Made by a program: the position numbers and the translations under genes. Shown here piece after piece: positions 1-64,000 of a stretch of DNA of 64,000 nucleotides. Location of the stretch: NCBI GenBank assembly GCA_000934665.2, contig KZ538029.1, positions 62,001-126,000 on the forward strand, written 5' to 3'. Under the pieces are notes generated by a model that was not told where the DNA came from, made no database searches, and saw only the letters and a program-made list of their open reading frames with translations. Positions within the stretch are counted from its first letter, which is position 1; every line of letters starts with the position of its first letter. The DNA comes from Catajapyx aquilonaris. Taxonomy: Eukaryota.

Positions 1-957
1 GTCTATGGAAAACCAGTCATAAAATGTACTGTACAATCTTGATACTTATTTTACGTCCATAATTATGTTGCCACAGTTCAGCTACATACGAAAAGGTACA
101 ATACTTATGATAGTGTACATGCATTCATGCAACGTTCAAAGGCATAATAAATTGCTTCACGCATTTGTTAGACCTCTCCATCCGCCTCCATCAGTACACT
201 TGAGATCCCTCTCATAATTGTTCATTAATATTAATAATACTTCATCAATAACAGGTTTTGACAATAATAAATAGATTATTAATCGGAGACATTAACAGTC
301 ATAAAAGTAACTGTTGGTCTACCAAGAATAACAGCTATTAAAATTAATATAATAGATAATTAGTAAATTGCAGATAATTCCGGGTATTTCGTAAATAATA
401 GTTGGTAAATAAGTCATTAGCAATAATAGGGCCTAATATGTAAAATTTTCGTCCCACCCGTATACCATCAGTGTTGGTCTTGTTGCCGCTTAGTTATAAA
501 TACAGTACTGTAGTAACCACTCTGTACTAGTAACCAGAGTTCCCTGTACATACTGTAGTAATGGGTGAAATGCCACCCATTAAAATTAATGCGTAACAGT
601 TTATAATAAACAGTCATTATAACAGCCAGTAAATGAGTTACAAATGCGGGAGTAATAAAATATTGTGGAATAGATGATGAACAGCAGTTATTACAAATAT
701 TAAAATTAATACATAACAGTTGATAAATATAGCTGTCGGGTATAGTTTAATAATTTTAGAGCATAAAAATGTTGGAAACAGACTTCTGCATGGAAAATTT
801 CGGAAATTTGTAGTGCAAAATGTAACAGTGTCTTTCCTCTGATCCGTCGGATCCTGTTTTCAGCAACAGATGTGGCCCGGGACAAGACGGGAATTAATAC
901 GGAGCATTGTGCTATTCCGGGAGCGTACATACAAAAGAGGGAGAGATGGGTGGGAGG

Positions 958-960
<3 letters not shown>

Positions 961-996
<36 letters not shown>

Positions 997-1032
997 NNNN
1001 NNNNNNNNNNNNNNNNNNCCCCCCCCCCCCCC
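961..1032. repeat. (GA)n microsatellite, assembly gap (N 997-1018) and poly-C
   Basis: Directly visible. Confidence 0.95.
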
Positions 1033-1402
1033 ACCACCACTTATACCTGTCACCTGCAGGTGACACCCACTTCTTTTCCCATACATCCGCAGAAATGGAC
1101 CCACTTCGCTGGAATCACTTCGGAGAAGAGAGCTTCTCTAGTGGTATGCTGCTGCTGGGAGGGGAAAAAAGCCTAGGAGAGAGAGAAAAAAAAACTAATA
1201 TTATGGAAGGAATTGATTTCCATCAGCAGAGATTTACTGCTGTGCCCTGTGCCTTCATCATCAAGAACCTGCAGAGAGTTTTCTGCAAGTGGATCTGAAG
1301 CTTGGAAGCGTGCTCAAAATGCTTAAAACTTGTCGGGGGGTAAACAACTTCGCAATACACATCATCAACTTGCATTCTTGTACATCTTACAGTAATAAAT
1401 GA

Positions 1403-1535
1403 AACAGAAAGTTTGTTGGTATTTATGTATATATACATGTCACGGCTACCTATAGCCCACTTCCGGAGTACTGAGAGTACTGAAACGTACCATTGATTTG
1501 TTGAAAAGTCCGAAAACCACACTTTTTTTGAGCAT
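1403..1535 (+). mobile_element. Dispersed repeat, Helitron/DINE-like non-autonomous family (copy 1)
   Basis: Shares cagaaagtttg..tatgtc.cggctaccta..cccactt..gaaaagtccgaaa with copies at 18062 and 46568; family assignment is inference. Confidence 0.6.
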
Positions 1536-2364
1536 ATATACTCAAAATATTGATTTGTAGTTTTTTTTAAACATATTACGATCTGCGGCCCATAATCGAA
1601 TTTTTTTCCCCCTAATTTTCTTTCATGCAACCTGCCCTAACACGAGGATTTAATAATCCTGGCATGTCCTCCGAGTCATGGGAATCAAAAAAGCAGCGTA
1701 ACTGACATACGTGACTGCGGAACATCTTGCGACGGATCAAATTTACACACATATATTGAGAGGGGTGCCTTTTTAAAAGGCGGCTCTTTGATGCTTTCCG
1801 TCCATTTGGGGGGCGACAAAGATCAGTTGGCAGTACGTCTGTCGTCGGCATGCCTTAAAGAAGAAGCCTGACCTCCCCCTTTCCCCCTCCATATCTACCC
1901 CACCCACCATCCCCTCGTTCAGGGTCACCAATTGAGGGCCTTTTCAAGTCGCCGCCCTTTTGAGCGGGGGTGGGCTTGGGGACTCATATACACATCCTTC
2001 AGTATGTGTGTGCTCCCTTTTTAGTGTGCGTTGTGTGCGTGAGCTGCAGCGTCTTTCCTGTAGGAGGTCAGAGGTCAGTGACGGGGTAAGGTTTTGGTTT
2101 TGCGCATGGGCTACTAGCTGACAAATGGCGCAGGCGGATGGGTCGCGCATGTCGGCAGGGGGTTTGACGGAGGATGTGTATCAAAAGGACAGGGGCTTCT
2201 GGTAGGGGTTGGTTCACAAAAGTGGGTTCCTCAGTGGTACTGTCGAAAACATTCGTAAGTACTCAACAAACATGGTACAAAATGCTGTATGTGACATTTT
2301 GCTTTTCTCATCCCGCCGTAGTGACCTTTGTGACCTCAAAATGTTGTCTGCATAATCTGTGGGG

Positions 2365-3691
2365 ATGGGTCCATCGAGACTCTTCCTCCTCTTCGTGGTT
2401 GTGCATGTTGCGGGGACTAGTAAGGACACCACGAAGCAGCAGGTAAGTGCCATGGATCTGTCGAGAGGTCACATCTAACAAAAGGCATTTTCAGAACCAG
2501 GAGATTGTCAATGTGGAGGACACGACGGTGTCAAACTTGGGGGTCATTTTGGATATCACGGCGCCTCTAGAGGATTTGGCGGTACCGTCAGCGACGATCC
2601 CGAAGAGTCGTCGGGAGGAGAACCGTCGTCGTAAAGCTCGTCGTCGTCACGAGCGGCAAGGTCGGAGACGACGGAAGAAGCAGCAGCATCGTCAGTCAGG
2701 CGATGCACATCGACGTCGTTCCTTGGAGAAGCAGGTACTGGTACGGGACAGGAGCCTGGCGCTGCTGGGGTCCAACCTGGACGACGTTGACGCTGCTCGG
2801 ATACTGTCAGGAGCGCCCGAAATCGTGAAGGAACTGATAGCCAACGAGGAGGAGACAACGACGTTCGTACCGGATGCCGAAGAGGGCAGCTCGTGGTTCA
2901 GTCTGGCTCGACTAGCCCCTGACGTACCGGAGGAATCTGCAGAAGGGGATGCCCACCAGCTGCAACGGATGGGGTCAGCCCTTGCCGCGCTCTTCGGAGG
3001 CACATTCCAGGTACCGGTACCGTCTGCGCGTATCATCCAATAAGTAGGGGGGAAGGGCCGGGCAGTGTTGTCAAATTATGGGTTTAGATTGTGCTGTATG
3101 TTGCAGGAACCAGAATGGGAGTCACCTGAGGGCAGCGGAGAGCCTCTGGGTGCCGAAGACACCAGAGACCCTTGTCTACGATGGATGCACTGTCCGTGGG
3201 AGGCCGCGCTGGGCCGCGCGGTGGGGCTGCTGCGACTCCCAGGTTGTCCCTGCGAGTGGCCTGTGGTTCAGACGAAGCAGCAGCAGCAACAACAGCAACA
3301 GCACCGACGACGAGTGTGGGACTCCCGCTGGCGCCGCTTCTTCGCCTGGGTGACCGAGACCAGACCGCACTGGGTCCACAACTACAGACCCGGGGCCGCC
3401 CTCTGCGTCCGGTCCGTGCCCATACCCGGTACCCTCGCATCCCAAATGTGCTGCTACGACACGGCCCGCAGCCTGCTGACCCGTGGCTCAGGGGCCGGCA
3501 CCCCGTTGATGATCAGCCCCGAGGCCGCCCCTGACCTGCACACCAGACTTGACCTCTTGCCCTGGAGACTCTGCAAAGGTGACTTTACCCGGTTCAACTC
3601 AGTCCGGCCTCCAAATAACTCTCTCCGGTGCAAGGCCAACCCGGGGCAAGAAGAGTTCCGGAAGCAGATAAGAAGAGCCAAGCAGTACTGA
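2365..3691 (+). CDS. ISM1: Secreted isthmin-like AMOP-domain protein; exons 2365-2442, 2495-3010, 3107-3691
   Basis: Signal peptide MGPSRLFLLFVVVHVAG; GT-AG phase-0 introns; C-terminal LPGCPC..CVRS..QMCCYD..LLTRGSGAGTP..DLLPWRLCKGD..RPPNN..AKQY matches the isthmin AMOP C-terminus; ISM1 vs ISM2 orthology not resolvable. Confidence 0.85.
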
Positions 3692-4201
3692 AGCAGGTGC
3701 ACCGTAGTAGACGTATGGTACAGTGTTTGACAGTGTGCTGGACATGGTGTCGTACTGGTGGCGCCACGAGCCGTGACCGGGAGAACCGCCAGTGGCAAAG
3801 CCACAATAACGTTCGTCGGCCTGCCATTGGCTGTTAATATTTTCGCCGCCATAGGATTCAGGCGCCACCTGTACGACTCTTGTCCAACAGTAGACGTCGT
3901 TTGTGCTGCTAAACTGCGCGATTACCTCAATGCATTTACAGGTGGTTTTACCACATTTTCCTTACTAAATTCTCATTAAAATGTGTCACTGTTAACTGGT
4001 TTTTTATTTGGCGTTTACAGCGAAAACGGCTGGCTTTGTCCAGCGGAGCTAGTGAAATTGCTTTTAAAAAGTGTAGTAGTAACATTACTGCGCAATTTAA
4101 CTTTAATTGTGGATGATGATGGGTGTTTTAAGGCGAATATTTCGAGGCGAAGAGGGCGCTTGGCTTGAATAGGGCTCCGTTTGAGCGCGATTACGCGGCA
4201 A

Positions 4202-4274
4202 GCTCCTGTGGCCTAATGGATAAGGCGTTGGCCTCCGGAGCCAAAGACTGTGGGTTCGAGTCCCACCAGGGGCG
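4202..4274 (+). tRNA. tRNA-Arg(CCG)
   Basis: Acceptor stem GCTCCTG/CAGGGGC, D-arm TGGCCTAATGGATAAGGC, anticodon arm TTGGC-CTCCGGA-GCCAA, T-loop GGTTCGAGTCC, followed by TTTT. Confidence 0.95.
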
Positions 4275-6857
4275 GACTTTTCCTCTCTTAATTTTAATTT
4301 TTGATATGAATTTGTTTTTGGCATAATCATATATGACACTTACCTTAAGGGATGTCGTTGAAGTGCAGTTGACGAACTAGGTCATGTTGAAAGTTGTTTT
4401 TTTTTCCTTTCTACATATAATTATATTAAAAATGCGGTGGTGAAGGTATGGTGTAAACTTTATTTACCACAAAGGCTACCGTCTACAACTTTGGTACAGT
4501 ACAAACTGCCTTCACAGAGAACCCCGCACGTACATCCCATGCGCGCACAATCCCATCTAACCTTCTTTCGATGCTCCTTCCCAAACCCTGCCCTGGATTT
4601 TAAAAGAACACCAAATACTGACTACCTTTGAGCCATTGAACATCACTTTGCTTGAGTAGAATTTTCTTTTTTTTTCTCTCTCTTCTCTTCTTCTTTTTTT
4701 TTTTTTGAGTTTAAACTTTCAAACACCTACAAATAAAAACCATTCGTTTTACATCGACATTGCAGCTACTGCTTCGCTAAACCTAGAGCATTTTTTTTTT
4801 TGTTCAAAAAAAATTTTTGTTTGAATTGAACATCGTACACCTATTTTATTCTATGGCCATCAGATCTCTTGCCTCACACATAGAAAGGGTAAAAGGACTA
4901 ACAAATGTCATACGTACATTGAATTGGTCTCGAGTGTTACTACAAAAGAATTGTTATAATAATAATAATAGGTTTTTTAAAAACGACTTGGGTGTTTCCG
5001 CAAGAGATCACAAGACATCGACTATTTGGGGAAATAGGAGGGATTCCCCGAGACATGTGCATTTGAAGCAGTACAGTCAAACACGCACAGACACACACGG
5101 CTCTCGCCTACGCCATTTTACGATTGAGAATGAGACAGAGTTGAAACTATGGCAACCTACTTGCTAGCACTCTCCCCCGGGGGTTTGTTATTTAATTGCA
5201 GCTTTTTTTTCCCACTAATCTCTCTCTCTCTTTTTTTTTTTAAATACCCAGCTCTTACTGATTATATTAGGGGAGAGACGACCTACCATCTAAATGAAGC
5301 TTCACACTGTACAAAAAAATTATCTTATTTTTTAATGGCATAATAGGTGGCAAACTGGAGACCACCAATGTAAAGTGATTGGGAAGCTGCGTGGATTTTA
5401 AATCCCACTAAAAAACACCAACAAGGAACATCGAAATGGAGGACGAACAATTACAACGATGACAAATCGATTTCGATTACCATACTCATATTTGTTTCTC
5501 TCTCATATGCATTGGGTCTTTTTTATTTGGGGATGGCAAACAACCGGGAACATTTCATTTGGCGGAAGACATGGCGCCACAACCACTTTAAACAGGAATC
5601 ATTTCACTCTGGACATATTACATTTGGCAACATCTGGCTGTGAAGCGTTATAAGTGAGGTCTCACTTTAACCGTCAACCACTGGCTAAGTGGTCTTGGTT
5701 CCATGCCTTCGGCCAAAATGTCTCGCTCCCGGTATTGCTCCCCATCATCATTTTTTTTTTGCTGGTTTGAAGGGTAAGGGTGGGGACGGGTTCGGAGGGG
5801 AGGTGAGCTAGCGGACCTTTGCTTCTGCCTGCCAGTCACAGTCAAAGGCTGCCCCTATTCAGTCAGTGGTTTGCCCTTACTTGGACGTAGGACAGTTGGG
5901 AAGACGGCTGCCTTGACGTGCCAACGGGAGGTAAACAACAGCGCTGGAAACAAACTCCCAGTGTGCAGGCATCGGCAAAGACCAGGAGAGGGACTGAAGG
6001 GACATTTTGTAATTCCAGGACAAATCAGGCAGTGGAAACTAGTACTATTACCCTCTATTTTTTTTAAATCGCTGCGTTAAGTGGTATTGCACAGTAAATG
6101 CATGAGATGGCCCCAAGTATTTATCTTAACAAGAGTTCCTGCATGTTAATTTCATCTGGTCTGAACAATCAATAATTCTGGCAGTCACTTGATATAAGCT
6201 GTACATGACAGGACGTTTTAAGATAGGCCACCTTTGACTACCCTGTTCTTGACCTTTCCTAGCACAGTCCGTTATTTATCTAGTCATTTCCATTCGCCAT
6301 TGTTAGGCACTAGTGTTGTTATTTCGACAGAGGTTGTTCGTCGTGCGAGATTTGTCACAGAATTACCCAGGGGTCGAAGTGGGTTGGCTCAAAACAAGCG
6401 CCGCTCACTGTCACAGTTTCCGGTCAGTGCAAGAATTAGTCGGGTGTTGAGCTTCACTGCTGTGCTTTGTGATCGGCGACAGTTTTGGGTAGGACGATGG
6501 CAAAGGTACAGAAGGCGGACGAGGAGCTACATGGACACACTTAGGACTGGGGGGGGATTTGAACCTCCCGTAATTTCCCATGGACCAACTCTCACGCACA
6601 CACACACAATAATTAATCACTTATAATTATAATTATAATTAATGCAGTTACTGACTTAGGGAGGTACAAAAAAAAAACCAATGTGTAGCAAAAAGGACTG
6701 CTTGGAGAGAGAGACCATAATGTAACAGCCATCAGCAGGGAGTCGAAAACAATTATACAAAAAGTGCAAAAATGAAACAATTATGAAAAGTAGAAGCCCT
6801 TGGAGGTGATGACTTGGAGGGCGATGGCACACTGGCTCTCCAGCTGAGTCGAGCGCT

Positions 6858-6918
6858 TCACACGGCCACGGTGTCATATGGAGTCAGACCATTCGGCATG
6901 TGGTGCATGCCCTCGTTC
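6858..6918 (-). CDS. Dscam1: Dscam last coding exon, ends in PDZ-binding-type motif
   Basis: [20 protein letters not shown]. Confidence 0.9.
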
Positions 6919-9900
6919 CTGGAAAGACAAGGAGGGGGGCTCATCCCCTGGCTACACAGCGGGAAAGAGAGCACACGGTTAGTTGTGACGACACTCTTCA
7001 AGGCCCTGATTCCTAGCAAGTGCACTTGGGTTTTACTCTCACTGGTGGTGATGAGAGACGCTCATAAAGTACGCCACACTACAGGAGAAATGGTGAGGAT
7101 GCGACTGGAACATGTCACGGCACAGGGTAGATCTTAGTGCCTTAGTGCGTGATATTTTACCAGTAATTTATATGGAGGTTCTTGGTGTGACGTATTTTAC
7201 GGACAAACCTTACAACACCAACATAAGAGTTTAATTGGTTAGCAGGCCCACACAAAACTTATTAGTGGTCCAGTGTCACTCAAAAAGGATTAGGTTTCAA
7301 GGCATTAAGTGCCACTGTACTATTACGAGGAGTTATTTTGATGCTCATGTTTGGTCATGTTGGTCAAAACGAATAATCCTGCATTGCAAGAGAAGAATGA
7401 TTTCACAAGGTTAATGGCTAATCAAAGAAGTAATATTAATTCAACACACTTTAGTGATAAGCATAATAGTCAATGAACATCATGCAGTATAGGAAATTAG
7501 AAGAGAATTACACGATGCAAATCGGTTTCAAAACCAAGTCATTTCATATGAGCAATCTACAACTGCCTACTAATATTATCATGCAGTTTTACTTTATTTT
7601 TCCAAAATTAAGGTGCAATGATGAATTTCAAGATCCTGATAATTATTTTGTTCTCTACTTGTAAGTAAACTATGGCCTTACAAGTTAGCAGAAGTGGGAC
7701 TTAATGCACACAGAAAAGGAATAAGCTTCAATGTACACATCTTTGGTACCTTCCTTCAACACTAAACCCACCTTCCACCACCAAAAAATATTGTGCATTG
7801 ATGAATATCAAAATATTAAAACTAATCCTCCTTTCAGTATTTTATATTCATCAGGCACAACGTACACTCCCTCACTCTTAAAAAAATTGCTCATGCTGTA
7901 AGTCACGTCAAACCCATCCTTTTCCAACTTACGGTTTCCTAGTGATGGGAAGCATTTAGAAAAAAAGGAGAGGAGTTAGTCCATCAATATAGAAGCCGAA
8001 TCGAGAAAGTAAAGAGTTCAGTATCCTACACCAATATCTGAATACTCGTTTCAAGAAGGTGACCTGAGAATAACACACACCTTTCAATCAGTTTCCTCAT
8101 CTCCTCAGTGCTCATCGGGTTGTCTTTGCTTGCTGGACGTGGGTTGTTGCCTGAAACGTGAGGCTCTGTTCAATGTAATTCATGACACGAGGCAAGTGGA
8201 GATGCAACGCTAGTCACCTGAGTAACCACGTCCCAGCAGCTGGTCCCGATCGCACTCGGCCTCGGAAGCTTCGTTGCTCTCTTTGGAGTCATTGAATGAC
8301 CCGTTGGCATTGGGAGCTGGTCCAGCATCATGGTTGCGGGGTGGTGGGGGTGGAGGGGAAGGGGAGGCTGGAGCCAGGGGGATGGGGACAGAGCGCAGGG
8401 AGCCTACAAGTTAGAAGAGTGCGTGAGTGTTACAGGCCAACTTACATGGTGCTCCCTGGTACTGAGCATAAAAAGTGTGAATAAATGTGATACCAAGACT
8501 GCGACGTCCGATCGAGCCACGACTGCCATAGACCTCATCATACTGGCGGCTGTACCCAGCGCGGTAATGCTCTTCCTCAGCATCACAGTTGGCCGGATCA
8601 TCATACTCGGGGGTGAAGCTCACACCGCCCTGACTAGGAACTCGGCTGTAGCGTCCATTGCCACCGTTAGGGCGAGGCTGCAAAACGCAGAAACAGTTAG
8701 TGGTCATCCTTGTGTGATCGATCCACAAACAATACCATAGACTGGGAGCCGCTACGGCTGTGAGCATGGCCTCCGTGGCCGTTCTGGTGGGGAAAGGTCT
8801 GAAAGTTGACGGCTTTTGAGGGGTCCATCTCTTCACGGAAGCCCAACAAGTGGAAGGTTGCGTATGGGCAGATCTCATCCTCAAGGCCACCTATTCGAAA
8901 AAAATGGTGCTGCGAGTTAACATATCTGCTCTTTGAGTTGGTCAGTGGAACCTCAGCTGATTGTTAGGGCAACAGCGTTAGCTCACACTGTTATGCTCTG
9001 GCGTAGCATTCATTTGAGTGCTCATTATTTTGGGCACAATTGATTAATTAGGTCTTTTGTTTTATATTAAAAGGCCAGGGTGTGGAAGGCAATTGAAAAC
9101 AGTATTATTTTGTGTGAATTATTTCCCTGATAGACATCTGATATGTGTTGGAACACAATAGGTATTGATTTCCAGCGATGAAGAAGGCAAATTGAAGGTT
9201 GGCATTGAATATTAACAATGCAGCACCCTCTTGCGACTGTGAATTTCATGCAGAGGGATTCATCATTTATTAATCGAGACTTAATAAGGATCAATAAAAC
9301 AAGTGAGAATGTGTTAAAATTATTATACTCTGTCAATAAATACGTCAGAAGATTAACTCCAGTATTATGTGAATCAGATTCATATGACAGCAGTTGAAAG
9401 TCTATCACTGGCTATTTATTAATTTCATGTTGTTCACTAAATGACACTCGTCAAGAAATCTGCGGATTATCCAAAATTTTGTCAGATAAGTGACAATTAT
9501 ATTTTCCATTCAGCTCCTCAATCATAGCGTTTAAAGCAACATAAACATTTGGCCAGCTTTCACACGAGCTAAACTAATCCTGCAATTTTTGCATTCAGTC
9601 ATTAAATAATAATCCCAGTTATACACAGTGAGAGCAACGTTGATGACCTTAACTCGTTCCTGTCCGTGTTCCTTCTTCCCATTCTTCAGAAAAATCCTAG
9701 ACATTTAAAGCCACAAGATGCACATCCCACGAGGAAGAAAAGTTCTCACAAAAAGCGGCACATCAAGATATTCCAACAAACAAGCCAAACCAATCACGTA
9801 CACCTCACTTACACCTGACGATGCCGCACTCACCATATATTCTAGGATCTTCCTCGCCTGGGCCTGGAGGCATCCTTCTGCCAGTGGGTGGGTGAAGGGA

Positions 9901-12900
9901 CAGCTCCTCATACATGTTCCTCCGAGGATCCCAAGTTGCATGGTGGCTGCGCATGGGACCTGACCGATCTGAACATTTCAGGGCGCGGGCACGGACTTTT
10001 GGGAAACATTTACATGGATGTGGCCAGACTCCGGCCTGTTATTAGGCCATTTTGCATTTACACACAATTGTTCTTGAAGGGCTGTATGTTTTAATGTTTG
10101 GTTCATGAGAAGAATACGCTTGCAAAACATGAGTGAAAAAATACGTATTTGAATAGTTTGCAGCTGCTGTGGGAACAGGAAACAAATAATTCATGGTGCC
10201 GCTGATTGCGACATCAGTGTAAAATAATTTGTGACAGATATTTCCTATTTCCTTGACTACTCTTCTCAAATGACACTTTCAAGCTTTAGCCTCCTCCTGC
10301 TTTTACCTCATGAAGTCACAGTTGCCTCCATTACCCATCAGCTCATCTGCTTCATCCACTTCCCTACCTCGCATTATCAGGAAACGCAATAAATTATCTG
10401 AGGTGAAATGATAAAACTAATAATTGCAAATAATGGGCAGAAGGAAGGCCAAGGCTTGCCACAAAAAACTTTTCCCCTCGTGTAATTTTGACAAACGGGG
10501 AGGTCTTGCCACATCCATTTTTCACAAATGATTGTAAGCAACAAATAACAAAAATATCCCAGCACGAGCCCAACGACACTAGTGCAGAAAAGATGATTGG
10601 GTCAAAAAGTTGACATCATGCTTAGGAGACAGTGCTGACGATAACCATAAGTTCCTGGCTATGACGATGGACCTACCTCGCTTGATGCGGTCGCAGGTGT
10701 TGTAGTTTGAGCCAGGAACAGGAGGCAGCTTCCGGTTTGGAGGTGCGATGTATCCCAGTTCATCCCGCAGATCCAGGCGACGCTTGTCGATGGTGGATGT
10801 GGCAGCAGATTGGTTGTAAACAAGATCATCTGGGAGAACCACAATCTAAATTACTTTCGGTTAACAAATAAACATAACACAACTGCAATTAGGACAGAAA
10901 TCAGCCGCATTTACATGAGAGCGATTCATCAGAGATGTTGCAGTGATGTACTATATCGCCCAAAAAGATAGAGACGATTTTGCATTTGACTCAAGTGCAA
11001 CTTGCACTTGAATCAAATGCCAATCGTCTCTATCTTTTTGAGCGATATAGTACATTGAGTTAGCGCTGTCAGCACTGAGTTTACCAACGTACTTGCTGAG
11101 CGAAAGTAACAATGGCGGAAACAATATATTTAAACCCCAAACAACTGGTTTCATCGCTGATAAATCACTCGCATGTAAATGAGGCTTCATATCTGTCAAA
11201 GAACATTCACTTTTACACCAAAATTCCATGTAGTCTGGTCGGCAGATATTTTTACAAATCGACACATGTAAATAGCGTAATCTGATAAACACTAGAACAC
11301 CCAGTCATGTGTTGTCTACCTCTGAGGCGGGTTTGCTCAGGCCCACACGCCCTTCGTGAGATGGCCACCGAAATGACCACAATGCCCACAAGAATGACCA
11401 CTACGGTGGTGGCCACAGGAACCATCACATTGATGTCAAACCAGTCTGGCAACCATGCAAAAGCGCCGTTCCCTGATCCAGACCCGCCTGAGCCAGACCC
11501 GTCGTCTCCTGGTCTCTCTCGGGCTGGTGCAATGGTTCCTGCGAACAAAAAATTACAGGAGGATGGAACGTGGTGTCTCACCTTTCTGCTGGGAGCCCCG
11601 ATGATGTAGGCAGCAAACCACCACCACCGCCACCCCAATGACGAGAACGGCTGCCGACACGGGAATCACCACGTTCAGGTTCAGCGAGGCCAGGAGCCCT
11701 GTAGGTGCTGTGTCCCCATCTGGTACCTCCCTGGCTGGTGCGATTGTGCCTGGGACAGCATTTTTGGTTCGATTTTTTGGAATGTTTCATTTTTTTGGGG
11801 ATGGCAAAAAGATTTGCCTTATTAGGAAGTGCAAATGAGTGATGCCTGATTGTTCTAATTATTGTGTAGCCACGGGGCTCATCTAATTAATGGGCACTCG
11901 TCTGTTTCCGAGTCTCGTCAAGAGTTGGCGGTGGTGGGGTTGACAGCTGTTTTGCACTCACATGCTTTTTTGATTCATCCTTGCATGGGCAAGAAATATG
12001 TATGCATGACATGCGATATCATTTATGGTTGCTCAAAATGTACTTTAACTGCAGCATCACGTTCAAATCACTAAATGCCTTGCACACATAGTTTTCTTGC
12101 CTGTACAACAGTTTGCCAAAAGAACATTAGCATTAATCAAAATTATGCACAGACCATCAGGTCATGCTCACTGTTTAAATGCAACCACATAAAAATTCGC
12201 ATAATTGAAAAATTCAGTAATTGCGAATTTTACTATTTTCAATTCAACATCGTTTTATGATTACCTTGACATTAGACTGACAAGCAAGACAGTGAAGGAA
12301 GAAGTGGCAAATTAAATTTTTGAGTCATGCAATCAATCACATGCTTGTTGTACGTAAATGTAAAAATTCGTAATGATAATGTTCTTTTGCTTTTAACATT
12401 GTCATTCACACACCACAGCTTCAACCAAAAAATTATCTTATTCTTTGTTTCTTTTTTTTAAAAGCATAAGGCTGCCAATGTATGTTTAAATATTATCTAA
12501 AACAACAAGTTAAGTTCTTTATGAAACGTATTCAAACAATGAACTCAAGTCTTAACTGCAAAATTTTGTTTTAAGAAAGCTAAATGAGTCAACTTTTCTA
12601 GTGGGAACTAAAACAGGCTTGTTCAAGGTGGCAAAATCAACTATAGTTATCTCAAAGGGTGTATGTGCAAATGGAAAATGAAGAAAATAAAACGCAGCTC
12701 TACTCTGCAGTTACCTCCAGTGACAGTGAGTGTGGCAAATTCATAGTCATTAGAGGCAAATCCGGCATTGTTATGGGCAGTCACTCGCAGCTGGTACCAT
12801 GTCGCAGGTGTGAGATCCAGGATGTTGAAACTCTTGTTGGGTTTCAGGTTGTTGTTAATCATCGTCCAATCTTGCTGCGAGCTGGAACGTACGTCAAATT

Positions 12901-15900
12901 TTTTAAAAATCCGGCAAACCCGGAAATTCTTGGGAACTAACCGTGCTTTGTACTCGATTGCGAAGTTCAACAGTGGGCATCCACCGTCATTCCAGGCGTT
13001 CAGATGCAGGGTGACGCTATTGGCAAACACTTCGATGAACCTGTGCACCTCAGGCACGGACGGTTTGGACCCTTTTGTGCGTGTGTTGAGTATGTCCGAA
13101 GCTTCACCCATGCCGATGCTGAAATATTACAAATTGTTCGTAAAAACAAGCCAGATTCAATGGGTACACAGAGCATACTTATTATGCGATGTGACGTAGA
13201 TCTGATAACGAGTTCCACACCACAGTCCTTCCAAGGTGTAATCTGTGGTTTGTGGTCCGATCTGAACCGTATCCCAGTTTCCAATCTCAGGCTTGTAATG
13301 GAGAGTATAACCGTGGACTGGAGTGCTCTCGTCATGTTGCGGCTTCAGCTTCAGTGTGATGGTGGTTGTGGTTGTTGACGTCAAATGCACATGAGGTGGG
13401 TGAGGCGGTGCTAAAAAATTAAATGAGAAATGAACACAAATGATCATCGGTCTAACATGCGCAATGTTCATACCCAAAACAGTCAGGTGATGCGTGATAG
13501 TGTCATGTCCAAATGCATTTTCAACGGAGCATGTGTATTCCCCTGCGTCGCTACGTGTAACCTCCTGAATGTGCAGTGAACCTTCCGGCAGCAAACGCAT
13601 GCGGTCGTTCGGTGAAAATGTGGCTCCCTTCACTTTCCATTGAATTTCAGGTGGCGGGATCCCAACGGCCTGGCACGGCAACTTGACATCCTCCTTGTAC
13701 GTGGCAGTAAAAGCATCATCAAACGAAGCAATCCTGGCCGGCACTGGAAAAGTTACATAATTAAAATTGCGTAACTCAGCAGAGCATAGAACAGTATGTG
13801 TACAACTCTTTTCAGGCAGAACAAATCGAAACACAAGCACAAAATTTAATTCAGTCTTCAACTGAAGTCACAATTGCGGAATGAAACAATCATATAAACT
13901 TCATGTGAGAGTAACCTACATGAAGTACACGGTTAGTGAACACACACCACTTAGGTGCATGTAAAGACTGACCTTTGTTACTGGGTGATAGATTGACTGC
14001 CTTGGAGGGTTGTCCTTCACCGATGTTTGTGGATGCGGTGACCCAGAACTCGTATCTTTCCTTCTTGCGTAAACCGGAGGCTTCGTAGGTCATTTGGAAG
14101 GGAGGGATTTTCTCAGGGCGGGGTTCACCGTCGTTGCCTTCCTTGTCTGCGTGGCGGATGTACACGGTGTACTGGGTCACAATGCCGTTGGGCTGCTCTG
14201 GTGGCTTCCAGCTGACCAGGATGGAGTCTCCTGACATGACAAGGGCTTTGACGGCTGATGGGGCGCCTGGAACTGGAAGCAACAAGAAAAATGTGATTTA
14301 GTACTGCCTTACTTCTAATGAGTGACCATGATTACAGGAATCTAAATGTCACTTACCATCTTGTTCAGTCTGGCAGTGAATTGGCACAGTGCGAACTCCG
14401 TCGCCTCCTGAAGTAAACGCCAACACTTGCATGCTGTAGTTGGTGTATTTTCTCAGGCCATGAAGTATCGTTTCACTAGCAGATGTTATCTTGGTGTCCT
14501 TTGTGTTCTCATCTGGAAAAGAATCGTTTTGAGTGGTCACCAGCATTAGGGTATTGCACTGCATATATTAAACAATCTGTAGATCACTTACCATACCACA
14601 TCTCACTTGGTCCGTAAATAACTTTGTAACCTTTGATAACACCGTTGGCTGATGAAAGTGGAGGTGAAACCCAGCTAACTCGAATAGTCTGCGATGTCAA
14701 GGTGGTGCAGGTGACATCCTGTGGGGGTTGTTCGGGTGATCCTTCAGCAGTGTACTGAGTCACTTCTTCTGACATGGGGCCGGCACCAATTTTGTTGAAA
14801 GCTTGAACCACGACTGAGTATTGCGTGTAGGTCCTGAAGAAAAAATGTAAGTGGAGTTACATTTTTATGCTACTGTCGGATACTTGAGCAGTTGAGGTGA
14901 TTCGTGTCAGGCAGAGGTCACAGTATCATGGGATCCACTTGTGAGACAAGTACTTAGGTTAGCATACCAGTAATTTTTTCCCCCACCATTTCTAACAAGA
15001 TGGGGTTTATTTTACACACTTATACGAGGTGCCTCTTATGTCAAGGATATCGTGTTCAAGAGCAGTAAGAATCAGTCGTTTTTTAAATTTTAAAAATATG
15101 TAGCTGCGCATGCGCAACATTTTTGGCACATGGGAATTTGGCATGCTACTTGCACAGTTATTTTCAGGAAATCATGAAGTCAACGTCAGGTTGAATAGAA
15201 AATGATTTTAGCTCATGTAAGAGCAACATTTTTTTGTGCTTCAAGTGATATTACCATACTTGAAAATCATGAAAACTTATGTTGCATGAGTTGATGCTTA
15301 CTTCAGATTTCCAATTTGCAAATGATGCTCCTTCCCCATCTCCCGACTGAACTCAACAGTTTCGAAAAGGTAGGGCTTGTCCGAAGAGGCCAGTTTGTAT
15401 CCCACGTAGTATCCTTGGATATCTCCATTCCAGTCCTCTCGCTGTGGGGGCTTCCAGCCTACTTTGAGGGTATGCTGGTCAACAGCATCCACTTTAACGG
15501 AGCGTGGGGGTCCGCTAGGAGCTGTAATAAATTAAAAATTGAAACCGAATCCTTGCAAAAGGGGGCTGCAAGAAAGTTTACTTAATAATAGCTGAATCTT
15601 ACCTTCCTCGGCAGTGATAATGGTAACAGTGTCTGAAGGCTCGGATGCTCCAACTTCATTTTCTGCCACAAGGCGCAGGTGGTAAGTGGTTGCAGGTCTC
15701 AGGTTAAACACACCAGCAACAGTTTGTTGTCCCGGGACCAGTACACGGTCAATGTCAGTCTTCCAGTCACCCTTGGCAATCTTGTATTCAATGAGGTAGC
15801 GGGTGATAACAGAGTTGCCGTCATAAGGAACATTCCACGACAACTGAATTGAGCGACCAGACTTGTCAAGAACCTTTAGGCCGTAAGGCACCTCAGGTGG

Positions 15901-18900
15901 TTCTGGAGGCAAATTTAATATGGATAAAATTAGTTCATACTGTCATTAAAATTGTTAAACAGACTTACCTTGCACAATGAGGTTGATGCTGGTGTCATCA
16001 CTTCCAAAGGCATTGGTGGCAACACAAGTGAACAAGGCAGAATCGGTCCTTTCCGTTCTCTTAATACTCAGATCTGACAGGACGCCATTAGGAAGAATTT
16101 CCTCACGGATGGTATACCTTTCAAAATGGCATCATCATTAATTTAGTACACTCTTCAAAGACTGAAAGTTGAATGAATCATGTTATCACCTGGTGTCAGC
16201 CTTCGAGTCCAGTCGCTTATTGTTCATGTTCCACAGAATTCCAATAGGCTTCTCACCCTTTGCTTCGCATTGGAGCACAGCAGGTTCACCCCGATGAGCA
16301 GTTTGGTTGCGGAATTTGATCTCAAACTGAGGTGGTGCTACAAATTATAATCACACAGTGAGTTACTTTCAAAGTATCATATGTAATGCAGTCAATTTTG
16401 AGAGAAAGCAATGAGATACTATGTTAGACTATTTGAAATCTAGGTGGACACTGAATTACTTTAATTGCAATAAGATGGACTTTATTTATGAATCTCACCT
16501 TGAACACTGATGAATATAACAGCGGATAAACCAGGGCCAATGCCATTGGTTGCCTCGCACAGGTAATAACCCTCATTGGCCTTCTGGATGTTGAGGATGG
16601 TCAACGTGCCCTCCTCTGACCTCAAGTTTGGACCGCTCTGTTTCAAGTCACGGTATTCTCCTGGTCTGTCTCCTGCTGCCTTTCTCCATTGCAGTTGCGG
16701 CTTAGGGAATCCATCAGCACGACATTCTACTTTGGCTTCTGAGCCCTGTGCAAATGCTTTGTCTGTTGGCTCTACAATCCATCTAGGTGGCACTAAAACA
16801 GAAAAGCTTTTTGTTAGGTTTACTGCCACAGAAGTTGGGGAAAAAAATTTGAACCATGCAAAAAATAAGCGCTTGCCAAATAGATCCAAATTTTTGTTTC
16901 ATAACTAGAGGGTGTCACATCATTAATCATGCATTACTGTGACATGTACCAAAGCATTTAATGCGTGCATTAAAATTACACCCCCAAAGTATCTTTTCCA
17001 ATGTTACGTTACTGACATAGCGCCACATTTAAAGAACATGCAAAACAAAAAATGTAGAAAAGGAAACTAAACAGGAGCTAAGCAGGACAAACAAGAGTAG
17101 AGGGAACGTCTACAAAATTAAAGAAAAAGAAGAAAGCCTGGAAGAATCATCAATTTGTTTAAATAATTCAATCTGACTGCATTTGACTGCTCAGCTGATC
17201 ACTGAACATCATTTGAAATTCATGATTCCTCCATGCACATCCACAGAAGAAGAAAAAAACTACTAGGAAATGGATGGGCTGGACCGGATGGGGTTATTGG
17301 TCTGGATAATATTGGGAAGGGAAAAGGAAGGACAAGTTTCTCCAAACCCCTCCTGGACCTTCAGCCATTTGGAAACTCTGGCAGAAGAAAGGCAGACCAT
17401 GTCAGCTGAGAGAGTATAACGTATCGACAGGACGATTTATTATTATTTTTTTGTTGTTGCAATAAGTGTATACGAGCTGCTGCTGTGTTGGGATGATAAC
17501 AGAAGCTATGGCCCACATTTTTTTTAAAATAATAAAAAAAAGTCTCGCCTAATTTGCCCTTTAGCGCCTTTAAATTGGGGGAAGTATAGGTGATGTGGGG
17601 TTAAAGGATAAACTGGCAGAAATTTTGGTGTACCAAACACCTCCAGTTGAGCCGTGTGATTGGTAGTTCCGGCCTGATTCCTGGCCACGCAAGTGTAGCT
17701 GCCACGATGCTCTGAGGATGCAGGGTCAATGGAGAGCATGCTGGTACGAGGCCCGAACCGTGCAGTGACCGCCCCTTTGGGTGTGGGTTCATGACCTTTT
17801 CCGAAGTACCAGGAGATTTCTAGAGGAAGGTCTCCTCGCTGGACCAAACACATAGCCTGGACAGCTTCTCCGGAGCGGATGGCTTCGGTGCCAAACGAGA
17901 ATGGCAAAATCGCTGGGAACTCTATATGATAGGATTGGAAGGAAAATAGGGACATATGGAATCTGCTGAGCTGGATTTAAATAACAATGTGCTTAAGGTT
18001 AAAAACGTGGCTATGAAGGATGGATCTTTACTCGCAGTAACCCAGTTTGTATTCGCGACAATCTCTAAATATATAAAGCAGAAAGTTTGCTGGTATGTAT
18101 GTCCCGGCTACCTAACCCACTTCTAGACTGTTAAGAGTGCCGAAACTTGGCACACAGATGTCTTAAATGCCGCTGATTGAGGGAAAAGTCCGAAATCTGC
18201 ACTTTTAACACAATTTATATTAGTTTCACCGCCACGGATGTGTGTGAGTGCGCGTGCAGCGAGTTCGCAACTTCTACACCATCTGAGTGAGTTAAGTTAG
18301 GGCGGTGACTTCGCAACTTCCACACCATCTAGCGGTAGTAGTCACGTGAGTGGGTGAGTTCGCAACCTCCACGCTAGACAGTGGAGTGACAGGCTCTCAG
18401 AATCGAGTTTGCTACGAGAATTATTTGAGTCTAAATGCCGAAAGTGAAGCATACGAAGGCCAGTTGGAGTAAGGAAAAAAAAAAATTCATCGGAGTCTCG
18501 CAAGGTTTAACGTCCTGTTACATTTAAGCGGGTACCATTGACTTCTAAGACCGATGAATGTGAACTGGTTCCAGCCTGGTTCCTCGCGGTGCATGTGTAT
18601 TCTCCCTGGTGATCCGGAGTGACTGGATCGATCATGAGCAAGCTAGTTCTGCCACCGATTTTGGTGGTGGTTACTCCTTGTTTCGAAGTTTGGGAACTCC
18701 AGTTGATGTCAATAGGAGCGTCCCCTTTGGAGATGAGGCACGTTACCTGTGCGGCAGCCCCGGCTTGAAAGGGTGTGTCTCCGAAAGTAAATGGAATTAT
18801 CTGGGGGAGTTCTGGAATGAGAGGGGGCCCCCCGGTAATAGGTACAGGGTGTATAATGAAAATAAATGCAACACGTGCCTAACGCTTTTGGGTGGAAATA

Positions 18901-21900
18901 AAATAGTTACAAATTTGGAAGAAAATTTTTGGGGGGGAAACCTTCGTACCCATCACCACCAATTGAGATGTGAAATTGGCCACACCGGCCCTGTTCTTGG
19001 CTTGACACGTGTAATTTCCTGTGTTGGTAGGCTGGACCTCTTCGATGGTCAAGAAATTGATTCGACCCCCTATCCTGGACGTGACCACTCCCATGTCAGT
19101 GGTAACCTCGAGGCCATTGAACAACCAAGAGATATCAATAGGCGAATCTCCCTCTGTACATACGCACTGTACACTGGCTGTTTGACCCGTACGCATTGGC
19201 TCATCTCCAAAGGTGAATGGCACGATTTTTGGAACCACTGTGAGGAATGAAATAATAGTCCTCGTTACATTAAGTGCAATATTTACAGGACGAAATGTAG
19301 ACATTTTCAGCTGCTGCAAATACTGGTCCAATAATAATTAACATACGAATATTTCAAACATTTACTAGTTTATCACTATCATATCGCCCTAATTTGGAAT
19401 GTATTAGTTCGTATGTAGATGTTCCGCAATAGTCTCAATCGGAAATTTACCGAATTTGCCCACTGAAGGCATTTGGGTATGTGTGCTGGATTAGTTGTTA
19501 TTTGAGTATGCAATTATTAGGGCCGAGGAAGTGTATGAAAAGTAAGTTGCATTATACTTTTATCATCTAGTAAGATTATACTGGAACCATGTCTAGGGCC
19601 TTGTAGCTATGGTACTGAATTTATTGTCAGGTAGGTTTCCTCTCCGATGTCAGCTTACCCACGGTAAATAGCCAGTGCAGGAGTATGATTAGTCATATTT
19701 TAAAATGCTCAAAAAGAATAAAATCGTAAGCAAATTAAGCATGAAGCATGGTCTTGTGAAGGGATGTTAAAAAAAGCTGTAGGAAATCAGCGCGGAGAAA
19801 ATTATAAAGTTGGGGACAAGGAGGTGTAAGTAAGTGACCCTCCCTACCGTTGACCTTAAGGTCATCCTCGACTTGCACTTTTCCAGCTGCATTTTCGGCC
19901 ACACAAGAATACCGACCCATGAACTCCGCAGTGACTCTGGCAATGCTCAAAACGATACTGTTCTCTCCAAAAGGCACCGCGGATAATCCCTGAATCCCTT
20001 GCACGTCGTTTCCATCTACTTTCCATCGGAGACTAACTGGAGCATCCCCTTCCAGAAGGGTACAAAGGATGGTAAGGGACTGACCAGCGCTGACAGGACC
20101 GGAGCCAAAGGTGAAGGGAGCTAATTTGGGCGGAACTGAAACGGGATTTGGGCCAACAAAGTTAGTTTACAGAGAAAAAAAAACATGCTAAATTTTCGCG
20201 GAAATGGGAACTACCGTCAACCCTTAGCTCGGCAGTGTAGGAGGCACTACCCCCAGGATTGGTGGCCACGCACGTGTAATTTCCAGCCTGACGAGAAGAG
20301 ACAGACGCGATGGTCAATAAGGAACCAGCAGCCCCAAGAGGCATCATGGTAATGCCCGGCTCAGATGTGAGCTCCAGATCGTCAAATCTCCATATAACTT
20401 TGAGGGGAGAATCACCAGCAATCACGGAACAAGCGACGGTCATGGCGGATCCAGCGCTGAGGGCTTCGTCTCCGAATGAAAATGGCATCAACTTGGGAGG
20501 AACTGGGGTAAAAGCAGAGAGACATGGACGTCACATTTCCATGAGATCACCCTACGAATATCAGGTGGAAGCATCTGTCCAAGATGACTCATCACCAACG
20601 TGGATATAGTGCTACTTTCCCCCAGAGGGAGGCAGTAGCGTACAGAGAGGGAGGCGCGCCATCTGTTAGTTACCAAGTTGTGACTGGAACGGGTGGGGAA
20701 AGGCAAAAAAAAAAGGACAGTAAGTGAAGAACGAATAATTCATGCACCGTCAAAAGCCACCAATGGACATCACATATTGGAGGACAAGCGCATACCGTTG
20801 ACTATCAGTTGAGCACTTGAATTGGAAACTCCTACCGCGTTCTTCACAGTGCATGTGTAATAACCGGTGTGTACAGAGTCCACCATTTCCACAGACAGCA
20901 AGCTCACCCTTGGCCCAACTTTTACGCTAGTGACGCCAGGAAGAATCGACGTCGGATTTTTTGACACTCCTACAGGCATCTTATCATTGCGAAATGACCA
21001 GGAGATATCCAGAGGCAGATCTCCCGCTGCCACTGTGCACTGCAGTGTCGCTAACACGCCAGAACTAAGTGGAAGCTCGCCAAAGGAAAAGGGTACTATT
21101 TGTGGGGTAACTGGAAGAGAGAAAAGGATTTGCCCAATCACACTGTGGAGCATCTCAGCAAAAAATTTGCATACAAAATTTTTGTAGCATGCAAGCTACA
21201 AATATGATGAGATGCTCCACAGTTGATGGTGAAGACACTACGAAGTGACTAATATCATGCCGCCGTGTATAACACATCCTACCGTTAACGTCTAAGTACG
21301 CAGAGTAATTAGCAGAAGCAGCCGCGTTTATAGCCAGACACGTGTAAGTTCCGCGATGGGACGGAGTGACAGACGCGATTGTCAGGATATTGATTCTGCT
21401 TCCGACCATTTGAGTGGCAATCCCAGGATCTCCGAAACCTGACACCTCTCCATGGAAGTTCCAGGTGACAGTCAGGGGCGTATCTCCTTTCGGAACTGAG
21501 CAAGTCAGCTGGGCCATTTCGCCAGCGTTCACTACGCCGTCAAACTCGAAAGGAGATATGTGAGGAGGAACTGGAATGAATATGGTGAACATATTGGACA
21601 AGGTTCGGGGACAACTTATAAACCTTTAAAGACCGGACAGACTAATTGGGGGGTACATAACTCGCAGGTAATCATACCATTGACCTCCAGGTACGCAGAA
21701 TAATTAGCAGATCCCCCAGGGTTTTTGGCATGGCACGTGTAAAGACCTCGGTGATTGGATGTCACAGGCGAAATGGTCAGGAAATTGGCTCTGTTTCCAA
21801 TCATTTGAGTGTCAATGGAAGGCTTTTTGTCATTGTTACGGATTTCGGGCTCGAAGCTCCATGAAATTGTGATGGGTAAGTCACCCTTTCCGACAGAGCA

Positions 21901-24900
21901 GGTTACTTGAACGGTTTCTCCAGCATTAAACGCGTCCTCGAATTCGAATGGTGTAATTTTTGGCGGAACTGCAAAGATAGTTTGGATGTGCTTTGGGATT
22001 AAATGGGTAAAGTACTACTATATAGGTCAGGAGTGCAGGTGGGTCAAACAAGTCGCACACTCACGATCATATAACATACCGTTAACCTCCAAATACGCAG
22101 AATAATTAGCAGACCCCGCATGGTTTTTGGCATGACATGTGTAAAGCCCTCGGTGATTGGATGTCACAGGAGAAATGGTCATGAAATTGGCCTTGTTTCC
22201 AATCATTTGGGTTTCGATATGAGGTTTTTCATTGCTACGAATTTCGGCTTCAAAGCTCCAGGACAGATTGATGGGAAGGTCTCCTTTTCCGACAGAGCAG
22301 GTTACTTGCACGTTATCTCCAGCATTAAACGCGTCCTCAAATTCAAAAGGTGTGATTCGTGGTGGAACTGCAAAGATAGGCTGCTAACAAAAGGAGAACC
22401 TGTCTAAGGGTTGGGGTCCGGGTATAATGGGTGATCAACTAATTAAGCGGTACTTATCAATAATTTTCACTAACATACCGTTAACCTCCAAATACGCAGA
22501 ATAATTAGCAGAGCCCCCTAGGTTTTTGGCATGACAAGTGTAAAGTCCTCGGTGATTGGACGTGACAGGCGAAATGGTTAGGAAATTGGCCCTGGAGCCA
22601 AACATCTGTGTGTCGATAGCAGGCTTGGCATGGGTACGAACTTCAGGTTCAAAGCTCCACGAAACAGTGATGGGAAGGTCTCCTTTCGGAACTGTGCAAG
22701 CCACTTGTATTGTATCGCCTGCATTGGACGCAGCCTCGAATTCGAAAGGGGCTATGTGGGGAGGTACTGCAAAGAACGTAATATTGACGAGAACGATATG
22801 AGATAACAGCCACAGACATACCACATCTGAGGTCCTCAGTTCGATTCCTGGATCGGGTCTAGAATTTGGGAAATAGTTCTCTCAGTGTACCAGTAGGTTT
22901 TCTCGCTATTATCCTAGTGCTGGATATTAATTCCGTCATACTGCTAGCGACATTTTCTGATGCGGCAGACGTGCAAATTGAAGTGCGAGCCGTGCGAGTA
23001 AGAAATGGTAGCCCTTGGGTGACGTCACTGGCTGGGGACAAGCCTTTTTCTCCATTGGCCTCCAGCCAGTGACGTCACTCAAGGCCTACCTCCTCTTACT
23101 CGCAAGGCTCACACATTCGATTTGCACTTCTGTCGCAAGCAGTATGACGCGATTAATGTCCAACACTGTACCAATTATTTTGACAAAATTGATCCCTCAT
23201 GGTGCGCTAATTATTTCCTAAGTATTTAAAAAAATACAATCCAACAGTGGGCGTCAATTTTGAGCACTAAAATGAAATTCCATGTCCCTGAGGAGGGTTG
23301 GAAATGGGTAGGTCATAAGGGAAAACTGGATGCACTTTGAATACACTACAGAACCAGGCAAAGCCTGCCGTAATAATTTAACGACGGGTGCTAATCATAC
23401 CGTTTACTTCCAAATAGGCAGAGTAATTAGCGGAACCGGCCAGGTTTTTGGCATTGCAAATGTACAGTCCTCGGTGGTTGGAGGTGACAGGCGAAATGAT
23501 GAGGAAATTAGCCCTGCTTCCTATCGTCTGAGTCTCGATGGGAGGATCACTATTGGTGCGTATTTCTGCCTCGAATGTCCATGACACCTTGATTGGTAGG
23601 TCTCCCTTAGGAATAGTGCAAGCCACTTGTACTGTATCGCCTGCATTAGAAGCCGCCTCGAATTCGAAAGGCGCTATGTGAGGAGGTACTGAAAAGATTC
23701 ATGTAACGATCGTTGATAATTTCGAACTTAAGTGCGCTGCATGGCTTCAACGGCTTACCGGTAGATGTCGACTGACAAGGCAGAGACATCTACCGTCATA
23801 TCCAGGCTCGATTCATCAATAACACGATTTGAGCAATTTGGCCATCACTAGTGACGTCTGATTGGGATTGGGTCAAAGTAAAAGGGTGGGGCACACGGTA
23901 ATTAGGGAAGAAAATGAGAGGTGATTAGTGCGTCTACTGTTATGACATCAAACTTTTTGGGCTGACAGGCGGTATATACCATTAACTTCCAAATAGGCCG
24001 AGTAATTTGCGGATCCCCCATAGTTTTTGGCATGGCATGTGTACAGTCCACGGTGATTGGGGGTCACAGGCGAAATGGTCAGGAAGTTGGCCCTGGCGCC
24101 AAACATCTGGGTGTCAATAGGTGGGTTGCTGTTGGTACGGATTTCGGCCTCGAAGCTCCACGAAACTGTGATGGGGAGGTCTCCTTTCGGCACGGAGCAT
24201 GTTACTTGCACGGTATCGCCTGCGTTAGACGCCTCTTCGAACTCGAATGGGGTTATACGAGGAGGAACTGCAAATATGGGTCATATTGGCAAGGGTCATG
24301 ATCTTGTAAGGAAATGTGTCCGGGATATGTTCGGGGGAACTGTGCCAAGAAACTACTACAAGTTAAATCACCAAAAGTTGATGGCTAATCATACCGTTAA
24401 CCTCCAAATATGCAGAGTAATTAGCATGCCCCCCGAAGTTCTTGGCATGACACGTGTAGATACCCCGATGACTTGGGGTCACTGGTGAAATTGTCAGAAA
24501 ATTGGCTCTGCCTCCGATCGCTTGTGTCTCGATTGGAGGTTGAGCATTGCTACGAACTTCGGCCTCAAAGGTCCACGACACGGTGATTGGAAGGTCTCCT
24601 TTTGGTACCGAGCATGTTACTTGTACTGTATCGCCTGCGTTGGATGGACCTTCGAATTCGAAAGGGGTAATACGAGGAGGAACTGCAAAGAGAGTGTGGT
24701 TCCCACTGATTTGTGTCCAAATTATTATTTTTTAAGTTGCGATTACCCTTGGAATGTACTGTTTATGTCGGTATGTCGGCATTAAAGGCTGCGTGTATGC
24801 GCAAACATGAGATACGCCTGAAATGTTGACTTCACGTTGCACAGAGCTGCAGGTTTGCCTTACAACCAGGATAAAAATTTTTGCGTAAGATTCGTTCAGT

Positions 24901-27900
24901 GAAGTCAATAATTAAACTCCTACATCTATAAAGCTCACATAGTAGTGCTAGACTATAGACATTAAATAATAAGTTCTGCTTTTAGCCTACTTGAAGGAAT
25001 GTACTTAACTCAAGTCCCTTTGGTTACTGTCCCTTTCTTGGACACACTAACCCGGAGTCCCCAGAGAGAGGGGCGGGTATACACTCTTGTGTGACTAGCG
25101 GACTAGGTCAACCCCTCCTCTCGGATGCTGCCTAATTTATGAGCCATCGTGAATTCAGCAGGGGTACGTCATTGCACACAGCGGCGCACAATTCACGTGC
25201 TTGCGTTACATGATAAAAGAACGGTGCTCTGTGTGGGACTGGGATTTGGCTGCTACTATATATGTGCTAATTTCACCAGTTGTATAGTTAGGATCTAAGC
25301 TGTACTTTGTCTGGATATAGTCATTGTGGTCAGTATATGGCATGTTCCGATATTATTTGGAAATGGCAAATCAATTACGATTCTGCACGTAATGCATGCG
25401 ATATAGTCAGTCCATATCGACAGGACACGGTGATCTTTGGTCAGTAATCTTATGGAGGAGGGGTCATACATTAATAATGCACATACACTTTCTCCTGATC
25501 ATGATAAATTGATGGCAGCTTGAAGACGAGTTATGCCAATAGTGGTAAGGCTGGACGACCTATTTTTAGCATAAATAAATATCAAATCAAATTCCTTAGC
25601 ACGCAGCCTTCGAAACGCGACTAGGACATAAAATACCGCTAATAAAACTGCAAAAATCCATCATTTGAATACTTGTATGCACCGCACGAGGTACACATTC
25701 CACAGGGCTCTCAGGTAAAACTTAAAATGAATACAGGCTGAAAAATCGAGACTAGACACCATGTACTATAAGGTCTGCGATAATGTAACACCCACCCTGT
25801 GTGTGTAGAAAGACCTGAATAGGCGTGATCGACCGCTTGAATGTTGAGGACTCTAACTCAGAGGCAGCATCTGAATTATAGCCACGCCATTTGTTCTCTC
25901 CGTAATTGGCTCTCCTTGCAAGCTTCCAGGAGATAAGTCCTTTAGCTGTCATGCATGCTCCTCTGGCTCGACTGTTTTCCAAAGGAAATGGGAGGACGAT
26001 CTATATGGAAACTTCTGTGTGGTGCACATGGTTTATTATGGATATATACCAGCAGGGGGAGGGCTATGGAGGTTTACGCTACAGTCCTCGCAGAATTTGA
26101 TGGCGAATCAGAGGGGCTGTTGGTTGAAAGTCTCTCGTAATCCCAATCCAATTCGGCTTGAATTTGGAGGATCCACCCTATTCAGCATGGATTTGACGTG
26201 ATTGTCCATTCCATAAAGCCTAGCGAATTAGTGATGGAGGAAAATTAGAGTAGCTGCTAAAATATCACCGTGTAATTTGGGTTGCATCATGCAAGGATGA
26301 AAAGTACCCAATTAGCTGATGTCCCAGTTTAAATTTTTTTTACCTCGCTACAACTCATATAGACCAGATCATTCATAATGTGCACTTTTCCTCATCACTA
26401 TACTGTGCGAATTTATCGCAAATTTTGGCCTGCAGTCGCCCCAAATTATGCCAAAACACCCTGCGCAGACTGTATATAGAAAAGCATGCGTCACATCAAC
26501 GCTATCAACATTGGTTTGGCGGCTACATCCCTATATACATTTTGACCACTATCCTCTCATACCGTTGACCTCCAAATAAGATGTGTAAGTGGCTGATGAG
26601 ACAGCGTTTCTGGCCTGACACGTGTACGTTCCCCTGTGACTTGGGGTTACAGAAGAAATGGTCAACACGTTGGCCCTCCGACCCACCATGTTGGTGGATA
26701 TCCCCGGATCTCCGGATCCGGGCACATCCCCTTGAAAGTTCCACGATATGGTCAGGGGCATGTCGCCCTTAGGAACCGAGCAGATGACCTGGGCCATGTC
26801 TTCTGCATTGGAAGGACCCTCAAACTCGAAAGGGATGATGCGAGGAGGCACTGGAAATGAACAGCGGACAACTTTTTTTCTTTTTGTCACCTAATATTCC
26901 TACAACCCGTCACATTCTCATGTAGTCCAGGGGGGCCATAAACTCTTGCAATCTCAGACAGCAAAAGAGGAAAGTCAACACTTACCGACAGATGAATTCT
27001 CACTGATCCTCTCACTTTCACTCACAAGATCCTTTTGCACAGCACTTCACTGCAAAACACTTCATTCACTCACGAAAATCCTTGCACCAGACACATCCTC
27101 GTCACTATATGGTAATCCCATCTTCTGCATATATCCAACTACCAAATGCGAAACTGTGGAACAAGCGACACTTCCTCCCGAGTACGACACGATTGGATAA
27201 AATCTGGATTCACATGGGCGTTCGCTACAGTTGCACCAACCGCAAAGGCAACGACGCCCGTGTGAACCCATGGGTTTGGACCAGTTGGGTGGTTGTGAGA
27301 AAAAATGGTTAAGGTGACCTGTTGACAAAATTACAGTACCGTGGACCACCAATTCGGCAGTGTAGTTGCTAGCCCCTGCTGGATTTCTAGCCAAGCATGT
27401 GTAGTTCCCTGCATGTGCAGCACTGAGCAGGTCGAAATTCAAAATGGTAGATCTCTGCCCTACTTTTATGACAGATACAGCTTCCCGGTGAGCCATCACT
27501 TGTTGGCCTTCCATCAACCAGAGAATATCAAGGGGCAAATCTCCCTCGGGTACATAGCACAACACTTGTGTGGGCTTTCCTGTCGTCATGTTACTCTCAA
27601 ATGCGAAAGGTATCACCTTGGGCAAAACTGTAACGGAATTAAAAAGCGATCGTATGTTTTTAAAGGGGTTTGGATTCGGTTGAGGTCAAAGGTCAGGGAG
27701 GGACGCAACTCCTGTAATTTCTCGTAATACCGTGAACTATTAGTTCGGCTGTGAAATTGTCGGCTCCTGCTGAATTTCTGGCCAGACACGTGTAGTTGCC
27801 AGTGTGGGCAGCGTTAAGTGTGTCAATGCTCAAGATGCTCGACCTTTGACCCACTGTGGTCACCGTGACTTCCTGACGATACACCCTAACCTGCTGTCCC

Positions 27901-30900
27901 TCCACCAGCCACAGAATGTCGATTGGAAGGTCGCCTCCAGCAACATAACACATGACTTGCGTGTGCATCCCAGATGTTAGGCCAGGTTCAAAGTCAAAGG
28001 GTGCTACTTTGGGTAAAACTGGAAAAATAGGGAGTAATATTTTTTATAATTATAACTTATTCATACCGTGAATAATTAATTCCGCTGTGACGTTAGATGA
28101 CCCTCCTGAATTTCGAGCAAGGCAAGTGTAGTTTCCGGAATGGGCTGCGCTCAAACTATCAAAACTGATGATGCTAGATCTCTGTCCAACCTTCATGACA
28201 GTTATTCCTTCACGATGAGCCATGACCTGCTGACCTTCAACCAGCCAGAGGATATCTAATGGCAGGTCACCTTCAGCCACATAGCACATTACTTGGGTCG
28301 GTTTTCCGGACAACAAATTGGCATCGAAGGTGAAAGGATTGACCAAGGGTAAAACTGGAAGGAATAGCAGCAGCTTTTCAATGTTTTAAAACACGTGGGA
28401 AAATCAGTAGGCTTTACGCGTCACTGCCTATTCCTGCCAAATTCATGTAATTATTGTTTGAAATTACTGGAACTGTGTGGAGAAACCTGTGGTGTTAAAC
28501 ATTCAATTTTCTGAATGTGTCATACCCTGTACTATCAGTTGAGACGTGTAATTCCCTGCCCCTGCAGCATTTCGAGCCAAGCACGTGTAGTTTCCAGCAT
28601 GAGCAGCAGAGAGACTCTCAATGTTCAAGATGCTGGATCTTTGACCGACTTTGATTACTGTCACGCCTTCACGATGGGCCTGAACTTGTTCGCCTTCCAC
28701 CAACCACAGAATTTCCATTGGAAGTTCCCCTTCAGGTACGAAGCAAGCCACTTGGGCTGGCTTTCCAGCCAGGATGTCATGCTCGAAACTGAACGGGTTG
28801 ACTTTTGGAAGTACTAAAAAAATGGCAAAATTGGAGTGTGTATATAGGGTACAGAGTGGGATATGCGGGAAAAAAAAGGTTAGAACATAATAGTTTTTTC
28901 TGAAGGGTCTGACCCTGAACAACTAATTCAGCAGTGTAGTTGCTGCTTCCAGCCCCGTTTCTTGCAAGACACGTGTAGTTTCCAGCATGGGCAGCACTCA
29001 GAGTCTCAATGACTAATAAGCTTATTCTCTGTCCCATTTTGTTGACCAATATTCCTTCTCTGTGGGCTTTGACTTGCTCGCCTTCCATCAGCCAGGTAAT
29101 GTCCATTGGCAGGTCACCCTCAGACACAAAGCAAGTGGCCTGAGCAGGTTTGCCTGCTTGCATGTCGTTATCAAACGCGAAAGGAGCAACTTTTGGAAGT
29201 TCTGCAACGACATTTTGCTACACTGATGAATTAATGCAAATATTGTGGAGGGGTCTGGAGAATTCTTGCAGATTACACTTTAGCTATAAAAAATGCCTAA
29301 GTTACAATACCCTGAACTATTAGCTCGGCTGTGAAATTAGCGGATCCGCCTGGATTACGGGCCAAACATGTGTAATTTCCAGCATGTGCAGCCTGCAAAT
29401 TCTCAATCAGCAGCATACTGACTCTCTGGCCCATTTTAGTGACTGTAATTCCTTCTCGATGAGCCACCACCTGTTGTCCCTCGACCAACCAGGTAATGTC
29501 CAAAGGCAAGTCTCCTTCTGAGACGAAGCAGGTGACTTGTGTTGGTTTACCGGCTAACACGTCGTTCTCAAAGCTGAATGGACTTACTTTAGGCAGCACT
29601 GGAATGAACATATCCCGTATTTTGTTAAGCTACAATGTTTTTTCTTCGAAAAAAAAGGCGCTACCTGGAAGTTTGGAGAAACTAGGTTCGTTTTTTGGGA
29701 GTAGCTCGTGACTATTTAATCACATTCATCCTACCCTGAACCACCAGTTCAGCAGTGTAGTTATTAGCACCAGCAGCATTACGAGCCAAGCATGTGTAAT
29801 TTCCAGCATGAGCTGCTTGCAAATCCTCGATCACAAGCATGCTAATTCTATTGCCCAATTTTGTGACGGTGACGCTCTGCCGATGCGCCATGACCTGTTG
29901 GCCCTCCACTAACCAAGTGATGTCCATTGGAAGGTCACCGTGAGGAACGAAGCAAGTGACCTGAGCAGGTGATCCGGACATCATGTTCTCGTCGAAACTA
30001 AACGGAGCTACTTGCGGGAACACTATACGGGAAGAAATATTTTGGGGGTGTAACACGGTAATAGGCGAGGTCAGGTCCAGTTGGGGTTAGTGGCAGAAGT
30101 GATAAGGAATATCCTATAGCCAGAGTACTGATTAATGACTACCATGGACAATCAACTCTGTGGTGTAGTTGCTTGCGCCAACAGCATTCCTTGCAAGACA
30201 AGTGTAGTTTCCACTATGAGCTGCTTTCAAGCCCTCGATATTGAGGATAGTTGACCTCTGCCCGACTTTTATGACGCTGATGCCCTCCCTGTGGGCCATA
30301 ACCTGCTGACCCTCCATCAACCACAGGATGTCCAGAGGGAAGTCACCCTTAGGCACGAAACATGTAACTTGTGCTGGAGAACCTTCCAGCAGTTCTTCTT
30401 CAAACGCGAATGGCAATACCTGCGGCAAGACTGAAGAATCGCGTTTTAAGTAAACTTTATAGCTATGCTTATGTACAATCCGGCCTGCTCTTAAAAGTCC
30501 ATGAGGGGTTTGAAGTCTCACTTTACGAGTACAGTACCGTGCACAATTAATTCGGCGGTGTAATTGCTGGACCCTCCTGAGTTCCTGGCCAGACACGTAT
30601 AATTTCCGGAGTGGGCTGCATTGATATTGTCAATGTTCAGGATGCTGGATCTGAGACCGACTTTGATGACGGTTATTCCTTCGCGATGAGCCTTCACTTG
30701 CTGGCCCTCCACTAACCAAGTGATGTCCATGGGAAGTTCACCCTCAGGGACGAAGCAAGTCACTTGAGCTGGCTTTCCGGCCAAGATGTCGCGCTCGAAT
30801 ATGAACGGGTTGACTTTTGGCAGCTCTACAAAGAGGCGTATCGCGTGAGTATGACTTTGTATTGAATTGAGTTGACGCGTGTGGCAAAAACATCAGCCAG

Positions 30901-33900
30901 ATTGTATCGTGATGCATGTAACTGAAAGCCCAAGAGAAGCCTGGAGAATGTGGACTGTTTACACCGACTAATTTTGGAAGGAAGGTTTTAAGGGACACGG
31001 TTAAAAATAAGAATCGGTTGAGATATACCCTGCACAACTAGCTCAGCTGTAAAATTCGACGCTCCACCAGGATTTCGGGCCAAACAAGTATAGTTTCCAG
31101 CATGAGCAGCTTGTAAGCTGTCGATCATAAGGAAGCTGGCTCTCTGGCCCATCTTGGTGACTGTAATCCCCTCGCGATGGGCCATCACCTGCTGACCTTC
31201 GACCAACCAGGTGATGTCCAAGGGCAAGTCTCCCTCAGGTGCAAAGCAAGTTACTTGCGTCGGTTTACCAGAAAGGACATCATTCTCAAAGCTGAATGGA
31301 TTAACTCTAGGAAGAACTGTAATTAAATTGTATACGGTTTCTCAGTGAAGTTTGGAGAAACTGGGGGTCTGCCTACTGGATAAACTAACTGATGTACCCT
31401 GAACCACTAGTTCCGCAGTGTAGTTATTAGCTCCCGCAGCATTTCGAGCCAAACATGTGTAGTTCCCTGCATGAGCTGCCTGCAGGTTCTCTATCAGAAG
31501 CATACTGACTCGCTGGCCCATTTTGGTGACAGTGACGCTCTGCCGATGAGCCATCACTTGCTGGCCTTCCACTAACCAAGTGATATCCATAGGGAGGTCC
31601 CCTTGTGGCACGAAGCAAGTCACCTGCGCAGGCTCTCCCGACATCATATTTTCGTCAAAATTAAATGGAGCTACTTGCGGAAAAACTGCAGGAACGAAAT
31701 GGCCATAAGTGCTTGTGTCGTACAACCGGATGCCTATACACGGTCCAGAGGAGCTTGGATTGCTACAGGATTGTATCGGGATTAATTGTTGCGTTGTTGT
31801 TTTTTCGTTATCTACCCTGAACGATCAACTCTGCAGTGTAATTGCTGGCTCCCACAGGGTTCCTTGCAAGACATGTGTAGTTTCCGGTGTGAGCTGCCTT
31901 CAGGGCGTCGAAGTTAAGTATGCTCGATCTTTGCCCAACTTTAAGGACACTGATGCCTTCGCGATGTGCCATGACCTGCTGGCCCTCCATCAGCCATAGG
32001 ATATCGAGAGGGAAGTCTCCTTTCGCCACAAAGCAATTCGCTTGAGCTGGAGCACCCTCCTGTAGTTCTTCGTCAAACGAAAATGGCGACACCTGGGGTA
32101 AGACTGAAATTTTTGCGAATTTAATCTACGTTCTCTATCATGGGCATTGGCGAATCCCCATGTTTATTAGCTAGATTCTCATAAGATACCCAATACGCAT
32201 CAATGCTGCGCAGCTAGATTTGGAAATAAGGAAAGTAATTCCAATACTAGCTGCGCAACCATACTGCGCAGCTAGTCCGTATTTCCAAGTCTAGCTGCGC
32301 AGCATGGATGCGCACTGGGTTTATATTATCAGAATCGAGCTAATATGAGCCTGATACTCGTACAAATGACATTCGAAAGTCCAAGAGGGGGGCAAGGATG
32401 TGAGATGAAACGAGGCTGATGGACCCTACTTTTGTTTTACCGTGAACTATCAATTCTGCAGTGTAATTGCTCGATCCTCCTGGATTTCTGGCCAGACACG
32501 TGTAATTCCCAGCGTGGGCCGCTTTTAGGTTGTCAATGTTGAGGATGCTGGATCTCTGCCCCAGTTTTGTCACGGACAACCCCTCCCGATGGGCCATGAC
32601 CTGCTGGCCTTCCACCAGCCAGGTCACATCCAAGGGCATGTCACCCTTGGGCACGAAACATTGCACTTGAACCGGGGAGCCTGGCAGCAGTTCCTCCTCG
32701 AAGGCAAATGGCAACACCTGAGGCAGCACTGCAAAGCGTGTCTTTTGAGAGGAGGAGAACTAGTCCAAGGATTTGTTTTTGCAAAAAAGGGTTTTTATAC
32801 TGGTTTGACTTTTTCTATGGACCCTGTACCGTGCACCACAAGTTCTGCAGTCCTATTATCTGATCCCCCTGCGTTTCGAGCCAGACACGTGTAGTTTCCG
32901 GCATGTGCGGCGTTCAGAATGTCGATGCTAAGGATGCTCGACCTCTGACCCAGCTTAGTGACTGTGATGCCCTGGCGGTGGGCTATGACCTGCTGACCCT
33001 CTACCAACCAGGTTATGTCCATGGGCAGGTCGCCCTTGGGCACAAAGCATGTCACTTGAGCGGGTGCTCCGGACATCATGTCTTCGTCGAAAGAAAACGG
33101 TGCCACTTGTGGCAATACTAGAACAGGGCATGTCACTCGCCTTTGGGGTCTTACAAGCTATCGGTTGCTGAAAGTAACCTGTGTTAGCGAGCGAGCAAGA
33201 AGCACATGAATTTACATAATTATGTGACACATGCTGTGCGCACATACTTGCATTTATATGCACTTTTTAAATTAAATTATGCAGTGCTTCTTGCTGCTCA
33301 TACATTTCTTACACAAACATTAGAGCACTCAATCTAACTTTTTAGCTACTGAGCACAAGTTACTTTTCACTTATGTACTGTACACTATCAGTAAAAAATT
33401 CGTTTCGGATATACCTATCCTGTCTCTCTTTGCAACCATCGTCACTTTTTTCTTATTCTTTTCTTTAGATGAATGGTTACATAAATCAGAGTCCGACATA
33501 CGGTACAGTGCAGGATATTAATTACATACGAATTGCAAAATTACGTCGAGTGTGGGTCGTTTACAAGGGTCCGCATATGTGTCTTCAGATCTCGTACAGT
33601 ACATTACATACGTGTAGATTGAGTGCTCTAAAGTATGTAAGTACATAATCGCTTTTCAAAATGTCATTAGGTTAACTTTCCTCACCGGTTTTTCAGAATA
33701 TAGCGCAAGTAATGTTCTGCTTTATTTATTATTCATCCATGAACGAGTTTTGAAAAATGCAGAAATTATGATTACACCAATTAGGCCTTGTTGTATATGC
33801 ACTTTTTGGGGGGTCTAAAATCATTGTTTTGAACTATAATGAAATGTTCGTTACAAAAACTTGTCACTCTTTAATACTGTTCTGAAAGTTCAATTATGAA

Positions 33901-36900
33901 AGGAATTTGCCACATTCTTAAATTACTCTTTTAATTACAGAACATGCTACTGGTGCAGTTAAAGGAGCTTCGCTAACCGTGGTAAGTCTACCTACAGTTA
34001 TTTTATTACATCCGTAATTAAACTAGCAAAACCTATTGTTGCAATCATAATTTTAAGTAACTCCGGTGAGACAAGTTTCGTTGCAGTTTCCGATACCAAA
34101 CACGATTTTGTACTCACCCATGACTTGAACTTCAAGATTTCCACGCGACGCGTATCCTTGAGCGTTTCCAGCAACGCACGTGTACGTCCCTTGATCCGAG
34201 TTCCGTTGCACATTCTCAATGATCAGAGTACCGTTAGGAAACACCTTCTGTCGTCGGTTGATCGGCAGCACGCGTCCCTCTGTCAGACGTTAGAAAGTAT
34301 ATTTTACCGCCTGCAGAAACATGCTTATCGAATTGTCGCGTGTGTGTATATGAGAAAAATAGAGCTTACCTCTCTCCCAGTTGATCGTTTCAATCGGATA
34401 TCCGGCAACGGGGCATGTGACGGTCAGGGTGTCGCCTGCGACAACGGCCATTTTGTCCATAGCTCGAATGAAGGGCAGGCCATACACGTTCAGACGAGCG
34501 GCGTGTTGGGTGGATCCTACTTTCGAAGCAGCGGTGCATGTGTACAGACCTCCGTCGTTGGTATGCACTGATGAGATGTTCAGGTGGGACACAACCTCGC
34601 CATTGACTGTCACATACTGCCCAACCTGGAGTCTACGCGAAGAAGCAATACAAATGACGTACCGACAAAGTGATGTATATACTGTTGCATCAGAGCAATC
34701 AAAGCTGATGGCTTTTAGATAGGCTAGTCGCGATGCCTTCAATTTGAAGATTGGAGGACGACACTTGCCTGTCATTGTTGCCAAGCTTCTTCCCATCCAG
34801 TTCCCATGTAATCTCAGGAGTCGGGTTACCAGTGGCCGTACACTTCAGGAACAGGGATGGTCCAGGCTGCAGAGTCTTCTCCCGGAAAGTGTAGGTGAAC
34901 TGCGGTGGTTCGACTACCAAGGACCGAATAATTATAAACCACTGATAGGCAAAGTTACACGGTCACGAGTAAGCCTGATTACTCGTGACTCCTAACCCAC
35001 TGACACTTACATCGGCCTCCAAGTTTGAGTTCAGCAGTTGCCTGAGCGCTTTCTTGCTCGTTACGCACAAAGCATTGGTACATCCCTCGGTCTTCCTTTC
35101 GAACCGTGTCGATTCTCAAGGTGGGCTCGTTGTGAGCAAGGGGTTTCCCATCCTTGATCCAGCTCACAGACAGGATTGGATTACCCTGTGTCTTGCAGGT
35201 GAAGGTCGTGGTGCGTCCGAAGTCTACAGTTTGAGTCGGTGGCTCGATTGCAGCAGCAAGAGGAGCTGTTGATATGTTTTGGGATTGGCGGACATGACAC
35301 TTTAGGGCCAAAAAAAATTTTGCTCACCTGTGACTGTGAGGACTGTCTCGACGCTCTCACCGCCGACGGAGTTGTTGACGACGCAGAGGTACTTTCCGGA
35401 GTCTTCAACCTTGGCTTCCCGGATGATCAGGGTTCCAGACACCTGTCGGACTCGGTCGTTCAGCTCTACGGGCTTCTTACGGGTTGTTCCGTCGATGAAC
35501 TTGTACCATCTGTGGAAGATAAAAATCGGGGGGAGGGAGAGGGGAAGTCAGGGGCCCAGGATTGAAAGGAAGGGCAGCAGCAGCCAAGCTACACCATCCT
35601 TCCGGTACACAAAATCAATTACCGATACAAAGGCAAAGGGTATCCCTGAACCGGACAGAGACCAACCAATGCGTCTCCGACTAAACCGTTCTTCAGTTCT
35701 ATCGTTTTGCTTGTAACTCGAGGTCGCACTGCCCCATTTGGCTCTAATATGGATGGGGGGATGAATAAGTGAAAGGGGGGGGAGATATTATTCAACATAT
35801 CTTCCGGGGATTGCAACTTATTGAGTTTAAGGATGTTGCACTGTGCGGCAATTGACCTTTATGAAGTGTGTCGAGGGCTGGATCGTATTATGATGGGGAC
35901 GGAAATTTGCAATTGAAATGGCGCGGATACTTTGATTTGTTGACACCCTGTCGTGTGAGGATGGGTCGGGTGTATAATCAGCATGACTTTACAGCAGGGT
36001 TCAACAACACATGAACCCAAAAGTGTCGAAACATTTTCACCCAGAAAAGGCCAAGTTCGGGCAATGAACAACCTCAATGAATTACTTCAGTGGCCTATGA
36101 AGATTACAAGCCAGACCATCCGGTACTCTCGACCGCACCTGATCCACCATAATTCCACGTTATCCATTTTATGGCCATATAAAAGGTGCGGAAAGTTATA
36201 CGGGGGGGCTGCACTAAAGGTAAAATGCCCTACTGGAGAATTCAGTTTTGTCACCTGCTGCTGGGGACTGGGTGGGCTTGGGCAGCGCAGGTCAAGGTGG
36301 CGGCCACGTCTGACCTCAGAGTGACCTCGGACAGTCGACTGCCGGACACCTGAGGTGGTAGTCGACCGACTGGCTCTGTGAAACGAGGTATTTGCCAGAT
36401 GGACCTGGGTTCGAGCCCCTGCCGTTTTGTTTTTTACTAAATAATCCCTGCCGCGCCTGATCGGATTTTTTTTTTGCGAATTCGGGCCGGTTGTATGAAC
36501 GCAAATTTATATTAAAAATATCGGATTATGCCAAATTGTGCATAATATGATTTTTCCCCCCACAATTTGATTTCGTACAAGCGGCACTTGAGAAGGAAGG
36601 TTTGGGATGCAAGAAACTGGCGCTTTCAACAATGGGTACAAATATGTTATTTGACATTATTATTGCAAAAAAAATATTGTGTTCACCTTAATTTTAACGG
36701 GAATTGTGCCTAATGATTTTAAATTTAAAGAACCAGTTTTGTCCTACTGATTCGGGTGTTGGTAATATCCGACTGCCACTCACAATTGTGTAATTTTTTC
36801 CCATCAGAGGAGGCTCTAAGAAAGTTAGATAATCGTTGATTAATATTACCAATTTCCGGGTTGCCAATTGTTCATTAAACTGTAATTATTAATATTGAAT

Positions 36901-39900
36901 TATAATATCCACATTGAGTAGTAGTACTGATAAATAGCAGCAACAGACATTGTAAAATACTTTGAGTAGTTTTCGGCTAAATTAGATGATTCTCCATAAA
37001 AGCGGCCTGTTAAATTATTGTGTGGATTTGCAAAATTCCAAATATCTCTCAACTGACTTTGAAAAATTCGTTCACATTTTTGGTTTACAGAATTTTCCCC
37101 CACCATCAAAACATTTTGAGACACTGTAGAGGTGTTTCCCGAAAAACATCAATGTGCAAGCAAATAGGAGGCAAGAACATAACATTTTCTTGCCCGATGC
37201 AGCGTCAAAAACTTTGTACCCACCGTTTTATGGCGCGCAGTTTTTTTAAAAAAATTGAAGCATACACACCCATGCATAGACATATAAAACGAAATAGATT
37301 GGGATGCAAGAAAAAGCAGACAAGAGAGTAAAAATCTGAACAAGCAAGGTAGACTCTATGGGCTCTAAAGCAGCTATATCAAAGGGGAATATATTGATCC
37401 AACCAACACATTGACGAGATCCCAGGACTTACCCAGCTAGGTCAGACCAGCACAGACCCTAGTAGGTCAGGAGGGTGACCCCAGATGACCAGGCGACCCC
37501 AGAGGGGGGCTCTGGAAAGGCAAAGAAAAAGACCACGCTAAAGGTCACGTTTTCGCTTGCACCGGGCCAGGGTGCCCTCGCTATCAAAAAAAAAAATGAT
37601 ATTTATTTTTTTGAAAAATCTCCCACCGGCCACACAGAAAAAGTGCAACGTCCAAAATAATATTAAAGGAACCGATCCTATTATATCTACAAAAATTTGT
37701 TTTCTTCGGAATTTTGGCTCATCAGCTAGCCTCACATAAGCTGTGACAAGTCCTGGGTTGCTGTCATCTGTTGCATGCTATTTTATATATTTTCGCGGTT
37801 TTTTTTGACGGGGATCTAAGTAGTACCAAATTTGAAAATGTTAACACCGCCATTTATTTTTTTGCAAAAAAGAGTCTAGTGCTCTATGCTTTAAAAAGTC
37901 GGGTGAAAAATAGAGGTGAACCCCCGCACACCATGCTGAGTGGACAAGTGGTCAGCGCGAGGGCAGGAAGGCCATGAAGTACAGTCTAAAAAATGTGGTA
38001 ATTAAAAATAATACTACAACATCACAGGGCTCGCTGCTTGCCCCCTTTTGTTTACACACATGTGTACTTACCCGTTTCACACAACAATATTGAACAATGG
38101 AACTTGGGATTTTTCCATGACTCAATAATTCAAATAATCGCGATTCATTTACCTGTATTGCGGGACAGGAAAGCCTTGTGCTCCGCAACTGAGGTCAAAA
38201 GCCTGACCTTCCCTTATCTTTCGAAACAGCTTAGCTTCTCCCAGGTAGCGAGGTGACACGCGTCCTTCAGGTTCTGAGGACCAGGAAGTGGGAGGCTCAG
38301 GTTCTAATTCAACCCTCATTGTCACCTATAGCTTCCTTACACTTGAATATTCGTCGGCCATATACAACTAAGGCTTTCATTTCTGAATATGAGTTCAAAT
38401 GAAGCCATCAGGTAAGGTTCTCACCTTGTCATTGGTTTAGGAGAAGCCTGGACTTCACACAGAAGCGCGAATGGACTTCCAGACCTCACGATTTGCTTAT
38501 TAAGGCCGTCTCCTGATGCCTTGGGAGCCGTTTTGCCCACAGGTTCTAAAAACCAAATAGGTCCGGATTTGTTTTTTAAAAAAAGAAAAAAAAGAGTGCG
38601 TTGGTGCCAGGGTTTTAAGGTGGGAAGAACCTGCTGTTCCAACCTATGTCGCGGTAGACTTTTAGGGGTCCCGAGAGAGACCAAGAGGAGATGCGGGACT
38701 TGACTGTGCTCAAAGGCGGAGAAGGGGAAAAAAGAAATAGTCTCTTACCTGGTGCTTGGAAGTGGATGAGCCTGAACCTCGCATAAAAGAGCCATGGAGG
38801 ATCCCACCCTTCCCTTCTCACGTTGCCAACCGTCCCCGGACACTTTGGGCGCCGTTTTGCCAATTGGCTCTGAGAGGAAAAAAAACCGTTGCAAAGCCTC
38901 GCCTGATTCGTTATGTTTCGGGGAATCGTTTTTATCACGATCCAACTAATGGAATCTGTATAGGGTGCTTAATATTCGTGTCGACCTACATGCTGCCTGG
39001 AATGTCCTATCTCGCCCAATGTCCTCACCTTATTTGAGGGGTAGGAAAACCTTGCGCGGGACACAGAATCGTAATAGGTTGACCAGCTGGCTGGGAGTTG
39101 CCCTCAAATCGCTCCTTGGTAACACGAGGTCGCAAGTTGCCTGTAGGCTCTGATGGAATGGATGATGTCCAAGGAAAGGAGAAAAGAAAACAAAAAAAGT
39201 AGTAATCCCCTGCCCTCACCTGAATATGGGTACAGGAAATCCCGTGACCTCACAGGTCATGGCGGTGGTGGACCCTTGGAATACCCTTTGAAGCAAACTG
39301 CCCGATATCTCCCTCCCAGCCTTCTTCGGAGGCACGCTGCTTGACGGCTCTGTGGTGCCCAAATTATACGCAGAAAAAAAACCAATTAAGGGCCAGTTGC
39401 ATCAACACAAATTTAAAGAACAAAGGTGGAATTTTTGTCCCACAGCTAGTTATGCTGCTAACTTAGCAGTACCCATGTTAGGATGGTTACTGCTATACGT
39501 TAGCAGTAACTAGCAATGGGACGAAAATTCCACCCCAAATCTGTAAAATGTGTATCGTTATATGCAGTGTGTTCCAATTGAAATTGAGCGATTTTTGTGA
39601 AAGCTAATATTTGCGATAATATCTCAAGTAGATGCTGAAAATAAGCAGCTTAGTTCAACAATAGGAACACACTGTAATATTAGCAATATTTAATCAACTT
39701 TTAAGTTGGGTCGATGCAACCTTCCCTACAGCCTGGTTACCAAAATTTTAAGAAGATGTCGGATTTTTATATTGTTATTGCCTAATCATAATATTGGAGA
39801 TATTTCATTGCGTTTGTGAAACTGGGCCTAGGTCGCGCTCGAGATACGGTAACCCCTGCCGGTTTGATCTAATTTTCGGAGACTCACCTGTTGATTCAGC

Positions 39901-42900
39901 TCTAGGGTATAATGACCACGAGGCTTACCTGAAGATTGGGACTGGAAAACCCGTGACGTCGCAAGGCATGGCTGCGGATTGACCCAGGGTCACTATACGG
40001 AGCAGACTGCCCTGGATCTGCTGACCCGCTTTGCGTGGAACCACACTACTCGTCGGTTCTAATGGGGATCAGGAAATAAGTGGGGGAAATAGGGCTCGTT
40101 TCGTTGCACTGCACCAGTTTTATGACACCAAATTAGGGTCAAATCTCGGATTATATATATTAATCTGCGGTTTGCGATTCGACCCGCCTTAATCTCTCAG
40201 GGAGACAAATCTCACCTGAAGAGCGGAAGAGGATAAGCCTGAGCCTGACAGGATAGTGTGGTGGAATCCCCTACAGAAGTCTCCACCAATATTCCCGCCA
40301 CCATTTTAACACCAATCAGCCTGGGAGGAACCTTCCCATGCGGTTCTGCAAGTGATAAATGTCAACCCAACGATGCGAGGAAGTTGCCCCAAGTTATCAC
40401 AAGGAGGTGTGGGTATGTGAGCAGGCCTACTTACTTGAAATGAACATTGGCAACCCAGCCCAGTGTTACATTTCAAGTAAGTGGCCTTCAGATTATATGG
40501 AGAATTTTTTTCCCTGCTCTCTAATTAATTACGGCCTGGATGTGGGTGTGGTACAACCCCGCCCCATCTGACTCCTTACTTGTAAATGGCCACGGGGAAG
40601 GCCTGTATGTCGCATAGGAGTGCCAACCGCGCACCATATTCGGTTCCCTGGGTCAGCAAACGCACCTTGCTGTCTTTCAAACTGGGAGACACGCTCGTCT
40701 GTGGCTCTGTAACAATACATCACGCGTTTTGTTACGCTTAAGAAGCTGCCTAGATTCAGTGACCCAAGAGCCGCCCTTATGTGATATGGGTACCCCCGTC
40801 GTTTGTGTGATGTCCAGTCATTTCCAGGAGTAAGGTAGCAGACCTGAAGCTCAAATAGCCTCCAAGAGAGGCGCTCCTCCACAAAATGGCCGCCTGCTAG
40901 GCCTAGGACTAGGCCTAGCAGGCAACCATTTTGTGGAGGAAGAAAGGAGCGCCTCTCTTGGCGGCTAGTGTGGCCTTCAAGTCTGCTACCTTACTCCTGG
41001 AAGTGACTGTACCGGCCTACCTAACGATCGGTGCTGGCCATGCTTGAGCGAGACATTGCAGCGCACCTGGTCGGCCCGTCTGAACCAGCTCCTTACGAAA
41101 TCCAAACTTGTCGTCCTGAAGTCGCGGAGCTACTCTCGCCTGAGGCTCTGTAAATTATTATGCACCAGGTTAATCACTCCCGAGACCCCACGGTAACCTC
41201 TGATTTACTATTAGCCGTTTTACCAGCAGGAAACATCTGGTAGGGGGTCTATTGATTTCTATGACAAAATTGTACTGGAAGCGTCGTACCGGTATACAGG
41301 GACAGGGAACCCTTGCACGGGGCACACCATGATAAGTTTCTGATTTTTGGACGCCTTCAGTTTGATCCCGGTGGATTGGTCATCTTTGACCCTAGGAGCC
41401 ATGCTGGTCTGGGGTTCTGGAATTGGGAGGAAAAACCAAGGATGAGGGATGTCGTGTTACCTGAACGACGGAGTAGGGAACCCCTGCAATGAGCAGAGCA
41501 TGGTCGCGCGTAGTCCGGCCCGTACCGTCCTTCTGACTACCACCACCTCTTCCTGGCCCAGAGCTCGAGGAGCCACGCTGCCCTGCGGTTCTGTACCAGC
41601 CCCCGAAAAAAAAGAGGAAGACCTATTACCTGTACAGGGGAGTGGGGAATGCCTGGACCACGCATGTCATGGACACAGATTGACCCTTCCCTGCAGTCTG
41701 TCTGGCCACCGCCACTCCCTTGTCCTGCAACTGGGGCTTTACACTGGCCTGCGGCTCTGAAAATCATCACAAGTCCTTCTATTGCCTAGTGTGCGAGGAA
41801 CTACCTGAATATGGGGAAAGGGTATCCCTGCACCACGCAGAGGAGGGCCGCAGTGCCACCCCGGTACGTCCCTTTCCTGGTAGCCACCACGTCCTTGTCC
41901 TGTACTTTGGGTGCCACGCTTGTCTGCGGTTCTGCATAGAGGACCGTGGTTGAACCGTAGTTAAGGCCTGTTTGCGCCCTCACTATTTGAGATCAGTCGC
42001 ACGACCGACAAAAATGGGTTCCCCTAGGTCCCCCAGACTTAGGGGAACCCATTTTTGTCGGTCGCAAAGCGTCTGGTCGTATACGACTGAGGCTCAAATC
42101 GTGAGCACGTAAACAGGTCTTTGCATATGATTGGGTCAGGAAAGGGTTCGAGCCTGCTGTCGTCCGAGGAGCCAATGGAGCTTACCTTACACTCAATTGG
42201 TCCAGGATGTTTCTTATTTTTTTTAACACCCTGGGTCGCCCTGGGTACTCAACATAATTATGCTACTCTTGCAAGGTGCCAGTACTCACCGGAATATAAG
42301 AAGAGGGAATCCCTGGGCCTCGCAAGTGAGTGCCATCATTTTTCCAGCTGTTGCAGCGATTTTAAACTGGCTAGATTTGCTGTCGTGAACCCGGGGTGCC
42401 ACGCTAGTCTGCGGTTCTGTAGGTCGTACAGTGCGTTACTACGTTATCTAACAGTGCAGGGGCCCCCTACAGATGCTCTCCGAGGAATGACGATAGTGTG
42501 TGGAACTGTACTCACCGGAATATGAGAAGCGGGTATCCCTGGGCCTCGCAAGTGAGTGCTAGTACTTTCCCATCGGTTGCTACCATCTTAAACCCGCTAG
42601 ACTTGCTGTCGTGGACTCGGGGTGCCACGCTAGTCTGCGGCTCTGTAGGCCGGTTTAATTACTCGTTACAATATTTCAATAAGGGTGGGGTCAGAAAAGG
42701 GGACACCTAGCTGCTCTTCTCCGAGGAATCTCGACCGATTTTTAGACACTCACCGGAATATAAGAAGTGGGAATCCCTGGGCTTCACATGTGAGGGCCAG
42801 GACTTTACCAGAAGTTGCCATCATTTTGAACCCGCTAGCTTTGTTGTCGTGAACCCGAGGCGCCACACTCGTCTGGGGCTCTGAATTTTTTGGTGGCAAT

Positions 42901-45900
42901 ATTTGTAATAAATGCAAAAATCTCACCTGAATATCGGGACGGGCTGACCCTGCGCTTCGCACAGGAATGTAACGCCCGAATTTAACGACTTTGTCAAAAA
43001 GTCAAACTTTCCGCGTGGGGGAACACGAGGTGGAACGCTTCCTACGGGATCTGCAAGAAGGGGTGGTCGGACCTGTGGCACAATCCCTAATATGCTACCC
43101 AAAAAAAGTCACCTGTAGATCGGGACTGGAAATCCCTGTCCGTCGCAGAGGATACTGAAGGCACTTCGTTCTGTTTGGACGATGTGAGGTCGGGTGAGCA
43201 TCGGGAATTTGGGAGCCACGCTGCCCGCGGGTTCTAGAGAGGGGGGGGNGGGGGGTATTAAGTAGGTAATGTCGCGCGTGCTATACACCCTATTCGGCAC
43301 TTGGTATTCCCTGCCGTGTGCTCCGAACTTTAAGCAGTTGTCCTGACCTGAATGAAGGTACCGGATAAGCTTGACCTTCGCAGAGCAGGGCGAAACCTAG
43401 TCCTTGCTCCACGTCAAACGCGTCCGATTTGGCTGATCTTGGCAGCTTCGGTGACACCTTCCCGACGGGTTCTGCCAGATTTACATGACTCGATATAAGA
43501 TGGTGCAACACCCCCCTACCTGAATGACGGGACAGGGTACGCCTGGGCCTCGCAAAGTAGACCCATACCGATTCCAGACAAGACTTGGAAGGAGTTAGAC
43601 TTGGCCAGCTTAGGCAAGGTTGGAGGAACTCGGCTGATAGGTTCTGGGGTGCGGCACAGGACAAAGGGAATTAGTCTGATGGATATTAACGATTATCTAT
43701 ATAAAACATCTATGATATTAAAATCGTAGTGGGTCTGTATGGTTATAAATGCCTTCTGATTGATCTGCCGCATATTGTTACCGCAACGCTTCTGATTTGC
43801 CCACGTTCAGCGCATGCGCAATGGGGTGGAGACAGCGCCTCTGGTGGGTGGAAGGGGGAACTGCTCATTCGACCTTCCATTTACACCTCCCACCCATCAC
43901 TGAATTGTTGCCTAGTTGGCACGGGTTGTTGACAGTCAGTTCTTGCAACCTCAGGAATTGTTCGAAGGCCAAAGCGATTAACAATATGTGGCCTCCACCA
44001 CCGTACGCCGCAGACCTAGAAAAATGCGAGCTAACAGAGGGTTTTTCTAGTTTGGTATGAAACTGACAGGTGGTCTTCATTAAAAAACCAAATGCAACGT
44101 GTACTACATGGGTGCACCTTTTAATATTTGACGACGATCAGCATTGTTTACGCACTGTCCTACTACCCTCCGGACTTAAAATATCTCATTCAGATATTGC
44201 TGTTATGCAGCCCGCCTATTCCTGTATACATAGAGGGGGAGTCCCCTATTTTGAGAAGTGCATGGACGGGCTTGGCCATATCGAACTGCATCACATATTG
44301 ACAAGTCACGCACAAACGATGGCGTTTCCTGACCTGAATGCGGGAGTGGGGAAACCCTGTGCCTCACACAGCAGGCTAAATCCTGAGCCCCTTCCAACGT
44401 CGTATGCGTTGATCTTGGCCGACTTTGGAGTACGAGGAGCCACTCTCGACTGCGGTTCTGCCAGCGATTCATAAAAAAAGAATTTAAGAAGAAAAGGCCC
44501 GTCTCATCCCATCCCAAATGTCTGGGTGCGTCGAGCACTCGAGCTATATAGGAAATCCCTGCCGTCTTTATCGCCTAATATGCTATTGGTTCAAATCAGT
44601 ATCCGAAGTATGCAATACCTGATTGAGGGTATAGGATGACCCTGAGCTGGGCATAGCAGAGAAAAGGCTTCTCCTCGTTTACGACGAAACGCAAGTGACG
44701 TGGTATCAGAAGAAAACTTGGGGGCTGCAGCACCCATGGGCTCTGTTGGCAAAATTTTAGGACGCTTCTATTATACTGACTCCTAATAATTATTGGAAAG
44801 CGGGAAAGGGCACCCCCAAAATAAATCCGAGGAATTAATATCGTTATACCTGATGGAAGGTACCGGATGACCCTGTGCCGGACACAGGAGGACAATAGGT
44901 TCGTGGCTCTTCTTCTCGAATGTCAGTGAACGTGCGTCGGTGGATAGCTTGGGAGCTGCGCTACCACTAGGCTCTGCAAACCCGGAACGCTAACAGATTA
45001 TGATTGGCCAGGAAAATCCGGATATTAAATAATATACCCAAGTATATAGATAAGCGCAATTCATGAAGTTTTCTCTAAGGGTAAACCAATGAGCCACCTT
45101 TTCCTCTGGTGATGTGGACAAGTGAACCACTTTGTAATAGAAAAAAAACCAGTCTATATACAGTAAGTACGCGGATAGAGACACGTTGCACTAACTTTGC
45201 AAACAAATCCGATGCAGAATGATTGGCATGCACATAAGAGCATACAGAATTAGGTCATACCCGTCAACCGTAATTGACTTATGGATTGCACTGCAGGGTG
45301 ACTCTAAAGTCTGGACACATGTAATTGTAGGTGTATTGTTGGTCTCCAGTTGTGCCAGTTGACAGTCTGAGTTGGCACAGTTGGAAACCAACAATACAAT
45401 CCAATTACCAATGTGTGCATCATTTAGTCACCCTGTAGTACCGCCTGCACAGTAGACAGTTCTGTGATACAAGAGAGTCACTTAGGTTATCTAACTGCCA
45501 GGATAAGCACGAGTAAGAACATGCTCTTATTGCTCTAATACTGAGGTAAATTACACCTGCATGGGGCATGTATTAATGCCCCGCTTTTAATTAAGCTCCT
45601 TAGGACACGCTAATGGCTGCCATTTATTACCGTGTCCTGATAAAACACGAAAATAATTACCGTTATTTGGCCTGTAACACTGCGGGTACAGCATGGCCAC
45701 AATGGCGGCACGTCTGTGCCTCCCCGGGGTAGGAACAAGGTATAATGGCGCAAGGTCTGAATGCTTATGCTTCATTGATCTTTGTTCAAAGTTTCTATTA
45801 GATCCACTAATCAGAGAGGCAGAGTGGCCCATTGTTGCTGTAATGTCATGAATTGCGTAGGTTATGTGCCCTGTGGAGATTGACCCCCCTAATTGCGCAA

Positions 45901-48900
45901 TTGTGTAATAAGGTGTGCAATGATCCCCCCCAAAGACTTTTTACCTGAAAGATGGGACCGGGTAACCCTGCGCGGGACAAGTAAGTGTGAACCCATTGTT
46001 GGAAGGCACTTTCGAGGAGTGGATTCTGTCTTCCGAGGGTAACTTTGGTGATGCGCTGCCCATTGGTTCTATCGAGGGTTTTGGTAATTTTTGGAGGACA
46101 ATTTTGAGCATTACCTGAATGCTGGGACTGGGAACCCCTGCGCGGGACACATGAGGGAAAAACCGCTGCCTGATCGGCGACGGAAGACGTTTCCCAGAGA
46201 GTCCGATTGAAATTTTGGAGACGAGCTGCCTATGGGTTCTATGGGAGTTTGGGTTGGATATGGATGGGGAAAGGACAACTCATCAACAACTATAGATAAA
46301 TTATTTTACGAGCGCAACCTAGTGCGCACCCACACTCGCGCAGTTCTGACAACAACGTTGCCACAGCTACTTCTCAGGAACCTCTAAAAGGTTCGTTCCA
46401 GTTGGCAACGTCGCAAAAGTCGGCCATATTGTTACCCCCTGCTCGAACTGTGTTGCGCAGTCGGTTGCGCTCATGAAAATATACCCATAGAAAATTGCAG
46501 GCAGTAAGTTTTCGACCTCAGTTCGGTTACAATATAATTCCATTTTTCTGTATGATTGTGACATAATAAAGCACAAAGTTTGTCTGTATGTCCGGGCTAC
46601 CTAACCCACTTTCGGACTACTGAGAGTACTGATTGCGGGAAAAGTCCGAAAACCGCACTTTCTTGAGCTCTAATACGACCCAAAAGGATTTGATCTAGTT
46701 GCACATAAATGACATCGACGTAATTATCCGCGCAATTTATCTCCCAAAAATTTCGAGACGTTATAGAGAGGCTACCTGAAAGACGGCACAGGGTATCCTT
46801 GTGCAGGACAGAGTATTGTGACGCCTACTCCTGCTTGGTATTGAAACGCGTTGGTTCCTCTATTCGAGCTAGGAAGCTTAGGCGCGGCGCTACCCATGGG
46901 TTCTGTGCAAAAGTTTTGAGGGTTCACCGGCGACCAGATTTAAGTGTGGGTACAGGGTGGCACAACACACCTGAAGGCAGGGACAGGAAACCCCTGCGCT
47001 GGACAGACCAGAGCGAATCCGGACTTGATCTCTTTGACGAAAAGGTTGGCTCGAGACTCCACGGGAATGCGAGGTGCCGCGCTGCCCATGGGCTCTTGAG
47101 GTGGGATGGAGGAGGAAGGGTCAAAGGTCAAAATTTCGAAAAAATTCCGGTATGTTGTGGCTAATAACGAGTCCACTTACCTGTATACTGCTGTCCTGGT
47201 CATTAATCGACTTGGATAGGAAGAGAAGGAAAGGGTCTAAACTTTCAGAATCCCAACCTCCCTGCCCTGGGCCAACTCCCTCTCCTCTTTAAAAAAAATT
47301 GCAAAAATATTTGCACGGTTTTCGACCATTTTATCCCCCCCTCTAAAAATTTTGTGAAATTGGTGCCAATGGTCTTCCTCGGAGCGGAACGGCAGGGGTA
47401 CCCTATCCCGACATCCAGGCAACTTCCAGTTTTGGAGACGATGGTCCGAGGTTTGAAGTCGGGTCGTCGTCTCCAATACTCGACACACACTTAAGTCTAA
47501 AAAGAATTTCCCCCATGCTAATTTCTTACAACGTGAGCGAACTTGGGTCATGCCAATTTAATGAAAACGCTCATTTAATTTTTTTAAATTTACAAACTTC
47601 GGAATAATGTGACCAAATTTGCTTCAGGTGTTTGCGATTCATGTTCAAGTAAGACTTGGCAGTACATTTTGACTTGCAATAGAGTAGCTTGTGTTTCATA
47701 CACTGCTCATTTTGGAATCAACAGGAGGAAAATTTTGGAGCAATATGTTTCATTTTCGTAGATATTTTTACATTAAGTGCATGCAATTTTAGGAGTACAT
47801 TTAGTCACATTATTCGTGTAGTGATTTAAAAATTTACGCACTGGCCAATGCAAATCCCCAGTTACATCTTTAGTGCTGGTTGGCCAATTTTGTTTTTGGC
47901 AAAACAATGGTGATAAACTCACCGGTGATGACTAGTCGTCCAGCAGTTGCACTTAGACGAGTTTCTCCAGTTAAACGATGCTTGGTCTGGCAGCGGTATG
48001 ACTTGTATCCGTCCTCTGGTCCAACATCACGGATGTGCAATTCTCCGGAAGGTAGCACAAGATATTTTCCATCTGTGTTGCACGAAGATGGGAGGGGTGG
48101 AAAGAATTGAACAGTACATTAGATAAAAGTTGTGAATATTATTTTTTTGTTCTAAAATATTTCTGAATCGCAAGATGGGACAGTGATAATTTCACTTTTT
48201 AAGAGTCGCATGTGTACTTGAATTCAAGTTGAATGTTTGAAGCATCACAGTCCAGATCCATAGATTCTATCAATGATTGCATGCTAATAGGTCATTCTTG
48301 ATAAGGACTTTTGCACGTGACTCTTTGTGTGCAGAGCAGAATTAGTTTAGAACAAAACCCCTCTTGGCACTGTTTACACCAAGGCTATTCAAGTCCTTAT
48401 CAAAAATCAGGAAACCAAAACGTACAGACACGCAAGAGATGCTTCTACAAACTACTCTGTAACAAACCAAAAAAAAATGCAAAGTTAATATCCCAGCAGG
48501 ATGAGGGAGAAAACAATGCCAGCTAATATGGAAAACGCATGCAATGTCGCGTCTGTACGTCCACACCGACACAATAATAATACTCGCAACGGCCGAAGGA
48601 AGAAATAACGCAGGGTTTGGGTATGACTTGCCAATGATTTTTTTTCGGACACTTTAAATAGTTTAAAACGAACCCTTCAAATACAGGAAAATCTTCCCTC
48701 AGCCTTAGCCTCCAGGAAGATGTGTGCTTTTGGGCTGTGAAAAATCTCGAATCTTCAGTACAATCGGTTAATCCCATAAGATGACTTCTTAGTAACCTGA
48801 TCGCCTAATCTTCATGGAAGCTTTTTTTTCCACAGTGTTTGAAAAGCGTGGTTAGAAAGGGAGATGTGCCAAAATTTAAGACGGTTCACATCTTCCTTTC

Positions 48901-51900
48901 AAATGCACGTGGGGGGCTACAAAAATGTAGATCACGGTTGTCTGGATTCAAGGGGGGGGCTGAAAATCAGAAAGAAAATATGTACCGTAATCATCAGAGG
49001 GGCGTATCTGTGTGGTGTCTCCGTCCATCCAGAGGGCCACCTGAACGTAGTCAGCCACGAAGGAAGGGATGTGGCAACGGAGCAAAGCGGCGTTGCCGCG
49101 CAGAACAAACTCATCCATGAGATTCACCTCGTAGTGTTGCGGTACCACTACGGCATAAGGAATACGAAATGATAACCCCAAAAGAAATCAGATGCATGCC
49201 TTTTTTTTAAAAAAAAAAATCTCCTGGGTCACAAATTTTTGGAAGTTGCCAGATCTGTTCCTCCGGTTATAGCCACTGTTGCCAAATCAGACTCATTTTT
49301 TTTCAGTGAACGTATCGCGAAATTGTTGCCACACTTCCCACTAGCAGAGAAAATAGGCAAATTCTGTTAATTTTTTGGGAGGGAAGGTCAAAGTTTTTTT
49401 TTCCAGTCAACTGACCATTCGGGTAGATCGACCCGAGGTCATAGCGCCTTCCGTCCGAGTCTTGCCAGGCCAAAATCTTGACGTAATCGGACACGTAGGG
49501 CGGTAGATGACATTGGAACAAAGCGCTGTTCCCACGAATGACATAACCGTCGTAAACCTGAGCTTCGAAGAATTGGTTCACAGCTGAAACATACCGGGTT
49601 TCAGGATTTTATTATATTCAGGGTTGGAAGTGCAAGTGTCGGGGACTTATAAAATATTGGAAACTGCACATCTGGAAAAGAAAAAACATTAGTGCTGCAA
49701 ATTAATCGTTTTTTTCTCTCATTGTCAGTTAAGTGTCTCCGTATCTGACTCTTCAAATTACCGTAGTCTCCTCCATGGACCCAAAAGTCACTCCCATCCT
49801 CAGCTTCCCATCCAATTACTTGGACGAACTCGGAGACGAAGGCAGGCACCTGACACTTCAACGTTGCAGGGTTTCCCCTCAAGACGAACTCATCGCTGAC
49901 TCGAGTCTGATATGCCTGTGCCACAACTAACCCCAAAACAAAACAATTTTTTCAAAATCAAATTTTTTTAAAACTTTTGTACAGTGCTCCGTTGCCACAT
50001 CGTATACCTTTCTTTTTTTAAAACACTAGTGCGCACATATTGTTAATATTATCAGGATTTACCAAAGTCGTCTCCATAGGCATATTTGGACCCGGTGTCA
50101 TCGTTCCATCCGATCACACTGACAAAATCGGATGCGAAGCTAGGGATCATGCACTTCAGAGTGGCCGAGTTGCCACGAAGGACTATCTCGTCTATGACTC
50201 TGGTCAGGTAAAATTGGCTGACCACTGCGGAAAGGAAATAAAGCGGGGGGGTCAACGGTGGAACAAAGGGGGGGCTTCAGCAAACCATGCGGGGGCGTCC
50301 TGCAAAAAAGTATCCCAATAAGATTAATCCACACCATAGTCGTACCATAGTCGTCGCCAGTGGTGAAACGTTCTCCTTCGTTGTCGTTCCACCAAACCAC
50401 TTGGACATAGTCGGCGACGAAACTGGGAATTTCGCATTTCAGAAGAGCGCTGTTTCCGCGTATGACGTACTCGTTGTCTGCTTCGGTTATGTAGAATTGG
50501 GAAACGACTACAAGTAACGAGAAAATGTCAGTTCACGCCTTCGGAAGAACCGCTGCTGAAACTAAAGACGTGTTAACATGGGGACGTTGGACCTGCCTAT
50601 AACTATAGCAATTTTTTACCATAGTCGGTGTTTTGATCTGAAGGGTAGTAATGATTTCCATCGCCATCCAACCAGGAGACGACCTGAATGTAATCCGCAA
50701 CGAAACTTGGAATTTCGCACTTGATGATGGCGCTGTTTCCACGGATCGCGTACTCTTTGTCAGCGTCCGTTTCGTAGAACTGCGAAACCACTGCAAATAA
50801 TTCGCAACGAATTTTATACGTTTGAAAGCAGCAGCTCAGGCAACCTAGAACATAAAACAGATTCTGCTAATTAGTTTCCGGGTTTTCCTGCAAATATGGG
50901 TAGCCTACAGGGGTTGTGTTCAGTACCGTAGTTGTCGGACTGCCTGTAGTTGGAGCCATCATCGCACATCCAGGCCTCCACGTAGACAAATTCGGCAACA
51001 AAGGAAGGGATGGAGCATTTCAAGATGGCAGCGTTGCCTCTGATGACGTATTCGGCCAAAATCTCGGCATTGTAGAATTGGTTCACCACTGTAATCCCAA
51101 CAGCGGACAAGGTTTGAGCTATTACAGTACGACACCCCAACCCCTACCACCACACTCTGATTAGGAAAAAAAAGCCGTAAGTGTGAACTTACGGCTTTTT
51201 TGCGAATTGGCCGTGTTCTAGTTGCGTTATTATTGGTCGGTGCGGGGCTCCGGACATATTTTAAATCATTAAAAATCCGTACCGAATTGATTTGAATGTT
51301 CGTATGTGGCATCGCTGTCTGATTTCCACGCAACGACTCGGACAAAGTCGACGACGAACGACGGTATGTTACACTTGAGTACGGCTGTGTTGCCTCGGAT
51401 CACGTACTCGGACACCACCTCCGCCTCGTAGTACTGACTCACCACTGAAAGAATTCGTCTGATTTCGGACACAACATTCGGGACACAAGATCTGGCAACC
51501 TCAAAACACACCCCCCGATACATTGCCACATCCCATCCTGTACGTGAACATGTGCTGGAACAATACAAAAGATATTGTCTCGTGTGTGATTTGTCGGTTT
51601 TTTGGCCTTTACCAGGATCTAAATCGCGGGTAGGGAAAATGGTGTGGCCTGTGTCGTCCTTCCAAGCCACGACGTTCACGTGATCTGCCACGAAGCTGGG
51701 TATGTGGCAACGTAGCAGTGCAGCGTTGCCACGAATCACGTGCTCGTTGTACACCTCCACTTGGAAGTACTGGCTAATCACTGTAAGTACCGCTCAATAT
51801 TGCTTTTGCACATTGTCATGTGTGGGATTTAACACAATAGATGTGCGTTTTTATAGTCGGCAAGACTTAGCCTCATTTCTATTATTTTATTTATTTATTT

Positions 51901-54900
51901 CATTTAATAAATACATATCGTGGGCAAACATAATTCGGGTCCAATTATGGCGATTTTGAGTGAATACCACTAATCAGCATGTTATCTGCTCTGTCACTTG
52001 GTGAAGTACATTTAGCCATAAGGATTCATAGTGAGCCAGCAACCAGGATTTTTTTAATGAGCACAACCGAGTGCGCAACACAGTTCGCCCAAATTGTTTC
52101 CAACACTACAATTGAGGGAGAAACAATATGGCCGACTTTTGCGACGTTGCCAAGCCTCTGGAACTAACCTTAGAGGCTACCGGTGTGAATTTGGCCCCCT
52201 GAGGAGTAATTGTGGCAACGTTGTTGTTGGAACAATGGACTTGCGCGAGTGTGTGTGCGCACTCGGTTGCGCTCGTTAAAAAAACATATATACGCATAGC
52301 ATGCGAGCATGCCGACGATATTGTTTTTATATTAAATATCCATCTGAATCTTGTGGGTATTTCTTTCACCGAAATACCCATAAGGAGGCATGTTGGTGTA
52401 ACTGAAGCTAACCGAGCCGACTATAACACCGCAATGTTACGTTCCTGTAACACGTTTTCAATGACAAAATATCAACGCGATTAAAACGCACACAATGCAT
52501 ATAGGGCTAAGGTCAAACTGCAAGAGAAACGTTGACTGATGGCAGACATCGAGGTCTGTAATCGAAACAAACGGAATTTTTGAGCATTGTCTCGCTGTCG
52601 GGGTTGCCCTTTTTTTGTGTGTGTGTGCCCGTACCATAGTCATCTGAGGGCATAAAGTTGTCGTTCTGATCCGTGGTCCAGGCAATCACACGCAGAAAAT
52701 CCCCGACGAACGAGGGCACCTGGCATTTCATGAGGGCGCTGTTACCCCTGATGGCGTACTCCTTAATCACGTCCACTTCGTAGAACTGCGCCACCACTGA
52801 AAACTATCGGGTTTGCCAGACTTTTTTTTTCCTGACATGATGGGGGATAATGTGATTTGGGACGAAAGGGTTTCCTTGTCCCAACCCACTACACGTGTTT
52901 CTCCAATCGGGACATGTGCCCCACTGCAAAAGATGGTTTTTGGTCAGCGCTGGGGGTTTCTTCCACAAACTTTACCATAGTCGTTGGTGGGTGTCAAGTA
53001 TTCGTCGCCTCGACGCCACGCGGTGACAGTGACGTAATCGGCCACGTACGACGGCACGTGGCACTTGAGCACGGCCGCGTTTCCACGTATCACGTATTCC
53101 TCGAAGAAACTGGCCGAGTAGGGTTGGGACACAACTGCAATATTTCCCTCAGAGTCACAGACCTGCCCATGGCCAGTTGCATCAACGCAGAGTTCACACA
53201 ACCGGCTCCAAATCAACAGAACAAACATGGCCGCCATGACAGTTTAGGGCAAACAGTGAGTAACGGCGCTGCTGTTTCCGTTCTATTGATTGTTGTTTGT
53301 GAACAGGTCTGGTCACAGAGGGTCACAGTCTCGTGTGAACAGGCCCCCAAATCCACTAATCTGAGGTGGTGGGTTGGAGGTGTCGAGAGTCCAGTGTATT
53401 TAGTCACAGAGGGCAATGGTGCCATATTGATCGTGAACCGAGCTCCGGATTTTGAGATGGAGGCGTCGGCATGGTCAGGAATTTCATGAGGAACAGTTTT
53501 ATAATAAAAAATACCTATAGGACATCGATCGAGCTATTACTCCCAGTGAAGTGTGAGGACCTCGAGGTCCCTTTTCTCTGCCCAGAACCACGTCTCTAAT
53601 CTACTCACTGCCAAAACACTGGACCTCTTTTTCACCGTCTTCCTGGACTGAAACAAAGGTCTTTAGAGACGACCCATAGTGTGCGTATATGTATCCAGCT
53701 CTCAGCAGAAAGAAATATATGTCTAACGTTCAGGATTCGCAGGTCGTTTTCTGCTGACTTGAACTCCTGGCGCCTGCTGATTGCTTCTGAGGATATTTGG
53801 CCCAATTGGGCGCAGTGCGGATGGGTGCACATCTCAACTGCGGTATAGGCCATTGAACGTTAACTGCCCCGTTCAGACAGCGGAATAGACCATCGATGCA
53901 TAAGATCTCATATGCACGTACAGTACAGTCAAAATTAAGATAAACGCAACAGCACGACTCTACAATGAAATGATGGTTGCATAGCCACAGGATACATCCA
54001 GATTACATGCTATTGTGACAGCAGGAAATGATATTAATGAGACCTGCACTAATCATAAAAATGTAGGAACTACCTGGCTGATGTTTGCAATGATTACAGT
54101 GGGTTTGTGACAGGAACTGCTGTGGGAATGCAGCAGGGCTTGACATTATAATTGGATGAAATGCCCTACATTCTTCACTAAATGTCATGCATTCACTGCA
54201 CGGTATACCCAAAAATCGTCGTACTTAACTGTAGATGATTCTGACATACAGCACAACCTTTATTAAATTTGTCGATGCCATTAAAACCAGTGTGTGGGTC
54301 TGTCTTACAGTAGCATCTCTTAATATTCATTACTGCTGAACAGTGCATAATGCCCGAAGAAAAATTATGCATGAAGCGCTTTCAGAGATCCGGGGTCGTA
54401 AGACTTTCACCTCTACCACTATGAGTATTATTCAGCCACGTCTTATGGGCTCCTAAAATCTTAGCATAAGTAACCGCAGTTGAGACAGCATCATACTCAA
54501 CTATGACTCTTTCTGCTGAGAGAGAGATATATGATATCACGCACATCACATTTTTGTTTGCTGTAGATTCCTGGAATTTATGGATAAGCAGAACTAACAT
54601 GTAAGTAAACTTATGGGATAATCTTCTCACATGACTTAGCGTGTGATACACAACTGGAATTTTACACACTATACTTTCCATACGTTGCGCTTGGGATGTA
54701 AAAATCCTTTTATAGGTCCAAGTTACTGCCCAAGTTACTATACGAGTGGGTACCTTCAACACTCTATTTTTGTCCCACTCGTCCCATAACCTTTGCTCAG
54801 GAGCTTGCGCACAAAAATTACCAGATAATTTTCATGGGGGGGGGGGGGGAGAATTATAGCACAGTGACCCACATAACAGGAAGTAAGAGCTATGATTAAC

Positions 54901-56471
54901 ACAAGGATATAGCCAGATAAATTCGCGCCTCAATTGTTGCGAATCATGTTAAGGAATCTGAGGCACGAAATGAGCCTAATCAATAGGGCTGACCTCGCCG
55001 ACTCCGCAGTCATACATTATAAACGAGGTTATATATGGATCACCCAGATTGCACCAAAAGTAAAAGCCGAAGCGTGAACAGTTTCTTTTCCAAATGAGTA
55101 AAGATTCCAATCAGTCATTTTGCAAATTGTCTGCAAATAGATTGATGTTTTCACTACTGTTTGATATGCCATATCTGCAGGTCACATTTGTTGTGACATT
55201 TTGCCGATATTCATGGGCTTATGTCATCATTTCCGCGTGTTTTATGAGGCGTATTTCAGCAGTACAATGCAGCTCAAAACTTAGATATTAACGAAAATGA
55301 AATGTCAGCATTCCAGTTTCCCTCATATGGGAAAGGCAAACGACGCCTAAAATATTAACAAACGTGGGTGTAAAGGACACGCGAATGACCCATATACTAT
55401 AAATAGGAACAGTATAAATACTGGTCATTAACAAATGAAACTTTCTTCATTTCCATATTCTTATTGCCCTTATTATTTTTGTATTCCGACACTTTGTATG
55501 AGACGGGTTAATGGCTAGTTGTTGAACACAAATTAAGAAGTAAATCTACGATAATGTGGGCTTATGTATTATACATTTATTTACGGTTTTATTATTTGCA
55601 TTTACATTTATTAAATCGCCAACAAGGCAGTTTACACAAAATATTCAAACAGAAGCAGAAAAAAAATTAGCCAAACTGTGAAAGACACGTTTTATTGCCG
55701 GATATATCAGTTTGGCTCTTTTTCTACAGATGCAAATGTGACTGCCCCTCCTTCCTACAGCAGGTCCGTTGTATATAGTTTCGTGTGCAACCGGTATGCC
55801 TACTGAATTCCTCTGGGTGGCATGTGTTCAGCGTAGCTCAGGCAGATACCTCAGGCATGCGTGACCGGAACAATTTCACCGGTTATGGGCTGTAGACTCA
55901 GCAGTAATGTACTATTGTGCAGTGATTATTCATCCAATCTCGAACCAGGCATATACTGCCACCCGGAAGGGTCATGCTTACACTTTTGTTTATGCCCAAA
56001 CTGGCTATATCCTTGGTAGGCTATATAAACTCGTTACACTGATGAGACATGAAGTTTGAGTGAATACTGACCAGCTCGGACGTGGACATCGCGGGAGTGG
56101 ATAGTTCCGACCGAATTCCGTGCCATACAAACGTAGACCTGGGCGTGAACCTCTTGTCGGTAGTCGTCGGCCCGGAAGGGCGGGAATACCAGGTTGCCGT
56201 TGGGAAGAACCTTTGTTTTTGGAAATGGGGGAACTTGCGCATATCCGGTCTCTCTGGACTTGTCGTCTGGATATAGGTAAGGGACTTACCTGACGCAATC
56301 CGGGGACATCTCCGACAGCTGTTCCATCAGCTCGAACCCAGAATATCTCTGCTGTTGGGGTGGCTCGAGCGGCGCATTCTACGACGGCTCCTGTGGTGTT
56401 GCTGAAGTCTACTTGAGGAGGTGGTTCCTTCACAAACATAGGTCCGCTGGTTTCTTCTTCCGCCAAAGCTG
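6858..56471 (-). CDS. Dscam1: Hypervariable Dscam (10 Ig, 6 FNIII, TM, cytoplasmic tail) with mutually exclusive exon clusters; signal-peptide exon not located
   Basis: Diagnostic Dscam peptides throughout ([84 protein letters not shown]); phase-compatible splice sites. Confidence 0.98.
7933..7938 (-). CDS. Dscam1: Candidate 6-nt cytoplasmic microexon (adds KP)
   Basis: pyrimidine tract..cactag|GAAACC|gtaagt, frame-preserving. Confidence 0.5.
8081..8150 (-). CDS. Dscam1: Dscam cytoplasmic exon
   Basis: [24 protein letters not shown]. Confidence 0.9.
8218..8403 (-). CDS. Dscam1: Dscam cytoplasmic exon (polyproline)
   Basis: [30 protein letters not shown]. Confidence 0.92.
8494..8677 (-). 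CDS. Dscam1: Dscam cytoplasmic exon
   Basis: [34 protein letters not shown]. Confidence 0.9.
8736..8890 (-). CDS. Dscam1: Dscam cytoplasmic exon
   Basis: [32 protein letters not shown]. Confidence 0.93.
9834..9968 (-). CDS. Dscam1: Dscam cytoplasmic exon (second in-frame acceptor at 9959)
   Basis: [22 protein letters not shown]. Confidence 0.85.
10677..10829 (-). CDS. Dscam1: Dscam juxtamembrane cytoplasmic exon
   Basis: [34 protein letters not shown]. Confidence 0.95.
11320..11538 (-). CDS. Dscam1: Dscam alternative transmembrane exon TM2 (17.2-like)
   Basis: [47 protein letters not shown]. Confidence 0.93.
11582..11749 (-). CDS. Dscam1: Dscam alternative transmembrane exon TM1 (17.1-like)
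   Basis: [45 protein letters not shown]. Confidence 0.92.
12715..12881 (-). CDS. Dscam1: Dscam FNIII-6 C-terminal exon
   Basis: [21 protein letters not shown]. Confidence 0.93.
12942..13118 (-). CDS. Dscam1: Dscam FNIII-5/6 exon
   Basis: [29 protein letters not shown]. Confidence 0.93.
13179..13410 (-). CDS. Dscam1: Dscam FNIII-5 exon
   Basis: [33 protein letters not shown]. Confidence 0.93.
13474..13743 (-). CDS. Dscam1: Dscam Ig10 exon
   Basis: [30 protein letters not shown]. Confidence 0.95.
13973..14272 (-). CDS. Dscam1: Dscam FNIII-4 exon
   Basis: [28 protein letters not shown]. Confidence 0.95.
14357..14512 (-). CDS. Dscam1: Dscam FNIII-3 C-terminal exon
   Basis: [33 protein letters not shown]. 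Confidence 0.95.
14592..14833 (-). CDS. Dscam1: Dscam FNIII-2/3 exon
   Basis: [32 protein letters not shown]. Confidence 0.95.
15302..15521 (-). CDS. Dscam1: Dscam FNIII-2 exon
   Basis: [28 protein letters not shown]. Confidence 0.95.
15603..15902 (-). CDS. Dscam1: Dscam FNIII-1 exon
   Basis: [25 protein letters not shown]. Confidence 0.95.
15969..16117 (-). CDS. Dscam1: Dscam Ig9 C-terminal exon
   Basis: [33 protein letters not shown]. Confidence 0.95.
16190..16337 (-). CDS. Dscam1: Dscam Ig9 N-terminal exon
   Basis: [35 protein letters not shown]. Confidence 0.95.
16499..16792 (-). CDS. Dscam1: Dscam exon 10 (Ig8)
   Basis: [33 protein letters not shown]. Confidence 0.96.
17330..17366 (-). 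promoter_or_regulatory. Candidate downstream docking site of the exon-9 cluster
   Basis: RNA AAGGUCCAGGAGGGGUUUGGAGAAACUUGUCC is complementary to motifs downstream of many exon-9 variants. Confidence 0.75.
17634..17921 (-). CDS. Dscam1: Dscam exon 9.28 (Ig7 variant)
   Basis: [15 protein letters not shown]. Confidence 0.9.
18062..18420 (+). mobile_element. Helitron/DINE-like element (copy 2) with three internal ttcgcaac(t/c)tc repeats
   Basis: Starts a^tctctaaatatataaa; contains gaaacttggcacac; homologous to 1403 and 46568; 3' end approximate. Confidence 0.55.
18536..18811 (-). CDS. Dscam1: Dscam exon 9.27 (276 nt)
   Basis: [28 protein letters not shown]. Confidence 0.9.
18950..19237 (-). 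CDS. Dscam1: Dscam exon 9.26
   Basis: [16 protein letters not shown]. Confidence 0.9.
19848..20135 (-). CDS. Dscam1: Dscam exon 9.25
   Basis: [15 protein letters not shown]. Confidence 0.9.
20215..20502 (-). CDS. Dscam1: Dscam exon 9.24
   Basis: [16 protein letters not shown]. Confidence 0.9.
20796..21110 (-). CDS. Dscam1: Dscam exon 9.23 (315 nt)
   Basis: [16 protein letters not shown]. Confidence 0.9.
21283..21570 (-). CDS. Dscam1: Dscam exon 9.22
   Basis: [16 protein letters not shown]. Confidence 0.9.
21678..21968 (-). CDS. Dscam1: Dscam exon 9.21
   Basis: [16 protein letters not shown]. Confidence 0.9.
22080..22367 (-). CDS. Dscam1: Dscam exon 9.20
   Basis: [16 protein letters not shown]. 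Confidence 0.9.
22479..22766 (-). CDS. Dscam1: Dscam exon 9.19
   Basis: [16 protein letters not shown]. Confidence 0.9.
22915..23168. mobile_element. Foldback MITE-like element
   Basis: Long imperfect inverted repeat agtgctggatattaat..gtcatactgc / gcagtatgac..attaatgtccaacact. Confidence 0.75.
23401..23688 (-). CDS. Dscam1: Dscam exon 9.18
   Basis: [16 protein letters not shown]. Confidence 0.9.
23980..24267 (-). CDS. Dscam1: Dscam exon 9.17
   Basis: [16 protein letters not shown]. Confidence 0.9.
24395..24682 (-). CDS. Dscam1: Dscam exon 9.16
   Basis: [16 protein letters not shown]. Confidence 0.9.
26563..26850 (-). CDS. Dscam1: Dscam exon 9.15
   Basis: [16 protein letters not shown]. 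Confidence 0.9.
27340..27627 (-). CDS. Dscam1: Dscam exon 9.14
   Basis: [20 protein letters not shown]. Confidence 0.9.
27731..28018 (-). CDS. Dscam1: Dscam exon 9.13
   Basis: [15 protein letters not shown]. Confidence 0.9.
28067..28354 (-). CDS. Dscam1: Dscam exon 9.12
   Basis: [15 protein letters not shown]. Confidence 0.9.
28526..28813 (-). CDS. Dscam1: Dscam exon 9.11
   Basis: [21 protein letters not shown]. Confidence 0.9.
28914..29201 (-). CDS. Dscam1: Dscam exon 9.10
   Basis: [21 protein letters not shown]. Confidence 0.9.
29311..29598 (-). CDS. Dscam1: Dscam exon 9.9
   Basis: [21 protein letters not shown]. Confidence 0.9.
29735..30022 (-). CDS. Dscam1: Dscam exon 9.8
   Basis: [21 protein letters not shown]. 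Confidence 0.9.
30143..30430 (-). CDS. Dscam1: Dscam exon 9.7
   Basis: [21 protein letters not shown]. Confidence 0.9.
30538..30825 (-). CDS. Dscam1: Dscam exon 9.6
   Basis: [21 protein letters not shown]. Confidence 0.9.
31029..31316 (-). CDS. Dscam1: Dscam exon 9.5
   Basis: [21 protein letters not shown]. Confidence 0.9.
31398..31685 (-). CDS. Dscam1: Dscam exon 9.4
   Basis: [21 protein letters not shown]. Confidence 0.9.
31816..32103 (-). CDS. Dscam1: Dscam exon 9.3
   Basis: [21 protein letters not shown]. Confidence 0.9.
32171..32339. mobile_element. Foldback MITE-like element
   Basis: Inverted repeat atgctgcgcagctagatttggaaata / tatttccaagtctagctgcgcagcat. Confidence 0.75.
32441..32728 (-). 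CDS. Dscam1: Dscam exon 9.2
   Basis: [21 protein letters not shown]. Confidence 0.9.
32830..33117 (-). CDS. Dscam1: Dscam exon 9.1
   Basis: [21 protein letters not shown]. Confidence 0.9.
33321..33630. mobile_element. MITE-like element with 16-bp terminal inverted repeats
   Basis: tagagcactcaatcta / tagattgagtgctcta; no clear target-site duplication. Confidence 0.55.
34118..34279 (-). CDS. Dscam1: Dscam Ig6 C-terminal exon
   Basis: [32 protein letters not shown]. Confidence 0.95.
34370..34632 (-). CDS. Dscam1: Dscam Ig5/Ig6 exon
   Basis: [36 protein letters not shown]. Confidence 0.93.
34769..34913 (-). CDS. Dscam1: Dscam Ig5 N-terminal exon (probable GC donor)
   Basis: [30 protein letters not shown]|gcaagt. 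Confidence 0.9.
35011..35265 (-). CDS. Dscam1: Dscam Ig4 exon
   Basis: [43 protein letters not shown]. Confidence 0.95.
35328..35509 (-). CDS. Dscam1: Dscam exon 7 (constant half of Ig3)
   Basis: [36 protein letters not shown]. Confidence 0.96.
35623..35743 (-). CDS. Dscam1: Dscam exon 6.29
   Basis: [20 protein letters not shown]. Confidence 0.9.
36255..36375 (-). CDS. Dscam1: Dscam exon 6.28
   Basis: [20 protein letters not shown]. Confidence 0.88.
37433..37511 (-). pseudogene. Degenerate exon-6-like pseudo-exon with in-frame TAG
   Basis: ctttccag|[25 protein letters not shown]|gtaagt; same phases (1 to 2) as exon 6. Confidence 0.65.
38153..38273 (-). CDS. Dscam1: Dscam exon 6.27
   Basis: [20 protein letters not shown]. 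Confidence 0.88.
38425..38545 (-). CDS. Dscam1: Dscam exon 6.26
   Basis: [20 protein letters not shown]. Confidence 0.9.
38749..38869 (-). CDS. Dscam1: Dscam exon 6.25
   Basis: [20 protein letters not shown]. Confidence 0.9.
39029..39149 (-). CDS. Dscam1: Dscam exon 6.24
   Basis: [20 protein letters not shown]. Confidence 0.9.
39220..39349 (-). CDS. Dscam1: Dscam exon 6.23
   Basis: [20 protein letters not shown]. Confidence 0.9.
39424..39535. mobile_element. Palindromic MITE-like element
   Basis: ggtggaatttttgtccca / tgggacgaaaattccacc. Confidence 0.7.
39565..39674. mobile_element. Short MITE-like element with CAGT termini
   Basis: cagtgtgttcc.attg / caataggaacacactg. Confidence 0.6.
39929..40058 (-). 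CDS. Dscam1: Dscam exon 6.22
   Basis: [20 protein letters not shown]. Confidence 0.9.
40216..40345 (-). CDS. Dscam1: Dscam exon 6.21
   Basis: [20 protein letters not shown]. Confidence 0.9.
40580..40706 (-). CDS. Dscam1: Dscam exon 6.20
   Basis: [20 protein letters not shown]. Confidence 0.88.
40815..41009. mobile_element. Foldback MITE (about 195-bp palindrome, CAGT termini)
   Basis: cagtcatttccaggagtaaggtagcagac / gtctgctaccttactcctggaagtgactg. Confidence 0.85.
41021..41147 (-). CDS. Dscam1: Dscam exon 6.19
   Basis: [20 protein letters not shown]. Confidence 0.88.
41290..41416 (-). CDS. Dscam1: Dscam exon 6.18
   Basis: [20 protein letters not shown]. Confidence 0.9.
41461..41590 (-). 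CDS. Dscam1: Dscam exon 6.17
   Basis: [20 protein letters not shown]. Confidence 0.9.
41630..41756 (-). CDS. Dscam1: Dscam exon 6.16
   Basis: [20 protein letters not shown]. Confidence 0.9.
41805..41931 (-). CDS. Dscam1: Dscam exon 6.15
   Basis: [20 protein letters not shown]. Confidence 0.9.
41993..42090. repeat. Long inverted repeat/hairpin (MITE remnant?)
   Basis: cgaccgacaaaaatgggttccccta / taggggaacccatttttgtcggtcg. Confidence 0.75.
42290..42416 (-). CDS. Dscam1: Dscam exon 6.14
   Basis: [24 protein letters not shown]. Confidence 0.9.
42516..42642 (-). CDS. Dscam1: Dscam exon 6.13
   Basis: [24 protein letters not shown]. Confidence 0.9.
42754..42880 (-). CDS. Dscam1: Dscam exon 6.12
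   Basis: [24 protein letters not shown]. Confidence 0.9.
42927..43050 (-). CDS. Dscam1: Dscam exon 6.11
   Basis: [20 protein letters not shown]. Confidence 0.9.
43113..43233 (-). CDS. Dscam1: Dscam exon 6.10
   Basis: [20 protein letters not shown]. Confidence 0.9.
43348..43471 (-). CDS. Dscam1: Dscam exon 6.9
   Basis: [20 protein letters not shown]. Confidence 0.9.
43520..43643 (-). CDS. Dscam1: Dscam exon 6.8
   Basis: [20 protein letters not shown]. Confidence 0.9.
44334..44457 (-). CDS. Dscam1: Dscam exon 6.7
   Basis: [20 protein letters not shown]. Confidence 0.9.
44619..44742 (-). CDS. Dscam1: Dscam exon 6.6
   Basis: [20 protein letters not shown]. Confidence 0.9.
44850..44973 (-). 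CDS. Dscam1: Dscam exon 6.5
   Basis: [20 protein letters not shown]. Confidence 0.9.
45294..45435. mobile_element. Tc1/mariner-like MITE remnant
   Basis: cagggtgact..aaag / tttagtcaccctg-ta termini. Confidence 0.55.
45945..46068 (-). CDS. Dscam1: Dscam exon 6.4
   Basis: [20 protein letters not shown]. Confidence 0.9.
46115..46238 (-). CDS. Dscam1: Dscam exon 6.3
   Basis: [20 protein letters not shown]. Confidence 0.9.
46304..46479. mobile_element. MITE, inverted relative to the copy at 52049-52283
   Basis: Terminal repeats gagcgcaacc.agtgcgca / tgcgcagtcggttgcgctc; internal ttggcaacgtcgcaaaagtcggccatattgtt. Confidence 0.8.
46568..46670 (+). mobile_element. Helitron/DINE-like repeat (copy 3)
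   Basis: aaagtttg..tatgtccgggctacctaacccactt..gaaaagtccgaaaacc. Confidence 0.6.
46776..46902 (-). CDS. Dscam1: Dscam exon 6.2
   Basis: [20 protein letters not shown]. Confidence 0.9.
46971..47094 (-). CDS. Dscam1: Dscam exon 6.1
   Basis: [20 protein letters not shown]. Confidence 0.9.
47362..47433 (-). promoter_or_regulatory. Exon-6 docking site
   Basis: RNA AAACUGGAAGUUGCCUGGAUGUCGGGAUAGGGUACCCCUGCCGUUCCGCUCCGAGGAAGACC in the exon 5-6.1 intron; core resembles the Drosophila exon-6 docking site as recalled (UGCCUGAAUGUUGGGAUAGGGUAC); complementary motifs lie upstream of many exon-6 variants. Confidence 0.9.
47923..48072 (-). CDS. Dscam1: Dscam exon 5 (constant half of Ig2)
   Basis: [50 protein letters not shown]. 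Confidence 0.97.
48986..49147 (-). CDS. Dscam1: Dscam exon 4.11
   Basis: [27 protein letters not shown]. Confidence 0.92.
49056..49090 (-). promoter_or_regulatory. Candidate exonic docking site for the exon-4 cluster (inside 4.11)
   Basis: Complementary to intronic motifs at 49985-50001 (17/17), 51521-51539 and 49245-49265. Confidence 0.6.
49416..49583 (-). CDS. Dscam1: Dscam exon 4.10
   Basis: [24 protein letters not shown]. Confidence 0.9.
49762..49926 (-). CDS. Dscam1: Dscam exon 4.9
   Basis: [22 protein letters not shown]. Confidence 0.92.
50063..50224 (-). CDS. Dscam1: Dscam exon 4.8
   Basis: [22 protein letters not shown]. Confidence 0.92.
50346..50507 (-). CDS. Dscam1: Dscam exon 4.7
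   Basis: [22 protein letters not shown]. Confidence 0.92.
50620..50790 (-). CDS. Dscam1: Dscam exon 4.6
   Basis: [22 protein letters not shown]. Confidence 0.92.
50927..51088 (-). CDS. Dscam1: Dscam exon 4.5
   Basis: [22 protein letters not shown]. Confidence 0.92.
51283..51444 (-). CDS. Dscam1: Dscam exon 4.4
   Basis: [22 protein letters not shown]. Confidence 0.92.
51613..51780 (-). CDS. Dscam1: Dscam exon 4.3
   Basis: [22 protein letters not shown]. Confidence 0.92.
52049..52283. mobile_element. MITE, same family as 46304-46479, opposite orientation
   Basis: aacaatatggccgacttttgcgacgttgccaa; terminal repeats gagc.caaccgagtgcgca / tgcgcactcggttgcgctc. Confidence 0.8.
52635..52796 (-). 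CDS. Dscam1: Dscam exon 4.2
   Basis: [22 protein letters not shown]. Confidence 0.92.
52976..53134 (-). CDS. Dscam1: Dscam exon 4.1
   Basis: [22 protein letters not shown]. Confidence 0.92.
56072..56210 (-). CDS. Dscam1: Dscam exon 3 (Ig1 C-terminal half)
   Basis: [46 protein letters not shown]. Confidence 0.96.
56290..56471 (-). CDS. Dscam1: Dscam exon 2 (Ig1 N-terminal half; CAGCAG tandem acceptor)
   Basis: [41 protein letters not shown]. Confidence 0.95.
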
Positions 56472-59400
56472 CTGGAGGATACGAAAAAAATACGACGATC
56501 AATTTCAAGCATCTTAATAATTAGGTAATATTGCCAATAACTATTGTACTGGGCTCCGTCATCTATAAAGTACCAATATCAACATGTTATTCGAGAGATA
56601 ATGAAACAATATGTTGGCACCGAAGGTACATCCATATAGGGTATGACCCACTTACAACCGTGCGAAGTTTGGTGCGGATAGTTTCAAAACAAACGTGTCC
56701 TACAGTCCCATGCAAAAAAAAAAAATGGCATCGTGGGTTGATTCCATCATGCAAAAAAACAAAATGCCGTTAGCACTAAAAGCGGAAAAGTTTTCAAGTG
56801 AAAGAAAACCTACAGCCCGTCGCAAAACATTTCCCGGTTCTTGTGGAACTACAGCCTGAATTGCATGCACGCCATTGGTTGAACGACCTAATTGCCTCAG
56901 CAGCATCGAGCTAAGCGAGAAAGATCAGATATTTTTTTGCATATATACAGTGTGCTCCAAAAGTTACAAATATTCGAGTACAGTGGCATTTTGAGTATTT
57001 AAAAAAATCGCAAATTCTTACAGGTTTGCGATAATTAGACTCTTCAATGAGAGCACACTGATGGTCTCTATAAAATGACCGAACAGTCTGGTCACTTCTT
57101 TAGATCCGCAAACTCCGCCCATTGCAAACGAAAGGAAAAGAGGTGTGAACTGGATTTGTTTGACCTTCGTCCACAAAACGGTCAGTGACTCTCGGTCAAA
57201 TGGGGCGGGGTCGACAACCTCTGTACACCACAACCAAAGGTAAAGAGACAGAGGCTTCAGCACACTCACTGCAAAATTGAACCACCAGGTAAAAGAAGAG
57301 AGCCGAAGCTCCCCAATTGGGTTACCTCCACTTCAAAAAAGACTTCCGACTCGCAATTCCGGCCTGTGACTTTTTTTCTTCTTCTATTGGTTGAATAATT
57401 GGAAGGACTGAATGGAAAAAATATGACGTTTATTATTACCATATTTTTGGCTGCTAGCGGCTGCTATTGAAAATACACAGGGTGGTACGCTGCTCAAGTA
57501 CATACAATTGTATGGCATTGACTCACACCAATTTTTATGAATGCCCTTTACAGTACAACCCAAATGGACGGCCATCAACGTAAAGAGAGTACACGAGTAT
57601 GTTTTTAATGCAGTTTGCTCCCAGGATGACGTCATTAATTCCGTGGGCTGAGTAACCCACCCATTTCCCACCCACCCAAATCGATTGTTGGGGGGGAGCC
57701 ACGAGTGTGCATAGAGTGTACACTAGGCGCACGTGCCAGAGTTGGGCGTGACTACTTCACATCAGGAAGCTTCCCTTGATAACAATTACGCTTATTGTAC
57801 CATTTTTTTGTGTATGTGCGAACCTCTGGAGCCAATCAGAGTTGTTTTCAAAAAAAAGGGTTCAGGATACAGATGGTTAGCAGGACACACCCAGGTCACT
57901 GGCAAAAAAAAAGTGCATATAATTTACTTGGCAATGAATTGAGATTTGGATGGATCAAGGGGGATGGAGGAAAAAGGATTGTTTGCTCTCAAGATGGGGA
58001 GGGGAAGAAGAGTGAAGGACCTGAAAATGGCTTTTCCAGAAGCCTTTTAGGAGTACGATGATGGAAGTCGACAGGGTGTACTTTCGGCAATTAACCCGCT
58101 TAAAACCTGGTCTAATTTTAGCATGAATCTGTGCACTGGATAGATGCTCCCAAAAATGTTGCGGACAAGCAATATTCACGAATGACAACTACTAGCAACT
58201 TTAATAAATCGGAGAGTACATGTACTGCGGTCCAATTAATCCTCTACTGTGGGTGCTTAGTAAATAAAATTCAACATGGGGGGTTCGGGCAATGGCAACG
58301 CCGCCGACGTTGCAAGGGCCCCTGGATCGATCCATCGACGGCGTTTACTCACCCTGCCCTAGCAGAGTTGCCAGCTGACTACCACACGTACCACCATTTG
58401 TCCTTTGGTTAAATAAATTTAAAAAATAGGAACTGGCAACTGTACTTCCCATGGGGAGGAAAAGGGTGGCCTGAGAGGGCTTTCACGACAATGAATGAAT
58501 TGCTTGGACATATGAGCAATGTTCCCAAGAGTGATGACATTGTTGTAAAACGTGACACCAGTGTTGACCATCATAAAACCCATTTGTCAATGTTTGATGT
58601 TTCACTGTATATCCGCAATACAGCAAATGACTTCATCGGGGGGAAAAACTTGATGAAAGCAAAAATGCAAATAAAATGCATGCATTTGCATTTACATTGG
58701 ATTTCGGGGACCCCACTTAAAGGTATCCCCCTGTTGTATATTTTATTAAAGAATGCTGGGTCCCTGCTTTTCGAGTCAGTCTAAAAGCTTTTCGGTCGGG
58801 GAATCTTTTCCGGGATTCGAGCAAAGAAGTAAAAAGAAAGTGTGTCCCCCTTTTTTTTTCCTCCTACTTCTTCTTCTTCTTCTATACCGTAGACCGAAAG
58901 ACGAAAAAAGGAGGCATGGGACTCGTAAAATGGGACTTCGGAAGCAAACAGAGTGAAAGGGTACAGCCTGAATCCTTCGTAATCATCATCACTCTTTTGT
59001 CTAACGATATAACCCACTCGGCACTTCCTCTATACAAACAAAAGGTGGTGTCATATACACCACCATGCGAGGTGTCTGCGGGAACGCAGAGGACTAATTA
59101 TGGACATGGCGGTTAAGTGAATGCGAAAAGGTCAGGTGTCGTCGACTCTAATTGTCCACTTGTACTTTTGGACAGTTAGAAAAATTGAAATGTTAGTCCC
59201 TTGCGTATGTGTAGGTGTAAGTGAGGTGCAGTGTAATAGTAGAGAACAGCTGATGCATGCGTGTATTTTCTGGCCGGCATGAGAAGTGTGAGAACGTTGC
59301 ACCTTGTATGCACAATGTACTCGACTAATCACTAACTGAGATAACGGTCAGTGAACCGTAACCTGAAACGAGTACGATAGATGTCTCTAGGTGCAACGAA

Positions 59401-61428
59401 AGAACTTTGCGCACTAACCGCTGCCAACCAATAGGAATCACTCATAGCAGCTCAAGGTCAAACTGTCCGGAACTTTTATGTTGCATACAGAACAAATCAT
59501 TTCTATTGTAGCAGATTCCAATATGTAACTCTAGCTACTGTTTCCCCCGAACCCCCCTCGCATTTAACGGCTGATGCCCCGAAGCTAAAGCAGGCTATTA
59601 ATTTTACACTATTTAGCTGCAGCTACTTTGCATCAATGCCAGCCATATAATGCATCTAACACAAACTCTGTGGAGCACATTATTCACCATCACGCCTGGA
59701 CTGCCATGCCATTAAATAATGTGATACCAGTCCTTACGCCTGGTTCCAAGTATTAAAATCATAATGATAAAAACTGGTTTACGCTCTGTGAGCATAGGGA
59801 ACAGTTAATTTGAGTTGTTATTTTTTGAGTTATTTCAAGAGGCTATTCACTTTCTTCACAATAAAAACTGTCTGCTATGCTTTTTCGTTATGATTTTTCT
59901 TTCAAACCACTGAACACTTTAATTCTTAGATTAAATGTTCCTGTCTACTCAATTTAATTTAATTTAACTTCCAATTTGAAGAAAAAACTCTAGGAGAATC
60001 ACAACCATTTTCCTCGAACAAGCGTCAGAAGCTTCTTTAACAAATTAAATGGCAATTAAAATGCAGCTTGTCTTGCTCTCTTGCAGGGGAAAAAAAGTGG
60101 CTCTGTGAATTAGAATTAGAAGCTAAACAGAATGGTTTAAATTAACATTACGCATGTCAGGGCATGGCGATCGACCACAGGCCAGTCACTATCAAGTAGG
60201 GCATTCATTTTCTCCATTAATATTATTTATTACAACTTGTTTTATTTATGTATTATCCAGTTACAGACAATAGGTGTTATTCTCATAAAAATTATTAGCT
60301 ATTTTAATTTCAACCAGTACTGAATGTCTGCAATAATGCTTTGTGTGGCAGGATAGAAGTAAAGTGTAAAGGTGATATCACATCGCTAAAAAACTGGTTT
60401 TAATGCCACTCCAGCAAGTAGAGCAAGGGTCGTTCCACTGCAGACTGTCTGAAGTGCAGGAAGCATGTGCGTGCAGCAGGTTCGAGGGCGTGCCATTTGG
60501 CTCCACAATGATTTAATCGCCGGAGGACCATGCATTGTGTTAGAACCAAATTTTGCACATAAGTGACATGTGCCCGAGATGATTAAGGCGTCTTCAGCCC
60601 AATATAGGTAGCATCAACACCCCCTTGAGGAATTTCTTTCTTATTATGGGACTGGTTATTTCCAGCCTGGGGGTTTACATTCAGAAGGGGAAGTGCATCT
60701 TGGAATTCAGGCGTCCCATATAATAGACCGGTGGTTATAGCAGCCTCCGTCCTTCAGTGCTATTGACCTCTGGGAAAACGGGGACGGACGCGTCTTGGGC
60801 CTTTGCCAGCATCAGGCGTCGCGGGCGTCGCAGCCTCCCCCGACAAATCTTTTTGGCCGTAAAGAGCAATGCATAATCTTTTGTTGTGCAACTTCGCCTT
60901 GCGTGACGGCCTGCTCTGCCATTGGGATTACCGCTGCTGTAACTCTTCACTTGCAAGAGGAAATGGAGTGGAGAAGCCGGATGATTAATATAAATATTAG
61001 TAAGACACGGTGCTATAATCAGGATGTGCAAAATGCCAAAACATCATATGGCAGCCAAAAGTACAATGTTTCTCCTCCAGCAAAATATCGGGGCATTGAT
61101 CACAATTTGGTTCAATAATATTATGTTAATATAATACTGCTGCAAGCCAACCCCGTGTAATTAGACTAGGTAATGAAACCGTCGGGACTGGTCAGGCCGC
61201 GGTCAAAATACAATCACGCTGCCATGATGCTGTGTTATCATTTATTCAACAATAAACTGCTATTTACTGACTCTACCTTTTCGTTTGTTTACAAACTACA
61301 AATACAGTCGCGTCAATAATACCTTACGCAATTTTGATATCCGATATTCTGCTGCTGGTATATACAATATGTGTGATTCAAAGTTCCTCGTGTAGGGGCC
61401 AGGCTTAAATTGATACACAATTTTTATT

Positions 61429-61548
61429 CCCGATTGCACCAACGAAATTACCGATTCGATAGCTCCTAACAGATAGCACACGTTAAAAAGAGCTCCTAAC
61501 GATCCATTAGGAGCTATCGGATCGCTAATATCGGTTGGTGCAATCGGG
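61429..61548. mobile_element. Palindromic MITE
   Basis: cccgattgcaccaac..gatagctcctaa / ttaggagctatc..gttggtgcaatcggg. Confidence 0.75.
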
Positions 61549-61555
61549 CATTAGA

Positions 61556-61750
61556 CTTGTTCTCATCGAGAAAAAAAAGTCATAGGACGGATCTGTCCGT
61601 CCGTCTGTCCGTGGACATGTATCAGGGCCTAAACTGTAAGGGATAGGGACAAACGGTTTTCGGATTCGGATTCTGCGTGACCAAAATAGGTTTCATTCCT
61701 AATTTCTGGAGCCCAACGAGAAAAAGTCTCGTGATTTGCCAATCTCGTTA
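61556..61750 (+). mobile_element. DINE-1/Helentron-like non-autonomous element
   Basis: (GTCC/GTCT)n microsatellite, subterminal repeat tctc.tcg / cgagaa, short 3' stem-loop; family assignment is inference. Confidence 0.55.
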
Positions 61751-64000
61751 TCTTAAAACGACATTATTATTATTATTATTATTATGGAAAGTAAACAAAT
61801 ATTATCCATTTCCTGTTCACACTGTCTGGCACTCGAAACTTGGCCATAAATGCTGAAAATTTACGACAACATCCCCAAGTCCCACCTCCACCATTCATCT
61901 CTCTAGAAAACGCTTGGTACTCTCAAGTCCCCCACCGTAAACCTCTCTCAGAAGCGAATTTTCTCGCCAATCTAAACCTCCATAATTGGGCAACTCTCCT
62001 GTCACCTGGTGGCAACCATAATATATATTTTTTAAAAAAGAATCCCTGGCAAACTGGGAGAGGAACGACCGCAGCTCTCTTGAGTCTTCCAGTTTGCTTC
62101 CAAGATAAGACTATGCACTCTGCAGGCTCTTTTCACGCCCCCCCCCCTTTCCCCCATCCACCCCCGCCTTCTTCCTCTACCAAGGCCGGATCGATCCTTA
62201 GCCTGCAACCGGGCCCATTCTTGGAAATAGCACTAGTAGTCTCTCACTAGGTCAATACACATCTCACGTACTAACATTTCCCTGACGCTGGTGCCAGCTG
62301 GGGATAGGGTTGCGCCATTACGTTTTATACTGTTATTCTTAAGGGGAGGGGGAGGGGGGTCTTTTCTTTTAGCAGTGTCGTTAATCCTGCTAATGACCAA
62401 CCGAGGTGGGATCAATGTGCTGTGGGCATATTTCATGGTTCAGTTAGCTGCTGAAAGTGCGGTTCATTTAAGCCCAGGTTGGTGGGACAATAGAAGGTAA
62501 ATTATGTATTGTCAATTCGTGTACACTGTACCAAGGATCGTAGATGAACTACTGAGGACCAGAGAATCACTTTATGTAGAGGTGTCATTTGGTCGTCAAA
62601 GACTCGTTATCGAGATACTATAGTGAACCTGTTGGCAGTACATGACAGTTGATAATAATAATAAGAGATATCCCGCCGATTTACTAATGTAGTACTATTC
62701 TTCACCCATAGATGGCGCATACTCCCTGTGCACACTCCTGCCACTCTGAAGTCATGCGAGAGATAGCGACACTATCAGGTGGGATAAACATCCGACGGAG
62801 AGAATAAGCCTATTAGGAGAACGATGGGCCTAAAGGTATGTAATATCCTTGCAGGTATGCAACACTCCTCGCGACCTTCGCAGCTCTTGGCGTTTGCAAT
62901 TTAAGATGGTTATATCCTGCAGAATTCAAGGCCAGTCCATTAATATTTTGTGGCGGTAAAAAGAATGAGCTGAACTTGACAAGTCGAGCGGTTTGAAGTA
63001 CGTACATAGGGGGATGTGTGTTCTTTTTCCTGTTTGGGAGCACCTGCTGTTTACGTGCGTTGCATATGCATGTGAAAGTCAAACGCTGACATGGAATCCG
63101 GTCTAGCGCTAGGGACAACTACAAGGTCGGTTCTCTGTGTCGTCAAAACAGAATATTACTTTCTGGTGACTCTATATGTGCACATGTGACTTGCTATTCT
63201 ACAAATAGGTTTATGACCTAAAAGCACAATGTCAAATACGGTCCCCTCTCTCTGGTAATGTTATGGCAGCAGGTGTAGGAGTATAGTAGGGGTGGGGGGG
63301 GGGGGGGGAAANGGGGGAAAGACACTGATTGGAAGCTATTGTCCCCTCGTGGTCTGCTTTCTGAGCAGGGTTGATACATCCCTCCCACACTGAATCACAC
63401 TATGTTGCCATATTCCACACCCACTGTAACATCAACCTTCATCTGCATACAATTTACATTAAATGGATCCAGGATATGGCTCGTTTGTGGGATTCATTCA
63501 GTCAAAACACATCCTTTTAAATCCTATAGTGAAGACACAACAAATGACATGAAATTAGAAAAAGGCAGGGTGAAAAATTTAAAGCGTTTTGGGACTACCC
63601 GTGTTTTTCGAGGAGGGTTTCGGTGACTACCTTTGTTACTCTTGGCGGGAATTTATGTAGGCGCCGAGCCAGAAATAAGCTGCCGGGTTGACACACCCAC
63701 AACCCCGAATTCTTCAGCTTGGCATTTCCTGTTTGTAAACCGACTTGCTTGTTATCAAATATTATATGACAAGTATCGAGGCAAATAGGTTCTGATTGTT
63801 GTACACAGTGCTAACGGCCATAAAAGTAAAGGGTCTACACTTTAAAAAAAATCGTGACAACTCAATTTGTGGGGTGAGATTATCATAATTTGACTCAAAC
63901 GTCTCTGTCTGGATAAGGAAAATCCTAGGGAACTAACCCGATTACAAAAGAGACAGCAACCAGGCCACCCTTAATCGTGAAAAACGCGCCTCAATGCCAA

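What the first reader, a model, noticed from the sequence alone, without database searches (positions are those of the whole stretch)
17330..17366. Downstream docking site for the 28-exon Ig7 cluster, with selectors 3' of many variants
Seen: RNA AAGGUCCAGGAGGGGUUUGGAGAAACUUGUCC between 9.28 and exon 10 is complementary to intron motifs after 9.4 (31350-31362, 13/13), 9.8 (29671-29683, 13/13), 9.9 (29247-29262, 15 WC + 1 GU), 9.6 (30497-30515, 17 WC + 1 GU of 19), 9.13 (27664-27674, 11/11) and 9.11 (28475-28490). Looser matches follow 9.1, 9.2, 9.3, 9.7, 9.16 and 9.18. The selectors cover overlapping windows, so only one can pair at a time. Known: downstream docking occurs in insect exon 4 and 9 clusters with clade-specific sequences; I do not recognise this sequence.
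Basis: partly seen in the sequence, partly recalled or inferred. Interest (0 to 1): 0.75.

Follow-up and report, generated by a model that had tools for sequence, protein, structure and literature searches.

The report
Dscam exon-9 downstream docking site
A short stretch in the last intron of an insect Dscam1 gene's 28-exon Ig7 cluster can base-pair with matching motifs just after about ten of the first fourteen alternative exons, the known RNA trick for choosing one exon at a time, here with a sequence not seen before and covering only the far half of the cluster.

Summary
The window carries a Dscam1-like gene on the minus strand with 28 tandem Ig7 (exon 9) variants (33117-17634) and exon 10 at 16792-16498. 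The stretch 17367-17332 lies in the last intron, 266 nt after variant 9.28. In an unbiased scan of the whole 64 kb transcript strand it is the best pairing partner for the introns after 9.1-9.14 (z 9.5-10.4; next best about 4.4-5, low-complexity runs). Against 100 dinucleotide shuffles the pairing energy gives z = -8.0 for those introns but only -1.0 for the introns after 9.15-9.27. It missed the strongest, a 30-bp helix after 9.5, and its 9.16 and 9.18 matches are at chance level. Selectors start 23-81 nt after the 5' splice site and all cover the same GGGG core, so only one can pair at a time. No upstream docking site was found. I read it as a Drosophila/midge-type downstream docking site serving the distal half of the cluster: a new member of a known kind. 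There is no RNA, cross-species or mutational evidence, so function is inferred.

The parts
17332..17367 (-). Docking site in the intron between variant 9.28 and exon 10. The core GGGG at 17350-17347 is used by every supported helix.
   Evidence: Best pairing 30-mers of the last intron. Top site of the whole 64 kb transcript strand for the introns after 9.1-9.14. Coverage of positions by helices.
17634..33117 (-). Exon 9 (Ig7) cluster, 28 variants, 9.1 at 33117-32830 to 9.28 at 17921-17634
   Evidence: tblastn and splice-site mapping
16793..17633 (-). Last intron of the cluster (841 nt). The docking site starts 266 nt after the 5' splice site of 9.28 and ends about 540 nt before exon 10.
16498..16792 (-). 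Constitutive exon 10 (Ig8)
   Evidence: 77% identical to insect Dscam proteins
32784..32794 (-). Marginal selector after 9.1 (8 WC + 3 GU)
   Evidence: 6 of 100 shuffles reach its duplex energy
32374..32390 (-). Selector after 9.2 (17 bp: 14 WC + 3 GU)
   Evidence: 0 of 100 shuffles
31747..31759 (-). Selector after 9.3 (13 bp: 10 WC + 3 GU)
   Evidence: 0 of 100 shuffles
31347..31362 (-). Selector after 9.4 (16 bp: 14 WC + 2 GU; 13 exact)
   Evidence: 4 of 100 shuffles
30919..30948 (-). Selector after 9.5, the strongest (30 bp: 21 WC + 9 GU, no mismatch; -48 kcal/mol)
30492..30515 (-). Selector after 9.6 (24 positions: 20 WC + 3 GU + 1 mismatch)
   Evidence: 0 of 100 shuffles
30073..30088 (-). 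Selector after 9.7 (14 WC with a 2-nt internal mismatch)
   Evidence: 0 of 100 shuffles
29668..29683 (-). Selector after 9.8 (16 bp: 14 WC + 2 GU; 13 exact)
   Evidence: 3 of 100 shuffles
29247..29262 (-). Selector after 9.9 (16 bp: 15 WC + 1 GU)
   Evidence: 1 of 100 shuffles
28459..28490 (-). Selector after 9.11 (core 28478-28490, 12 WC + 1 GU; an extended helix has 6 mismatches)
   Evidence: 3 of 100 shuffles
27664..27704 (-). Probable selector region after 9.13: an 11/11 exact complement at 27664-27674 and a 21-position helix at 27684-27704
   Evidence: its duplex energy alone is not significant (16 of 100)
27272..27280 (-). Weak candidate after 9.14 (9/9 WC, 60 nt after the 5' splice site)
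   Evidence: not significant by energy (30 of 100)

Best explanation
17367-17332 is a downstream docking site of the Dscam1 exon 9 cluster. In the pre-mRNA, this G/U-rich stretch in the last intron can pair with one of about ten to twelve selector sequences. Each selector starts 23-81 nt after the 5' splice site of a distal variant (9.1-9.9, 9.11, probably 9.13, perhaps 9.14). All helices use the same GGGG core, so only one selector can be paired at a time. The paired selector loops out the 10-15 kb of downstream variants and brings the 5' splice site of its own exon next to exon 10, which favours that exon. Shown here: the complementarity, its position, its uniqueness in the window and its statistical excess. 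Inferred from the published Dscam model: that the helices form in vivo and steer splicing. The proximal variants 9.15-9.28 have no detectable selectors and presumably rely on proximity or on another mechanism.
For: Gene and exon map.

Unbiased scans:
- Of 347 30-mers across the last intron and beyond, the three best-pairing all lie at 17368-17329 (sum -720 vs mean -374, sd 83).
- Over the whole 64 kb transcript strand the site ranks first for the introns after 9.1-9.14. z is 10.4 with GU allowed and 9.5 with WC-weighted scoring. The next sites score 5.0 and 4.4 and are G-runs or A/T runs.

Controls:
- Shuffle control: z -8.0 for introns 1-14, 0 of 100 shuffles reaching the sum.
- Enrichment: 10 of 21 hits >= 29 and 7 of 7 hits >= 35 lie in 3.5% of the window.
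- De novo 7-mers in those introns recover pieces of the reverse complement: TTCTCCA in 5 of 14 and TCCAAAC in 4 of 14. Total support is 37 vs 4.1 +/- 2.6, against 1, 5 and 7 for the same-sense, reversed and unreversed-complement controls.

Arguments for pairing over a shared motif:
- Selectors share little sequence with each other (9.2 pairs with 17363-17347, 9.4 with 17350-17335), yet each complements the site.
- All 11 supported helices cover 17350-17347.
- The exons are old paralogs: third-codon-position identity is 30-59%, and the introns cannot be aligned except at the selector (the introns after 9.4 and 9.8 share 16 identical nt).
- Pairing is stronger in the sense RNA than in the antisense (-471 vs -394 kcal/mol summed over introns 1-14).

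Method check and parallel case:
- The same scan puts the exon 6 docking site in the exon 5-6.1 intron, where the published model has it (top of 64 kb, z 5.3).
- An unrelated arthropod contig (L008) shows the same layout with a different sequence.
Against: - No related genome, RNA run or experiment was available, so conservation, covariation and any effect on splicing are untested.
- The introns after 9.15-9.27 show no excess pairing (z -1.0). About half of the cluster is therefore unexplained.
- Within the first fourteen, 9.10, 9.12 and 9.14 have no significant selector, and 9.13 fails the energy test.
- The G:U versus A:C test gives no strand signal beyond composition: 45 of 66 (68%) transitions are G:U, against 67% expected from the 24 G/T of 36 core bases.
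- The local fold of the site is unremarkable (z 0.58).
- For Drosophila melanogaster exon 9, a published analysis found no special pairing propensity of the proposed docking site and doubts the model (PMC6800468, passages read).
Confidence: 0.72

Rival explanations
1. The intron motifs are binding sites for a splicing regulator, kept in each paralogous intron. Their complementarity to 17367-17332 is a side effect, and that stretch is another binding site in the opposite orientation.
For: The motifs sit at a similar distance from the 5' splice site (23-81 nt). The G:U versus A:C test gives no RNA-strand signal beyond composition. Ustaoglu et al. suggest protein binding for conserved Dscam cluster elements (PMC6800468).
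Against: Selectors such as those after 9.2 and 9.4 share almost no sequence with each other but complement adjacent parts of the one site. Helices reach 24-30 bp (9.6, 9.5), far longer than a protein motif. The same-sense sequence of the site is not enriched in the introns (support 1 versus 37 for the reverse complement).
Confidence: 0.08
2. The pattern is a neutral relic. Selectors were copied along with exon duplications and one copy was inverted into the last intron. The pattern persists but does nothing today.
For: Variants 9.1-9.14 form one paralog family, so shared intron pieces could come from common descent. There is no functional or comparative evidence for constraint.
Against: Third-codon-position identity among these exons is 30-59%, and the introns are otherwise unalignable. 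Even so, 10-11 of 14 introns keep a match to the site. Different introns keep different parts of the complement, all including the same core. A single inversion does not predict that.
Confidence: 0.12
3. The matches are chance or a composition artefact: a G-rich stretch pairs with pyrimidine-rich introns.
For: G-runs elsewhere in the window reach z about 5 in the GU-tolerant scan. In the last-intron scan the site also ranks first for the introns after 9.15-9.27 (z -3.1), although shuffles show no excess there.
Against: Dinucleotide shuffles of the site never reach the observed sum for introns 1-14 (0 of 100, z -8.0). WC-weighted scoring still ranks it first (z 9.5). Exact 10-13 nt complements occur only in these introns.
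Confidence: 0.02

Closest known systems
Downstream docking site-selector pairings of the Dscam1 exon 9 cluster in Drosophila (Yang et al. 2011, known to me only through citing passages in PMC4691838 and PMC7430681) and in midges (Hong et al. 2020, PMC7430681, passages read)
   Same: The docking site lies in the intron before exon 10. Selectors lie downstream of variable exons. The selectors compete for one site. In D. melanogaster only some variants have apparent pairings, as here.
   Different: The primary sequence was not found in the searched text: a text search for four 11-nt pieces found 99 papers, none on Dscam among the 10 listed, and published sites are mostly in figures I could not read. 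In the Antarctic midge all 21 variants are reported to have selectors. Here the selectors are confined to the distal 14 of 28 variants. The insect is not close to any annotated species (exon 10 at most 77% identical).
Bidirectional (dual docking site) pairings of Dscam exon 9 in Lepidoptera, Hymenoptera (Yue et al. 2016, PMC4691838, passages read) and Coleoptera (Dong et al. 2021, PMC8042237, sections 12 and 13 read)
   Same: Clade-specific docking sequence; long-range intronic pairing within the exon 9 cluster.
   Different: No upstream docking site was detected in the exon 8-9.1 intron (best z -2.5 versus about -5 for the downstream site). The selectors sit near the 5' splice site of the exon they follow.
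Exon 6 docking site-selector system (Graveley 2005, as described in PMC4691838 and PMC6800468)
   Same: One site competes for many selectors. The window's own exon 6 cluster (28 variants found) gives its best pairing site in the exon 5-6.1 intron near 47381.
   Different: The exon 6 docking site is upstream of its cluster with selectors upstream of each variant. The exon 9 site here is a mirror image of that.

Membership tests
Dscam downstream docking site-selector system (exon 4/9 type) | Site lies in the intron between the last variable exon and the next constitutive exon | tested here: met
   17367-17332 lies in the 841-nt intron 17633-16793 between 9.28 and exon 10
Dscam downstream docking site-selector system (exon 4/9 type) | Complementary selector in the intron downstream of the variable exons | tested here: inconclusive
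   Met for 10 introns (after 9.1-9.9 and 9.11; at most 6 of 100 shuffles reach each) and probably 9.13. Not met as a group for the introns after 9.15-9.27 (z -1.0), where only 9.20, 9.21 (1 of 100 each) and 9.27 (4 of 100) stand out
Dscam downstream docking site-selector system (exon 4/9 type) | Selectors overlap on the site, so only one can pair at a time | tested here: met
   11 of 11 supported helices cover 17350-17347
Dscam downstream docking site-selector system (exon 4/9 type) | Pairing propensity exceeds that of other sequences of the gene (the test that the D. melanogaster exon 9 site failed in PMC6800468) | tested here: met
   Top of all positions of the 64 kb transcript strand for introns 1-14 (z 10.4 and 9.5)
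Dscam downstream docking site-selector system (exon 4/9 type) | Conservation of the site and covariation of pairs across related species | not testable with these tools
   No genome is held. The metagenome loci with exon 10 relatives are 56-73% identical and carry no similar site. No earlier notes exist
Dscam downstream docking site-selector system (exon 4/9 type) | Disruptive and compensatory mutations change and restore exon inclusion | not testable with these tools
   This needs an experiment. No RNA run is listed for this DNA
Bidirectional (dual docking site) exon 9 architecture | A second docking site in the intron after exon 8 that pairs with elements inside the cluster | tested here: not met
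   Scan of 34085-33118 in 30-nt windows every 6 nt: best z -2.5, no distinct peak. The whole-window scans show no second site

The most novel reading that the evidence does not exclude
The docking site governs only the distal half of the cluster. On this reading, long-range pairing is a distance-compensation device that lets the 14 variants lying 10-15 kb from exon 10 compete with the 14 proximal variants, which are chosen without pairing. One gene would then hold a pairing-dependent and a pairing-independent sub-cluster side by side. That is a natural internal control for the disputed question of whether exon 9 choice needs RNA pairing at all.
Probability: 0.3. Interest if true: 0.6.

Novelty: new member of a known kind. 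Interest (0 to 1): 0.45.

Why it matters
Whether Dscam exon 9 choice depends on docking-selector pairing is disputed. A published analysis found that the proposed D. melanogaster site pairs no better than sampled intron sequences (PMC6800468). The midge cluster shows clear pairing (PMC7430681). This locus passes that kind of test by a wide margin, in an insect that is not close to any annotated species. It also shows a sharp split between a selector-bearing distal half and a selector-free proximal half. If RNA-seq or mutagenesis in this species confirmed it, the locus would add a clean further case and a built-in control for the model. As it stands it is a well-supported computational example of a known mechanism, not a new one.

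Tried and rejected
- Second docking site for 9.15-9.28: I scanned the last intron, the first intron, the whole window against intron starts and the regions upstream of 9.15-9.28. Only low-complexity G-runs or A/T runs turned up.
- De novo 7-mers in the introns after 9.15-9.27 gave only A/T-rich words.
- G:U versus A:C asymmetry as proof of RNA-level selection: no signal beyond composition.
- Local hairpin masking the site: the fold is not better than shuffles (z 0.58 for 121 nt, -1.27 for the whole intron).
- Known RNA families: 0 Rfam matches at gathering score in 15900-34200.
- Related sequences: no genome is held. Of 11 metagenome loci with exon 10 relatives, none has a similar sequence upstream of exon 10, only 10-13 nt chance matches.
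- Sequencing runs: no RNA holder is listed. The four holders are DNA of one sample that may be the source, so nothing was laid.
- Species: two protein searches gave at most 51% identity (variant 9.28) and 77% (exon 10). A crude per-species identity tally was inconclusive.
- Literature: a search for Dscam docking sites in other insect orders was swamped by order names, and none of its 12 listed papers concerns Dscam.
- Exon 4 cluster (11 variants): no distinct docking site by the same scan.

Full report
WHAT IS THERE

The window holds a complete Dscam1-like gene on the minus strand. A tblastn with a mayfly Dscam1 protein maps it from about 56500 to 8000:
- an exon 4 cluster at about 53135-48987;
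- exon 5 at 48073-47846;
- an exon 6 cluster at 47095 to about 35600;
- exons 7-8 at 35511-34086;
- the Ig7 (exon 9) cluster;
- the constant exons.

A tblastn with the last Ig7 variant finds 28 tandem copies between 33115 and 17635, all at E <= 5.5e-13. Each has an AG acceptor and a GT donor. 25 of 28 are exactly 288 nt. Exon 10 is 16792-16498, so the last intron is 17633-16793 (841 nt).

Yes.
- 13 nt after 9.4 (31350-31362);
- 13 nt after 9.8 (29671-29683);
- 11 nt after 9.13 (27664-27674);
- 10 nt after 9.6 (30503-30512).

Ungapped helices with G-U allowed:
- 9.9: 15 WC + 1 GU (29262-29247);
- 9.6: 20 WC + 3 GU + 1 mismatch (30515-30492);
- 9.4 and 9.8: 14 WC + 2 GU each;
- 9.2: 14 WC + 3 GU (32390-32374);
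- 9.3: 10 WC + 3 GU;
- 9.7: 14 WC around a 2-nt mismatch;
- 9.11: a 13-bp core at 28490-28478.

It is 30 consecutive pairs (21 WC + 9 GU) at 30948-30919, -48 kcal/mol.

IS IT MORE THAN CHANCE

Five independent controls say so.
1. I slid a 30-mer over the last intron and beyond (347 windows) and summed the best duplex energy with each of the 27 inter-variant introns. The three best windows are 17368-17329 (-720, -700, -691 kcal/mol; mean -374, sd 83).
2. An ungapped pairing scan of every position of the 64 kb transcript strand ranks the site first for the introns after 9.1-9.14. z is 10.4 with G-U allowed (next 5.0, G-runs) and 9.5 with Watson-Crick-weighted scores (next 4.4).
3. Against 100 dinucleotide shuffles of the 42-mer 17370-17329, the summed energy for introns 1-14 has z = -8.0, and 0 of 100 shuffles reach it. 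Per intron, 0 of 100 reach 9.2, 9.3, 9.5, 9.6 and 9.7; 1 reaches 9.9; 3-6 reach 9.1, 9.4, 9.8 and 9.11.
4. Of 21 transcript-strand hits scoring >= 29, 10 lie in the 2,235 nt of introns after 9.1-9.14. Of 7 hits scoring >= 35, all 7 do. The non-transcribed strand gives 11 and 2, leaving out the site's own self-match.
5. The commonest 7-mer of those introns is TTCTCCA (5 of 14), followed by TCCAAAC (4), GTTTCTC, TTTCTCC and CAAACCC (3 each). All are pieces of the reverse complement of the site. The 36 7-mers of the reverse complement have a summed intron support of 37, against 4.1 +/- 2.6 in shuffled introns (0 of 500 reach 37). The same-sense, reversed and unreversed-complement controls give 1, 5 and 7.

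As a check of the method, I ran the same scan with the regions upstream of 27 of the 28 exon 6 variants. Its best site of the whole window lies near 47381, inside the exon 5-6.1 intron, where the published exon 6 docking site lies (z 5.3).

WHERE THE SIGNAL STOPS

The introns after 9.15-9.27 show no excess as a group (z -1.0). Only 9.20 and 9.21 (1 of 100 each) and 9.27 (4 of 100) stand out.

Within the first fourteen:
- 9.10 (44 of 100) has no significant partner.
- 9.12 (26 of 100) has none either; its downstream intron is only 48 nt.
- 9.14 (30 of 100) has only a 9-nt exact match, 60 nt into the intron.
- 9.13 fails the energy test (16 of 100) despite its exact 11-mer.

I looked for another docking site for the proximal variants in the last intron, in the exon 8-9.1 intron (best z -2.5), over the whole window and with the regions upstream of 9.15-9.28. 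I found only low-complexity runs. The architecture is therefore one-sided (downstream docking site only) and covers the distal half of the cluster.

HOW IT MOST LIKELY WORKS

The selectors start 23-81 nt after the 5' splice site of the exon they follow, in introns of 81-337 nt. They lie 10-15 kb upstream of the site. All 11 supported helices include 17350-17347 (GGGG), so they exclude each other.

In the published model for downstream docking sites, the paired selector loops out all variants between itself and exon 10 and places its own exon's 5' splice site next to exon 10. I know that model through PMC4691838 and PMC7430681. That step, and the formation of the helices in vivo, are inferred here, not shown.

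Three points argue for pairing and against a shared protein motif:
- The selectors differ from each other. The one after 9.2 pairs with 17363-17347, the one after 9.4 with 17350-17335.
- Helices reach 24-30 bp.
- Only the reverse complement of the site is enriched in the introns, not the same-sense sequence.

Against a neutral relic: third-codon-position identity among 9.1-9.14 is 30-59%, and the introns cannot be aligned except at the selector. The introns after 9.4 and 9.8 share 16 identical nt there.

Sense-strand pairing is stronger than antisense, -471 against -394 kcal/mol over introns 1-14, and most of all for 9.5 (-48 against -25).

EVIDENCE AGAINST, AND GAPS

- The G:U versus A:C count (45 versus 21) equals what the G/T-rich composition of the site predicts (68% against 67%). 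It gives no proof of selection at the RNA level.
- The site is not part of a notable local structure.
- No Rfam family matches the cluster.
- No genome of this organism or a relative is held. No earlier notes exist.
- No RNA run is listed, and the only holders are DNA of one sample.
- Metagenome contigs that encode exon 10 relatives are 56-73% identical and carry no similar site.

Conservation, covariation and expression therefore remain untested.

The organism is an insect without a close annotated relative. Exon 10 is at most 77% identical to bee, wasp, moth and mayfly Dscam proteins. Variant 9.28 is at most 51% identical, to a mayfly protein.

COMPARISON WITH WHAT IS KNOWN

Downstream docking sites are published for several exon 9 clusters:
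- Drosophila, where only a few variants have apparent pairings;
- midges, with all 21 variants in Belgica antarctica (PMC7430681, passages read);
- Lepidoptera and Hymenoptera, together with an upstream site (PMC4691838, passages read);
- Coleoptera, likewise with an upstream site (PMC8042237, sections 12 and 13 read).

These papers state that the sequences are clade-specific. A text search for four 11-nt pieces of this site found no Dscam paper among the 10 listed of 99. Published sites are mostly in figures and supplements that I could not read.

The model is disputed for D. melanogaster exon 9, where the proposed site showed no special pairing propensity against sampled intron sequences (PMC6800468, passages read). 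The site here passes that kind of test clearly.

It is a new member of a known kind. Its distinctive feature is the sharp split between a selector-bearing distal half and a selector-free proximal half.

SIDE RESULT

In the metagenome contig L008, from an unrelated arthropod, five exon 9 variants precede exon 10. A GC-rich stretch at L008:2302-2331 in the last intron pairs with motifs 45-62 nt into each of the four inter-variant introns. The energies are -25 to -37 kcal/mol, summing to -120 against -80 +/- 6.7 for shuffles (0 of 200). I picked the site after the scan, where it ranked second of 13 kb, so the shuffle figure overstates its significance. The layout is the same as in the window, with a different sequence.

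VERDICT

Observation: confirmed. Interpretation: partly supported, because the site serves about ten to twelve of the first fourteen variants and is not shown to serve all 28. Confidence that it is a functional docking site: about 0.7. Interest: 0.45.

Noticed in passing
window 47360-47405 (minus strand), in the intron between exon 5 and exon 6.1: This is the best pairing partner in the whole window for the regions upstream of 27 exon 6 variants (z 5.3; 10 of 27 score >= 16). It lies where the conserved exon 6 docking site is expected. I did not compare it with the published consensus.
   Followed up: partly
L008:2302-2331 with L008:483-1876: A metagenome contig from an unrelated arthropod has five exon 9 variants and a candidate downstream docking site of different, GC-rich sequence. 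It pairs 45-62 nt into each of the four inter-variant introns (sum -120 vs -80 +/- 6.7 kcal/mol in shuffles). The site was chosen after the scan.
   Followed up: partly
window 28066-28019 (minus strand): The intron between 9.12 and 9.13 is only 48 nt and holds no selector. An intron this short may by itself prevent the two exons from being spliced to each other.
   Followed up: no
window 28913-28908 (minus strand): Variant 9.10 has an unusual 5' splice site (GTCAGA; the other 27 start GTA) and no significant selector. It may be rarely used.
   Followed up: no
window 26562-24683 (minus strand): The 1,880-nt intron after 9.15 is far longer than its neighbours. It lies one exon past the boundary between the selector-bearing subfamily (9.1-9.14) and the rest. 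No extra Ig7 exon was found in it at E <= 10. Its content was not examined.
   Followed up: no
window 53135-48987 (minus strand): The exon 4 cluster has 11 variants. The same pairing scan finds no distinct docking site for it, only A/T-rich runs.
   Followed up: partly
window 17329-17305 (minus strand): A pyrimidine tract (CCTTCCTTTTCCCTTCCC) directly follows the docking site. In the local fold its CCCUUCC pairs with the GGAGGGG core of the site. This could be a closed state or a protein-binding tract. The fold is no better than shuffles.
   Followed up: partly
window 32300-32140 (minus strand), intron after 9.2: Several copies of a short palindromic unit (CTAGCTGCGCAG and its reverse) fill the 3' part of this 337-nt intron. 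They may be a small inserted repeat.
   Followed up: no

Follow-up and report, generated by a model that had tools for sequence, protein, structure and literature searches.

The docking site and selector system of Dscam1 exon 6 is said to go back to Graveley in 2005. The locus that we describe here shares with the anchor system of Anastassiou et al. 2006 (PMC1431710) the position of the anchor between exon 5 and exon 6.1, the core sequence, and the complementary elements upstream of the variants. For fly selectors that paper gives an average distance of 60-70 nt, and it notes that a small number of binding sites reach into the exon upstream. In the accessible part of the paper, selectors are treated as intronic, and the anchor as the antisense of an exon-end consensus is not stated.

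The exon side of such pairings is most prominent in Coleoptera. Dong et al. 2021 predicted that most beetle exon 6 selectors of Dscam1 include exon sequence, and tied this to introns shorter than 50 nt; selectors that include exon sequence number 26 of 28 in Tribolium, compared with 7 boundary selectors of 48 in fly (PMC8042237). The same source reports the docking sites of exons 4 and 9 to be clade-specific. A prediction made earlier from the letters of this locus (hereafter, the original prediction) had allowed docking-exon pairing some precedent in Drosophila. The precedent exists, but it was understated, as the beetle selectors mostly include exon sequence. In its accessible text, the beetle account comes without a fixed register, a silent-site test, or a donor-masking or origin argument, all of which we consider below.

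Two further systems are close. Balancer elements (Ubs/Dbs), which are separate from the docking site, resemble what we propose in that an intronic element near the docking site pairs with exon 6 coding sequence and promotes inclusion of the following exon; in silkworm, compensatory changes gave rescue (PMC8791459, PMC12962786). In the model of Ivanov and Pervouchine 2018, the tandem duplication of one stem arm produces many selectors for one docker (PMC6071210); both arms are intronic and pre-existing in that model, whereas in the present case the arm that was duplicated would be the 3′ end of the exon itself. The docking element is known, and the exon-boundary selector layout is known as well, so far mostly as a prediction (PMC8042237, PMC1431710, in the parts accessible). 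A literature search found in print neither the fixed-register antisense identity, the silent-site tuning, and the inversion origin that we discuss, nor the idea that protein-coding sequence pins an ultraconserved docking element; the primary fly papers, Graveley 2005 included, may already remark on the exon-end match.

The window, that is, the whole stretch of 64,000 nucleotides from Catajapyx aquilonaris (contig KZ538029.1), carries on its minus strand an arthropod Dscam1 gene with 11 exon 4 variants, exon 5, 29 exon 6 variants, exon 7, and the exon 9 array. The docking site sits inside an 829-nt intron that separates exon 5 from exon 6.1; it lies ~500 nt downstream of the former and ~300 nt upstream of the latter. 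The features of this region are

47923..48072, minus strand: constitutive exon 5
47425..47483, minus strand: predicted stem-loop directly upstream of the docking site (fold z -3.5, 0/200 shuffles; limits picked after the fold had been seen)
47392..47421, minus strand: docking-site core of Dscam1 exon 6, the reverse complement of the last 27 nt of exon 6 plus donor positions +1 to +3 (pairing, nhmmer, and PSSM; 28/30 positions common to three other arthropod lineages; fly anchor match by eye)
47380..47391, minus strand: lineage-specific 3′ extension of the docking site, which aligns with the intronic selectors after 6.9, 6.12, and 6.13 and not with exon ends (not conserved in the other lineages)
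47362..47379, minus strand: rest of the interval of the original prediction, with exon 6 similarity not above chance
35623..47094, minus strand: cluster of 29 exon 6 variants (121-130 nt each), followed by introns of 39-1777 nt
start at 35509, minus strand: exon 7

We identify the core with the known docking site because the 42-nt fly anchor printed in PMC1431710 matches it by eye. By eye too, the fly anchor keeps the YPIPTFR part of the match, lacks the Gln-Gly part, and extends on the intron side, in line with 41/48 fly selectors being intronic (PMC8042237). The LCR stems of other species occupy the position directly upstream of the docking site (PMC3535345), the place where the stem-loop listed here is predicted by folding only. 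A search of the species' own genome for a second copy of the docking region matched the window alone.

Positions 47392-47421, the core of the known Dscam1 exon 6 docking site, are the antisense of the exon 6 3′ end together with its 5′ splice site. That the docking site reads as an inverted exon end was the central claim of the original prediction, and it stands: the plus strand from 47372 gives a 16-residue translation followed by gc, and all 29 exon 6 ends face the docking core in one ungapped register, with 14-24 Watson-Crick pairs of 30. The pairing first noticed, that of 47421-47392 with the end and donor of exon 6.3 (46112-46141), indeed has 27 of 30 positions paired (23 Watson-Crick and 4 G-U, ungapped), and the ends of 6.1, 6.8, 6.15, and 6.17 reach 27 pairs of 30 as well. 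When an nhmmer model of the 29 exon 6 ends is searched against the 64-kb window, the reverse-strand check suggested with the prediction, it recovers all 29 exons and a single other match below E 1 (E 7.4e-4), located at plus-strand positions 47393-47419. These bases are also picked up by a whole-exon HMM, at E 0.009.

Scored with a PSSM of the exon 6 ends, the docking core obtains 24.3 bits (p 3.7e-9 per position), which equals the fifth weakest real exon, while the next best non-exon site in the window reaches 9.6 bits. About 2 scores like that of the docking core are expected genome-wide, and thus the weight of the match comes from its location. The match holds with a model trained only on the 20 exons followed by long introns (p 1.5e-9), with third codon positions dropped (p 1.9e-8), and with the near-palindromic Gln-Gly-Tyr-Pro codons dropped, where the non-palindromic 17 nt alone give p 2e-5. 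All 4 clear transition differences between the docking core and the modal exon base are G-U compatible.

The similarity is well delimited. The interval originally proposed, 47362..47421, has to be shortened: the 30 nt at 47392-47421 match, but 47362-47391 (VFLGAER) shows 3-12 Watson-Crick pairs of 30 with the exon 6 ends (mean 8.1), which is the chance level. Exon similarity is absent from a sliding scan of the pyrimidine/A-rich stretch 47290-47360, and antisense copies of exon 4 ends or starts, exon 9 ends or starts, and exon 6 starts are not found in the window below E 0.28. The statement that most variants end similarly is right about the register, which is the same in all 29, but it passes over a steep gradient in duplex strength, from -25 to -54 kcal/mol. 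Likewise, the 6.3 pairing outdoes every intronic selector in alignment score (61 vs. 54 for the best one) but not in longest unbroken helix (13 vs. 15 for the 6.19 intron).

Because the protein fixes most matched positions, the silent sites are the ones chosen for testing. We compare a short-intron group, the 9 exons with a following intron of at most 70 nt (39-70 nt), with the other 20 exons, a 70-nt split that was chosen after the duplex strengths had been seen. Duplex strength varies widely, and the strongest ends precede short introns without a selector. Third bases make Watson-Crick matches at 47/71 positions in the 9 short-intron exons vs. 68/154 in the other 20 (label-permutation p 0.0016). 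Under two codon backgrounds, the short group has 152 Watson-Crick pairs vs. ~130 expected (z ~6), and the long group 291 vs. 278-280 expected (z 1.9-2.4). Measured as duplex energy against synonymous recodings, the Stouffer z is -6.5/-7.2 for the short group and -0.3/-1.4 for the long group, whose energies are close to those of the recodings. The statistics of this genome establish that selection keeps the silent sites of short-intron exon ends complementary to the docking site; the synonymous constraint that the original prediction proposed to look for is present, mostly in exons with a short intron after them. Where an intronic selector exists, what match the exon end retains follows mostly from the protein, through the Ig3 motif QG[YF]PxPxxR.

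Could the match be a relic or a by-product, with the motif and the docking site each conserved separately and the codon bias due to splicing enhancers or GC? The matched positions mostly fall at the first or second base of a codon, and the long-intron exons match almost as their amino acids predict, both of which such an account would lead one to expect. Short-intron exons are also richer in GC3 (p 0.02 for the body, 0.008 for the end). Moreover, the 3′ boundaries of fly exon 6 have reduced codon bias, or non-optimal codon use, which PMC2741454 ascribes to splicing enhancers; exon-end codon bias is a theme common to that work and ours, and docking complementarity is not part of the explanation in its accessible text. 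The same source finds that in Drosophila dS at exon 6 3′ ends is not lower than elsewhere. However, the excess at silent sites holds specifically for the actual docking bases. When 12,288 synonymous decoys are scored on the short group, the real site comes among the top 2 (on the long group, within the top 4%), and among 1,120 decoys of the same GC it is in the top 0.1% (p 0.0009). With position and GC3 added as covariates the effect persists (t -4.75). It likewise holds when the cut-off is set at 50-100 nt, and at 115 nt it weakens (p 0.08). Furthermore, the excess is tied to the following and not to the preceding intron, which has no effect on tuning (p 0.66), and tuning falls as the score of the intronic selector rises (rho 0.58, p 0.001); once the intron score is corrected for length, its relation to the exon-end score is not significant (p 0.25). 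On the exon tree the short-intron label is scattered, with 7 changes for 9 rows vs. a shuffled mean of 7.9, on a tree that is poorly resolved (1/26 branches well supported). We consider the by-product account unlikely. Since the silent-site excess of the short-intron exons is specific to the real docking bases, these exon ends are probably selectors for the next exon, and the excess supplies evidence from evolution for exon-boundary selectors, for which the beetle paper had predictions only. It also names the exact exons and codons that can be mutated without changing the protein. The candidates are

46968..46997, minus strand: 6.1 end and donor, candidate selector for 6.2; 21 Watson-Crick and 6 G-U pairs; synonymous z -2.3/-2.8; 68-nt intron after it
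46112..46141, minus strand: 6.3 end and donor, candidate selector for 6.4; 23 Watson-Crick and 4 G-U; z -2.7/-3.1; 46-nt intron
43517..43546, minus strand: 6.8 end and donor, candidate selector for 6.9; 24 and 3; z -3.9/-4.0; 48-nt intron
43110..43139, minus strand: 6.10 end and donor, candidate selector for 6.11; 19 and 5; z -1.0/-1.2; duplex -51 kcal/mol; 62-nt intron
42924..42953, minus strand: 6.11 end and donor, candidate selector for 6.12; 21 and 5; z -3.2/-3.5; 18-bp unbroken helix; 46-nt intron
41802..41831, minus strand: 6.15 end and donor, candidate selector for 6.16; 24 and 3; z -1.5/-2.1; 48-nt intron
41458..41487, minus strand: 6.17 end and donor, candidate selector for 6.18; 23 and 4; z -3.1/-3.3; 44-nt intron
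44783..44818, minus strand: intronic selector candidate for 6.6; alignment z 5.7 vs. shuffles; the preceding 6.5 end is untuned
40764..40803, minus strand: intronic selector candidate for 6.20; z 4.7; the preceding 6.19 end is the weakest match of all, with 14 Watson-Crick pairs
39839..39861, minus strand: intronic selector candidate for 6.23; z 3.3

The exon-boundary layout of the type described by Dong et al. 2021 recurs here: in 7/9 exons with introns of at most 70 nt, the predicted pairing spans the exon-intron boundary, across the donor, at -49 to -58 kcal/mol. The short-intron exon ends start 66-97 nt before the next exon, and among the intronic selectors with z of at least 2, 5/9 start 76-101 nt before it. 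By our own cut-offs (end score of at least 55 or intron z of at least 2), a clear partner is found for 15/28 downstream exons, and the rest have moderate ones. The ends of 6.10 and 6.23 are only mildly tuned. Exon 6.16 is followed by the shortest intron of all (39 nt, 41630-41591), yet its end is weak and an intronic selector is lacking; exon 6.17 may rely on the end of 6.15, which is very strong, or may see little use. On the other hand, exon 6.18 (41290-41416) has a tuned end (z -2.2 to -2.4) despite a 142-nt intron after it; its duplex extends into the intron, and an alignment scan of those 142 nt did not find a good intronic selector.

Several intronic selectors follow the GC of the docking site and not the GT of the exon, which would avoid cryptic donors. 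We observe one such candidate at 40566-40534, 14 nt after the 6.20 donor; of all non-exon sites on the sense strand it resembles an exon end most (9.6 bits), and it too follows the docking GC and not a GT donor.

Origin left aside, we think it probable that the docking core, an antisense exon end, acts as the partner of short-intron exon ends that select exon n+1. Where the following intron, at 39-70 nt, leaves no room for a selector, exon n would pair with the docking site through its own end. As judged from the predicted duplexes and their geometry, this pairing would loop out exon n and cover its donor, and the loop would bring exon 5 beside the acceptor of exon n+1. Selection would then keep the silent sites of such exon ends complementary, and leave the exon end largely free where an intronic selector exists. 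We infer in this way the pairing in vivo, the selection of n+1, and the masking of n. The idea of the original prediction that the pairing presents exon n+1 fits the geometry and also the published fly data, in which deletion of exon 6.1 lowers 6.2 through partial loss of its selector (PMC8791459).

Alternatively, the pairing may be real and mainly silence exon n by donor masking, without serving as a selector for n+1. The predicted duplexes cover the donor GT in 9/9 short-intron exons, in keeping with the donor masking of the original prediction, and masking of a 3′ splice site by pairing has been reported for balancer structures (PMC8791459). However, tuning follows the missing selector for the next exon, the distance to the next exon is selector-like, and a mainly silencing role sits poorly with the fall of fly 6.2 on deletion of 6.1. 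We regard it as quite improbable, more so than the by-product account.

If the short-intron exon ends do act as selectors, part of the partners of the docking core are protein-coding and the core is unable to drift, which would explain its extreme conservation; this genome thus adds a testable reason for the conservation of the docking site. There is also a caution for experiments, as deleting or recoding one exon 6 variant can alter the use of its neighbour.

To see the docking site in other lineages, we performed one metagenome scan with a search pattern that fixed 18 positions and left the Gln-Gly part outside. It returned 19 loci, 9 of which we dropped as chance matches because they have no Dscam exon match and unrelated flanks. 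In the other 10 the docking site lies in an arthropod-like context; 7 of these 10 hold Dscam exons, and L003, L013, and L016 hold none and share the docking flanks of L012. The ten loci amount to three lineages: the L012 group of seven near-identical loci, L005, and L010/L017. A scan of a prokaryote genome collection for further loci gave 0 matches.

In 10/10 loci the reverse complement of the docking site reads QGYPIPTFR and then GCA. Over the four lineages (this genome plus three, with L005, L010, L017, and L012 compared), 28/30 positions are identical within the exon-matching 30 nt, 18 of them being pattern-fixed, and conservation drops on both sides. With a pooled model, antisense similarity to the exon is significant in 6/6 intron sequences (E 2e-5 to 3e-3).

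Replication of the short-intron tuning in these lineages is partial. The replication set leaves out L010 and L020 (near-copies of L017 and L012) and the last exon per locus, which has no exon after it; it also lacks the first exon of L010/L017, which the pattern did not catch. With 4 vs. 11 exons, short-intron ends pair more strongly in raw energy (p 0.010), and the silent-site contrast between short and long is not significant (p 0.18). The long-intron exons also show a silent-site excess (z 2.5), and the correlation with the intronic duplex has p 0.06. Covariation between lineages at the third base of the second Pro codon is not significant (Fisher p 0.14). In L012 (8681-13815) and in L020, exon 6 ends before introns of 1.7-2.8 kb still pair strongly, at -48 to -50 kcal/mol, and strong exon ends in this lineage are not limited to short introns.

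As to how the antisense relationship arose, the Dscam paralogues give its direction. Among 7 Dscam paralogue regions (9.9 kb each), 4 have one exon-6-like exon with the same end motif and intron phase, one is without that intron, and two show no clear exon; an antisense exon-end copy is found in 0/7 (best 7.3 vs. 29.7 bits). With the motif in 4/7 paralogues and the antisense copy in none, we conclude that the motif predates the docking site and that information ran from exon to docking site. The docking event has been put before the insect-crustacean split (PMC12962786). One paralogue, L034 (G000:C552), is without the intron at the exon 6/7 boundary that Dscam1 and four other paralogues have.

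Two origins, both compatible with the main explanation, then stand level, each of them a little short of an even chance. The first, the inverted duplication of the original prediction, takes the docking core to be an inverted copy of an exon 6 3′ end and its donor that arose in a single event at about the time of the first exon duplication, so that exon ends would be the ancestral selectors and intronic ones later, and each tandem copy would bring a default selector for its downstream neighbour. In favour of such a copy, four lineages share a single ungapped register that covers nine codons and crosses the donor. Also in its favour, the match is carried by the first two positions of the codons (p 1.9e-8) and by the untuned long-intron exons, and the exon-end motif is older than the docking site.

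The second is stepwise growth that began with a short complement arisen by chance, such as the near-palindromic Gln-Gly-Tyr-Pro codons or the arm of an older stem as in the model of Ivanov and Pervouchine, extended by selection towards the most conserved stretch common to all variants. In agreement with it, the similarity stops where exon conservation stops, the lineage-specific docking extensions track intronic selectors, and the docking differences from the exon consensus are pairing-compatible. In addition, midges are reported to have their own docking site in place of the ancestral one, wholly replaced, hence such sites can be rebuilt (PMC7430681). But this route requires a functional short intermediate, and the non-palindromic 17 nt match by themselves (p 2e-5).

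A one-step copy, for its part, might be expected to leave homology beyond the paired block, and it is not found: a gapped upstream extension has corrected p 0.22 at this locus and 0.002-1.5 in five other loci, with differing registers, so that 1/6 loci (L017, corrected p 0.002, register shifted) extends past the paired segment. Selection for pairing, moreover, predicts the same end state. The data are thus compatible with inverted duplication, but because homology stops at the paired 30 nt, it is not separable from stepwise selection.

Two more specific sources were considered and set aside. If a whole inverted exon had been the source, its middle might correspond to another antisense patch at 47240-47269, but that patch is not significant (corrected p 0.46, fifth best on the plus strand), which also counts against the one-step copy. 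A dead exon in direct orientation as the source of the docking site has no sense-strand match in the intron (best score -5.1), a result that weighs against stepwise growth. In the 3′ flank of the docking site of L005, L010, and L017, the antisense match may run a few bases on to the Cys codon with a 2-nt shift, significant in L017 only.

Complementarity to coding exon ends would give a simple route for mutual exclusion to arise and to scale with duplication. Taken to its full length, a more tentative proposal that we would not quite bet on, the pancrustacean docking site would be the fossil inverted copy of an ancestral exon 3′ end and donor, which would have given each tandem exon copy a built-in selector for its neighbour, allowed the array to expand with mutual exclusion, and pinned a non-coding element to Ig3 coding sequence for ~450 million years. 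GC in place of GT would let intronic selectors copy the docking site without becoming strong cryptic donors, and the docking site would still wobble-pair with the real donors.

Three minor observations concern the rest of the window. In exon 6.27, two candidate acceptors (AG-Glu-Pro, in frame) lie 30 nt from each other, at 38303 and 38273; with the nearer one the exon has a normal length of 121 nt. The region ~2300-3960, unrelated to Dscam, is GC-rich (2001-4000 has 56% GC), and its minus strand carries long open frames. A tRNA-like passage, also unrelated to Dscam, lies near 4200-4260.

What the first reader, a model, noticed from the sequence alone, without database searches (positions are those of the whole stretch)
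49056..51546. Exon-4 docking site appears to lie inside the coding sequence of the last variant (4.11)
Seen: the exon 4.11 RNA segment UGCUCCGUUGCCACAUCCCUUCCUUCGUG (codons [10 protein letters not shown]) is complementary to intron elements downstream of 4.8 (49985-50001, 17/17 perfect), 4.3 (51521-51539, 17 WC + 1 GU of 19) and 4.10 (49245-49265, 17 WC + 1 GU of 21; also 49325-49333). Weaker gttgcc-type cores follow 4.1 and 4.2. I found no comparable complement in the intron before exon 5. Known: the insect exon-4 docking sites I know of are intronic. Inference: a dual-coding exon in which pairing loops out the intervening variants and silences 4.11 itself, so 4.11 is used when nothing docks. 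Caveat: gttgcca also occurs in local MITEs, and clear selectors were not found for every variant.
Basis: partly seen in the sequence, partly recalled or inferred. Interest (0 to 1): 0.85.

Follow-up and report, generated by a model that had tools for sequence, protein, structure and literature searches.

The report
Dscam exon-4 pairing site inside a coding exon
In this arthropod Dscam1 gene, short intron sequences after two of the alternative exon-4 copies are near-perfect complements of a coding stretch in the last copy, which looks like the known RNA-pairing switch for choosing one exon but with its hub moved into an exon; this rests on one genome and is untested.

Summary
The window holds Dscam1 on the minus strand with 11 exon-4 variants.

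**Observation.** The complementarities to exon 4.11 (49084-49061) are real.
- The intron after 4.8 pairs 17/17.
- The intron after 4.3 pairs with 17 WC + 1 GU of 19.
- After a MITE hairpin, these are the two strongest long-range complementarities in the 8.1-kb exon 3-to-5 pre-mRNA.
- Their convergence on one site was reached by 0 of 300 intron shuffles.
- They are single-copy, not transposon sequence.

- The third "selector" (after 4.10) is at chance level against 4.11.
- It pairs instead with a second element in the intron after 4.3. This gives a two-helix clamp around the 4.11 3' splice site.
- Seven of ten upstream variants show no selector.
- The last intron holds no rival partner.

**Limits.** No close relative or RNA data could be obtained. 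In distant insects the orthologous codons differ.

**Verdict.** This is probably a docking-selector switch serving 4.3 and 4.8, with an exonic docking site: a new variant of a known kind, on in-silico evidence from one genome.

The parts
48986..53134 (-). Dscam1 exon-4 cluster of 11 mutually exclusive variants. Coordinates (high-low): 4.1 53134-52976; 4.2 52796-52635; 4.3 51780-51613; 4.4 51444-51283; 4.5 51088-50927; 4.6 50790-50620; 4.7 50507-50346; 4.8 50224-50063; 4.9 49926-49762; 4.10 49583-49416; 4.11 49147-48986.
   Evidence: AG/GT boundaries and in-frame translations. Alignment A1. Dscam1 identity from protein search.
49055..49092 (-). Candidate exonic docking site inside exon 4.11 (codons [11 protein letters not shown]). 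The core paired by both selectors is 49079-49068.
   Evidence: It is the top hub of the 8.1-kb region, reached by 0 of 300 shuffles. Pair probability is 0.98-0.99 in ensemble folds.
49980..50014 (-). Selector in the intron after exon 4.8. 50001-49985 pairs 17/17 with 49084-49068. A short extension (50007-50014) pairs with 49067-49060 across a 5-nt bulge.
   Evidence: -33.8 kcal/mol. (-39.4, z -7.6). MFE of the 1.28-kb stretch. p 0.98. Net interaction z -3.4, 0 of 60 shuffles.
51521..51539 (-). Selector in the intron after exon 4.3 (helix A, 5' arm). It pairs with 49079-49061.
   Evidence: -31.8. (-41.8 with extension, z -5.3). MFE of the 2.84-kb and 5.2-kb stretches. p 0.99.
51488..51506 (-). 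Second element in the intron after 4.3 (helix B, 5' arm). It carries the same GTTGCCA core as the exon site and pairs with 49256-49238.
   Evidence: score 38, -25.4 kcal/mol. (15-bp helix in the MFE). p 0.95. Intron x intron net interaction z -3.0, 0 of 60 shuffles.
49238..49265 (-). Element in the intron upstream of 4.11 (helix B, 3' arm). Its best partner is 51506-51488, not exon 4.11.
49148..49237 (-). Branch-point, polypyrimidine and 3' splice-site region of exon 4.11. In the predicted structure it lies in the asymmetric internal loop between helices A and B.
   Evidence: Coordinates. The functional consequence is inferred.
51695..51732 (-). Paralogous segment of exon 4.3 with the same amino acids ([16 protein letters not shown]). 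It is a weaker partner of both selectors, and is predicted to be held in an intra-exon hairpin between the R-G-N codons and the R-C-H codons.
   Evidence: scores 38 and 35... Hairpin p 0.99. Codon table.
52050..52284 (.). High-copy MITE in intron 4.2-4.3. It is not part of the pairing system but carries both core motifs.
   Evidence: Depth 4000-9000 against about 30. Terminal hairpin 52285-52256 x 52077-52048. Core motifs at 52213-52219 and 52146-52152.

Best explanation
This is a docking-selector type competing RNA structure of the Dscam1 exon-4 cluster, with the shared docking sequence inside the coding sequence of the last variant (4.11) rather than in the last intron.

**Pairing by the intron after 4.3.** It carries a two-part element.
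- One part (51539-51521) pairs with exon 4.11 (49079-49061).
- The adjacent part (51506-51488) pairs with the intron just upstream of 4.11 (49256-49238).

**Pairing by the intron after 4.8.** It carries one element (50001-49985) that pairs with exon 4.11 at 49084-49068.

**Proposed consequences.**
- The two selectors share 12 nt of the exon site, so only one can pair at a time.
- Pairing loops out the intervening variants. It makes part of exon 4.11 double-stranded. For 4.3 it also boxes the 4.11 3' splice site between two helices.
- The 5' splice site of 4.3 or 4.8 would then be joined to exon 5 instead of 4.11.
- When nothing is paired, 4.11, the variant nearest exon 5, is available.

**Shown versus inferred.**
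- Shown: the complementarities, their rank, their statistical excess, their single-copy status and their predicted thermodynamic dominance.
- Inferred: that they form in vivo, and every effect on splicing.
- The other seven upstream variants must be chosen by other means.
For: **The pairings exist and rank high.**
- Pairings verified.
- They rank 2 and 3 of 289 complementary segments in the 8.1-kb pre-mRNA.
- The exon 4.11 segment scores 44, 44 and 32 against the introns after 4.3, 4.8 and 4.10. The ten paralogous exon segments score at most 38, and other introns 13-25.
- Hub statistic: 0 of 300 shuffles reach it.
- RNAduplex z is -5.3 and -7.6.
- The 17-mer is unique in 64 kb.

**Net interaction energies after paying for local structure.**
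- Intron 4.3-4.4 against [intron 4.10-4.11 plus the first 100 nt of 4.11]: -30.0 kcal/mol, z -5.6, 0 of 60 shuffles.
- Intron 4.8-4.9 against exon 4.11: -20.8 kcal/mol, z -3.4, 0 of 60 shuffles.

**Folds of the surrounding pre-mRNA.**
- Unconstrained MFE folds of 1.28, 2.84 and 5.2 kb contain these helices.
- Ensemble probabilities are 0.95-0.99.

**Rival sources excluded.**
- No rival partner in the last intron.
- Elements are at single-copy depth.
- Similarity does not extend beyond 17-20 nt in either orientation, so this is not a long inverted duplication or a relic exon.

**Fit to published work.**
- The geometry matches the published exon-4 model, with selectors downstream of variants and docking at the distal end (passages of PMC4691838, and PMC8042237).
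- In Drosophila the docking element lies in intron 4.12, 'just next to exon 4.12' (passage of PMC6379703).
Against: - Only 2 of 10 upstream variants have a significant partner. The third is at chance level against the exon.
- A canonical hub looks different in this same gene. The exon-6 docking candidate near 47418 has 14 partner sites at the same threshold, against at most 7 anywhere in the exon-4 region.
- With my lenient scoring, a single exon-intron match of score 41 or more arose in 13 of 200 shuffles.
- Intron 4.3-4.4 against exon 4.11 alone gives only z -1.9, with 3 of 60 shuffles as good.
- The core is a near-palindrome produced by conserved codons: G-N gives GGCAAC and R-C gives CGTTGCC. 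It is enriched in the cluster, with 11 of 30 window copies in 3.2 kb. Shuffle nulls therefore understate chance complementarity.
- Codons in the site are all common ones. The identity of the CGT-TGC-CAC codons between 4.3 and 4.11 has a chance of about 0.09 by my arithmetic on the counts. There is no within-genome sign of synonymous constraint.
- There is no conservation evidence. In the distant insect loci L003, L004, L006 and L012 the orthologous last variant has different codons (IIKC instead of LLRC) and no GTTGCCA. L003 has no upstream partner scoring 24 or more, and the best in L004, L006 and L008 score 25, 32 and 27.
- The docking-selector model for exon 4 is itself contested (PMC6379703 passages).
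Confidence: 0.5

Rival explanations
1. The complementarity is non-functional. The conserved codons R-G-N (GGCAAC) and R-C-H (CGTTGCCAC) make a near-palindromic core. Tandem duplication of exon-plus-intron units scattered copies of it through the cluster. Two copies happen to match exon 4.11 well.
For: - The core motif is enriched in the cluster and partly codon-derived.
- Exons 4.3 and 4.11 each fold the two codon blocks into an internal hairpin.
- The selector after 4.8 also resembles, in sense orientation, the R-G-N-A-A-L codons of 4.3. Its score of 25 equals the null maximum.
- Single pairs of this score are not rare in shuffles, at 13 of 200.
- Seven variants have no selector.
- There is no conservation in distant insects.
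Against: - A 17/17 and an 18/19 match fall on the same 24 nt in different registers. Both extend beyond the 8-nt palindromic core, and 0 of 300 shuffles reach this convergence.
- A sense relic of the 4.3-type codons would differ from the selector at 5 of 17 positions by direct comparison of the sequences. Perfect complementarity to 4.11 would still need directed change.
- A second, nested helix lies beside the 4.3 selector.
- The placement downstream of variants is as in the known system.
Confidence: 0.28
2. The pairings are functional but do not select 4.3 or 4.8. They act as a silencer or clamp of exon 4.11, or as a 'balancer'-type long-range structure that shortens the effective distance across the cluster and tunes usage of several variants. 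Exon 4.3's paralogous segment would act as a second, upstream site.
For: - The two helices from the intron after 4.3 box in the 4.11 3' splice region, and further weak nested helices reach the 3' splice site of 4.4.
- Both selectors also pair with exon 4.3, at scores 38 and 35.
Against: - Exon 4.3's segment is predicted to be locked in its own hairpin, p 0.99.
- The 9-bp nested helices are of a length expected by chance in windows of that size (my estimate, not a call).
- Nothing in the sequence distinguishes this role from selection of 4.3 and 4.8.
Confidence: 0.17
3. The intron elements are transposon (MITE) fragments, or an intronic small-RNA precursor aimed at exon 4.11.
For: - A high-copy MITE in intron 4.2-4.3 carries both core motifs.
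- The 17-nt perfect antisense match resembles a small-RNA target site.
Against: - The dock and selectors sit at single-copy depth of about 30, against 4000-9000 for the MITE.
- The intron after 4.8 folds no better than shuffles, z 0.04.
- No Rfam family matches in 47900-56300 apart from one chance-level hit at E 0.78.
Confidence: 0.03

Closest known systems
Dscam1 exon-4 downstream docking site with selector sequences: Drosophila (Yang et al. 2011, cited in passages only), Coleoptera (PMC8042237), Hymenoptera downstream arm (PMC4691838)
   Same: - A cluster of mutually exclusive exon-4 variants.
- Selector elements in the introns downstream of individual variants.
- A shared partner at the distal end of the cluster, beside the last variant.
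- Overlapping footprints, so pairings compete.
- Only a subset of variants has recognisable selectors in Drosophila.
- The primary sequence is clade-specific.
   Different: - The shared partner lies inside the coding sequence of the last variant, 63-92 nt into exon 4.11. It is not in the intron before exon 5.
- Only two significant selectors are present.
- One selector comes with a second helix to the intron upstream of 4.11.
- There is no comparative or experimental support here.
Coleopteran Dscam1 exon-6 selectors that lie partly in the variable exons (PMC8042237, abstract and passages)
   Same: An element of the competing RNA structure overlaps coding sequence of a variable exon.
   Different: There it is the many selectors that overlap exons, attributed to short introns, and the docking site stays intronic. 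Here it is the shared docking sequence that is exonic.
Duplication model for the origin of competing structures (Ivanov and Pervouchine 2018, PMC6071210, abstract and passages)
   Same: - Local stem-loops exist: selector plus dock-like element in the intron after 4.3, and intra-exon hairpins in 4.3 and 4.11.
- Their arms recur in duplicated units and could compete.
   Different: The model is framed for intronic stem-loops. Here one arm is coding.
Exon-6 docking site of the same gene (candidate near 47418)
   Same: It was found by the same hub scan and lies in the flanking intron, as published for exon 6.
   Different: It has 14 partner sites at the same threshold. The exon-4 site has few but much stronger partners.

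Membership tests
Docking site / selector competing RNA structures of Dscam1 variable clusters | Tandem cluster of mutually exclusive, paralogous exons | tested here: met
   11 variants with AG/GT boundaries, the same phase, and 38-53% identity to 4.11. Dscam1 identity.
Docking site / selector competing RNA structures of Dscam1 variable clusters | One sequence is complementary to elements in the introns next to two or more different variants, with overlapping footprints so that pairings exclude each other | tested here: met
   Elements after 4.3 and 4.8 pair with 49079-49061 and 49084-49068, a 12-nt overlap. 0 of 300 shuffles reach this convergence.
Docking site / selector competing RNA structures of Dscam1 variable clusters | A selector for most or all variants of the cluster | tested here: not met
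   2 significant and 1 chance-level of 10 upstream variants. For Drosophila exon 4, only 'at least four' of 12 are claimed (10.1101/622217 passage).
Docking site / selector competing RNA structures of Dscam1 variable clusters | Docking site lies in the intron flanking the cluster (for exon 4, the intron before exon 5) | tested here: not met
   The site is in exon 4.11. The last intron has no partner scoring above 29 from cluster introns.
Docking site / selector competing RNA structures of Dscam1 variable clusters | Conservation or compensatory covariation of docking and selector sequences within a clade | not testable with these tools
   - No genome is held.
- Runs come only from one species.
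- The 13 metagenome loci are distant, with exon 5 about 75% identical in DNA.
- In the distant loci the orthologous codons differ.
Docking site / selector competing RNA structures of Dscam1 variable clusters | Disrupting and compensatory mutations change and restore variant choice | not testable with these tools
   This needs an experiment. No RNA holder was listed.
MITE / transposon-derived inverted repeat | Many genomic copies | tested here: not met
   Depth is about 30 at the dock and selectors, against 4000-9000 at 52050-52284.
Intronic miRNA / mirtron | Stable hairpin precursor | tested here: not met
   The intron after 4.8 has MFE -20.5 kcal/mol and z 0.04. No Rfam match.

The most novel reading that the evidence does not exclude
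- The coding sequence for the conserved Ig2 cysteine strand of the default last exon-4 variant doubles as the docking site of the cluster.
- A segment kept constant by protein constraint gives the intronic selectors a fixed target.
- The Lys-to-Arg change seen only in 4.3 and 4.11, which creates the GTTGCC core, would then be an amino-acid change driven by RNA pairing.
- If general, exonic docking sites would explain why searches restricted to conserved intron elements found no exon-4 docking site in some clades. Midges are one example (PMC7430681 passages).
- It would also bear on the dispute over whether exon 4 uses RNA pairing at all.
Probability: 0.35. Interest if true: 0.72.

Novelty: new variant of a known kind. 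Interest (0 to 1): 0.55.

Why it matters
**Why the question is open.** Whether Dscam exon-4 choice uses docking-selector pairing is disputed, partly because conserved intronic docking elements are weak or missing in several clades.

**What this locus offers.** The pairings here are strong: a 17/17 duplex at -33.8 and an 18/19 duplex at -31.8 kcal/mol. These are stronger than the -16.9 and -26.9 kcal/mol quoted for two Drosophila exon-9 pairs in a passage of 10.1101/622217. They point into a coding exon.

**If real:**
- A variable exon can be both cargo and regulator.
- Comparative screens limited to introns miss such sites.
- The locus gives a compact test system. The 4.8-to-4.11 stretch is 1.3 kb, and synonymous recoding separates the RNA role from the protein role.

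**If it is only a by-product of a codon-derived palindrome,** it is a caution against reading docking sites from one genome.

Tried and rejected
**Genome and earlier notes.**
- Whole-genome search: no genome is held for this window.
- Earlier notes of this scan: nothing by place or by words.

**Sequencing runs.**
- No RNA holder was listed. There were 4 DNA runs of one sample and one small run of the same species label.
- Laying X1, X2 and X5 gave no RNA information. X5 covered only the MITE.

**Relatives.**
I used exon 5 instead.
- That gave 13 arthropod loci, all distant, so conservation could not be tested.
- Their last variants have no upstream partner scoring above 32, which is background level.
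- The protein search with the exon 4.11 peptide gave 8 hits, with at most 65% identity.
- The search with an Ig7 exon confirmed Dscam1 but did not reveal the species among the 120 rows listed.

**Rival origins.**
- A miRNA or Rfam reading was rejected.
- A relic-exon or long inverted-duplication origin was rejected: no similarity beyond 17-20 nt.
- A codon-usage test gave no signal, since all codons in the site are common.

**Method notes.**
- One RNAduplex run timed out. It was repeated with fewer shuffles and without the first intron, the last intron and the MITE-bearing intron (9 of 12 introns).
- All 12 introns were covered by the ungapped scan.

**Literature.** Literal searches for 'exonic docking', 'docking site in exon', 'docking site within exon', 'exonic selector' and 'docking sequence in exon' found 4 papers, of which 3 were listed. 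I did not open the matching passages. By their titles the 3 listed deal with the exon-6 and exon-9 clusters, and I take the phrase to be of the kind 'docking site in exon 6 cluster'. I found no description of an exonic docking site, but this is a phrase search of an open-access library only.
Full report
**What is there**

The window carries most of a Dscam1 gene on the minus strand. A protein search with one Ig-domain exon returns Dscam1 of many insects, at up to 84% identity. Between exon 3 (ends 56072) and exon 5 (starts 48072) lie 11 paralogous exon-4 variants. All have AG/GT boundaries and a common phase. Exon 4.11 is 49147-48986.

**Check of the observation**

All four pairings exist at the stated coordinates.

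| Intron element | Pairs with exon 4.11 | Energy (kcal/mol) |
|---|---|---|
| 50001-49985 (after 4.8) | 17/17 Watson-Crick, with 49084-49068 | -33.8 |
| 51539-51521 (after 4.3) | 17 WC + 1 GU + one U.U mismatch of 19, with 49079-49061 | -31.8 |
| 49265-49245 (after 4.10) | 17 WC + 1 GU + 3 mismatches of 21 | -24.6 |
| 49333-49325 (after 4.10) | 9-bp core | -14.6 |

I scanned the whole 8.1-kb exon 3-to-5 pre-mRNA for complementary segments, using 6-nt seeds and ungapped extension. This gave 289 segments. The 4.8 and 4.3 pairings rank second and third, behind only the terminal hairpin of a MITE in intron 4.2-4.3.

**Is it more than chance?**

- With my lenient score (GU +1, mismatch -4) single pairs are not very rare. 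An exon-intron pair of score 41 or more arose in 13 of 200 dinucleotide shuffles of the introns. Any long-range pair of 41 or more arose in 37 of 200.
- The convergence is rare. The sum of the best two (85) or three (109) partner introns on one position is highest in the whole region at 49079-49078. It is reached by 0 of 300 shuffles, with null top-2 of 61.6 +- 3.9 and a maximum of 81.
- The 17-mer occurs only at its two sites in 64 kb. Allowing up to 3 mismatches adds only the paralogous site in exon 4.3. That makes 3 matches against 0.14 expected, and 0 of 100 shuffles give 3.
- I compared the paralogous 35-nt segments of all 11 exons with all 12 introns. Exon 4.11 scores 44, 44 and 32 with the introns after 4.3, 4.8 and 4.10. 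Exon 4.3 scores 35, 38 and 24. Nothing else exceeds 31, and the remaining introns score 13-25 with 4.11, which is background.
- Gapped RNAduplex against 30 shuffles per intron gives z -5.3 (after 4.3), -7.6 (after 4.8) and -2.4 (after 4.10). For the introns after 4.1, 4.4, 4.5, 4.6, 4.7 and 4.9, z lies between -1.8 and +1.2. Three of the 12 introns were not run.

**The third selector is reassigned**

The element after 4.10 is not a credible partner of exon 4.11.
- The net interaction energy of intron 4.10-4.11 with exon 4.11 is -12.3 kcal/mol, z -0.7, with 17 of 60 shuffles as good.
- Its alignment score to antisense 4.11 is 22, against a null mean of 21.3.
- Its pair probability is 0.000.

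Its best partner is a second element in the intron after 4.3. Segment 51506-51488 pairs with 49256-49238 at score 38 and -25.4 kcal/mol. Unconstrained MFE folds of 2.84 kb and 5.2 kb place this 15-bp helix (B) nested inside the selector-exon helix (A). Ensemble probabilities are 0.95 and 0.99.

On the 3' side, the roughly 160 nt between the two helices contain the branch-point, polypyrimidine and 3' splice-site region of exon 4.11.

I estimated the chance of a second helix of score 38 or more within such a small neighbourhood. The basis is the null rate: 1.75 such segments per about 3.3e7 position pairs. Applied to about 8000 position pairs, this gives on the order of 4e-4. That is my arithmetic, not a call.

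Taken together, intron 4.3-4.4 against [intron 4.10-4.11 plus the first 100 nt of 4.11] gives a net -30.0 kcal/mol, z -5.6, 0 of 60 shuffles. Against exon 4.11 alone it is weaker: -20.9, z -1.9, 3 of 60.

Two further nested 9-bp helices in the 5.2-kb fold, one covering the 3' splice site of 4.4, are of a length expected by chance.

**Competition between pairings**

- In the 1.28-kb stretch from 4.8 to 4.11, the 4.8 selector-exon helix is in the MFE with p 0.98.
- Once the 4.3 intron is included, the 4.3 clamp takes the site and the 4.8 helix drops to p 0.000.
- The two are therefore predicted to be mutually exclusive, as their 12-nt overlap demands.
- Exon 4.3 carries the same amino acids ([16 protein letters not shown]) and the same 11-nt core. 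It is a weaker partner of both selectors, at scores 38 and 35.
- That segment of 4.3 is predicted to be held in an intra-exon hairpin between its R-G-N and R-C-H codons, p 0.99.

These are equilibrium predictions. Co-transcriptional folding could differ.

**Alternatives examined**

*A better shared partner elsewhere.* None was found. No segment of the last intron pairs with a cluster intron above score 29.

*Transposon origin.* The MITE at 52050-52284 is high-copy, at depth 4000-9000. The dock and selectors sit at about 30, like the rest of the locus, and show no variants. Those contigs probably come from the sample that gave the assembly, so they confirm the sequence but are not independent.

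*Relic exon or inverted duplication.* The best alignments of the two introns to any exon in either orientation are the 17-nt antisense matches to 4.11. These score 29 and 34, against null maxima of 28 and 25. Nothing extends further. A sense match of the 4.8 selector to the R-G-N-A-A-L codons of 4.3 scores 25, equal to the null maximum.

*Small RNA.* The intron after 4.8 folds no better than shuffles, z 0.04. Rfam gives nothing beyond one hit at E 0.78.

*Codon-derived palindrome.* This remains the main caveat. GGCAAC comes from G-N codons and CGTTGCC from R-C codons. GTTGCCA or its complement occurs 30 times in the window against 11.5 expected, and 11 of those lie in 49072-52219. Shuffles of the introns do not model such shared ancestry.

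**Positive control**

The same hub scan was run on the exon-6 cluster of this gene. It picks out one site in the intron after exon 5, near 47418, with 14 partner sites at threshold 24 and 11 at threshold 27. This is as expected for the canonical exon-6 docking site. The exon-4 region has no position with more than 7 partners at threshold 24, or 4 at threshold 27. The exon-4 system here is therefore 'few but strong', not a many-selector hub.

**Conservation**

Conservation could not be tested.
- No genome is held, and no related windows are in the scan's notes.
- A scan of metagenome contigs with exon 5 found 13 arthropod loci. All are distant, with exon 5 at 74-81% DNA identity.
- Four of them (L003, L004, L006, L012) contain the orthologue of the last variant. 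It reads ...IIKCHIPSFV..., with different codons and no GTTGCCA.
- L003 has no upstream partner of the last variant scoring 24 or more. The best partners in L004, L006 and L008 score 25, 32 and 27, which is background.
- In L006 the strongest long-range pairs point into the last intron instead.

This fits the published view that exon-4 docking sequences are clade-specific (PMC8042237 abstract and passages). It gives no support for function here.

Within the genome, all codons of the site are common ones. Lys-to-Arg at the position before the Cys is seen only in 4.3 and 4.11, and it is what creates the core. This is a hint, not a test.

**Comparison with what is known**

From passages read, not whole papers:
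- Exon-4 docking sites are described as intronic and downstream of the last variant in Drosophila and Coleoptera, and on both sides of the cluster in Hymenoptera. Selectors lie downstream of the variants.
- In Drosophila the element lies in intron 4.12, 'just next to exon 4.12', and the model is disputed (PMC6379703).
- Selectors were claimed for at least four of twelve Drosophila variants. Deleting the docking site raised 4.1 and 4.12 and lowered middle-to-back variants (10.1101/622217).
- Coleopteran exon-6 selectors partly overlap exons.
- I found no description of a docking site inside a coding exon, using the literal phrase searches in an open-access library only. Supplementary figures of these papers were not seen and may bear on this.

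**Verdict**

The interpretation as an exonic docking site is the best-supported reading. I put it at about 0.5. It covers at most 2 of 10 upstream variants. It rests on one genome and on thermodynamic prediction. It is a new variant of a known kind.

Noticed in passing
window 52050-52284: A high-copy MITE in intron 4.2-4.3, at contig depth 4000-9000 against about 30 for its flanks. It has a 30-nt terminal hairpin (52285-52256 x 52077-52048, -45.5 kcal/mol). It carries both GTTGCCA and TGGCAAC cores, so it adds possible decoy sites to the cluster.
   Followed up: partly
window about 47400-47435 (minus strand): A candidate exon-6 docking site in the intron after exon 5. It is the top hub of the 12.6-kb exon-6 region, with 14 partner sites at score 24 or more and 11 at 27 or more. 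It contains GGAAGTTGCC, which by eye is an 11-nt complement of part of 49256-49241 in the intron before exon 4.11.
   Followed up: partly
window 50147-50126 and 49817-49796: Exon-exon complementarity between coding parts of 4.8 and 4.9: 22 nt, score 38, -28.2 kcal/mol. It is partly present in the 5.2-kb MFE. At this score about 1.75 pairs per shuffle are expected.
   Followed up: no
window 49346-49402: A second haplotype-like contig with five substitutions and two indels in the intron after 4.10 (depth about 7.4-10.7 of 26.8-31 in X1 and X2). It lies just outside the TGGCAAC copies. No variant falls in the dock or the selectors.
   Followed up: no
window 49245-49331: Three copies of TGGCAAC within 90 nt of the intron after 4.10, at 49245, 49278 and 49325. 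Only the copy in 49256-49238 has a significant partner.
   Followed up: partly
L006 8280-8440: In this distant insect locus, the strongest long-range complementarities of the exon-4 region point into the last intron. An example is 5382-5405 x 8417-8440 at score 43. This is the published intronic arrangement.
   Followed up: no
L008 6360-6376, 6642-6658, 6944-6960: Three exon-4 variants of this locus share a 17-nt palindrome within the coding sequence, and so are mutually complementary.
   Followed up: no
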